Part shown: in pieces, positions 1-32,000 of the stretch
Position numbering within the stretch: position 1 is the first letter of the stretch
Layout: each line of letters starts with the position of its first letter
Source of the DNA: Candidatus Omnitrophota bacterium
Lineage (GTDB): Bacteria > Omnitrophota > Gorgyraeia > Zapsychrales > JANLHA01
DNA length: 32,000 bases
Assembly: GCA_963662715.1 (NCBI GenBank)
Contig: OY759724.1
Location: 2,580,001 to 2,612,000, forward strand
Direction: 5' to 3'
Position numbers and translations under genes: made by a program
Notes under the pieces: generated by a model
The model's input: only the letters and a program-made list of their open reading frames with translations
What the model was told of the DNA's origin: nothing
The model's database searches: none

Positions 1-736
1 CGCTGTTGAGATTAACGATTTGACCGTGGCTTATCAAGAGAGTCCTGTCTTATGGGATATTGATCTTAATATTCCCAAAGGGGTTTTATCCGCCATCATC
101 GGGCCTAACGGAGCGGGTAAAAGTACGCTCATCAAGGCCATTTTGGGACTGCTGCGGCCCGTGGCCGGCGAGGTTTTTGTTTTCGGCGAGCCTTACAAAA
201 AACAGCGTCAGGTGGTGGGGTATGTTCCTCAGAGAACCAGTGTTGACTGGGATTTTCCTGCCAGTGTTTTGGATGTCGTGATGATGGGGCTTTACGGCCG
301 GTTGGGATGGATTAAACGCCCCGGTAAAGCGGAAAAGGATATGGCGCTGGAAGCTTTGCATAAAATGGGCATGGCGGAGTTTGCCGGCCGCCAGATCAGT
401 CAATTATCCGGAGGGCAGCAGCAGCGGACCTTCCTGGCCCGGGCTCTGGTTCAGGATGCGCTGGTTTATTTTATGGATGAACCTCTGCAGGGTGTCGATA
501 TCCACACGGAGAAAGCCGTTATCCGTTTGCTGCATGAATTGCGCGACCAGGGAAAGACCCTGATGGTGGTTCATCATGACCTGCAGACAGTTTCGGAATA
601 TTTTGACTGGGTCGTGATGCTGAACAAACGTTTAACTGTGAGCGGGAAAGTGGAGGATGTTTTTACGGAAGAGAATCTTCGGCAGACATACCGCGGCATG
701 ATGTCGTTCATGCATAAGACCGTACCGGCCAGTTGA
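1..736 (+). CDS. Metal (Mn/Zn/Fe-type) ABC transporter ATP-binding subunit, 5' end off-window
   Basis: The frame is open from nt 2 (AVEINDLTVAY...), so the TTG at 20 in the ORF track is probably not the true start. Motifs: Walker A GPNGAGKST, ABC signature LSGGQQQR, Walker B VYFMDEP, H-loop VVHHD. The stop TGA at 734-736 overlaps the next start (TTGA). It is the first gene of an ATPase-permease-permease-binding protein operon. Confidence 0.9.
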   Translation, partial: AVEINDLTVAYQESPVLWDIDLNIPKGVLSAIIGPNGAGKSTLIKAILGLLRPVAGEVFVFGEPYKKQRQVVGYVPQRTSVDWDFPASVLDVVMMGLYGRLGWIKRPGKAEKDMALEALHKMGMAEFAGRQISQLSGGQQQRTFLARALVQDALVYFMDEPLQGVDIHTEKAVIRLLHELRDQGKTLMVVHHDLQTVSEYFDWVVMLNKRLTVSGKVEDVFTEENLRQTYRGMMSFMHKTVPAS

Positions 737-1878
737 TCACAATTATGATTGATTTTATCCAGACAATTTGGGGGGATTACACTTTACGGACCGTTATCAT
801 GGGAACAGCTCTGCTGGGCATGGTCAACGGGGTTCTGGGGTGTTTTGCCTTTTTGCGCCGTCAAAGCCTGCTGGGTGACTCCATCGCGCACGCGGCCCTG
901 CCGGGCATCGCGTTGGCGTTTTTATTAACGGGAAGTAAGGCCACGATTGTTTTGATTATCGGTGCTGCTGTTTCGGGATGGCTGGGAATGCTGCTGGTGA
1001 TGTCTATTATCCGGATGACCCGGATCAAAGAGGACAGCGCCCTGGGCATGATGTTATCGGTCTTTTTCGGCCTGGGGATGGTGCTTTTGACATTTATCAA
1101 CCGTCTGCCCACAGCGAGCAAGGCCGGGTTACAAAAGTTTTTGTTCGGAATGGCCGCGACAATGCTGGAAAGTGATGTCCTGGCCATGGCCGTTCTGGGA
1201 TTGCTTGTTTTGTTTTTAGTGATTGTGTTCTGGAAAGAATTCAAGCTCTTGTCCTTTAACCCGGAGTACGGAGAAACATTGGGCTATCCGGTGCATCTTT
1301 TGGATGTTTTGTTAACGGCGATGATCGTTATGTCTATCGTGATTGGACTGGAGGCTGTGGGCGTTATTTTAATGAGTTCCCTGATCGTGGCCCCGGCCGC
1401 GGCCGCCCGGCAGTGGACAGACCGGTTGAACGTGATGGTCGTTTTGGCTGCTGTTTTCGGGGCCAGTTCCGGTATATTCGGCGCGCTGTTAAGCGGCGCG
1501 GTCAGCCGTTTGTCGACCGGGCCGACCATTGTTTTATTTGTTACGGCGGTATTTGTTGTTTCCTTTATTATTTCTCCTAAACGGGGTATCCTTTTTACCT
1601 GGATCCGCCGGGTGCAAAGCCGCCATAAAATCCGTTTTGAAAATGTCCTCACCGACCTTTATCATTTGTCCCTTCATCATGCAGAGCCGCGGGGGCATCC
1701 GGTGCCGGTTCTGCGGACGATGAACTCCAGGGGCGTCGGTATTCAAAGAAGTCTAAACCTCATGCAGCGTCTGGGGCTAGTCCGGCAGACGAAAAGGGAT
1801 CTCTGGATTTTGACGGAAAAGGGAACGGCCGAAGCTGAGAAAATATTGAAACAGCGGGGAGCACCGAATGGATATTGA
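733..1878 (+). CDS. Metal ABC transporter permease (ABC-3 / TroC-MntC-ZnuB type) with C-terminal DtxR-like winged-helix extension
   Basis: 381 aa with a multi-pass hydrophobic core typical of ABC-3 permeases. The TTG start at 733 is coupled to the upstream stop; an alternative ATG lies at 745. The last ~85 aa (nt ~1612-1875) are soluble: FENVLTDLYHLS...LMQRLGLVRQTKRDLWILTEKGTAEAEKIL. This matches the wHTH pattern of DtxR/MntR N-terminal domains. Confidence 0.88.
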   Translation: MITIMIDFIQTIWGDYTLRTVIMGTALLGMVNGVLGCFAFLRRQSLLGDSIAHAALPGIALAFLLTGSKATIVLIIGAAVSGWLGMLLVMSIIRMTRIKEDSALGMMLSVFFGLGMVLLTFINRLPTASKAGLQKFLFGMAATMLESDVLAMAVLGLLVLFLVIVFWKEFKLLSFNPEYGETLGYPVHLLDVLLTAMIVMSIVIGLEAVGVILMSSLIVAPAAAARQWTDRLNVMVVLAAVFGASSGIFGALLSGAVSRLSTGPTIVLFVTAVFVVSFIISPKRGILFTWIRRVQSRHKIRFENVLTDLYHLSLHHAEPRGHPVPVLRTMNSRGVGIQRSLNLMQRLGLVRQTKRDLWILTEKGTAEAEKILKQRGAPNGY

Positions 1879-2977
1879 AACCATTCAGATTATTCTGATT
1901 GCCTGTTTAACGGCAGCGACATGCGCGGTGCTGGGCGTTTTTCTTGTCCTGCGCCGTATGGCTTTAATGAGCGATGCGATCAGTCATTCGATTCTGTTGG
2001 GAATCGTTCTCGTGTTTTTTCTTGTTGAAGATCTGTCCTCCCCCTGGCTGATCGTCGGGGCAGGGGCGACAGGCCTGCTCATGGCTGTTCTGGTTGAAGC
2101 CCTTAATAAAACCCATTTAGTCAAGGAGGATGCTTCTATCGGCCTGGTTTTTCCGGCCTTGTTCAGCATAGGCGTTATTCTGATTAACCTCTATGCCGGC
2201 AATATCCATTTGGATATTGATGCTGTTTTGGTCGGGGACTTGGTTTTTGCCCCGTTTAATACGTTGACGGTGTCTGGACGGGATGTGGGGCCTAAAGCCC
2301 TTTATGTCATGTCGTGCTTACTGCTGCTGAATGTTTTGTTTATCATTGTCTTTTTTAAGGAATTCAAGTTGTCGACTTTTGACGCCGGATTGGCTTCGAC
2401 CTTTGGCTTCGCGCCCGGCCTATTGCACTATGTTTTTATGGGCCTGGTTTCCATAACGGCTGTAGGCGCTTTTGATACTGTAGGTTCGATTCTCGTTGTC
2501 GCACTGATGATTGCGCCTCCGGCCTCCGCTTTTCTGCTTACGAGCCGTTTAGTGACTATGCTTTGGTTGAGCGCGGGGTTCGGGATTCTGAGCGCTGTAA
2601 CCGGCTTTTTTATCGCCCATGCCCTTGATTCCTCCATATCTGGATGCATTGCCGTTATGACCGGAGTTTATTTCCTTTTAACATTTCTCTTGGCTCCTCA
2701 TCGGGGTGTTTTGGCTATTATCAAACGCCGTTTGACCCAGCGGCTGGAATTCGCCCAGGGTGTCTTGGCGGTGCATCTGGCCCATCATCGGGGCAGGGAG
2801 GAAGAGCGCCAGGAATGCCGGGCAGACCATTTGACCGACCATATCCGATGGGAGCCGGGATTTGCCCAGAAAGTTATCGACCTCTCTCAAAAAGATCAGC
2901 TTATTATTAACCAAAAAGGGATTTTAAAGTTAACCCAGAAAGGACTGGAATTAGCGGATACGGTCATGGAAAATTAA
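1868..2977 (+). CDS. Second metal ABC transporter permease (TroD-MntD type), also with C-terminal winged-helix-like extension
   Basis: 369 aa, paralogous to the preceding permease (for example DAISHSILLG versus DSIAHAALPG). The ATG at 1868 overlaps the upstream gene by 11 nt. The C-terminal ~85 aa (nt ~2722-2974) read LEFAQGVLAVHLAHH...QKVIDLSQKDQLIINQKGILKLTQKGLELADTVM, the same wHTH-like pattern. Confidence 0.88.
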   Translation: MDIETIQIILIACLTAATCAVLGVFLVLRRMALMSDAISHSILLGIVLVFFLVEDLSSPWLIVGAGATGLLMAVLVEALNKTHLVKEDASIGLVFPALFSIGVILINLYAGNIHLDIDAVLVGDLVFAPFNTLTVSGRDVGPKALYVMSCLLLLNVLFIIVFFKEFKLSTFDAGLASTFGFAPGLLHYVFMGLVSITAVGAFDTVGSILVVALMIAPPASAFLLTSRLVTMLWLSAGFGILSAVTGFFIAHALDSSISGCIAVMTGVYFLLTFLLAPHRGVLAIIKRRLTQRLEFAQGVLAVHLAHHRGREEERQECRADHLTDHIRWEPGFAQKVIDLSQKDQLIINQKGILKLTQKGLELADTVMEN

Positions 2978-3004
2978 TGTCCCTAATCCGGGAGGAGTTT
3001 ATTT

Positions 3005-3907
3005 ATGAATCACCGCAGAATCATTATCAATACGGGCCTGGCCGTTCTGTGTTTTCTCTGGTGCGGCGCGGGGACGGGTTTCGCACAGCAGGTGCGAGTT
3101 CTGGCGACAACCGGAATGATCGCCGATGTGGCGTCGAATGTGGGGCAGGATTTGGTTGAGGTGACGGCTTTGATGGGGCCGGGTGTCGATCCTCATTTGT
3201 ATCAGGCCACGGCACGGGATGTTCAACGGATGCGCAAGGCCGATATCATTTTTTATAATGGGCTTCATCTGGAAGCCGGCCTGCAGAAGATTTTAGAAAA
3301 GATGCCCCAAAAGGCTGTTGCTGTTACAAAAGATATTCCGGAAGATATTATTCAGACCCGTGATCATAAGCATGACCCGCATGTCTGGATGGATGTCTCC
3401 TTATGGATCAGAGCCGTGGAGACCGTTAGGAACGGCCTTATTCAAAAGGACCCCGCAAACAGACAACGCTATGAACAGCAGGCGAAAGATTATCTGCAAA
3501 AACTTCAGGCCCTGCACGGCTCCATTATGAAAAAAGTTGCCCTCATCCCGGAGAACGGCCGGGTGCTTATCACGGCGCATGACGCGTTCGCCTATTTTGG
3601 CAAAGCCTATGGGATGGAGGTTAAAGCCTTGATGGGTATTAGTACGCAGACCGAAGCCGGGACGAAAGATGTGCAGGACCTGACGGCGTTTATCGTTTCC
3701 GGAAAAATCAAAGCCATCTTTGTGGAAAGCAGTGTGCCGGAGAAATATGTTGAAGCGGTTCAGGAGGCCGTAAAGCAAAAGGGATTTGATGTGCAAATCG
3801 GAGGAGAGTTGTTTTCCGATGCCATGGGCGCAGAGGGGACTTTTGAAGGAACGTATATCGGAATGTTGACCCATAATACGGATACGATCGTCAATGCCCT
3901 TAAATAA
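3005..3907 (+). CDS. Cluster A-I metal-binding lipoprotein/periplasmic protein (TroA/PsaA/MntC/ZnuA family)
   Basis: SD GGAGGAG at 2991-2997, 7 nt before the ATG. N-terminal signal sequence (LAVLCFLWCGAGTGFAQQ). Family motifs that carry the metal ligands: GVDPHLYQ, HDPHVWMD, ITAHDAFAYF, ELFSDAMG (a His/His/His/Asp pattern, TroA-like). There is no long His-rich loop, so metal specificity (Mn/Fe/Zn) is undetermined. Confidence 0.9.
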   Translation: MNHRRIIINTGLAVLCFLWCGAGTGFAQQVRVLATTGMIADVASNVGQDLVEVTALMGPGVDPHLYQATARDVQRMRKADIIFYNGLHLEAGLQKILEKMPQKAVAVTKDIPEDIIQTRDHKHDPHVWMDVSLWIRAVETVRNGLIQKDPANRQRYEQQAKDYLQKLQALHGSIMKKVALIPENGRVLITAHDAFAYFGKAYGMEVKALMGISTQTEAGTKDVQDLTAFIVSGKIKAIFVESSVPEKYVEAVQEAVKQKGFDVQIGGELFSDAMGAEGTFEGTYIGMLTHNTDTIVNALK

Positions 3908-4035
3908 ATTCTGCCCAATCCTATTGTTTGATCTGCGGGGACACTTCTCTAGGAACTTCTTGGGACTAAAAGAGATAGATAGACCCGGTCCCTACTTTAC
4001 TTTATTAAAGATAGCTGAAACCAAAGGATAGAATT

Positions 4036-4344
4036 ATGAAAAGGATATTATTATTTTTGTCTTTGATCTGGATGAGCGCGTGTTCCACTTCAGCCGAATA
4101 TACAAGCAAAAAATTTGACGTTCCTGAAAAACAATTAAGTTGTGAAGAACGATGGTCAGAATTAAAAAAGGGACTGCATTATAGTGAAGTGAATGATTTG
4201 CTGGGTTCTATTTCGAAACTTTCCCAGGAGGAGGCTTGCACGTTGGCGAAGAATGGAGGCTATAAAATCTATAGCAAAAAAGGTTCTTTTCTCTTCGATA
4301 AGTCGTGTCTGCTTGAAAAATGGACGAATTATGAGTGTCCTTAG
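4036..4344 (+). CDS. Small secreted/lipoprotein, unknown function
   Basis: 102 aa. AAGGA lies 8 nt upstream of the ATG. N-terminus MKRILLFLSLIWMSAC has a lipobox-like MSAC. Four further Cys could form two disulfides. I recognise no family. Confidence 0.6.
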   Translation: MKRILLFLSLIWMSACSTSAEYTSKKFDVPEKQLSCEERWSELKKGLHYSEVNDLLGSISKLSQEEACTLAKNGGYKIYSKKGSFLFDKSCLLEKWTNYECP

Positions 4345-4416
4345 TCAATAGAGAACAAGTTGTCCTCAGGATTCGTGAATTTAAGATTGAACGGTGAACG
4401 CCCCTAATATAATTTT

Positions 4417-5493
4417 ATGTTCTGTAAGGGGATGTCGGGCCGACCATGTAGGAGGATGAATAGTAAAATGAGCAGTTCGCATGATGTTGAAAAACAAATT
4501 ATCATTGGCACAAATGCCGGCCAGAAGAATTATCAGTTCGATGAAGAACATGACCCGAATCTTCCGGCCCAGATGTGGTTTCAGGAATCCGAAGAAGGAG
4601 AGATCCTTTTTATCGTTTTTTATTCGCAGGCCTGCCGATGGTCCCGCTGTCTCGGCTGTAATTTGCCTTCCCGGATGGCCCAAAAACATGTCGGTTTTAA
4701 GGCCCTGATGGCTCAAGCGGATTATGTTTTTACCCGCCCGGAAGTCGTCAGGCGGAGCCCCTGCTTAAAGAAAGTCATCGTCAGCAACAATGGTTCTGTT
4801 TTGGATGAGGCGACATTTTCTTCGACAGCATTGATATACCTCATGGCCAAAATGAACCTTCACTTTCCGCAACTCGCGGTTTTGACTCTGGAAACGAGAG
4901 TGGAGTATGTGGATATCGAAGAGCTGGAATTTATAGCCCGTACGTTAGCCGAGGGGGATACCCCGACCATGCTGGAGATAGCTGTGGGCTTTGAAGCTTT
5001 TGATGACCGTATAAGAAATGAGGTTTTTCATAAAGGACTGACGCTGGAAACATTTGAAAAGTTGTGCGCTATGCTGGCCGTGCATGGTTTTCGTTTAAAG
5101 TGTTATTTTATGCAGAAGCCGGTTCCCGGGTTGTCCGATGAGGAGGCCATCCTCGACATCCACCGGGCCATTGATTATTTGAGTGAACAATCACGGAAGT
5201 TCGGAATAAAAATCAACATGCACCTGAACCCGACCTTCGTGGCGGCGGGAACGATGTTGGAACAGAGTTTTAGACGTCAGCAGTATTCCCCTCCGAAATT
5301 GACGGATGTCATTCGTGCGGCCGTAAAAGGAGAAGGGAAAAACATTTCTGTTTATCTTGGCCTTTCCGATGAAGGGCTGGCCTGCGAAGGCGGATCCTTT
5401 ATCCGGCCCGGGGACGAACCTCTCATCAATCAATTGGAGGTTTTCAATAAAACACAGAATTACAGCCTGCTTCATGAAATATTGTCTTCTTGA
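4417..5493 (+). CDS. TIGR01210 / RaSEA-like radical-SAM-type (Elp3-related TIM barrel) protein
   Basis: The order of blocks matches my memory of the TIGR01210 family: FIVFYSQACRWSRCLGCNL (Cys cluster), VSNNGSVLDEATF, LETRVEYVDIEELE, LEIAVGFEAFDDRIRNEVFHKGLT, RLKCYFMQKPVPGLSDEEAI, NMHLNPTFVAAGTMLE, YSPPKL. The start is uncertain: ATGs at 4417, 4432, 4456 and 4468, with GGAGG at 4451-4455. Confidence 0.6.
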   Translation: MFCKGMSGRPCRRMNSKMSSSHDVEKQIIIGTNAGQKNYQFDEEHDPNLPAQMWFQESEEGEILFIVFYSQACRWSRCLGCNLPSRMAQKHVGFKALMAQADYVFTRPEVVRRSPCLKKVIVSNNGSVLDEATFSSTALIYLMAKMNLHFPQLAVLTLETRVEYVDIEELEFIARTLAEGDTPTMLEIAVGFEAFDDRIRNEVFHKGLTLETFEKLCAMLAVHGFRLKCYFMQKPVPGLSDEEAILDIHRAIDYLSEQSRKFGIKINMHLNPTFVAAGTMLEQSFRRQQYSPPKLTDVIRAAVKGEGKNISVYLGLSDEGLACEGGSFIRPGDEPLINQLEVFNKTQNYSLLHEILSS

Positions 5494-5512
5494 AGATATT
5501 GAAAGAGCCGTA

Positions 5513-6496
5513 TTATAAAATTTCCTTGCCAGTGATGAGCGTCAGCAGTTTAGGGTAAACGAGGTGAATCTTCTGGTCGGGCTGTTCGGGATCGATCAGG
5601 TCATGGCCCAATTGAAGATTTTTCGGAAATTCATAATGCCGTATTTTATGCGGGTCGTGCGAGCGCCAGTTTCTTTTAACCGTTTTAATGCTTTTTCTGT
5701 TAACCGCTTTGTCATTCGCATTTGTTATGATGATAATGGCCCCTGCCGAAGGTTGATGTTTTCCCCCTTCCGCCTGTATATGCCATCCTAAACGCCTGAT
5801 TTCCCCGAGCGCTCTCGCTGAAAAGCCGTAATAGGCTGACTCAGGACCTTTCATTTGGGCTTTTTCCAGGGGGTTCCACCAGACAAACCGGTCGGGTAAT
5901 ATGAGCAGGAGGTTGATTGTGGGTTTCAGGAATATCTCCGGGGCCACATATGTTCCGAAATTCGGGGCAATTAAAACAGCCTGATCAACATCATTACGGA
6001 ACTGCGCGGCCCAGCCGGTCATGACCCCGCCCATGGACAGCCCCACCACTGTCACCCGTTCGCCCAACCCCCGGGCGATATCCACGGATTCATCGCAAAA
6101 TGCCTTGAGTTCTTCCGCTGTCAGATACCCTAAATCCGGGGCCATCCGGTCTTTATGCCCGTGGCGGGGGAGCCGTGGAATCAGGACGTTATACCCCAAC
6201 TTATAAAATTCTTCCCCCAGCGCTTTAAACTGGCGCGGGCTGTTGGTAAATCCATGGAAAAACACGATAGCCTCGTTCACCTTTTTCCCGTGATTCATAA
6301 AGATCAACTGTCCGGTGGGGGCGAGTTCCCGGGAGTTTAAGTTTTTCAATTTTTCTATTCTCTGCAGACTTTCCTGATAACTTTTGGCGGGACGGGGCCG
6401 GGAGAACAGGGTCTGGGTGTTAACCGAATATAATCGGGAGAGGGCTATCCCGATGACGGATATCCAGATAAGTTTTTTAACTGATATCTTGAACAT
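5513..6496 (-). CDS. Membrane-anchored/secreted alpha/beta-fold hydrolase (esterase/lysophospholipase-like)
   Basis: 327 aa. N-terminal hydrophobic anchor LIWISVIGIALSRLYS. Oxyanion-region FFHGFTNSP and nucleophile elbow VVGLSMGG (GxSxG). It is convergent with the preceding gene, leaving a 19-nt gap. Confidence 0.85.
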   Translation of the reverse strand: MFKISVKKLIWISVIGIALSRLYSVNTQTLFSRPRPAKSYQESLQRIEKLKNLNSRELAPTGQLIFMNHGKKVNEAIVFFHGFTNSPRQFKALGEEFYKLGYNVLIPRLPRHGHKDRMAPDLGYLTAEELKAFCDESVDIARGLGERVTVVGLSMGGVMTGWAAQFRNDVDQAVLIAPNFGTYVAPEIFLKPTINLLLILPDRFVWWNPLEKAQMKGPESAYYGFSARALGEIRRLGWHIQAEGGKHQPSAGAIIIITNANDKAVNRKSIKTVKRNWRSHDPHKIRHYEFPKNLQLGHDLIDPEQPDQKIHLVYPKLLTLITGKEIL

Positions 6497-6827
6497 AGAA
6501 ATTTATTCAAGCGGGTTGGGATCTGTGTTGTTATTGACAGCCTTTTATGTCCCGTTTTCCCGTACGGGATTTTAGAAAGCTTCTGGAAAATAGATACTTG
6601 AAGATTAGTGTATACTAAAATACGTTTCTTGACAATAGTTTGGCATGTCCGGTCCGGGGCAGGTGTCCGCGGATGAGCCGTTTATCTTGCGTATTTATTG
6701 TCATAATTTTTTAACCCCATTATAAATTATCGCCCTATTTTTCATAGACACATAATAATATTTATATTAAACTAAAAATTCAAAGAAAATCGCGGCTGCA
6801 ATCTGCCCTTACTAAGGAGGTTAAATC
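6497..6827. promoter_or_regulatory. AT-rich divergent intergenic region, presumed promoters for 5513-6496(-) and the 6828 cluster(+)
   Basis: 331 bp of non-coding DNA between divergent genes. On the + strand, TAGACA (6745-6750) is followed 17 nt later by TAAACT (6768-6773). TTGACA (6629-6634) and TATACT (6611-6616) hexamers are also present but are not properly spaced. No transcription start can be assigned from sequence alone. Confidence 0.3.
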
Positions 6828-8663
6828 ATGAGAGGGAAAATAGTCTGTTTAATGACATGTTTGTTGTTCCTGCTGAGTTCTGTGAATCCTGTCTTCGCCC
6901 AGACGTTTAAGGAAAGAGTGGGCACGCTGGCTATCGGCGAGGTTCCTGATCCGGGAGAAGTGCAGATCCCCTTCATCACCTGGGGGGGAGACATGATTAC
7001 CTTCTACGCGAACGGGGGGCTTAAGACAGCCAAGGATTCCATCTTCGGCAAGCTTGGTCTTAATGTCAATCTGGTGGCCAGAGACGATCTGGAGCAGCAG
7101 GCTAAAGAATATATGGAGGGGCAAAGCCCTTTCATGAGGGGAACTTTCCGTATGATGGGCCAGGTATCGGAACTGATCGCCAGCAGCCCTAAAACAAAGG
7201 GTGTTATGGTCCTGCAGTTGACCTGGTCGGCCGGGGATCATTGTGTCATACGGAAGGGCGTTAAAACGATCGGCGATTTAAAAGGGAAGAAAATTGTCCT
7301 GCAGCGCGGGGGCCCTCATGTCGGTATGCTGGACGATATCTTAAGAACGGCAAAGTTGACCTGGGATGACGTGACGGTTATTTGGGCTAAAGACCTCACG
7401 GCGTCCCCAGACAGCCCTGCGGAACTTTTCCGCAGCAATGACGATATCGCGGCGTGTTTTGTTATTTCACCTGATATGATCGGTCTCACCGGAGGACTGC
7501 AGAACACCGGTTCAGGGGCGGAAGGGACGGTCGCCGGGGCGCATGTCCTGGTTTCAACGGCTAATATGAGCTATTCCATTGCCGATGTTTATATCGTCAG
7601 AAGCGATTTCTATTATAAACATAAAGCCTGGGTCGAAAAGTTTGTTGCCGGATATTTAAAGGCCGCCGAAGAAGTCGTTGCCTTGCGGAAAGATTATGAG
7701 ACAAAAGGTTCGGATCAGTTTGTGCGGTTGTTGCAGTTGACACAGGATATTTATGGCAAGGAGACGATCCCCACCCTGGAAGAAGATGCGTATGGCTTGT
7801 TGATAGATGCGACCTTGGTCGGGCACCCCGGAAACGTCGCTTTTTTCCGCGATGCGGATAATGCTCACGGGTTTGAGGTCTTCATGGACAGATCTTTGGA
7901 GCTTGCGAAGAACCTGGGCATTGTCAATAAAAAAGTCCCGATCAGCAACAATGATTTTGATTACAATGCCGCCGTTTTTATGAATTATCTGTCCCAGACT
8001 GACGTGGTGAAGAAAGATAAGTTTAAGGCCGAAGCGGTCCAGCGGGAAATCGAAGAGTTGACCGAACGCGGCGGATTGGACGAGAAAACGATCCTGTCTT
8101 TTACTATTGATTTTAAGGCCAATCAGACAGATTTTACCGCTGAAGAATATGCCGCTGATTTCGATGAAGTCATCAACAGCATGGATCAGTTCGGAAATGC
8201 TGTCTTGGCTATTCGCGGCCATGCGGATCCCACTTTGGCTTTGAAAGCATTGGTTGAAGCGGGGATGGCCAAGGGCATTATTCAGAGAAGCGGAAAACAA
8301 GGAAACTGGCAGTACTTTTATAAGGGACGTCCGCTGAATCTTCAGGACACCGCGGAAATCATTTCCCTTATTAACTCCGGGGCTTTTGATCACGGCCAGC
8401 ATAATGCCCGCGCTATTGTGCAGCAGGCCCTGAATTTATCCAGGAAAAGAGCCGAGGCGGTAAGACAAAGTTTTCTGAAATACGCTAAGGGCAAAGGGCT
8501 GGATGTCGACGAAACTCAAATTCAGGCTTTTGGTGTCGGGATACGGGAGCCGCTTGTTCCCAAACCCCGCAATCAATGGGAAGCCAAACAGAATATGAGG
8601 GGTGAATTTTCTCTGATTAGAACGTCTGCTGAAACAATGAATCCTTCTGATTTTGATTTTTGA
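6828..8663 (+). CDS. Secreted fusion protein: NMT1/SsuA/TauA-like solute-binding domain + C-terminal OmpA/MotB-like peptidoglycan-binding domain
   Basis: SD AAGGAGG lies 7 nt upstream. Signal peptide MRGKIVCLMTCLLFLLSSVNPVFA|QT. The N-terminal ~400 aa share blocks with the ABC binding protein at 12982, for example WSAGDHCVIRKGVKTIGDLKGKKI versus SFGADALIVSDKIKDFNDLKKVNV. C-terminal OmpA-like motifs: FTIDFKANQTDF, AIRGHADPT, LNLSRKRAEAVRQSFL, FGVGIREP, NMRGEFSLI. Confidence 0.8.
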   Translation: MRGKIVCLMTCLLFLLSSVNPVFAQTFKERVGTLAIGEVPDPGEVQIPFITWGGDMITFYANGGLKTAKDSIFGKLGLNVNLVARDDLEQQAKEYMEGQSPFMRGTFRMMGQVSELIASSPKTKGVMVLQLTWSAGDHCVIRKGVKTIGDLKGKKIVLQRGGPHVGMLDDILRTAKLTWDDVTVIWAKDLTASPDSPAELFRSNDDIAACFVISPDMIGLTGGLQNTGSGAEGTVAGAHVLVSTANMSYSIADVYIVRSDFYYKHKAWVEKFVAGYLKAAEEVVALRKDYETKGSDQFVRLLQLTQDIYGKETIPTLEEDAYGLLIDATLVGHPGNVAFFRDADNAHGFEVFMDRSLELAKNLGIVNKKVPISNNDFDYNAAVFMNYLSQTDVVKKDKFKAEAVQREIEELTERGGLDEKTILSFTIDFKANQTDFTAEEYAADFDEVINSMDQFGNAVLAIRGHADPTLALKALVEAGMAKGIIQRSGKQGNWQYFYKGRPLNLQDTAEIISLINSGAFDHGQHNARAIVQQALNLSRKRAEAVRQSFLKYAKGKGLDVDETQIQAFGVGIREPLVPKPRNQWEAKQNMRGEFSLIRTSAETMNPSDFDF

Positions 8664-8803
8664 TTTATAACGGCTTTTTTACGGGGGCTGTGTGCGAACC
8701 TTAGTCGCTTCGGAATCCGGAAGTTCAAGAATGGCTTCCGATACGGCGGCGGGACGTTTTGTAAACAGACGTGCGGCGCCGAAGGATGTCCTTTACGGAA
8801 GAT

Positions 8804-8832
8804 ATGCCTCTCCAGAGGCGAGGCATGTTTTT
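8804..8832 (+). terminator. Candidate intrinsic terminator/attenuator hairpin in the 227-nt spacer upstream of the VWA gene
   Basis: ATGCCTC (8804-8810) pairs with GAGGCAT (8820-8826): a 7-bp stem and a 9-nt loop. It is followed by G then TTTTT (8828-8832). It lies ~140 nt after the upstream stop and ~60 nt before the GTG at 8891. Confidence 0.3.
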
Positions 8833-8890
8833 GCAAAACAGAAGAAATTGGCAAGGATGGCTTGAATCATTTGAATTCTAGGAGGTTCAT

Positions 8891-9613
8891 GTGAAAAGAT
8901 TGATTTGTTGGGTGATTCTTCTAAGTTGTGTTGGGATACGCCCGGCGTTTGCCGGGAATGTCTATGCCGATAATCTTGTTGTTATTATTGACTGTTCCGG
9001 CTCTATGCAGGGACAAAAGCTCAAAGAAGCCAAAACAGCCTTGCGGGAGGTCCTCAACAGCATTCCCCGCTCAGTTCATATCGGCTTATTGGCTTTCGGC
9101 GGCAGCCAGGGATGGCAGTTCAACCTGGGGCCGCGGGATGATTCGTACCTTAATCTGGCGATAGATAAACTGCAGGCCGACGGCAACACGCCTCTGGGGG
9201 AGTACATGAAATATGGTGCGGACCGTCTTCTGCAGCAAAAAGAAACTCAGCTGGGATACGGCAATTACCGGCTGCTGATTATAACTGACGGGGAAGCCTC
9301 TGATCCCAAAGCCGTAGAGAAATATACTCCTGAAATTATGGCGAGAGGAATATCTGTGGACGTCATCGGAGTCTACATGAACAAAGCCCACAGTTTGGCG
9401 ACGAAAGTTCATTCTTATCGGGAAGCCAGAGACGCGGCGACATTAAAAAAGGCTATTAAGGAAGTTGTGGCGGAAATAGAAGAACAGAAAAACGATACCG
9501 GGACGGACACGGCATTCTCAGACCTTGCCCCTTTGCCGGATGAGATGATCGTTGAGATTATTAAAGCCCTGACGGCGGCTCCGCTGTATCCCATAGGCAA
9601 CAGGGGGCAATAA
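8891..9613 (+). CDS. Secreted von Willebrand factor A (VWA) domain protein with intact MIDAS
   Basis: GTG start, 5 nt after GGAGG (8881-8885). Signal peptide MKRLICWVILLSCVGIRPAFA|GN. MIDAS residues: DCSGSM (DxSxS), ADGNTPLGE (Thr), LLIITDGEASD (Asp). Confidence 0.85.
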   Translation: MKRLICWVILLSCVGIRPAFAGNVYADNLVVIIDCSGSMQGQKLKEAKTALREVLNSIPRSVHIGLLAFGGSQGWQFNLGPRDDSYLNLAIDKLQADGNTPLGEYMKYGADRLLQQKETQLGYGNYRLLIITDGEASDPKAVEKYTPEIMARGISVDVIGVYMNKAHSLATKVHSYREARDAATLKKAIKEVVAEIEEQKNDTGTDTAFSDLAPLPDEMIVEIIKALTAAPLYPIGNRGQ

Positions 9614-9636
9614 CCTAAGAACGGGGACTTGAATTT

Positions 9637-11205
9637 ATGGGGAATAATTCGTCTAAATGGATCGGTATCCTTGTCATGTGGTGTGTTCTTTTGGCTTTTG
9701 GATTAGCGGTCATTTTTAAATATGTTTTTAAGCCGCATCAGGATAAGAAACTGGAACAAATGACTTCGGCTGTCAGCCAGTATGAGCATGAGGTGACGGT
9801 CAACCTGGACAGCTTTTCCGGATACAGCATCCTCCGGTCCGATGTTTTTAAAGAAGAATTGAAAGCGGCTAAAATCCGGGTGGCTTTTCAGGATGACGGC
9901 GCGGATTATCACAATAGAATACGGGCCCTGGAAGAAGGGGCGTGCCAGTTTGCTGTTTTTACCGTAGATTCCCTTATCACCTCTTCCGTTGAGCTCGGGT
10001 CCTGGCCGGGGACAATTGTCTTGGCCATAGATGAGTCCCATGGGGCGGACGCCGTTATAGCTTACAAAGCAAGCATGCCCAATCTCAACAGCCTGGATGA
10101 CCCTGACGCCAGAGTTGTTCTTACGCCGAATTCACCGAGTGAATTTATGGCGAGGATCATCAAAGCCCATTTCAGCCTGAAAGATTTATCCAAGAAATAT
10201 ATTGTTCCGGCAGACGGCTCAAGCGATGTTTACGAAAGATTCAAAGACGCTGCGCCTTCGGTCAAACAGGCTTTTATCATGTGGGAACCGGAAGTCTCCA
10301 AAGCCCTGGAGGTTCCCGGCGCTCACGTTCTGCTGGATTCGTCGAAAATCAAAGGGCATATTTTTGACGTCCTGGTTGTCCAGCGGGAGTTCCTGGCCGA
10401 TTTCCCTTCCACCGCCCAAAAAGTGATTGAAGCGTACCTGCGGGCCGCGTACGCGTACCGGCAGTCGATGACAGAGCTTGTTTTAAAGGACGCGAAAGCA
10501 ACGGGAAGCCGTTTGACGCAGGCCCAGGCGGAGAAAATTGTCCGGGGGATCAGGTGGAAGAACAGCATCGAGAACTATGCCCATTTTGGCTTGTTGGAAA
10601 AAGACGCGACGAAGGGGCTGGATCATATCGAAGATATTATCCAAAAGATTACGGATGTCCTGGTTAATACCGGCGCTCTGGATTCCGACCCTTTTTCCGG
10701 AAGTTATCACAAGTTGTTTTATGACAAGCTGCTCAGTAATCTCAAACATGAAAATTTCCATCCCGGGAGGAAGGTTAATCTTTTGGCCGGTGATATGGGC
10801 CTTTCGAACGATGAAGTTATCCGCGGGACGAAGGCACTGGCGCCTTTAACAGACCAGGAATGGGAACAGCTTGTCCCGGTCGGACGCATGAAGATCAATC
10901 CGGTCAGTTTCGGCCGGGGAAAATCAAGTGTCGGCATTCAGAGTCAGCGGGATCTGAAAAAATTGTCGGAAAAGATAAAATCCTGGCCGAGCTATTATCT
11001 GTTGGTTGTAGGGCATGCCAGAAAAGAAGGGGATCCTCAGCTGAACCGTCAGCTGGCCAAGGAACGGGCGGAAGTCGTTAAGATGTTCCTGATTGATGAC
11101 TGCGGGATTAACGCGAACCGGGTCCGGGCTAAAGCCGCCAAAGTTTTTAACAGGGGAGGCTCGGGTCAATCTGTTTCTTTTGTCGTTGGGCAGATGCCCT
11201 ATTAG
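9637..11205 (+). CDS. Inner-membrane-anchored fusion protein: solute-binding-like domain + C-terminal OmpA/MotB-like domain
   Basis: 522 aa. Single N-terminal TM helix WIGILVMWCVLLAFGLAVIF. The central domain is paralogous to the 12982 binding protein (ESHGADAVIAYKAS versus TSFGADALIVSDKI; DYHNRIRALEEGACQFAVFT versus DYDSTIQLYASGQADAVCIT). C-terminal OmpA-like motifs: YLLVVGHARKEGDPQLNRQLAKERAEVVKMFL, NRVRAKA, SVSFVVG. Confidence 0.8.
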   Translation: MGNNSSKWIGILVMWCVLLAFGLAVIFKYVFKPHQDKKLEQMTSAVSQYEHEVTVNLDSFSGYSILRSDVFKEELKAAKIRVAFQDDGADYHNRIRALEEGACQFAVFTVDSLITSSVELGSWPGTIVLAIDESHGADAVIAYKASMPNLNSLDDPDARVVLTPNSPSEFMARIIKAHFSLKDLSKKYIVPADGSSDVYERFKDAAPSVKQAFIMWEPEVSKALEVPGAHVLLDSSKIKGHIFDVLVVQREFLADFPSTAQKVIEAYLRAAYAYRQSMTELVLKDAKATGSRLTQAQAEKIVRGIRWKNSIENYAHFGLLEKDATKGLDHIEDIIQKITDVLVNTGALDSDPFSGSYHKLFYDKLLSNLKHENFHPGRKVNLLAGDMGLSNDEVIRGTKALAPLTDQEWEQLVPVGRMKINPVSFGRGKSSVGIQSQRDLKKLSEKIKSWPSYYLLVVGHARKEGDPQLNRQLAKERAEVVKMFLIDDCGINANRVRAKAAKVFNRGGSGQSVSFVVGQMPY

Positions 11206-11300
11206 CCTGGCCGGCATATCAGCGATATTAAATTATGAATCTCAGGGCAGATTTGATAAATTGACTAAAAAAAGTTCCTGAACATCAAGATCATCAAGTC

Positions 11301-12044
11301 ATGGGTATAAATAAAAAACGACTGTGGTGGAAGTTTTTTCAAATCCTTTTTGCAAAGATACCAGTCGTCCTGAGTGTGGGAATTACGGTTATCCTGTTTC
11401 TGGCGGGATGGGCTATTAATTTCAGAGGAGCTTTGTTAAATGCTTTCATATGGATTATGTCTTTGATAACATTGGGGACGATAGGCCATCTTTTTATCCT
11501 CTCCGGGGATCAAATGGCCAGGCAGGCTATGCAGGATTTAAAAAAAGAGGCGGATGATTCAAGGCAGGAAAGACTGGATGACCTTTATGACCGGCTGGCC
11601 AAGGACCGGGATCCGCGGACGCACCGCGCTTTAAAAGAATTGCGGGAACTGGCGGCGGCGGTAAAAGACAGTGCCACTGAAGAATCGACGCTGGACGCCC
11701 GTTCAAAGTTTGAGATGGATTATAAGGTCGAGCAGCTTTTTCAGAAATGTGTGAACCGGCTCGAAAAATCTTTAAAGTTATTAAAGAATGCCCAGGCCAT
11801 CTCGAATCAAGACGTTAAAGAAAAGCTGCTGTCTTTGCGAGAGAACCTTTTAGAGGAAGTGCAGAAGACTATTCGCTATTTGGGGGAAATCCTGACCAGG
11901 ATCCAGGTCCTGCATCAAAAAGAAACATCCGATGATTCCGATATGAAGAATATCATGTCAGATCTTGAAGAGGGGCTGGCCGTCGCGGAGAGAGTCGATT
12001 TGAAGATGAAAGAGCTGGAGCAAAATAAAGACGTTCTGGAATAA
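11301..12044 (+). CDS. Two-TM membrane protein with long cytoplasmic coiled-coil tail, unknown family
   Basis: 247 aa. Basic N-terminus (KKRLWWK). Two hydrophobic helices: IPVVLSVGITVILFLAGWAI and ALLNAFIWIMSLITLGTIGHLFIL. About 170 aa of charged heptad-like sequence follow. The RBS is weak. It sits directly upstream of the PspA-like gene. Confidence 0.65.
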   Translation: MGINKKRLWWKFFQILFAKIPVVLSVGITVILFLAGWAINFRGALLNAFIWIMSLITLGTIGHLFILSGDQMARQAMQDLKKEADDSRQERLDDLYDRLAKDRDPRTHRALKELRELAAAVKDSATEESTLDARSKFEMDYKVEQLFQKCVNRLEKSLKLLKNAQAISNQDVKEKLLSLRENLLEEVQKTIRYLGEILTRIQVLHQKETSDDSDMKNIMSDLEEGLAVAERVDLKMKELEQNKDVLE

Positions 12045-12112
12045 AACCCAGTTTTCATATAAGAAGCTGTTGCTAAGATAAAAGTTAACATCATTAAACA
12101 GGAGGCATTCCT

Positions 12113-12952
12113 ATGTTTAGAGCTATCGGGAAACTTTTCAAAACGATCGGTTACGCTCTGACCGGACGGATTAATGAGATTAGTGAAATTTGGGGAGAGG
12201 ATCCTTATGTCGTTGGTGAGAAATACAACTCCATCCTGGAGGAAAAGAAGGCCCGTTACCAGACGATTACCAGGGCTGTTTCCCGTCTCATGACGTCCTT
12301 GGACAAGAAGAAGAAACAACTGGAAGCGTACCGGCAACAGGCCGAAGCAAAAGAGAAGATGATGAAGGGGGCTAAGATTGCGGGACAAAAACGTGCGCGG
12401 GAGTTAAAAAGCCAAGGGATGACAATTGAGAAGATAAAATCCGATGAAAAGATCAAGGAATTCGCCGCAAAACGAAATGATGCCAGCTCTTCGTTGACCC
12501 TGTTGCAGAACGACATTAGTAATCTTGAGACGGAAATTGAAGAAGATACCCGGGAGCTGAAGTCCTTTGAAAGGGATATCAAGCAAATGCAGCGGGAGTT
12601 TGAAAACTTGCAGCAGGAACGGGACCGGGCCATCGCCAAAGTCGCTTCGGCCAAGGAGAGAAAAGATCTATATGAGATGAAGGCCGGCATCAGTAATGAT
12701 GAGACGGCAGAGCTTTTAAAAGAGGTGAGGGACTCGGTCAGTAATGTGGAGAATTTAACCAAATTGGCTGCGAAAACGTCAGGCTATGAAAATAAGGCCG
12801 AGGAAGAAGAATTGATCGCGCTCGCAGAGTCAGGAGGTGAAGAGGAGTTTTTCAATGAGATCGGATTGAGCGAGGACCCAACGCTTTCTGCCGACGTCGA
12901 AAAGAAAGAGAAACCCAAGGTGGCAGAGGGCGGAGATCAGTATCAAGAATAA
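12113..12952 (+). CDS. PspA/IM30/Vipp1-family (ESCRT-III superfamily) coiled-coil protein
   Basis: SD GGAGG lies 7 nt upstream. The N-terminus MFRAIGKLFKTIGYALTGRINEISEIWGEDPYVV aligns by eye with E. coli PspA [29 protein letters not shown] (amphipathic helix followed by the EDP motif). Then ~200 aa of coiled coil and an acidic tail (EEEELIALAESGGEEEFFNEIGLSEDP). Confidence 0.7.
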   Translation: MFRAIGKLFKTIGYALTGRINEISEIWGEDPYVVGEKYNSILEEKKARYQTITRAVSRLMTSLDKKKKQLEAYRQQAEAKEKMMKGAKIAGQKRARELKSQGMTIEKIKSDEKIKEFAAKRNDASSSLTLLQNDISNLETEIEEDTRELKSFERDIKQMQREFENLQQERDRAIAKVASAKERKDLYEMKAGISNDETAELLKEVRDSVSNVENLTKLAAKTSGYENKAEEEELIALAESGGEEEFFNEIGLSEDPTLSADVEKKEKPKVAEGGDQYQE

Positions 12953-12981
12953 ATGGACCGGTTTTTTAAAAGCAGGAGGTT

Positions 12982-14043
12982 ATGATGAAAAAAGTTTTTG
13001 TATGGCTGTCGTTTTTTGCTGTGTTGAGTTTTTTGTTAAGCGCGAGCCCTGTCAGGGCCCAGGAGTACCCGGCCTTCACTTTAGCCTGGAGTGAATATCC
13101 GTCATGGAGCACTTTTGGCGTTCTGCATGAAGCCGGTGTCATAAACGGGGCTTTAGGAAAAGTCGGCCCGGTAGAGGAGAAATGGGGAGTCGACATCGTT
13201 TTGGAAGAAATGGATTATGATTCTACGATTCAATTGTACGCTTCGGGACAAGCCGATGCCGTGTGTATTACGAATATGGATATTTTAAGCCCTTCGCTGT
13301 CCTTGAATTCCGTGGCCGTCTTGCCCACATCGACCTCTTTCGGGGCGGATGCTCTTATTGTGTCGGATAAAATTAAAGATTTTAATGACCTGAAGAAAGT
13401 CAATGTCGCGGGGCTTGATTTAAGTGTTTCGAGTTACACGTTTGATGCTAACCTGGAACTGCAGGGAGAAAATCCGGACCAGTATAGGTTTGTGAACATG
13501 GATCCGGCTACCGCGGCTCTCCAGTTTCAGCAGGGGGCCTTGGATGCCATTGTCGTCTGGAATCCTTTTGTGCTTGATACGTTAGAAAAAAGGAGCGATT
13601 CCCGGGTCATGTTTGATTCTACGTCCATCCCCGGAGAAATCATTGATATGGTTGTCGTGAGCCAGGCGTCGTTGGCCAAACCCCAGGGCAAGGCCTTTGC
13701 CTCGGCCGTAATCGACGCTTTTTATGAGTTAAATAAAATGCTGGCTGACCCGGCGGAAGGTGACGACACGCTTATTGCTTTAGGGGAAAAATTCAGCAAC
13801 CTGGGCCTGCAGAGCATGCGTAAAGTTGTTAAACAAACCAAGTTTTACAGTACGCCTGAGGAGGCTTTGCAGTTATTGGAGGGGGAGCAGTTGAAGGCGA
13901 CGATGAAGAAAGTCGTGGCCTATTGTGTGAAAAGAGAAATTGTCGAGCAGGCCCCGATGGTGACTTTCGGGACGCAGCAGCAGGGGAATCTGCTTTTTGA
14001 TTCCTCCTATATCAAGAATGTCATGGCAACCCCCAAGGAATAA
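12982..14043 (+). CDS. ABC transporter periplasmic substrate-binding protein (NitT/TauT, NMT1/SsuA-like)
   Basis: AGGAGG at 12974-12979. ATGs at 12982 and 12985; 12985 has the better spacing. Signal peptide VWLSFFAVLSFLLSASPVRA|QE. It directly precedes a cognate permease and ATPase. The substrate cannot be inferred. Confidence 0.8.
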   Translation: MMKKVFVWLSFFAVLSFLLSASPVRAQEYPAFTLAWSEYPSWSTFGVLHEAGVINGALGKVGPVEEKWGVDIVLEEMDYDSTIQLYASGQADAVCITNMDILSPSLSLNSVAVLPTSTSFGADALIVSDKIKDFNDLKKVNVAGLDLSVSSYTFDANLELQGENPDQYRFVNMDPATAALQFQQGALDAIVVWNPFVLDTLEKRSDSRVMFDSTSIPGEIIDMVVVSQASLAKPQGKAFASAVIDAFYELNKMLADPAEGDDTLIALGEKFSNLGLQSMRKVVKQTKFYSTPEEALQLLEGEQLKATMKKVVAYCVKREIVEQAPMVTFGTQQQGNLLFDSSYIKNVMATPKE

Positions 14044-14049
14044 ACTTTC

Positions 14050-14856
14050 ATGATCGGACCATCTTTGAAGCCTGTGCCCAGAATAATGATTATGGCGGCC
14101 TCTGTCATGATCATTATTCTGGGATACACATATCTGGCCCACAAACAGCACATCAAAAATCCTAAGGACAAAACGATCCCGACTTGGGTTCAGCTTAAAG
14201 AAGGCGTGGAGAAGATCTTCGAAAAGAATAAACGTTCGGGAGAACGTTGGATCGTTGTCGATGCCCAGGCTTCAGCCCGCAGGCTTTTCCTGGGGCTTCT
14301 TTGGGGCATTGCCGGGGCTGTTGCGGTCGGATTGGCGATAGGGTGTTTCCCGGTCATGGAAGCGGTTTTTGCCCCGTCTTTAGCGATTCTTGCCAAGCTT
14401 CCTCCGACGGCCGCCTTGGCTTTGTTTTTTGTTATGCTGGGGACGGGTACCAGTATGTTTGTCGGTATTATTGTTGTCGGTATTCTGCCGGTTCTGGCGC
14501 AAAGCATTTATCTGGCGATCAAGGATGTTCCCAGAGAATTAATTGATAAAGCGACGACGTTAGGCGCTTCCCGTCCCGAACTTGTTTGGAACGTCATTGT
14601 TTTCCATGTCCTGCCGCAGATCATCAACGCCATCCGGCTGCAGATCGGCCCGGCGCTTGTTTACCTGATCGCGGCGGAATATGCGACAGCGCATATCGGT
14701 TTCGGGTACCGGCTGCGTTTACAGGCACGGCTGGTCAATATGGATGTGGTTTATCCTTATTTGGCTATTCTTATTATTTTCGGTTTCTTGATGGACGGGG
14801 TTCTTAAATACGCCATGAACCGGTTGTGCCGATGGTATGAATATGAAGGGCGGTAA
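14050..14856 (+). CDS. ABC transporter permease (NitT/TauT family, SsuC/TauC-like)
   Basis: 268 aa, about six hydrophobic helices. Conserved cytoplasmic-loop region LIDKATTLGASRPELVWNVIVFHVLPQI, then LIAAEYATAHIGFGYRL. It starts 6 nt after the upstream stop and abuts the downstream ATG. Confidence 0.85.
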   Translation: MIGPSLKPVPRIMIMAASVMIIILGYTYLAHKQHIKNPKDKTIPTWVQLKEGVEKIFEKNKRSGERWIVVDAQASARRLFLGLLWGIAGAVAVGLAIGCFPVMEAVFAPSLAILAKLPPTAALALFFVMLGTGTSMFVGIIVVGILPVLAQSIYLAIKDVPRELIDKATTLGASRPELVWNVIVFHVLPQIINAIRLQIGPALVYLIAAEYATAHIGFGYRLRLQARLVNMDVVYPYLAILIIFGFLMDGVLKYAMNRLCRWYEYEGR

Positions 14857-15813
14857 ATGTTGAATGAAATCGTAATGGACATTAAGGATGTGAGCCATTC
14901 CTTCGGGAAAGGCCCGAAACGGAATCGTGTCCTGCACAATATTAATTTAAAAATCAGGGAAGGGCAGATTGTGTCTGTTGTGGGACCTTCCGGCTGCGGG
15001 AAATCGGTGCTGTTGCGTGCGATTCTCGGAACCCACCCTCCGGAACAAGGGCAGATTGTCGTTTACTCCGGACTTCAGAATGAGATTGCCAATTTAAGAT
15101 TAAAACCGGACAGAAATATCGGTATTGTTTATCAGCGGTACAGCCTGTTCCCGTTCTTAACGGCTATTGAAAATGTCGCGTTTGGTCTTATGCTGGATCA
15201 AACGGGTATTTTGGGCCGGCTGTTTCATCCTTGGAAATGGCGGAAGATGAGGAAAGGGCATTTTGCTCAGGCCGCGGAATTATTGGAGAAACTGAAGCTC
15301 AAAGAGGCCATGCACCGCTATCCGTCCCAATTGTCGGGAGGCATGTGTCAGCGAGTGGCCATTGCACAGGCCCTTATTATGAAACCGCGGATTTTGCTGT
15401 TGGATGAGCCGTTCGGCGCCTTGGATGAAGCGACCAGAGCGGAATTGCAGGATCTTGTCCTGCGGTTATACATAGAAAATACGTCAGCGAGGCAAAAAAA
15501 GCAAAAACCCCCGTATACAATTATGATTGTTACACACGAGTTAAATGAAGCGATACGGGTCGGTGACCGGGTTATAGGGTTATCGATGTACTGGAACTGG
15601 AGGCAGGAAATCCAGTCTTTCCCCGGCACAACGATCGTTTATGATAAAAGTGCGCCCGTTTTTCTGCCTGAGGAACCGGTCGATTATTCAAAATTGCAGG
15701 AGCAGAAGGACGAGATCGCTAAAGCTGTTTTTGATCCTGCTTATTGCCAGGACCGTGATGAGTTCAGGAAATTTTGGGTCGAACAGCAGATCAATACGAC
15801 AACGATCCTGTAA
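14857..15813 (+). CDS. ABC transporter ATP-binding protein (NitT/TauT family)
   Basis: Walker A GPSGCGKS, Q-loop VYQRYSLFP, signature LSGGMCQR, Walker B ILLLDEPFGALD, H-loop VTHE. At 318 aa it is longer than I would expect for this family. The extra length sits in the helical subdomain, after Walker B, and in a ~60-aa C-terminal tail. Confidence 0.9.
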   Translation: MLNEIVMDIKDVSHSFGKGPKRNRVLHNINLKIREGQIVSVVGPSGCGKSVLLRAILGTHPPEQGQIVVYSGLQNEIANLRLKPDRNIGIVYQRYSLFPFLTAIENVAFGLMLDQTGILGRLFHPWKWRKMRKGHFAQAAELLEKLKLKEAMHRYPSQLSGGMCQRVAIAQALIMKPRILLLDEPFGALDEATRAELQDLVLRLYIENTSARQKKQKPPYTIMIVTHELNEAIRVGDRVIGLSMYWNWRQEIQSFPGTTIVYDKSAPVFLPEEPVDYSKLQEQKDEIAKAVFDPAYCQDRDEFRKFWVEQQINTTTIL

Positions 15814-15945
15814 GGGCCCGGCCCCGCCGTCAGGGCACCGGCATTTAAGCTGTATTTGAATGAAACATGAAGCAAGGTTGTGAATTTTGGTAGAAGCATC
15901 AGAAGCCTGCGACCCTAAACGTCGCACAGAAAAGGATGGATATAA

Positions 15946-17679
15946 ATGAAAGCACCGAAATATGATTTTCTTCTTGAAACGGGACGTGTGTTGAATTCTT
16001 TGGAATCCAGTACGATTGTTTTGACGGGAAACGTGCACGATCATTTTTATGTCTCCAAGACAGATAATTACGTGCCGCTTGTTGATTTCATGAAAGAGAG
16101 TATGAGCTTAAGCACCAATGTCATTGTGACGTATAAAATTACCGGGAAGATCAAATTTCAGAATGAACGCGATTTGAAATCGTTTGCCGGCGCCTGGGAA
16201 TATTGGCGTTACGAAACAGAATTTGAAGACGATTTTATGACACTGTGCCAACGGACAGCCGGGAACGTGACTTATGCTTTGGAATTGTTGCGGCAGATGT
16301 GTCTGTGTTCCAATGCCGTAGATGCCAACGGGCTTCCGGTTTTTGAAAAGAAACTTTTGATTATCATCGAAGCCGTGGAAACGATTGTCCCTTCCGGCCC
16401 GGTAAGCCATTTAAACGATAGCGAACGCATGCGTCTGCAGATATGTCTGGACTGGTTTAAAGATCCGGCTTTCATGGAAACGAGCGATGCGGTCATCCTT
16501 ATTGCGGAATCAAAGGGCATGATCAATCCTGTGATCGCCCGGCTTCCTCACGTGATTGAAATAGGTGTGCCTTCGCCGGATACGGAGCAAAGGTTTCATT
16601 TTATCGAATGGTTTAATAAGAGACAGGACAGAAAACAAAAACTCAAACCGAGCCGGAAAAAGAAAAATTTGTCGCAGCTCACGACCGGTTTGAGTATCCT
16701 CGCTTTGAGGCGGCTTCTTAAAAGCACTGTTCATAAAGGCGGGATGATTCAGGAAGAGGCTGTCAACCGGGAGGTGAAGCGTTTCATTGAACGGGAATTG
16801 GGTGATATCGTGGAGTTTAAAGTCCCTGCGCATAAATTGACGGATGTCGTTGGGTGTCATGTCATAAAAAAATATGTTCAGGACAAAGTCATCCCCAGGT
16901 TCACGAGTACGGAGAAAGATTGCCTCCCGGGGGCCACGATTTGCGGACCGATCGGGAGCGGAAAAACATTCTTTTGGGAAGCTGTCGCGGCGGAATCGGG
17001 CATGATTGTTCTGGTCCTGCGGCAATTGAGAGACAAATGGTTTGGGGAAAGCGACGTGCGGCTTGAACGCTTGCGGCGGATTCTATACACCTTTGTCAAT
17101 GTGCTGGTGTTCATAGATGAGGCTGATACCCAGTTCTCCAATCTTGGCGAAGGGGAGATCCATGCCACAGAGAAACGGATTCAAGCCGGTCTTTTAACCA
17201 TGATGTCGGATCCCCAGCTTCGGGGAAAAGTGAAGTGGCTCCTTTTGACAGCCAGGATCGACAGGCTTTCGCATGATATGCTAAGACCCGGCCGCCCGGG
17301 AAGTCTGATTATCCCGATGCTGGATCCTCACGGGAAGGACCGGGAGTCTTTCGCCTGTTGGGCGGTCACTCCTGTTTTGGAGAAAAAACCGGATAAACAG
17401 ACCATGACGGAAATTTTAGATTTAACAAAAGGATATTTTGCCGCTATGTTTTCCGAGTTGCGGTCTGAATTGCTGGCCGAAGCCAAAGGAAAGACATTGA
17501 CCCTTCCTGCCGTTAAATCGATTATCCAGGATATCGTTCACCCGGCCATAGGAAAGACAAGAGAATATCAATCCTTGTGTGCAAAAATTTATTGTAACAG
17601 GCGCAGTCTTCTTCCTTCGAAGGAAACCCGGGAGGACTGGCAGAGCCGTCTGAAGGAATTGAAGTCATCCATGAAATAA
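15946..17679 (+). CDS. Classic-clade AAA+ ATPase with a degenerate N-terminal AAA-like half
   Basis: 577 aa. C-terminal half: Walker A GPIGSGKTF (nt ~16945-16968), LRDKWFGESDVRLERL (compare kyvGEse..vr), Walker B VLVFIDEAD (17101-17127), and an SRH-like block LLLTARIDRLSHDMLRPGRPGSLIIPMLDP. The N-terminal ~235 aa repeat the same strand/helix rhythm without a P-loop: IVLTGNVHDHF, LLIIIEAVE, VILIAESKGMINPVIARLPHVIEIGVPSPDTEQR. Confidence 0.85.
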   Translation: MKAPKYDFLLETGRVLNSLESSTIVLTGNVHDHFYVSKTDNYVPLVDFMKESMSLSTNVIVTYKITGKIKFQNERDLKSFAGAWEYWRYETEFEDDFMTLCQRTAGNVTYALELLRQMCLCSNAVDANGLPVFEKKLLIIIEAVETIVPSGPVSHLNDSERMRLQICLDWFKDPAFMETSDAVILIAESKGMINPVIARLPHVIEIGVPSPDTEQRFHFIEWFNKRQDRKQKLKPSRKKKNLSQLTTGLSILALRRLLKSTVHKGGMIQEEAVNREVKRFIERELGDIVEFKVPAHKLTDVVGCHVIKKYVQDKVIPRFTSTEKDCLPGATICGPIGSGKTFFWEAVAAESGMIVLVLRQLRDKWFGESDVRLERLRRILYTFVNVLVFIDEADTQFSNLGEGEIHATEKRIQAGLLTMMSDPQLRGKVKWLLLTARIDRLSHDMLRPGRPGSLIIPMLDPHGKDRESFACWAVTPVLEKKPDKQTMTEILDLTKGYFAAMFSELRSELLAEAKGKTLTLPAVKSIIQDIVHPAIGKTREYQSLCAKIYCNRRSLLPSKETREDWQSRLKELKSSMK

Positions 17680-17719
17680 GTGATACGATTTCTGATGTCA
17701 TAAAGACCTGGGATGCACA

Positions 17720-19144
17720 TTGCGTATATTGCTTGTAAATGTTGGCCGTCGGGCACAGTTTCCGCAATCCATATCTCCTCCTTTAGGAATTATGTGCTTG
17801 GCCGCGTATCTTCGCAGCAAATTTAAGGCCGAGATATGTCTGATTGATCAGCTGCTGGATAATTGTCTCAATCATCGTCTTGTCAAAAGGATTTCGGATT
17901 TCAGACCGGATGTCGTGGGCCTCAGCAGCATTATTCCGACCGCCCACAATCTCCCCGACCTTTCCCGGCAAATACGGACGGCATTGCCCCGCTCCCTGAT
18001 TGTGGTCGGTGGAGGATACGTTTCTTCTATCGGATCCCAGACCCTGCAGACAACCGCCGCTCATGTGGCTGTCCCCGGTGAGGGAGAACGGGCTTTTGAA
18101 GAAATCCTTCATGCCCGCCTTGATGGAGGGGGCCTTGCGCATATCCCCGGCATTCACTGGCGTGATCAGTATGATCATGTCGTGTCTAACCCCGGTGAGC
18201 GGTTATATATTGAAGACCTGGATTCTCTTCCCTTTCCGGCCTATGATTTGATTAACCTTCCGGGGTACTGGAAACATCAGTCATTTTCTTCCATCATCAA
18301 AAACAGATATCTTTCTCTTTACAGCAGCCGGGGCTGTCCCTATCAGTGCAGTTATTGTCACCGTATCTTTGGCCGCCGGTTCCGTTTTCATTCCGCCGCA
18401 AGAATTGTGGAGGAAATTAAATATTTTAAAAAGTTTTATCCTATTGATGACGTGGAATTTTTTGATGATATCTTCAACCTCAATCATCAAAGAATTTTTG
18501 AGTTCTGTGATCTGCTGCAGAAAGAGGGCCTGAGGCTTAAATTGTCTTTCCCCAACGGTGTGCGCAGCGATATCCTGACGGAGGAAGAACTGCGTGTCCT
18601 GATTGATGCCGGCTTGTATTTCTGCAGTTTTTCGCTGGAGTCCGGCTCCCCTCGGATCCAAAGATTGATCGGCAAAAACCTTGATATTCAGAAATTTTTA
18701 AAAATTGTCGAGAGCGCGGCAAGACAGGGTGTTTTCTGCAACGGTTATTCCATGCTCGGTTTTCCGACAGAAACGGAAGCGGAGATAAGACAGACGATTG
18801 ATGTCGCCTGTGGCTCCAGACTTCATACATGCTCTTTTTTTACCGTGACCCCGTTTCCTAATACAGATGTTTTTAACAACGTTATGCAGACAAATCCGGA
18901 AAAGCTTTCCGGAATCTGTTATGACGATATGGAATATTCCACGCTTCACTGCAATGTTTCTGATGTCCCGGATGAAACATTATTTTCACAGCAGCGCAAG
19001 GCCCACAGGAGGTTTTATTTGACGCCCAGCCGTATATGCCGCATACTCAGAGATTATCCTTCGCCGCGATCATTGCCTTTGATTCTGCCTGTTTTACTTT
19101 CGAGACTCACAAAAGGTCTCTTTCCCCGGAACCCTTCTGCTTAG
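17720..19144 (+). CDS. B12-binding-domain radical SAM protein (class B rSAM)
   Basis: TTG start; there is no in-frame ATG near the N-terminus. The N-terminal Rossmann-like block ILLVNVGRR...PPLGIMCLAAYLRS...DVVGLSSI is typical of the cobalamin-binding domain. Radical SAM cluster motif SSRGCPYQCSYCH (CxxxCxxC, nt 18335-18358). Confidence 0.88.
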   Translation: MRILLVNVGRRAQFPQSISPPLGIMCLAAYLRSKFKAEICLIDQLLDNCLNHRLVKRISDFRPDVVGLSSIIPTAHNLPDLSRQIRTALPRSLIVVGGGYVSSIGSQTLQTTAAHVAVPGEGERAFEEILHARLDGGGLAHIPGIHWRDQYDHVVSNPGERLYIEDLDSLPFPAYDLINLPGYWKHQSFSSIIKNRYLSLYSSRGCPYQCSYCHRIFGRRFRFHSAARIVEEIKYFKKFYPIDDVEFFDDIFNLNHQRIFEFCDLLQKEGLRLKLSFPNGVRSDILTEEELRVLIDAGLYFCSFSLESGSPRIQRLIGKNLDIQKFLKIVESAARQGVFCNGYSMLGFPTETEAEIRQTIDVACGSRLHTCSFFTVTPFPNTDVFNNVMQTNPEKLSGICYDDMEYSTLHCNVSDVPDETLFSQQRKAHRRFYLTPSRICRILRDYPSPRSLPLILPVLLSRLTKGLFPRNPSA

Positions 19145-19284
19145 CCGATCCTAAAAGGCGGGGGAGAAGGCAGACTTGGGAAGAAAGTGCTGCTTATTTA
19201 AGCGCAAAGAGTTTATAATACTTTACAATAGAAAACGTCGTTAAAACTTATGAATTTTATTGTCGACATAACCGGAATAAAAAC

Positions 19285-19581
19285 ATGACCTTCAACTGTC
19301 CTTATTGGAGAAACAGAAAATGTGCCGGAGTGCACGGGGATTATAAAAAGCCTTGTTCATTTGATAAGCCGGAATATTATCATTGCCCGGACTATCATGC
19401 CGTTAAAGCCAGACTTGACCGCCCCCGCAAGAAAGATACTCCTCCAAAACCAGAACCTCTTAGTGAAAAACAAACCGCCGCTGGGCCGAAACGGCGTCTT
19501 TCCCGGGAGGCTTTGGATGCCCTTTCAAAAAGATATTTCAGTCCCAAACCCAAAAAGAAATGGTGGGAATTCTGGAAATGA
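19285..19581 (+). CDS. Small Cys-rich, Lys/Pro-rich basic protein, unknown function
   Basis: 98 aa. N-terminal four Cys (C5, C13, C24, C34: NCPYWRNRKC...PCSFDKPEYYHCPDY) suggest a metal-binding knuckle. The C-terminal half is basic and ends KPKKKWWEFWK. The RBS is weak. A perfect TATAAT (19214-19219) lies upstream. A competing ORF in another frame (19322-19594) is less protein-like. Confidence 0.45.
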   Translation: MTFNCPYWRNRKCAGVHGDYKKPCSFDKPEYYHCPDYHAVKARLDRPRKKDTPPKPEPLSEKQTAAGPKRRLSREALDALSKRYFSPKPKKKWWEFWK

Positions 19582-20174
19582 ACGGGCGTTTTAATCTCTC
19601 CGGCCTTCGTCTGATCAATATTATGAACGAAGAGAAGATGGCCCCTCTGCTTTAAAACAGAGAGGCCGGATATGCACCTGATTGTTTTTAAAAAATAATT
19701 TTGTAACAAAATGGTGTGTTTTGCGTAAGATATAGTAGCACAGCAGTACTCAAGGATATCCCAGATAACGCTTGGCCCGGTGGCGCTGTCTCTCCCGGGA
19801 ATGGTTTTTTTCGTGAACGCTTATTATGGGATATGGAGTGAGACGGCTTTTATATTTTGCTGATAGATCCTGGGAGATTGTTGTCAGGATATTTGTCAAA
19901 ATTCTTTATTTTTGTTTCTAACCAGAAAACCCTTGATTCCCTGACGCTATCATGATTGAATATTTATACTATTAATATTCAGATTATAGGAATAATTCCT
20001 TGCATAATATCCTTATCCGAAAATGCATTCTGCCAGAATGCTGGTGGAAGATGACTTCCGTGGTAGAGTTTGAGAAATAAATGACATGATCCTGCCTTTT
20101 TTCAGAACATTGATTAACATAAAAATTTTTTTCAAAAATAAAAATACTCGCGAAGGACAGTCCTGCGTATTGAC

Positions 20175-20190
20175 TGACAAATATCTGTCA
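20175..20190. promoter_or_regulatory. Inverted repeat TGACA-N6-TGTCA about 100 nt upstream of the first giant gene
   Basis: TGACA at 20175-20179 and TGTCA at 20186-20190, read directly from the sequence. It overlaps a TTGACT hexamer (20170-20175). This is a candidate operator only; no cognate regulator is identified. Confidence 0.25.
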
Positions 20191-20286
20191 AACAGGTGGG
20201 GAGTTGTTTTTCTAAATAACAACTGAAGATAACTGCCGTCTTGGGCGTTTATATTTAAGGACATAACAACATTCTTGGAGGATGAT

Positions 20287-23200
20287 ATGAAAAAACGTAT
20301 TCTTGTTTCCTTGGCCCTTATCCTTTTTTCATGTGCAGTTTCCCCTGCAGAAGTATTGGCTGAAGGCCAGCAGACCTGTGCTGCACCTGCCATTCTGGCC
20401 GAACAGCAAATTTATGTCCCTTACGAAGATCTTAAAGAGGTCTTGGGGCAAAAGGAAAAGGGGATTTTCCTCCCGCATTCTGATTTCCTGAAGTTGTGGG
20501 AGAAAGCGACTAGGAAACCTCCGGAAAAGATTCTTCCTCCTCCGCCCGTTGAGGCAGCTATTATTCATGCAGAATATAAAGGAACCGTTTACGAGGATAT
20601 CGCGGAATTTCATGCCAAAATGAAGGTTTCAGCCCTTAAGAAAGAATGGGCGAACCTTTTCTTGAATATTCAGGATATTGCCATTACATCTTTATCCTTG
20701 AACGGGACGACGCCTCTTTTAAAACCGGTGGACGGGGGGTTGCTGCTTATTTTGCCGGAAAAAGGAGATTATGAACTTGAGCTTGATTTCTCGGCGCGTG
20801 TCAATACATCCCCCGGAGAAAAATATATCGATTTCCGGATCCCTTCTTCACCGCTGACAAAAATCGATATGACCATCCCGGGGAAGGATCTGGACGTGAA
20901 AGTCGAACCGATGCTTTCTCAAAAGAGTCAGGTCGTTGGCAATAATACGGAATTTTCCGCGTTCCTTTCCCCGGAAGGTATCGTCAATGTCAGATGGCTG
21001 GCTAAGTCGACAGAGAGCAAAGCTGATAAAAGTCTTATATTCGCAAAACTCTTCAGTGAGTTATATGTCAAAGAGTCCGTATACCTGCTTAATACGCAGA
21101 TTAGTCTTTCTGTCATGCAAGCCAAGGCGGATTCCTTTAAGGTAAGAATCCCCCGGGAACTAAGTTTGGTGCGGGTTGACGGTAAAAATATTAAAGATTG
21201 GGAGATGGCCGAAGATGGTGTTCTGAGCGTGAATCTGTATGAGGAGATTGAAGGGGATTATGTTTTCTCCGTGCTCACGGAGAAATACCGCGACTTAAAT
21301 GAAACATCGTTCGCTGTGCCGCAATTCGAAATCGTAGATGCGAAACGGGAAGACGGAGAAATTATTATCAAAGCAGATCCTTCTCTGCGGGTTAATGTCG
21401 AGAAAAAAGACCGGGTGACGCAAATCGATCCCAAAGAACTGCAGGGCCGGATAACCTTTGAAGAATTTGTGTCCGCTTTCAAATATTTCAGGCGTCCGTA
21501 TTTCGTGAACCTCAGTATTTCCAAGATTCAGCCTAAAATAAGGGCGGAACAGAATATTTTTATTTCCTTCTCCGAAACGATTATTGACTACCATACCAAT
21601 ATCCATTTTAAAATAAAAGACGCCGGTCTTTTTAAATTCCGGTTTCTCATCCCTGATCATTTCCGGATCGCGGAAGTCGGAACAGATGCCACGGTCGACA
21701 GTTTTGCGGTTTCCCGGGAGGAGGGGCAGGATATTTTGACTGTTGTATTGAAAAACAAAGCTTATGGGGATTTCTTGTTGCCGATTCATTTAGAGGCCGA
21801 TAAGGAAGACAAGGATGTCGATCTGGCCATGCCTAAACTGCAGTGCCTGGATGCCGAGAAGGAAGAGGGCGTCATCGCTCTTTCTCTGCGGAAAAATCTC
21901 AAGCTTTCCACGGAGGCCATTAAATTTCTGCGGCCGATAAGTTTGGAAGAACTGCAGATGCAGGGGATACGGGATGCCGATATTAAGAATGAGATTGCGG
22001 CGGGATACCGGTATTCCACGCCGGATTATTCCTGCCAGTTGAAGATTGACAAGCGAAAGACGAAGATCATTGCTAATGTCGAGAGGAATGTTGACATTGA
22101 GGAAGCCGTTATGAAGGTGAATGATGTCATTCATTATAATATCCTTTATGCTCCGGTCAGTTTGTTTAAAATTGAACTGCCTCTTGCCATAGCCAAAGAG
22201 GCTGTCATCAGCGGCCATAACATCAAAGAAAAGAGGTTTATAAAAGACGAACAGACCAAGAGGGGAATATGGGAAGTCGAACTGCATTCCCCGGTGCTGA
22301 ATCAATTCACACTTAACGTCAATTTGGAAAAGAAACTTCCGTCCATCAAGACCGGGGAAAAAAGAATAATTCATATCCCCGGCATCCGGGTGCTTGATGT
22401 TTTTAATGAATCAGGATACATCTCTGTGGCTAAGAGTCCCAATCTTCAAGTCGAAGCCCAAGAGAACAACCTTGAGCCTATAGATGCGAAGGAACTTCCT
22501 TCAACGATAAACCGCAGCCAGAGCATTTTAGCCTTCCGGTATCTCAGCCATCCGTATTCTCTGGCCCTGGAAACCACAAGACATGAATACGAGAAGGTGC
22601 TTGATGCGATCGTTAACCAGGCTCACTTCGATATTGTTGTTTCGAATGAAGGAATGGCGAAGACCGAAGGGGTTTTTAAAATTCAAAATACGAACAGGCA
22701 AAGCCTTGAATTGATGCTGCCCCCGGGGACCGACAAAATTTACTCTGTTTTTATCTCCGGGAAGAAAGCCAGCATTTCCCGGGGCAGTTCCGAAAGGAAC
22801 AAGATCATCATGCTGCCCAAAGACATAACGCCCGGGCAGGAGTTTACTTTAAGAATCATCTATCAGACAAAATTCAGGTCTGCTTTTGGATTTATCGGAA
22901 GCCTCCGGGCGGAGAACGCTGAAATCATGGATATCCCCATTTCAAAGATCACCTGGAGAATTTATCTTCCATCCGAATACAGCTACATTTATATGGCCGG
23001 ATCAGTGAATCCCGCCACTGCCGGCTATTATTCCTTTGATACTGTCAATCAGGGCCTCCGCTCACAGAGGGTCCATAGCCAAAGAAAGATAACCTTAGAT
23101 ACGGCCCAGATCCCTCAGCAGAATGATGAAAGTGCTCTATACGGCCTTGACATTGATATGGTGCGTGAAGGCCGGATGTTTTCTTTTTCGAAATTGGATA

Positions 23201-23535
23201 AAGAAGCTTTTCTCAATATCCTGTATATGAAGAAAAATGTCCTGTTGCCTTTAAGCCTCATGATTGTTGGGTTGACGGCATTTTTCTTGACAACTGTCAT
23301 GCGCAAAAAAGATATCAACAGAATGAAAGTGGGGATAATTTTCTTGGGCACGGTTATTGTTTTGCGTATATTCCTGCCGCAAGGCTTTAAATATTTCATT
23401 TCCCTCATTCTTGCGGGGACGGCCCTTACCGGAGGCGCGTTTCTTGTCTATTCTCATTATAAAGGAAAGACGTATTTCCGTAAGACGGGCAAGGATATGG
23501 AGACAGTCAAGAAAAGCGAGCAGGAAAAGAAATAA
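20287..23535 (+). CDS. Giant envelope protein, module copy 1 (1082 aa): signal peptide, large extracytoplasmic region, C-terminal 3-TM anchor; uncharacterised family
   Basis: GGAGG at 20277-20281, 5 nt before the ATG at 20287; the ORF-track TTG at 20275 is less likely. Signal peptide MKKRILVSLALILFSCAVSPAEVLA|EG. C-terminal helices: VLLPLSLMIVGLTAFFLTTVM, VGIIFLGTVIVLRIFL, YFISLILAGTALTGGAFLVYS, then a basic tail. Codon-level coherence holds over 3.2 kb. Confidence 0.85.
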   Translation: MKKRILVSLALILFSCAVSPAEVLAEGQQTCAAPAILAEQQIYVPYEDLKEVLGQKEKGIFLPHSDFLKLWEKATRKPPEKILPPPPVEAAIIHAEYKGTVYEDIAEFHAKMKVSALKKEWANLFLNIQDIAITSLSLNGTTPLLKPVDGGLLLILPEKGDYELELDFSARVNTSPGEKYIDFRIPSSPLTKIDMTIPGKDLDVKVEPMLSQKSQVVGNNTEFSAFLSPEGIVNVRWLAKSTESKADKSLIFAKLFSELYVKESVYLLNTQISLSVMQAKADSFKVRIPRELSLVRVDGKNIKDWEMAEDGVLSVNLYEEIEGDYVFSVLTEKYRDLNETSFAVPQFEIVDAKREDGEIIIKADPSLRVNVEKKDRVTQIDPKELQGRITFEEFVSAFKYFRRPYFVNLSISKIQPKIRAEQNIFISFSETIIDYHTNIHFKIKDAGLFKFRFLIPDHFRIAEVGTDATVDSFAVSREEGQDILTVVLKNKAYGDFLLPIHLEADKEDKDVDLAMPKLQCLDAEKEEGVIALSLRKNLKLSTEAIKFLRPISLEELQMQGIRDADIKNEIAAGYRYSTPDYSCQLKIDKRKTKIIANVERNVDIEEAVMKVNDVIHYNILYAPVSLFKIELPLAIAKEAVISGHNIKEKRFIKDEQTKRGIWEVELHSPVLNQFTLNVNLEKKLPSIKTGEKRIIHIPGIRVLDVFNESGYISVAKSPNLQVEAQENNLEPIDAKELPSTINRSQSILAFRYLSHPYSLALETTRHEYEKVLDAIVNQAHFDIVVSNEGMAKTEGVFKIQNTNRQSLELMLPPGTDKIYSVFISGKKASISRGSSERNKIIMLPKDITPGQEFTLRIIYQTKFRSAFGFIGSLRAENAEIMDIPISKITWRIYLPSEYSYIYMAGSVNPATAGYYSFDTVNQGLRSQRVHSQRKITLDTAQIPQQNDESALYGLDIDMVREGRMFSFSKLDKEAFLNILYMKKNVLLPLSLMIVGLTAFFLTTVMRKKDINRMKVGIIFLGTVIVLRIFLPQGFKYFISLILAGTALTGGAFLVYSHYKGKTYFRKTGKDMETVKKSEQEKK

Positions 23536-23536
23536 T

Positions 23537-26500
23537 ATGGAGAACAGGACAATGAAAAAATGTTTTTTATTCCTTTTTTGTTTTTGTGTCTTTTGTTCTT
23601 TTTGCTCGCTGTCTTTCTCAGAGGACATGGCCCGGGAATATACCCCCTGTAGAACAGAAGAAAAAGCAGTATCGAGGACACCCCGGGAAACTTTTTTAGC
23701 AAATCCGGTGCCTCCCGGGGAAGAGGAGGCAGATATCGCAAAAAGCCGGGAGACAATCCTGATCGTGCCTTCAAGAGAAATGAAAGCTATCCTCGATATT
23801 GAAGGCGAAGGGCTTTTTATCCCCTTTGCAGAATATACTCACCTTTATGAGAAGGCGAAATTGGAATATATTAAGAACAAGAATGCCGAGAAAATTCCCG
23901 ATGATGTTAAGGGCCCGGTGATCGTGCAGGCTAATTATTATGGTTCCATAGAAGGTGATGTCCTGAAGTTCTCCGCCGACTATGATATTGTCCAAAATGC
24001 ACAGGGCCCGGAGAGTCTGAATTTCCCTTTGCAGGGGGTTTCTTTTCTCCAGGCAACACTTGAGGGGCGAAAAGTGCTTGTTTATGAACAAGATCAAGCC
24101 CCAAGAATTATTATCCCCGGACCGGGAAGTTTTAACCTTAAAATTGATTTTTTTGTGCCGATAAAATATAAGGACAAAATAGGGCACCTTTCTTTTGATA
24201 TCCCTCAGGCTTTGCTCGGGAATATCGTTATAACGGCAGACCTCTTTTATGATATCCGTTTTCGAAATCTCCTTTTTTCCTCCAAGAAACCAGCCGATGA
24301 GAAGGTGATGTTTTTCGGTTTTATAGGTTCGGCGGAGACCGTGTCTTTGGATATCACGAACCGTCGGTCTGCCGGGGAAGAAGACGTAAAGATTATTTCC
24401 CGGGAAGAACACAGGGCTTTTTTGAACCAGGACCTCATTGAGCAAACTGTCGATTACCACCTTGATGTCCAGAACGGAGAAATCCCTGGGGTGAATATCA
24501 CGATCGATAAAAATATCCATGTCCACGATATCTCCGGTCCGGGACTCTCTGGCTGGACGAGAGAAGAGGCCGGGACTCATGATATCCTGCATCTCAACTT
24601 CCATGTCCCGATCAGCGGGAAGACCGATTTTTCTTTGAAAACATACCAGTATTTAACCGCAGAGGCAGACAAGTTCCTCTTGACCGATATGCAGGTCGAG
24701 GACCTTTTTGAAAGACAGGGAACGCTTTCTGTCTATTATGATGAGAATGTCAGGGTCGATACCCAATCGGTCCGATACTTGCAGCCTGTCATCGGCTATC
24801 CGGAAGACCAGAATGTCCCGGACCGTTTCACGCTTTATCGGCAGTGCCGTCTTTTCAACCTTCCCTATGAGATGACTTTGTCCCGAGAAGAGATGCCGGA
24901 CCAGATTGCCGTGTCTCAGAATAATCAAATGCAACTTGATCAAACCAAGCTTTATTTTCAGTCTGAAATCATATTATCCGGACTTGCTCAGGGCACGACA
25001 CGATTGGCTTTCGAATACCCTGAAAATTATACCTTAAATGAATTTCATGCATTTGTTAACGGGCAGGCTGTGCAGGAGGACCATAATCTCAAAGACAGCC
25101 TATTGACGGTTGACGTGAGGCACCCGATCAGCCCCAAAGATGTTATAACCATGCTCATTCATAGTGAAGAACTCATAAACGAAAACTCATTTAAAAAGGG
25201 CTCTCAGACTATCAGCATTCCGGTTATCACCTATCCGCAAACCGCGAAAATGACGGGACGGCTGCAAATCAGCATTCATGAGATGTTCCTTTTAGAGGAC
25301 ATTATCTTGAAAGGGTATGCTCCGGCTCAGGACATTTTTGTCCCGGACTCAAATCAGGAAGAGAATAAAAACCTTTTCTATCATTTTAAGTCCCTTTCTC
25401 CGGAGGGGAAAATCCTGCTTTCGGCCCGGAAAGCCGAACAGACGTCCAAAACAGTCACTTATGTTGCTGTTGACGAGGACCTTTTCCAGGGCAATGTTTA
25501 TCTGCAATATCATATTAATGCAGGGAAAAAGGATAATTTTTATTTTGCGATTCCGCGTTGGGAAGAAAGCAAGATCAATATTCAGGGTGATCATATAAAA
25601 GAAAAGAAAAAGATTGGCCCCGCTCGCATTCAGGATATCATCCCCGCGGCCCGCCTCTCTGAATTAAGGAACTATGATATCTGGAATGTCGTCCTGCAAA
25701 AAGAAGTCATCGGAGATTATTTCCTTGAGATTGATTATCAGAAAAAAATAAAACAGTTTGGAACGCTGTTTGATATGCCTTTGATTGTCCCCCTTGATGT
25801 TGTCAATGATACAGGTTATGTTGTCCTTGAAGCCAGCAAAAACACAGCGATTAATACGGAGAAAAAAGGCCTCAATGATATTGAAACTTATGAAATCCCT
25901 AAATGGCCGTCCTATAAACCTTCCAACCGCATCATCGAATCTGTCCGTTATTTCACGAGACCTTTCATGTTTAAGATCGCGGTTAAGCGAATGGATGAGT
26001 CCCCGGTCCTGGCCTCCATCGCGGAAAAGGAAAGTCTTTCTTATACTTTTGGGAAAGATTCGCAGGTCTTTTTTGAATGCGATTATATCATCCGGAACAC
26101 AAACCTCCAGTTTCTTAAGATCCAGCTCCCGGAGGACTTTATTTTCTGGGGCGCCACGCTGAAAGGCAAAGGCATTAAACCCCGCAAGGGGCCGGATAAC
26201 CTTTTGTTTATCCCTCTCCCGGCAGAGAGCGGGCAAAACCTTTCCCTTCGTCTAACCGGCCAGATTTCCAGGAAAGGCCGTCAAAGCCTGTGGGAATCTT
26301 TTCACCTACAAAGTCCGAAACTGAATATCCCGTGTTTAGAATCACAAGTGGCCATTTATTTTCCGCAGGAATATTCTCTCCTTCATATAAAGGGGAATTT
26401 TGAGAAATTCCCGGAGCCGTCTTACCAACAGCCTGTTCTCGTATCCTTTTTAAGGAATGTTTTTTCACCTCTCTTAAAAAATTTGGGAATGCTTTTTTTC

Positions 26501-29500
26501 CCAAGCTATATTAAACGGGGAGTCCAGGGCCGGCTAAAGTCAGCGGCAGATGATATCGGTGAACAATTCAGCCCGGGGACCCAAATGCTCCAATCGAGAA
26601 TTCGTGATGCGGGTCAGTACATGGTTCAACAGGAAGGGGACCCCAACCTGGGACAGTCTGTCCAGTATGAACCATATTATTTGGAGACAGATTATGATGT
26701 CCAAAGGTCTGAGATGACGACTGTCACCCAGAACGCTTTAATGGAAGAAGAGGAAAAAGAAGAACATCCTGAACCAGCATTTGCCGCAACTAAGGATTAT
26801 CATAAGAAAAAAGGAATCCTCTCTTTGAATATTGATATTCCGAAAGAAGGAGAATATTTGTTTTTACATAAACTTTGGGGAGACAGCCGTCTCAATGTGA
26901 CATTTATTTCTGACGTTTGGAAGAAAGTCCTGAGTTTGTTCTTTATGTGTTTTTTCGTCTTCCTCGGATTCTCCCTGCGAGAAAAACGGATTTTGTCCCC
27001 CAACATGTTTCTTTTGTTGACCCTTGTTTTATGTACGTTTATCCCTTTACTGTTTTTCAAGTCTTATGTTTTCATTTTTAACGGAGCGGTCCTGGGGGCC
27101 GTGATGTTTATTGTCATTCTGTCTTTCACGGCTAAATTTAAGAAATTTTTGAAGAAATGCGGCGTGATCATAATCGCTGTTTTTGTTTTGCTGCCGTTGG
27201 GTACGGTTCTCTCAGAGAAACCGGCTTCTGCCGAGCAATTATCCGATGAGAGGTCTTCACCGTCGAGATGCCCCGTCCAAGATCATTTTTCTGAAGAGCA
27301 GGAAGAAGTCCTTTTCCCGGATGTCCGTGTTTATGTCCCGTATAACGACAAAAAGACTTTGCCTCCGGACAAGTCTGGTAAAGTGTATGTCCCGACTCAA
27401 GATTATTTCCGTTTAAAACTTCTCGCGGAGCCGCCGTATAAACCGGAAGATGATTTCCAATACAAAAACCCCTTCGATATCACCGGCTTATCCTGCCATG
27501 GCATTCTTGAGGGCGACCGCGTTGTGTTTTCAGCTTCCCTGGATATTTTCGTCAATAATCATGAATGGGCTCTTATCGGTTTACCTTTTCATCATATTGT
27601 TGTTGAAGAGTTTAAAGCGGACGGGGAATCGGTCCCCGTTAAAATAAAGCAGATATCCTCCGAGGGTATGCAGAATAATCTTCAGAAGTCTTGCCTTATC
27701 CCCCCCAAAAAACTTGATATTTACGAAATTCCCGTTTATGGATTTGGTTATCATTCTGTTGACTTGACTTTTTATGTCGAATTAAAATCACTGCTGGGAA
27801 AGAAGACCTTATCCTTCGGCTTCCCGGAGACGCTTTTCGCCGATTTCTCCTTGAATTTGAACGGTCAGGAAGTCTTTCTTGAATTCGAAGAGCCGGGGGA
27901 ATCTTTCTATGTTGATGAGAGTAGCGGGTCCCCGATTCTTAAAGCTTCGCTCTCCGGGAAGTCTGAAGTTAGAATTTCCTGGTTCCCGAAGAAATACCTT
28001 AAAAAGACCGAGAAACCGCTTATTTATGCAGACTCCGAAATCGACATGCTTCTTGGATATGATGAAATTATTATTTCACAAGAAACAAAAATCAGGGTTG
28101 AAAAGTCTTCTCTGGCATCCCTCAGTTTTTATAAAGATCCGGATGTCGTTGTCATTGATGTTTTTTCAGATAAGGTTAAGAATTGGCAAGTCAGGGAGGA
28201 AGACGGACATGATATCCTGGATGTCATCTTTAAACATGAAGTCACGGATGCCGCTGACCTGCTCATCAAAGCAAAACGCAACTGTCTGCCCGAAATGGCC
28301 GCCCCGGCGATATTTTTCAGGCCGCTGGATGCCAAAAGAATTCATGGTCATCTCAATCTTTTTGCCCCTAAAGATTATAAGGCCGTTGTGACAAAAAGCC
28401 GTAACCTTAATGTGGCCGCAATAAAAGAAGGCCGGCCCAGGGAAATTTCCGGTTTTCAGCTCCAAAAAAGTTTTTCTTTCCTGGGCGGGGACTTTAGTGC
28501 CGAGATCGAAAGGCGTCCGGAAGAAAGAAAAATCATGGCAGATATTTCCTCGCAGCATATCCTTTCAGAAGACCGGAGTGTGTCCCGCTATAATATCGCC
28601 ATCGATGTTCTTAAAAATTCTCTTACCGCATTAAATATCCGGTTGCCGGAAGGTCAGAAGATCAACTCAGTGAAAGCCGATAATACTTCAGATTATATCC
28701 TCAAAGACAATGTCGTTACTTTACCGCTGAAGAGTGCCGTCAAAGGGAGATTCTCGGTGGAACTGGAAACGGAGCAGGATATTGATGAATTTCATTCGGC
28801 TTTGATCGAGAGCATCGACCTCCTTGATATCCCCAAAATCACCGGGACGGCGGTCATCCTGTTTCCCCGAGGATTTGAAGTCATGGAATCGGATATCCAG
28901 GGGCTGAGATCTTCGAATATTGAGAGCGTGTTTGAACGGGTCCCGCAGGTCCGTGATATGTCATTCGGGGCAAAATATGCTTATACACTGCGGGAAAAAC
29001 ATTATAAAGCCATCTACAATATTTCTAAAAAAGAGGCGTCGCTGGATGTGATTAAAATTTATCATTCCACAGTGAAGGATAATCTTGTCAATGTGCAGCT
29101 ATTATGTATATTTAATATAAAGAATGCTCCGGTTGATCATTTTGATATTATCGCTCCGGCTGAACTCCGGGATTCCATAAAAGTTGAAGGTGAAGGCCTT
29201 AAGACTGTTCTTAAAAAAGAAACGGATGAAGGAAAGCATGTTGTCCTTACGGTAAATACCTTAACCCCGATAGACCATTCTTACATGCTTCAGGTCTCTT
29301 TTAATAAATACTTCGGAAGTGATAAAATTTTCGAAATGCCGTCCATTATTTTCCCGCAGGTGGCCAACAGGACAGAATTTGTTTCCGTTGAGGCCGACAC
29401 GGTTTATCATGTTAAGCCCCTGACCGTTCAATCGCTGCATGAAACCGAGCCCGACATGATCCCGGCTTTACCGGAGGGGATTGATCTCAATAATATCCTC

Positions 29501-31600
29501 TGGTCTTATCGGGCTTCCGGGGCCTCGGCCTGGGCGTACAGCCTGAAACTTGTGAGGCTGGAGAGAGAAAAACTTGTGAAGGCTAAAATACTGCGAGAAG
29601 ACATCAAAACTCTTATTATTCCCAATGGTTATGCCTTGCATGAAATTATGCTTAAGGTCAATAACCGCAGTTTGCAGTTTCTCCCTGTCACCTTGCCGCG
29701 TGAGGCGTCTCTCTGGAGCCTGAAGGTCGCCGGGGAGCCGGTCAGAGCTTCGGTGAACACATCAGGAGAGAAGAATGGCGCGGCCCAGTATTTGATCCCG
29801 CTTATTAAAAGCGGATCGGGCGACAGAAATTTTGATATCATGATCGTCTATATAACTCCCATCAAAGAATTCGGTCTTTTTGGGCATGTCAAGCTGGACA
29901 TGATGGCTACCGGGGATGTCCCGATTGAAAAAACAACATGGTCCTTATTTGTCCCGGATAACTATTCGGTGTTCAAGTTTAACACGAACATGGAAGAAAT
30001 CGATCTTTCGATGATCGAAGCGGAAAAAACCCTGGATTTAGCTAAAGAGTACAAGTACTGGACCCATTTTGCCAGTACGGCTAAAGGGGAGTTGAAAGAA
30101 AAGGCGCTGGGGAACCGGGAGCGAGTCATGAGTGATTATACGAAACAGCAGGCGCTCAGTCAGAGGATGCAGACAGACTTAAACGTGAGGGAGGGCAATA
30201 AGAATTACAACCAGGCCCTTATTCAGGAAGCCAAGTCGCAGAATTCTCAGATTCTTAATGAGGCTTCCAATATCATTGCCCTGAATAAGCCTGATTCCAA
30301 GATTATGAACGGGAAAAAACAGCAGCCGGCTAAACAAGCTCTTGCGAATAGAAGACAGGTTAAAGGTTGGCAGTTTAAAACGAATGATTTTGCCGGTGAA
30401 GAGCAGGTCGAACGTTCTATCACGAATTATTTGCAGCAGGAAGACAGAAAAAAAATGGCACAGCATAAAAGGGCAGAACAGAGAACTCGAATGATGAAAA
30501 GGGAAGAAGTGTACGGCGGCCGGGATAAGGTTTCGACGGAAGTTCATGATCAGTTGGTTTTAATGCAGGGCCAAAATCTATCCGATTCTTCTGTGGCCGC
30601 CACGAATGAGAATGTGATTCTCAATGGAGACATGCGGCAGGCTGATTATGAACAAAGCCTGCGGATCCGAGAGAAAGGGCGTCGTGTGCCGGAGAGGGGA
30701 TCTCAGGTTTCTCAGTGGTCCTCTGCCTCTGCGCTTGGTTCCCAGACAGAACCGGTGTTTGGGTACAAACAACCTGCCCCTCTGCCGGAAAGTTCCGGCG
30801 TGTCCTCGCGGGGAACCGGGGCGTATCGTGAAACTCCCCTTGAATCGGGGCGGCAGGATTCTATGGAATATTGGGGTGACGCGCTGGATGAAAAAACCGA
30901 ATCAGAGGCCAAACCGTTCATCCAGATTTTTCAAGGGAAGGCGCCGGTGCAGAAGAAAAGCGCTTTGTTAAAAGGGCGCCGGTCCATTGACATCCCTATA
31001 CCGGAAGAGGGAAGACGGTTCTCTTTTAAAAAACTTGGCGGCAACCCCACTTTGAGTTTGGTATACAGGAAGAACGAGAGCCTGTCCAAAGTTTTTCTCC
31101 TGCTGTTGTGTATTGTGGCCACAGCCGGGATATGGAACGTCCGCACCGTCCCGTGGCCTTCCGACCGAGTACGCATGATGGTTTGCCGGGTTAAACCTAA
31201 GGGCTGGTTTTTTTTTATCGCTGATGCACGTATTGTCAGGATCGCCACTTATACCCTGATGCTGTTTGCGGTGATCTTTCGGTCGCCGCTTTTTTTCATA
31301 ACTTTGGGTTTTACGAGTATTTTTCTTTTAAGATCTATTTCCCGGAAGCGGTACAAAAAACTCGGATGTGTCCCTCAATATAATAAGAAACAATTCATGA
31401 AATATTTTCTTTCTTATCTGATCCTGATTTCCTCCCTGTTAAGCCTTTTTCACCTGGGCTTCTTAGTCCTGGTCGGCATTTCCACAACGATGAATTTTAT
31501 TGTCGCATTCATCTACGGGGTTTTTATTTTTCTGGCCCCCGGGAAAGCAAATTTCGGAGGGGAAACAGAACCCCCGGGCCAGGACAAGAAAGAATTGTAA
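23537..31600 (+). CDS. Giant envelope protein (2687 aa) made of module copies 2 and 3, joined by a 4-TM hinge; uncharacterised family
   Basis: The ATG at 23537 lies 1 nt after the upstream TAA (23533-23535). An alternative ATG at 23552 is preceded by GGAG. Signal peptide MKKCFLFLFCFCVFCSFCSLSFS. The ORF-track start at 23357 is only an open-frame extension into the upstream gene. Each half repeats the landmark order of the 1082-aa protein (see findings). The C-terminal ~5 TM helices lie at nt ~31090-31550. Confidence 0.85.
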   Translation: MENRTMKKCFLFLFCFCVFCSFCSLSFSEDMAREYTPCRTEEKAVSRTPRETFLANPVPPGEEEADIAKSRETILIVPSREMKAILDIEGEGLFIPFAEYTHLYEKAKLEYIKNKNAEKIPDDVKGPVIVQANYYGSIEGDVLKFSADYDIVQNAQGPESLNFPLQGVSFLQATLEGRKVLVYEQDQAPRIIIPGPGSFNLKIDFFVPIKYKDKIGHLSFDIPQALLGNIVITADLFYDIRFRNLLFSSKKPADEKVMFFGFIGSAETVSLDITNRRSAGEEDVKIISREEHRAFLNQDLIEQTVDYHLDVQNGEIPGVNITIDKNIHVHDISGPGLSGWTREEAGTHDILHLNFHVPISGKTDFSLKTYQYLTAEADKFLLTDMQVEDLFERQGTLSVYYDENVRVDTQSVRYLQPVIGYPEDQNVPDRFTLYRQCRLFNLPYEMTLSREEMPDQIAVSQNNQMQLDQTKLYFQSEIILSGLAQGTTRLAFEYPENYTLNEFHAFVNGQAVQEDHNLKDSLLTVDVRHPISPKDVITMLIHSEELINENSFKKGSQTISIPVITYPQTAKMTGRLQISIHEMFLLEDIILKGYAPAQDIFVPDSNQEENKNLFYHFKSLSPEGKILLSARKAEQTSKTVTYVAVDEDLFQGNVYLQYHINAGKKDNFYFAIPRWEESKINIQGDHIKEKKKIGPARIQDIIPAARLSELRNYDIWNVVLQKEVIGDYFLEIDYQKKIKQFGTLFDMPLIVPLDVVNDTGYVVLEASKNTAINTEKKGLNDIETYEIPKWPSYKPSNRIIESVRYFTRPFMFKIAVKRMDESPVLASIAEKESLSYTFGKDSQVFFECDYIIRNTNLQFLKIQLPEDFIFWGATLKGKGIKPRKGPDNLLFIPLPAESGQNLSLRLTGQISRKGRQSLWESFHLQSPKLNIPCLESQVAIYFPQEYSLLHIKGNFEKFPEPSYQQPVLVSFLRNVFSPLLKNLGMLFFPSYIKRGVQGRLKSAADDIGEQFSPGTQMLQSRIRDAGQYMVQQEGDPNLGQSVQYEPYYLETDYDVQRSEMTTVTQNALMEEEEKEEHPEPAFAATKDYHKKKGILSLNIDIPKEGEYLFLHKLWGDSRLNVTFISDVWKKVLSLFFMCFFVFLGFSLREKRILSPNMFLLLTLVLCTFIPLLFFKSYVFIFNGAVLGAVMFIVILSFTAKFKKFLKKCGVIIIAVFVLLPLGTVLSEKPASAEQLSDERSSPSRCPVQDHFSEEQEEVLFPDVRVYVPYNDKKTLPPDKSGKVYVPTQDYFRLKLLAEPPYKPEDDFQYKNPFDITGLSCHGILEGDRVVFSASLDIFVNNHEWALIGLPFHHIVVEEFKADGESVPVKIKQISSEGMQNNLQKSCLIPPKKLDIYEIPVYGFGYHSVDLTFYVELKSLLGKKTLSFGFPETLFADFSLNLNGQEVFLEFEEPGESFYVDESSGSPILKASLSGKSEVRISWFPKKYLKKTEKPLIYADSEIDMLLGYDEIIISQETKIRVEKSSLASLSFYKDPDVVVIDVFSDKVKNWQVREEDGHDILDVIFKHEVTDAADLLIKAKRNCLPEMAAPAIFFRPLDAKRIHGHLNLFAPKDYKAVVTKSRNLNVAAIKEGRPREISGFQLQKSFSFLGGDFSAEIERRPEERKIMADISSQHILSEDRSVSRYNIAIDVLKNSLTALNIRLPEGQKINSVKADNTSDYILKDNVVTLPLKSAVKGRFSVELETEQDIDEFHSALIESIDLLDIPKITGTAVILFPRGFEVMESDIQGLRSSNIESVFERVPQVRDMSFGAKYAYTLREKHYKAIYNISKKEASLDVIKIYHSTVKDNLVNVQLLCIFNIKNAPVDHFDIIAPAELRDSIKVEGEGLKTVLKKETDEGKHVVLTVNTLTPIDHSYMLQVSFNKYFGSDKIFEMPSIIFPQVANRTEFVSVEADTVYHVKPLTVQSLHETEPDMIPALPEGIDLNNILWSYRASGASAWAYSLKLVRLEREKLVKAKILREDIKTLIIPNGYALHEIMLKVNNRSLQFLPVTLPREASLWSLKVAGEPVRASVNTSGEKNGAAQYLIPLIKSGSGDRNFDIMIVYITPIKEFGLFGHVKLDMMATGDVPIEKTTWSLFVPDNYSVFKFNTNMEEIDLSMIEAEKTLDLAKEYKYWTHFASTAKGELKEKALGNRERVMSDYTKQQALSQRMQTDLNVREGNKNYNQALIQEAKSQNSQILNEASNIIALNKPDSKIMNGKKQQPAKQALANRRQVKGWQFKTNDFAGEEQVERSITNYLQQEDRKKMAQHKRAEQRTRMMKREEVYGGRDKVSTEVHDQLVLMQGQNLSDSSVAATNENVILNGDMRQADYEQSLRIREKGRRVPERGSQVSQWSSASALGSQTEPVFGYKQPAPLPESSGVSSRGTGAYRETPLESGRQDSMEYWGDALDEKTESEAKPFIQIFQGKAPVQKKSALLKGRRSIDIPIPEEGRRFSFKKLGGNPTLSLVYRKNESLSKVFLLLLCIVATAGIWNVRTVPWPSDRVRMMVCRVKPKGWFFFIADARIVRIATYTLMLFAVIFRSPLFFITLGFTSIFLLRSISRKRYKKLGCVPQYNKKQFMKYFLSYLILISSLLSLFHLGFLVLVGISTTMNFIVAFIYGVFIFLAPGKANFGGETEPPGQDKKEL
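26927..27232 (+). other. Internal 4-TM hinge of the 2687-aa protein; the fourth helix has full Sec signal-peptide architecture
   Basis: Helices: VLSLFFMCFFVFLGFSL, (REKRILSPN), MFLLLTLVLCTFIPLLFF, VFIFNGAVLGAVMFIVILSF, (TAKFKKFLKK), CGVIIIAVFVLLPLGTVL, then SEKPASA|EQ. The basic loops fall on alternate sides, which fits the positive-inside rule. An even helix count puts both large domains on the same (extracytoplasmic) side. Confidence 0.6.
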
Positions 31601-32000
31601 ACGCAATATTTCAAGGGCCCTGCTAATTTCTCCCCCGACAATTGGGAATGACATGTCATAGCCGTCTCCGTGCGGATAAGATAATTCATGCGGCATTTAT
31701 CATGGCGGGAACGGCCATAACTTTCTTCGGGAAGTGTCCAACAAAAAATTAGTGATACAAGCTGTTTTCGCGGTGTTCATTCACAAGAAGGAAAGGGGAC
31801 GGGCAGGATATGAAAGTAATTCTGTGAATTTTTAAAGCAGAAAAATGAGTACAAGAATCCCTATGGTCATATAGCCGGCCTGCGTTGTGGTCAAAAAAAA
31901 GAAAATAACAAGAAAAGGCAAAGACTTGTCCAGCAGGAATTTATTGATATGCTTATGTTTGAAGACAAGATATAAACTTGAATAACTTTGCCAGTTTAAT

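Follow-up and report, generated by a model that had tools for sequence, protein, structure and literature searches.

A divergent PspA/Vipp1-like protein and a two-domain classical AAA+ ATPase in a predicted nine-gene operon of a Candidatus Omnitrophota bacterium

Related systems and extent of the locus

The classical systems built on PspA-family proteins are PspF-PspABC in E. coli and LiaI-LiaH in B. subtilis. A link between PspA and an "inactive classical AAA + classical AAA" protein (for example, AEY64321.1 and OGG56892.1) was described by Ravi et al. in 2024 (mSystems, PMC11237479), together with extended operons that encode an ABC ATPase, a permease, PBPB+OmpA, and TM+"Snf7" proteins, and from these genomes an ATP-dependent, Vps4-like remodeling was proposed. 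Operons containing FtsZl1, vWA, and OmpA proteins have also been predicted to remodel membranes (Makarova and Koonin 2010, PMC2875224).

In the window analyzed here (a stretch of 32,000 nucleotides), positions 6828 to 17679 hold nine genes, all colinear on the plus strand, which we predict to be a single bacterial operon. In order, they encode an SBP+OmpA protein (g1), a periplasmic von Willebrand A (vWA) protein (g2), a TM+SBP+OmpA protein (g3), a 2TM protein (g4), a PspA-like protein (g5), an SBP (g6), an ABC permease (g7), an ABC ATPase (g8), and an AAA+ protein (g9). The original prediction had described a three-gene set, for which the coordinates and plus strand of the open reading frames were exact (g4, 11301 to 12044; g5, 12113 to 12952; g9, 15946 to 17679), but the unit comprises nine genes, and both the ABC importer lying between them and the three upstream genes (6828 to 11205) had been missed.

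The PspA-like/AAA+ pairing was thus already predicted in silico in 2024, and the present operon appears to belong to the kind then described. Both have a PspA-family protein and a two-domain AAA+ with an inactive N-terminal copy (compared by architecture only), as well as an ABC ATPase, a permease, solute-binding+OmpA, and a TM/helical protein (here g1, g3, g6, g7, g8, and g4). The order differs from that of the Handelsmanbacteria (PspA, PBPB+OmpA, permease, ABC, TM+Snf7, AAA), and here we found two SBP+OmpA proteins, a separate SBP, and a periplasmic vWA protein, a domain with no mention in PMC11237479 or its supplement. As for the TM+Snf7 protein, g4 is a 2TM helical protein, and none of the 21 members of its family matched Snf7 or PspA in Pfam. 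In the original prediction, an AAA+ partner for PspA-family polymers had been noted as lying outside the textbook Psp response; both the association and the Vps4-like proposal were already in that article. The functional prediction for g5 and g9 was made there independently by another group.

With Psp and Lia the locus shares a PspA-family effector with an amphipathic N-terminal helix, whose gene comes right after that of a small membrane protein (g4 here, LiaI or PspB/C there). However, g9 is of the classical-clade unfoldase type and not an NtrC-type transcription activator, and no PspF-type enhancer-binding protein, PspB/PspC, LiaI, or LiaRS was found among the scanned open reading frames of the window. 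The FtsZl1 operons are similar in combining a cytoplasmic filament former with a signal-peptide vWA protein and OmpA-family peptidoglycan binders (PMC2875224), but their filament is an FtsZ/tubulin-like GTPase, they have neither a classical AAA+ nor an ABC importer, and their core components lack homology to the g5/g9 core.

The first gene, g1 (6828 to 8663, 611 aa), would encode a secreted solute-binding-like protein of the NMT1/THI5 type (Pfam NMT1, E = 3.4e-6, residues 75 to 284), with a hydrophobic signal-like N-terminal segment and a C-terminal OmpA-like peptidoglycan-binding region that scores under the Pfam cutoff (E = 6e-4, residues 525 to 580). The vWA protein g2 (8891 to 9613, 240 aa; Pfam VWA, E = 1e-16), second gene of the operon in relatives too, has a hydrophobic signal-like N terminus and an intact MIDAS DxSxS motif (DCSGS, nt 8990 to 9004). 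The conserved third gene, g3 (9637 to 11205, 522 aa), codes for an SBP-like protein (TIGR03427-type similarity, E = 8.7e-10, residues 121 to 269), membrane anchored by a single hydrophobic segment at residues 5 to 33, with a C-terminal OmpA-like domain (Pfam OmpA, E = 3.8e-8, residues 425 to 500). The NitT/TauT-type importer is made up of the substrate-binding protein g6 (12982 to 14043, 353 aa; Pfam NMT1, E = 1.7e-6; TIGR03427, E = 1.1e-46 and 159 bits, under the 334-bit cutoff), with a signal-like N terminus, the permease g7 (14050 to 14856, 268 aa; Pfam BPD_transp_1, E = 5.9e-11; TauC/SaoP-like, E ~1e-21), and, with no gap after it, the ATP-binding protein g8 (14857 to 15813, 318 aa; Pfam ABC_tran, E = 5e-34). 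The vWA, SBP, and OmpA-type proteins are all predicted to be periplasmic from their signal-like or anchor N termini.

The PspA/Vipp1-like protein and its membrane neighbor

By profile and fold comparison, g5 (12113 to 12952, 279 aa) appears to be a remote yet genuine relative of PspA/Vipp1, within the ESCRT-III superfamily, with a homology that holds at the family level. Alone, it reached only 10.6 bits (E = 0.43) against Pfam PspA_IM30 (PF04012), missing the gathering cutoff of 33.9, in an alignment of residues 9 to 238 with profile positions 3 to 201 of 220, and it gave weak matches to many unrelated coiled-coil families. The profile of its family (138 sequences) matched solved Vipp1/PspA structures (6zvr, E = 6.7e-10; 8qbr, 1.8e-9; 7o3w, 1.1e-7), and coronavirus HR1 coiled coils scored as well. 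PF04012 was the commonest Pfam match in the family (31/138 members at E ≤ 0.01, best 3.1e-8), with far fewer members matching any other. The best nine Foldseek matches of the AF2 model against the PDB were all Vipp1/PspA (E values of 7e-4 to 6.5e-3), over 205 to 252 columns and with low TM-scores of 0.3 to 0.5. An hhalign comparison of the family with one E. coli PspA sequence (an approximate query) gave no match. The affiliation proposed originally was upheld by matches to PspA/Vipp1 profiles and structures, remotely and with the single sequence below the Pfam threshold.

The AF2 model (mean pLDDT of 71, >87 in the hairpin) has helices at residues 2 to 23, 31 to 100, 112 to 191, 195 to 223, and 228 to 239, and the ESCRT-III helical topology is present in it (alpha0, long alpha1/alpha2-3 hairpin, alpha4, and alpha5). 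The layout runs from alpha0 and an EDP junction (residues 29 to 31, nt 12197 to 12205) through the extended hairpin, alpha4, and alpha5 to a tail helix and a disordered acidic linker. Alpha0 (nt 12113 to 12181), predicted helical over residues 1 to 23 with low model confidence, is an amphipathic helix, MFRAIGKLFKTIGYALTG, with a hydrophobic moment of 0.59 in its first 18 residues, and is conserved family-wide. At the other end, 18 D/E are found against 5 K/R in the final 54 residues, which include the conserved tail helix EEEFFNEIGL (residues 243 to 252, nt 12839 to 12868) and finish in YQE (nt 12941 to 12949). All the features first claimed for this protein (amphipathic helix, EDP, and acidic tail with EEEFFNEIGL) are present in the sequence or its prediction.

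Throughout the family, the tail consists of a conserved (S/D)EFDxLIGL motif, a variable linker, and a terminal tripeptide, which among 65 sequences was LPE in 50, LPL in 10, and YQE in 4. It is plausible that the EFxxLIGL helix and the terminal hydrophobic-Pro-Glu tail serve as a handle for the ATPase. In the Poribacteria, where g5 has paralogues, the tail is kept solely by the full-length copy, while the extra copies stop before it. Likewise, in ESCRT-III paralogue sets the Vps4-binding motif is confined to a subset of the subunits. The tail-ATPase linkage is not strict: one locus (L086) lacks both the AAA+ and the hydrophobic-Pro-Glu tail, and another (L088) has the AAA+ with a g5 devoid of that tail.

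Directly upstream, g4 (11301 to 12044, 247 aa) shows two hydrophobic segments within approximately residues 12 to 68, followed by ca. 180 helical residues (AF2 helices at 44 to 99, 105 to 125, 133 to 166, 170 to 206, and 212 to 246, in a model built from three sequences only), so that the two transmembrane segments and long cytoplasmic helical region attributed to it were borne out. Its family conserves the motif LDxL..L..D.DPRTE..LRDLR (nt 11574 to 11654, family alignment). It had no Pfam match and no PDB sequence match, PspB, PspC, and LiaI-LiaF-TM were not detected in it, and hhalign gave a probability of 0.5% between the g4 and g5 families; the best Foldseek matches of the three-sequence model were designed helical bundles (E = 0.034), with no ESCRT-III fold match. 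Since g4 directly precedes g5 in every full operon and every Poribacteria operon, this conserved adjacency makes it a candidate membrane partner of g5. The dedicated anchor of the original prediction is thus a possibility suggested by position; g4 is missing from the minimal g5-g9 dyads (see below), and no kinship to PspB/C, LiaI, or Snf7 was detected.

The AAA+ ATPase and the conservation of the pair

The last gene, g9 (15946 to 17679, 577 aa), encodes a two-domain protein that, from its motifs and profile matches, we assign to the classical AAA+ clade, in an uncharacterized family. Its C-terminal half, predicted to be the active one (PF00004, E = 1.7e-15), contains Walker A GPIGSGKT (residues 334 to 341, nt 16945 to 16968), the pore loop KWFGESD (364 to 370, nt 17035 to 17055), Walker B FIDEAD (389 to 394, nt 17107 to 17127), and the second region of homology (SRH; nt 17281 to 17301) with RPGR (447 to 450), all four motifs being invariant or nearly so in 13 diverse family members. 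These confirmed the proposed classical clade, and g9 does not fall in one with a known unrelated substrate. The N-terminal half (ca. 1 to 285) is a degenerate AAA-like domain without P-loop or GxxxxGK[ST]. Against the C-terminal half, hhalign aligned 210 columns (E = 6.8e-4), in which the regions of Walker B (IIIEAVE with FIDEAD), the sensor, and the lid coincided; support for an inactive AAA is moderate because the probability was only 27%. The protein has no hydrophobic segment and is predicted to be cytoplasmic.

The Vps4-like character initially suggested for g9 holds for the classical hallmarks but not for the architecture. Pfam searches detected neither MIT (PF04212, at E ≤ 0.01) nor Vps4_C, and there is an extra degenerate AAA domain. 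In NCBIfam, g9 scored higher with CDC48 (45 bits) and PAN (36) than with CdvC (24), as did the 13 family members (best E values of 7.5e-19, 1e-13, and 2.8e-12, respectively), and the best PDB matches were VAT, AFG2/SPATA5, and p97. By these features (domain matches and profile scores), we rejected g9 as a Vps4 orthologue. A MoxR-clade partner of the vWA protein was rejected as well, given that g9 matched classical AAA families only and that g2 has a signal-like N terminus. With ESCRT-III/Vps4 (CdvB/CdvC) the locus has in common, at the level of genes, a superfamily polymer former next to a classical AAA+ with the K-W-x-G-E-S pore loop and SRH, and a C-terminal subunit motif conserved on a flexible tail. 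However, g5 lies in the PspA/Vipp1 branch and not in that of Snf7, and instead of ESCRT-I/II-type or CdvA-type partners there are an ABC importer, OmpA, and vWA proteins.

The neighborhood survey covered 80 g9 relatives, the closest among at least 420, and more distant ones may behave differently. Gene order was counted in the 56 related loci whose upstream sequence was long enough. In 54 of these 56, the g5 gene preceded that of g9 in the same orientation, upholding the expected co-occurrence, and 35/56 had all nine genes in order, with g1 first. The identical order recurred in many phyla (Omnitrophota, Acidobacteria, Verrucomicrobiota, Planctomycetota, Desulfobacterales, Lentisphaerae, Kiritimatiellae, Hydrogenedentota, and CSSED10-310), and the clustering of g4, g5, and g9 lies far above chance expectation. 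Six loci were immediate g5-g9 dyads devoid of transporter, vWA, and OmpA genes, which were also absent from nine Poribacteria operons consisting of g4, g5 paralogues, and g9; a single locus (L054) retained g7 to g9 without g5. Because minimal PspA-like/AAA+ dyads exist, the g5-g9 pair would be the evolutionary core.

Proposed polymer turnover and competing explanations

We give a little better than an even chance to an envelope-spanning operon in which the ATPase of the g5-g9 core turns over or remodels a polymer. With its amphipathic alpha0, g5 would bind the inner membrane from the cytoplasmic side and polymerize as PspA and Vipp1 do, while g4, judging from its conserved adjacency, might localize or nucleate the polymer. 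A ring of g9 would grip g5 at the EFxxLIGL helix and/or the hydrophobic-Pro-Glu tail, presented on the disordered acidic linker, thread it through the C-terminal AAA via KWFGESD, and pull out subunits at the expense of ATP, so that the polymer is turned over or remodeled. A non-orthologous, Cdc48-like two-domain protein would in this way do for g5 what Vps4 does for ESCRT-III. From their domains, the two SBP+OmpA proteins, the vWA protein, and the NitT/TauT-type importer may tie the module to peptidoglycan and link it to the uptake or sensing of a small solute. The original prediction thus survives in the PspA-like protein, the classical AAA+, and their co-occurrence, but not in the size of the unit or the Vps4 architecture; the anchor role is a possibility from adjacency, and the idea was not new.

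Alternatively, g5 might not be a substrate of g9 but regulate it or serve as its adaptor, with membrane stress freeing the ATPase for other clients (damaged or mis-inserted membrane proteins could be such clients). There is a precedent in E. coli, where bound PspA inhibits the AAA+ protein PspF (PMC7619361), the tight g5-g9 linkage suits a regulator-enzyme pair equally well, and the L088 ATPase coexists with a tailless g5. We nevertheless judge it unlikely, as g9 is a classical-clade protein with an intact substrate-threading pore loop, unlike PspF in that no DNA-binding or sigma-54-interaction domain matched in Pfam or NCBIfam, and conserved end motifs carried by long disordered linkers are more typical of unfoldase handles.

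Quite improbable, in our view, is that g9, as a chaperone, assembles the envelope complex of the operon or controls its quality, g5 being merely a coexpressed membrane stabilizer. AAA+/vWA pairs such as MoxR-vWA and Mg-chelatase are common in bacteria (PMC2875224), g9 comes directly after the ABC ATPase gene, and all nine genes are kept together in 35/56 loci; yet the vWA, SBP, and OmpA-type proteins are predicted to be periplasmic and g9 cytoplasmic, g9 is outside the MoxR clade, and g5 and g9 persist in the dyads and Poribacteria operons, where transporter, vWA, and OmpA genes are all lacking. Already disfavored, and with hardly any weight left, is the idea of mere neighbors without a shared function and a PspA-like call produced by coiled coils. 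The Pfam threshold missed by g5 alone, its matches to unrelated coiled-coil families, and the HR1 scores would fit it, but colinearity is kept across ca. ten phyla, Vipp1/PspA is both the top structural and the top true-family sequence match in near full-length alignments, and no other Pfam family comes near PF04012 in frequency among g5 relatives.

One minor feature concerns the 227-nt gap between g1 and g2 (8664 to 8890; folding z = -2.36), where a GC-rich hairpin followed by a U-run (8801 to 8834, plus strand) is possibly a partial terminator or attenuator; in relatives, the gaps at this position are all short.

Gene content of the operon

The PspA-like and AAA+ genes belong to an uninterrupted run of nine plus-strand genes (g1 to g9, window positions 6828 to 17679), which the ORF listing shows to be separated by successive gaps of 227, 23, 95, 68, 29, 6, 0, and 132 nt. 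The run opens with g1 (6828-8663, 611 aa), which has an NMT1-type solute-binding domain and a weak OmpA-like C terminus by Pfam/NCBIfam, followed by g2 (8891-9613, 240 aa), a vWA protein with a DCSGS MIDAS motif and a signal-like N terminus, and g3 (9637-11205, 522 aa), with an N-terminal anchor, a region resembling solute-binding proteins (SBPs), and an OmpA domain. Next come g4 (11301-12044, 247 aa), with two transmembrane segments (2TM), a helical domain, and no Pfam family, and the PspA/Vipp1-like g5 (12113-12952, 279 aa). An SBP (g6, 12982-14043, 353 aa), an ABC permease (g7, 14050-14856, 268 aa), and an ABC ATPase (g8, 14857-15813, 318 aa) precede the AAA+ gene g9 (15946-17679, 577 aa). 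The original prediction had grouped an anchor, a PspA-like polymer, and a Vps4-like ATPase, and the corresponding ORFs (g4, g5, and g9) are present exactly where it placed them; the genes were thus correctly called, but the true unit is larger than the one outlined there.

Rfam families were absent from a scan covering the entire window, and promoter and terminator consensus scans gave no signal above shuffled expectation, so that the run is not subdivided by either. As the one exception, the unusually long gap between g1 and g2 (8664-8890, 227 nt) contains a GC-rich hairpin of 13 bp followed by TTTTT (8801-8834), and the whole gap folds with a z of -2.36; in relatives, this gap is short. The hairpin could act as a partial terminator, with g1 expressed above g2 to g9. 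A known defence system was also considered and discarded, since the PADLOC matches were limited to generic coiled-coil, ABC, and AAA similarities.

A PspA/Vipp1 relative, a classical AAA+ ATPase, and a 2TM protein

On its own, g5 scores 10.6 bits against PF04012 (E = 0.43, sub-threshold for a cutoff of 33.9), albeit along nearly its full length, and searching it directly against Pfam, NCBIfam, and (by phmmer) the PDB yielded this sub-threshold PspA similarity, coiled-coil noise, and nothing else. Given the weakness of single-sequence searches, family profiles were required. A word-seeded search retrieved just nine close homologues, every one from Candidatus Omnitrophica, and HMMER, run exhaustively against 1.84 billion representatives, gave 299 members of the g5 family, nearly all of 260 to 292 aa and matching end to end. 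With a profile of 20 sequences, Vipp1/PspA structures appeared at ca. 2e-4 (e.g., positions 41-248 against 31-210), and with one of 138 sequences, 6zvr was matched at 6.7e-10 and six more Vipp1/PspA sequences at 1.8e-9 to 1.1e-7. PF04012 was matched by 31 of these 138 members (best E value, 3.1e-8) and any other Pfam family by five at most. Coronavirus HR1 coiled coils score against the g5 profile too, which we regarded as compositional. The hhalign comparison of the family with one E. coli PspA sequence gave no signal and was treated as uninformative because the template has no sequence diversity. The AF2 model of g5 places its helices in the ESCRT-III order, and when it was compared with the PDB by Foldseek, the nine top matches were without exception Vipp1/PspA entries. 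We concluded that g5 represents a branch that has diverged within the PspA/Vipp1 family, with a hairpin longer than that of Vipp1 and an amphipathic alpha0 (hydrophobic moment, 0.59).

The g9 family has more than 2,000 matches of ca. 605 aa, with identities of 42 to 46% across phyla. In the C-terminal half, the GPIGSGKT, DEAD-type Walker B, KWFGESD, and RPGR motifs are invariant, and the only families matched are classical AAA ones, none near its cutoff, so that the assignment to the classic clade in the original prediction was right. The best NCBIfam E values among 13 members were 7.5e-19 for CDC48, 1e-13 for PAN, 2.8e-12 for CdvC, and 1e-9 for FtsH, and the nearest solved structures are VAT, AFG2/SPATA5, and p97, with katanin far lower. 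The N-terminal half, devoid of a P-loop, aligns with the C-terminal half over 210 columns (E = 6.8e-4) with the Walker B, sensor, and lid segments in register, in agreement with the published inactive N-terminal AAA copy. Pfam gave no hit to an MIT or a Vps4_C domain. The term "Vps4-like" can therefore apply to function at most, not to ancestry or architecture, and g9 is not a Vps4 orthologue. The clade of g9 and the predicted cellular location also led us to reject the reading of the locus as a MoxR-vWA pair.

The 2TM protein g4 combines a basic N terminus with two hydrophobic segments and a cytoplasmic part of five helices, and its family conserves the motif LDxL..L..D.DPRTE..LRDLR. Pfam, PDB sequence-profile, profile-profile, and Foldseek comparisons (the last with a model derived from three sequences) detected no relationship to PspB/C, LiaI, Snf7, or PspA, so that these four tests gave no confirmation of g4 as a "TM+Snf7" protein. 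Conserved adjacency to g5, the sole basis for the assignment, makes g4 a candidate anchor or nucleator of g5.

Conservation of the neighbourhood and of the g5 tail

Inspection of three neighbourhoods (Acidobacteria, Verrucomicrobiota, and Planctomycetota) recovered the nine genes in identical order, and a MAG assigned to Desulforapulum autotrophicum (L083) carries the operon as well. We scanned one genome per GTDB species for g9 relatives (at least 420 genomes were positive), fetched the best 80 of these loci, and ran HMMs of g1 to g9 on all six-frame ORFs; 56 non-duplicate loci extended 9 kb or more upstream of g9. The window's order of g1 to g8 was found in 35 of them, and in another four the operon was partly out of range through insertions. 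Nine loci, from Poribacteria, carried g4, two or three g5 paralogues, and g9, and six were bare g5-g9 dyads (Nitrospiraceae, Hydrogenedentota, Thermoanaerobaculia, and Poribacteria). In the remaining two, g5 was missing in range, one of them (L021) being an operon split by an insertion of ca. 8 kb; g5 is truly absent from L054 alone. From these counts, the g5-g9 pair is the conserved core, which is frequently extended by g4 and by the transporter, OmpA, and vWA genes; g4 is dispensable for the core, as it is absent from the dyads. The predicted g5-g9 linkage thus recurs among the 56 loci (from the best 80 of at least 420), and the hypothesis came through the refutation tests proposed together with it.

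Several loci depart from the common layout. In a Verrucomicrobia MAG (L054, 4216-7898), an MglA/MglB-like set of Roadblock/LC7-domain proteins plus a Ras-like small GTPase takes the place of g1 to g6 ahead of g7-g8-g9. A complete bacterial-type nine-gene operon, including the OmpA-domain genes, also occurs on a contig (L022, 630-11809) that was binned under "Candidatus Bathyarchaeia archaeon", likely through mis-binning or horizontal transfer. Limisphaerales copies have an extra 138-aa ORF without a Pfam family between g6 and g7 (L003, 7829-8245), and in Poribacteria a conserved unannotated ORF of ca. 600 aa, also without a Pfam family, separates g5 from the AAA+ gene.

A survey of 65 g5-family members revealed a C-terminal tail in three parts. 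The hydrophobic patch noticed in the window protein (EEEFFNEIGL) proved to be the local version of a conserved (S/D)EFDxLIGL segment and hence a family feature. It is followed by a linker of ca. 20 to 30 residues, which varies in sequence and contains many acidic, Ser, and Lys residues, and by a second conserved element that the original prediction had not noticed, the extreme C terminus, which reads LPE in 50 members, LPL in 10 (Poribacteria), YQE in 4 (Omnitrophota, including the window g5), and LPV in 1. In most sequences of a wider representative set, a K-hydrophobic-P-E motif lies 0 to 3 residues from the end. In Poribacteria, the full-length g5 paralogue alone keeps the tail and the additional ones end before it; in L059 (6379-8032 and 8145-9953), and similarly in L063, L064, L075, and L077, a tail-bearing g5 of 278 aa, ending in ELPL, is accompanied by one or two truncated tailless paralogues. 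As for tail and AAA+ presence, there are two cases only, L086, which fits (neither is present), and L088, which is contrary (the AAA+ gene is present and g5 is tailless). L086 (4806-13960 and 17470-19137) is a divergent g1-g8 copy in which the ABC ATPase gene is not followed by an AAA+ gene and g5 has no hydrophobic-Pro-Glu tail; genes for sigma-70 and for a Band_7/flotillin protein come within the next few kilobases.

Possible function, precedents, and flanking genes

From the observed folds and motifs, synteny, and tail conservation, we infer a mechanism that is the best supported of the readings considered and, in our view, somewhat probable. In it, g5 would form a membrane-bound PspA-type polymer positioned by g4, and g9 would contact g5, probably by engaging the conserved tail, and spend ATP to extract or remodel its subunits; the periplasmic proteins and the ABC importer would connect the module with the envelope and with a solute, coupling it to transport. 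The rival reading of g5 as a regulator of g9, after the PspA-PspF model, appears unlikely to us. That g9 is instead a chaperone for the envelope complex we judge rather improbable, a reading weakened both by the g5-g9 dyads, in which that complex is missing, and by the predicted compartments, and a lack of any functional link among g1 to g9 would be very surprising. Extending the proposed remodelling of g5 by g9, we tentatively suggest a bacterial functional counterpart of ESCRT-III/Vps4, in which a PspA-branch polymer and a dedicated tail-recognising AAA+ unfoldase would be wired to a peptidoglycan-tethered periplasmic sensor/transporter complex. Such a counterpart may occur in many bacteria, especially the PVC group (Omnitrophota, Verrucomicrobiota, Planctomycetota, Lentisphaerae, Kiritimatiellae, and Poribacteria). 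In that case, archaea and eukaryotes would not have invented the ATP-driven turnover of ESCRT-III-superfamily polymers, or such turnover would have arisen twice.

The idea is already public as a genomic prediction, in a 2020 preprint and a 2024 paper. Ravi et al. 2024 (PMC11237479) proposed ATP-dependent remodelling comparable to Snf7/Vps4; the gene order of their example operon differs from that of the window, and vWA is unmentioned there. The window locus is thus an Omnitrophota-type example of an operon class described in silico, for which we found no experimental study in the literature, and the present analysis contributes confirmation, more precise definitions of the operon and of the tail motif, and a new phylum-level example. 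In its logic, the operon is analogous to the FtsZl1 systems, for which a combination of filament-former, vWA, and OmpA was proposed (PMC2875224). A review from 2025 on the ESCRT-III systems of bacteria and archaea (PMC7619361) states that a Vps4-like ATPase "appears absent in bacteria". To the question of how PspA/Vipp1 polymers are disassembled, this family, found in at least 420 species-level genomes, offers a concrete, clonable, and testable candidate answer, with a compact core of one PspA-like and one AAA+ gene and an obvious candidate recognition tail on the former. If g9 does remodel the polymer, this would change the account of how the ESCRT-III/AAA+ partnership evolved and the explanation available for the dynamics of bacterial PspA-family polymers, and with the link to an ABC importer and to OmpA and vWA envelope proteins, a novel kind of trans-envelope coupling would come to light.

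Upstream of the operon lies a ZnuABC-type metal ABC transporter (ABC_tran, two ABC-3 permeases, and ZnuA; 20-3907), and an ABC-3/ZnuA pair, on the opposite strand, also adjoins the Acidobacteria copy (L001, 13732-15563), a recurrence that may be a coincidence. Downstream, a B12-binding radical SAM gene (17720-19144, plus strand) starts 40 nt past g9; it was considered as part of the operon and left out because it is not a conserved neighbour, with a single weak match among 85 related loci. Beyond it are two very large plus-strand ORFs, 20275-23535 (1086 aa) and 23357-31600 (2747 aa), neither with a Pfam match at E ≤ 0.001; the 1086-aa product has a hydrophobic signal-like N terminus and hydrophobic stretches toward the C terminus.

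Follow-up and report, generated by a model that had tools for sequence, protein, structure and literature searches.

Two adjacent genes in a 32,000-nucleotide stretch of an Omnitrophota genome (the window) encode three paralogous copies of a large exported module, which belongs to a family that none of the databases searched (Pfam, NCBIfam, PADLOC and PDB sequences) names. We propose, as a tentative reading that falls somewhat short of an even chance, that the modules form a hetero-oligomeric scaffold without enzymatic activity, held in the periplasm by anchors in the inner membrane; the proposal builds on the observed paralogy, domain plan, predicted topology, fold class, family size and cassette conservation. 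Gene A encodes module 1, and gene B is a fusion of modules 2 and 3 (B1, nt 23537–27232, and B2, nt 27233–31600):

20277–20281, + strand: Shine-Dalgarno GGAGG, read from the sequence, 5 nt 5' of the gene A start codon
20287–23535, + strand: gene A, module 1, 1082 aa
23537–31600, + strand: gene B, module 2–module 3 fusion, 2687 aa

Together the two genes take up 35.4% of the window, matching the approximately 35 percent that an initial annotation of this DNA had ascribed to one module family. A single nucleotide separates the gene A stop codon (TAA, 23533–23535) from the gene B start codon (ATG, 23537), and because of this gap co-expression of the two genes is likely, as that annotation had suggested. 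Promoter and terminator scans of the locus gave scores no better than shuffled sequence, an Rfam search returned zero matches, and a search for plasmid or phage homologues found none. There are no DNA-level tandem repeats at the locus, and the module duplication is therefore old.

Gene A and both halves of gene B are true paralogues. BLASTP aligns A with B1 over 909 aa (153 bits, E 2e-41), A with B2 over 934 aa (130 bits, E 3e-34) and B1 with B2 over 849 aa (63.5 bits, E 1e-13), with pairwise identities of 18–22%, while shuffled controls (30 shuffles per partner) reach a maximum of 24–28 bits. The alignment against shuffled sequence that the initial annotation had put forward as a check thus gives real scores far above the controls, and its description of three tandem paralogous modules holds. 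The common order of landmarks that it reported is also borne out, with the motifs it quoted lying at the positions given below and in aligned columns. A neighbor-joining tree resolves three module clades inside each lineage with 100% support; its deep nodes have bootstrap support of only 6–50%, and we therefore do not regard the orthology of modules 2 and 3 across phyla as proven. A single ancient triplication of the module is suggested by the BLAST ranking only.

The plan common to all three modules is a signal peptide, a conserved N-terminal peptide of ~35 aa and five beta-sandwich domains (N, three homologous repeats of ~175 aa, and C), followed by a membrane part in which a variable linker leads to a juxtamembrane beta-hairpin and then to 3–5 bundled transmembrane (TM) helices. 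The parts of module 1 are:

20287–20361, + strand: signal peptide of A, from a hydropathy scan; likely signal peptidase I site VLA↓EG
20410–20508, + strand: N-terminal peptide of A, IYVPYEDL...GIFLPHSDFLKLWEKA, from conserved columns
20539–21018, + strand: N domain of A, beta-sandwich, aa 85–244, an HMM block; all-beta, block-mean pLDDT ~78–90
21028–22584, + strand: three ~175-aa repeats of A (R1 248–415, R2 416–590, R3 591–766)
22603–23004, + strand: C domain of A, aa 773–906, from model and HMM; ends in motif KITWRIYLPSEYSY
23005–23166, + strand: flexible linker of A, aa 907–960; pLDDT <50 at residues 907–941
23167–23232, + strand: juxtamembrane beta-hairpin of A, EGRMFSFSKLD...; modelled strands 963–970 and 975–982
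23233–23466, + strand: three-helix TM bundle of A, from hydropathy scan and model, with a Lys-rich cytoplasmic tail after it

The signal peptide of A is not of the lipoprotein type, given the AxA-type sites of its orthologues and the lack of conservation of the Cys. Conservation of the N-terminal peptide across phyla is far above the overall identity of ~26%; residues P45, P63, F67 and W71 are nearly invariant in A, and the Verrucomicrobiota form reads IFVPFEKLEEVF..GVFLPYREFLELW. In the monomer model the peptide has pLDDT <60. Within modules, the internal repeats are homologous to one another (hhalign probability 99.1–99.7%, E 5e-19 to 4e-27 for A), and the C domain of A is weakly related to its N domain (hhalign probability 70%). 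In the hairpin of A, L970 is invariant and G962 nearly so. The stretch of some 800–900 aa that had been noted as beta-rich-looking is modelled by AlphaFold2 in A as all-beta over residues 90–905 (block-mean pLDDT mostly 80–93, with one low block near 241–247), followed by three C-terminal helices. The whole-chain pTM is only 0.41, so that neither a rod-like arrangement nor a rod length is established, and the R2 repeat model has a pLDDT of 93.6 and a pTM of 0.87. Hydropathy scans give three TM helices in A, three plus a relic signal peptide in B1 and about five in B2, as the 3–5 helix bundles described earlier would have it, and the loop charges, read from the sequence, obey the positive-inside rule.

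Gene B repeats this plan twice:

23537–23635, + strand: signal peptide region of B, from a hydropathy scan
23756–23857, + strand: module 2 N-terminal peptide, ILIVPSREMK...FIPFAEYTHLYEKA, aligning with the A motif
23918–26395, + strand: module 2 ectodomain from HMM matches; B residues 128–276 (N, i-E 7e-13), 285–448, 456–582 and 636–818 (repeats, 4.5e-16, 1.2e-6 and 1.3e-24) and 845–953 (C, 1.6e-15)
26396–26812, + strand: module 2 linker; GNFEKxP, RGIQGRLKSAxDDIGDQF and VQYEPYYLE conserved among the Omnitrophota orthologues compared
26813–27142, + strand: module 2 hairpin (IDIPKEGEYLFLHKL) and three TM helices, from alignment and hydropathy
27143–27232, + strand: internal relic signal peptide of module 3, from hydropathy; n-region KFLKK, h-region, c-region PASA↓EQ
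27323–27427, + strand: module 3 N-terminal peptide, VRVYVPYNDKK...VYVPTQDYFRLKLLA, from alignment with A
27488–29983, + strand: module 3 ectodomain from HMM matches; B residues 1318–1486 (N, i-E 6e-12), 1493–1657, 1664–1818 and 1845–1992 (repeats, 8e-15, 4e-13 and 8e-16) and 2024–2149 (C, 4e-18)
29984–30976, + strand: module 3 linker, 331 aa, rich in E, Q, K and S by composition count
30977–31555, + strand: module 3 hairpin (IPIPEEGRRFSFKKL) and ~5-helix TM bundle, from alignment and hydropathy

The internal signal peptide is predicted to return the B chain to the periplasm, and the point between 27232 and 27233 at which the product had been divided in the initial annotation coincides exactly with the ASA↓EQ site predicted for signal peptidase. 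All nine of the fused orthologues compared have the n/h/c layout and a small residue at −1 at the fusion point, and most of the nine also have a small residue at −3. Because the internal signal peptide is retained with an AxA-type site, the B product may be cut into two proteins. To our knowledge a polyprotein with an internal cleavable signal peptide is unusual in bacteria, and the apparent example in gene B is thus a point of wider interest. A degenerate pilin-like helix (GMLFFPSYIKRG) was considered in the module 2 linker, and the idea was dropped because the hairpin was all that hhalign aligned with the Verrucomicrobiota linkers (probability 18%).

The family has a very wide distribution among environmental bacteria, its profile matching 10,136 representatives of 50% identity clusters, and a second homologue search with the same profile added almost nothing. 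Its named members are from Omnitrophota, Verrucomicrobiota and Desulfobacterales, every annotated one being labelled 'hypothetical', and it is present in metagenome-assembled genomes (MAGs) labelled Chthoniobacter, Prosthecobacter, Desulfobacterales and Omnitrophota. The closest relatives of the window modules are from Omnitrophota, as are all eight loci recovered in a single-protein scan. Module 1 is the most conserved of the three, with gene A sharing 61–68% identity with Omnitrophota orthologues, 46% with a Desulfobacterales orthologue and ~26% with Verrucomicrobiota module 1. In most loci read the modules are co-located with the module 1 gene first, and such cassettes are seen in Omnitrophota, Desulfobacterales, one Chthoniobacter MAG and other contigs. 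The module 2–module 3 fusion also occurs in Omnitrophota loci L003, L007–L008 and L010–L014, in Desulfobacterales L005 and in L017; in L001 and L006 each module has a gene of its own. The conserved part of the neighbourhood in the loci read is the module cassette only, and none of the window neighbours was found conserved beside it in related loci. Carrier genomes devote ~11 kb each to the cassette, headed by the module 1 gene where that is present, and this cost together with the conservation implies a conserved and probably important envelope function.

Inserts resembling pseudopilins, secretin-N/Amuc_1098 and TPR domains are found in the membrane-proximal linkers of relatives. These inserts are of the interaction type and would count for a role as a protein–protein platform. 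One linker matches the NCBIfam 'MXAN_5187 family' (E 1.6e-6), of which no trace was found in the literature. A GIY-YIG match at the N-terminus of gene 2 in L001 is most likely a gene-call artefact. A literature search for the module family itself found nothing, and an undescribed family of about 10,000 cluster representatives is a sizeable annotation gap. Among the carriers of the cassette are phyla with a poorly understood cell biology (e.g. Omnitrophota and Verrucomicrobiota), and a defined family would offer a concrete target for cryo-ET and for genetics in cultivable Verrucomicrobiota.

Searches of the modules against Pfam, NCBIfam, PADLOC and PDB sequences gave no significant match, in line with the earlier view that no family could be named for them, and the PADLOC anti-phage defence models in particular included no match. 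Sub-threshold Pfam and NCBIfam matches at E up to 1 include DUF5038 (E 0.015), DUF3461 and OSTbeta, all under their gathering scores. Whole-module matches to BatD, DUF4139 and alpha-2-macroglobulin, which had been named as findings that would overturn a new family, were sought and none was found; the DUF4139/DUF4140 (MuiA-like) Pfam profiles match neither the modules nor 33 family members. The modules have no LPxTG, HExxH, CxEQ, RGD or GxSxG motif, and the residues that prevail in their conserved columns are P, G, W, Y, F and L. Classical adhesin repeats and translocators (cadherin, BIg, RTX, YadA, haemagglutinin, autotransporter) likewise gave no significant Pfam or NCBIfam match. These empty motif and profile scans agree with the initial annotation, which had noted neither catalytic motifs nor adhesin repeats or sorting signals; missing catalytic motifs do not prove missing activity.

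In the scaffold that we propose, each module would be exported by Sec via a cleavable signal peptide and would display in the periplasm a five-domain beta-sandwich rod (N, three ribophorin-I/M1-N-like repeats, and C), tethered through the flexible linker of variable length to the beta-hairpin and the bundle of 3–5 TM helices. The three modules would most likely assemble at about 1:1:1 into a non-enzymatic hetero-oligomer that stands on the inner membrane and may reach towards the peptidoglycan and outer membrane, with the conserved N-terminal peptide at the distal tip as a putative docking site. Gene B would yield a module 2–module 3 polyprotein; its internal signal peptide would export module 3 anew, and signal peptidase I would probably cut there. 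A membrane-anchored periplasmic scaffold had already been put forward in the initial annotation, and the topology fits. Fusions of two to three module genes are recurrent among relatives, which argues for physical association and fixed stoichiometry of the modules; L015 and L016 have two-module genes without an adjacent module 1 gene, so a strict 1:1:1 trimer cannot hold for the whole family.

Other explanations have to be weighed against this scaffold. The earlier suggestion of a cell-surface adhesin or attachment apparatus suited to an epibiotic or predatory lifestyle draws on the large, beta-rich, exported nature of the proteins, on their closest relatives being Omnitrophota and on the presence of integrin alpha legs among the fold matches. 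However, the TM anchors are alpha-helical with positive-inside topology, no autotransporter, T1SS, T9SS, LPxTG or PEP-CTERM signal was found in the modules that could carry them across the outer membrane, adhesin repeats were likewise not found, and the integrin TM-scores are only 0.10–0.17. The abundance of the family in MAGs labelled Chthoniobacter, Prosthecobacter and Desulfobacterales, among its many thousands of representatives, speaks against the lifestyle part of the suggestion, and we regard the adhesin as very improbable. Similarly improbable is an accessory platform of a type II secretion (T2SS) or type IV filament machine. Some Verrucomicrobiota-type relatives have pseudopilin domains of the GspG/DUF1559 kind (Pfam T2SSG, E 5e-25); of the 18 regions scanned, 14 being linkers, 6 match NCBIfam GspG. 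A secretin-N/Amuc_1098-like domain sits in the module 2 linker of one relative, and one has a prepilin-peptidase-like G↓LRLVE site, but neither the window proteins nor the Omnitrophota orthologues have such an insert, and no T2SS or type IV pilus gene adjoins any cassette examined. Pilin-like domains are very abundant in Verrucomicrobiota, and they could simply be co-opted. An alpha-2-macroglobulin-like periplasmic protease trap is suggested by the long string of beta-sandwich domains and by complement C3/C5 and TEP1 in the Foldseek list, but those matches have probabilities of 0.18–0.33 and TM-scores of ~0.07, and Pfam searches found neither A2M nor MG domains; with the CxEQ thioester motif absent and the structural match this poor, the trap is effectively refuted.

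Two further alternatives take the fold matches as their starting point. An analogue of BatD or VIT-VWA complexes, in which anchored beta-sandwich components work with VWA and TPR proteins, has little probability in our estimate. The repeat resembles inter-alpha-trypsin-inhibitor/VIT proteins at the fold level, and BatD has the same gross plan of a signal peptide, a beta-rich exported part and a C-terminal TM anchor. In L016 the two-module gene is followed directly by a VIT-VWA gene, the linker of one relative contains inserted TPR repeats, and the window contains a VWA gene (8891–9613). That gene, however, is 11 kb distant and missing from related loci, no BatD, VIT or VWA profile matches any of 33 family members, and the set of MoxR ATPase, DUF58 and BatA/B/C genes is missing from the window neighbours and from the related loci read, with none of these genes conserved nearby. 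Distinctly unlikely, too, is a ribophorin-I-like accessory, a bacterial relative or analogue of that subunit that would hold substrates in the periplasm next to a translocon or to an enzyme for lipid-linked glycosyl or polymer transfer. Its support is that ribophorin I gives both the best whole-chain Foldseek matches and the best single-repeat TM-score, and has the same gross topology. Against it, there is no sequence-level match to the Ribophorin_I profile (PF04597), to OST1/RPN1 chains or to any other PDB chain, the whole-chain TM-scores normalised to the target are low (0.25–0.35), and the repeat finds equally good matches in M1-peptidase N-domains and VIT-type proteins. The cassette has no conserved STT3/PglB-like or other glycosyltransferase gene beside it, and no STT3-type oligosaccharyltransferase (OST) gene lies within ~10 kb in any locus read. 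A bolder form of our own proposal, in which three ribophorin-I-like paralogue rods link the inner membrane with either the wall or the outer membrane and the repeat is truly homologous to ribophorin I, is unlikely; if true, it would describe a new widespread diderm envelope apparatus and give a eukaryotic OST subunit a bacterial relative.

Among known systems, the modelled repeat appears to belong to the fold class of M1-peptidase N-domains, ribophorin I and VIT-like domains, with Foldseek TM-scores of 0.55–0.62 to the M1 N-domain/LTA4 hydrolase and ribophorin I, a likeness in the models that is at the fold level only. The initial annotation's 'new type' needs a qualification here, because the class of the repeat fold is already known. 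The top Foldseek match of the repeat is the N-domain of M1 aminopeptidase/LTA4 hydrolase (Peptidase_M1_N; E 6.5e-6, TMq 0.55–0.58), and viral M1-like proteins also match at the fold level. Unlike M1 aminopeptidases, the modules lack the HExxH domain, and the N-domain-like unit is tandemly repeated and membrane-tethered; there is no Peptidase_M1 Pfam match in the modules, and the sole Pfam signal for the M1 N-domain is in one family member (E 0.074). Fold-level matches to VIT/inter-alpha-trypsin inhibitor proteins include 6fpy/6fpz and a Fadolivirus ITI-family protein, but the modules, unlike VIT-VWA proteins, have no VWA domain. They differ from BatD in lacking a PF13584 match (E up to 1 for A, B1 and B2; E up to 0.1 for the 33 members), in being triplicated and in being about twice its size or more. 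Integrin alpha legs (thigh and calf) share a beta-sandwich string ending in a membrane anchor (Foldseek E ~1e-8), a generic likeness, and no FG-GAP propeller was detected.

The closest overall comparison by Foldseek is with ribophorin I/Ost1, which provides the top six whole-chain matches (E 5e-10 to 9e-9), aligned over almost all of the target chain, and a single-repeat TMq of 0.60–0.62 (rmsd 5.4–5.5, 221 columns). This fold likeness is not specific, because the class is shared with M1-N and VIT domains; such a link nevertheless bears on the origins of OST accessory subunits. Ribophorin I resembles the modules in its layout: a signal peptide comes first, beta-sandwiches of this fold lie in tandem outside the cytoplasm, and a membrane anchor forms the C-terminal end. 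Neither has a catalytic site, ribophorin I being a non-catalytic subunit of the eukaryotic oligosaccharyltransferase. The modules are bacterial and are three co-encoded paralogues with five domains per module and 3–5 TM helices, whereas ribophorin I has two domains and one TM helix.

The cassette consists of two genes, A and B, on the same strand and separated by a single nucleotide (A stop TAA 23533-23535; B start ATG 23537). Gene A encodes module 1, and gene B a fusion of module 2 (half B1, 23537-27232) and module 3 (half B2, 27233-31600). The features referred to below are:

6828-12952, same-strand cluster: NMT1/OmpA-like protein (6828-8663), VWA protein (8891-9613), OmpA-like protein (9637-11205), two ORFs without Pfam match (11301-12044 and 12113-12952)
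15946-17679, AAA ATPase, just upstream of the cassette
17720-19144, B12-binding radical SAM protein, just upstream of the cassette
20277-20281, Shine-Dalgarno sequence GGAGG of gene A, read in the window sequence
20287-23535, + strand, gene A, ORF of 1082 aa
23537-31600, + strand, gene B, ORF of 2687 aa
27143-27232, relic signal peptide of module 3, KFLKK-CGVIIIAVFVLLPLGTVL-SEKPASA/EQ (slash, predicted cut)

A ~1.1-kb, mostly non-coding gap precedes gene A. It contains a small Cys/His-rich ORF of 98 aa (19285-19581, + strand; MTFNCPYWRNRKCAGVHGDYKKPCSFDKPEYYHCPDYH...) with no counterpart among the related loci, and an AT-rich non-coding leader of ~690 nt (19600-20286), for which Rfam gives no match and a promoter scan scores no better than shuffled sequence. 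There is no gene-length ORF downstream of gene B as far as the window end. The cluster at 6828-12952 may represent a separate envelope system, and the genes at 20-3907, for an ABC ATPase, two ABC-3 permeases and a ZnuA-like binding protein, form an operon for metal uptake of the Znu/ABC-3 type.

The initial annotation described three paralogous modules, and this is borne out by all-versus-all BLASTP alignment: A matches B1 with 153 bits (E 2e-41, 20% identity across 909 aa) and B2 with 130 bits (E 3e-34), and B1 matches B2 with 63.5 bits (E 1e-13), compared with ≤28 bits in every one of 30 shuffles per partner. The motifs noted in the three modules are at the coordinates reported and fall in aligned columns of the module pairs. 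Tandem Repeats Finder detects no DNA-level tandem repeat in the locus, and the triplication is therefore old.

The initial annotation could name no family, and database searches agree. Searches with the A and B products give chance matches below threshold in Pfam (E up to 1), nothing in NCBIfam (E up to 1), no match in PADLOC, and nothing meaningful in sequence and profile searches of the PDB; Pfam gives no convincing match in any of 33 family members. The family is nonetheless large. A word-indexed search found 42 homologues, every named one of which is annotated as hypothetical and none of which has a precomputed Pfam domain. Among the named ones at 46-70% identity, most carry the labels Omnitrophota, Aureabacteria or Desulfobacterales. 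The remaining homologues are 19-26% identical, one being labelled Chthoniobacter. A search seeded with the latter added 125 hypothetical proteins, the few named ones with Verrucomicrobiota labels (including Chthoniobacteraceae, Prosthecobacter and Verrucomicrobiales). In an exhaustive profile search, 10,136 cluster representatives scored E ≤1e-3, of which 3,923 had E ≤1e-30; the best 150 of the 10,136 are mostly ~1100-1300 aa or ~2200-2800 aa long. No homologues were found in the plasmids and phages searched.

A fused 2-3 gene comes after a module-1 gene in Omnitrophota loci L003, L007-L008 and L010-L014, in Desulfobacterales locus L005, and in L017, a contig of 2 Mb with a module 1 that shares 46% identity with the Chthoniobacter protein. 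In a Chthoniobacter MAG (L001) and in contig L006 the three modules each have their own gene. Loci L015 and L016 represent a variant clade in which two modules share one gene and no module-1 gene lies next to it. Conservation is highest for module 1, whose orthology between phyla is clear (E 1e-105); by BLAST ranking module 3 is also orthologous (E 1e-39) and module 2 ambiguous. In a neighbor-joining tree each module forms a clade within a lineage at 100% support, with deep nodes left unresolved. The related loci contain no conserved counterpart of any of the 18 other ORFs in the window. L005 does have a B12-radical-SAM gene ~6 kb upstream of its cassette, and because it is only 22% identical to that in the window, the co-occurrence is probably coincidence. 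In L001, the called module-2 gene has a GIY-YIG nuclease match (E 9e-11) at its very N-terminal end (13404-13640), probably because the gene call is over-extended. In L016 a VIT-VWA gene (17322-19703) is directly downstream of the two-module member; the repeat fold described below resembles VIT/ITIH proteins.

An AlphaFold2 model of the A product built on 33 homologues (mean pLDDT 79.9, pTM 0.41) is all-beta across residues 90-905 (block-mean pLDDT mostly 80-93), disordered at 907-941, and has a beta-hairpin at 963-982 and three C-terminal helices. The secondary-structure pattern recurs along the chain, and hhalign shows residues 246-415, 416-590 and 591-772 (repeats R1-R3) to be mutually homologous (probability 99.1-99.7%, E 5e-19 to 4e-27); the N domain (85-245) and the C domain (773-906) are only weakly related (probability 70%). 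HMMs of these blocks recover the same plan of N, three repeats and C in both B halves, and the locus therefore has nine copies of one ~175-aa domain. R2 modelled alone (pLDDT 93.6, pTM 0.87) matches the LTA4 hydrolase/M1 aminopeptidase N-terminal domain (E 6.5e-6, TMq 0.55-0.58) and ribophorin I (E 5e-5, TMq 0.60-0.62), and its counterparts in a viral library are M1-like and inter-alpha-trypsin-inhibitor-family proteins. These matches place the repeat, as modelled, in a known fold class.

Hydropathy and loop charges predict that A has a cleavable signal peptide, a periplasmic ectodomain, three TM helices and a Lys-rich cytoplasmic tail; its orthologues have AxA-type sites at the signal peptide, and Cys is not conserved. 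Module 2 of B ends in three TM helices followed by a fourth hydrophobic segment, the relic signal peptide of module 3, with n/h/c regions and an ASA/EQ signal-peptidase-type site. This segment leads the chain back into the periplasm, which makes the fusion coherent in its topology. The predicted cut, between 27232 and 27233, is exactly where the initial annotation split the protein. All nine fused orthologues compared have the n/h/c layout and a small residue at -1 (most also at -3), a conservation suggesting that gene B may encode a processed polyprotein. Flavivirus polyproteins are processed by signal peptidase, and by analogy we infer that B could be separable by signal peptidase I.

Relatives carry additional domains. 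In fusions of the Verrucomicrobiota type, two TM helices and one further domain are added to the linker that joins the module-2 C domain to the hairpin. In some, the further domain is pseudopilin-like: a scan of 18 regions, 14 of them linkers, identified DUF1559 in five and NCBIfam GspG in six, and P0064 of L015 has such an insert (residues 1103-1201; Pfam T2SSG, E 5e-25). Alternative inserts are a secretin-N/Amuc_1098-like domain (E 1.5e-27) and TPR repeats, and some relatives have MORN repeats ahead of module 3. P0064, P0057, P0081 and other Verrucomicrobiota-type relatives have a GspG/DUF1559-like or secretin-N/Amuc_1098-like insert with the two TM helices ahead of it, and P0057 has a canonical prepilin-peptidase-like site, G/LRLVE. 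Many two-module relatives (P0064, P0069, P0071, P0087 and others) begin with a conserved ~230-aa domain ('QTLINVDFG...LNGLQI', residues 1 to ~240) with no match in Pfam or NCBIfam. The linker inserts are protein-protein interaction modules, as would suit a scaffold able to accept extra binding domains in its membrane-proximal linker.

Foldseek searches of the PDB with the whole A chain place ribophorin I/Ost1 on top (6s7o_E, 6ezn_A, 8b6l_O; E 5e-10 to 9e-9), in alignments covering nearly the whole target at low TM-scores (0.25-0.35 on the target), and the repeat has no sequence-level tie to the LTA4H/M1, ribophorin I or inter-alpha-trypsin-inhibitor families; we do not favour a ribophorin-like accessory to the translocon or a glycosylation machine. 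The next matches are integrin alpha legs, ITIH1, M1 aminopeptidases and, weakly, complement/TEP. The window's module proteins lack HExxH, GxSxG, CxEQ, LPxTG and RGD motifs, consistent with the earlier view that catalytic motifs are missing, and neither an alpha-2-macroglobulin-like trap nor a surface adhesin is favoured. The same holds for a Bat/VIT-VWA-like complex and for a T2SS/T4P accessory. The window's own proteins have none of the inserts described above for relatives.

The invariant and near-invariant columns of the alignment are mostly P, G, W, Y, F and L, which speaks for structural and not for catalytic constraint. Together with Sec export, co-encoded and repeatedly fused modules, and the lack of conserved partner genes, this points to a self-sufficient, non-enzymatic hetero-oligomer, which would have an inner-membrane anchor and periplasmic beta-sandwich rods. 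The N-terminal peptide is conserved across phyla far above the overall ~26% identity (IYVPYE-L-EV...G-FLP-S-FLKLW in the Omnitrophota type; IFVPFEKLEEVF...GVFLPYREFLELW in the Verrucomicrobiota form), is unstructured in the monomer model of A, and may be a docking element at the distal tip of the rod. A scaffold or tether is our tentative reading, at slightly less than even odds. The attached, epibiotic or predatory lifestyle proposed earlier is unsupported, since MAGs from free-living lineages commonly carry the family. The protein system is real, ancient and very widespread, and the databases and literature searched hold no name or description of it; its fold class is known, unlike the family and its architecture.
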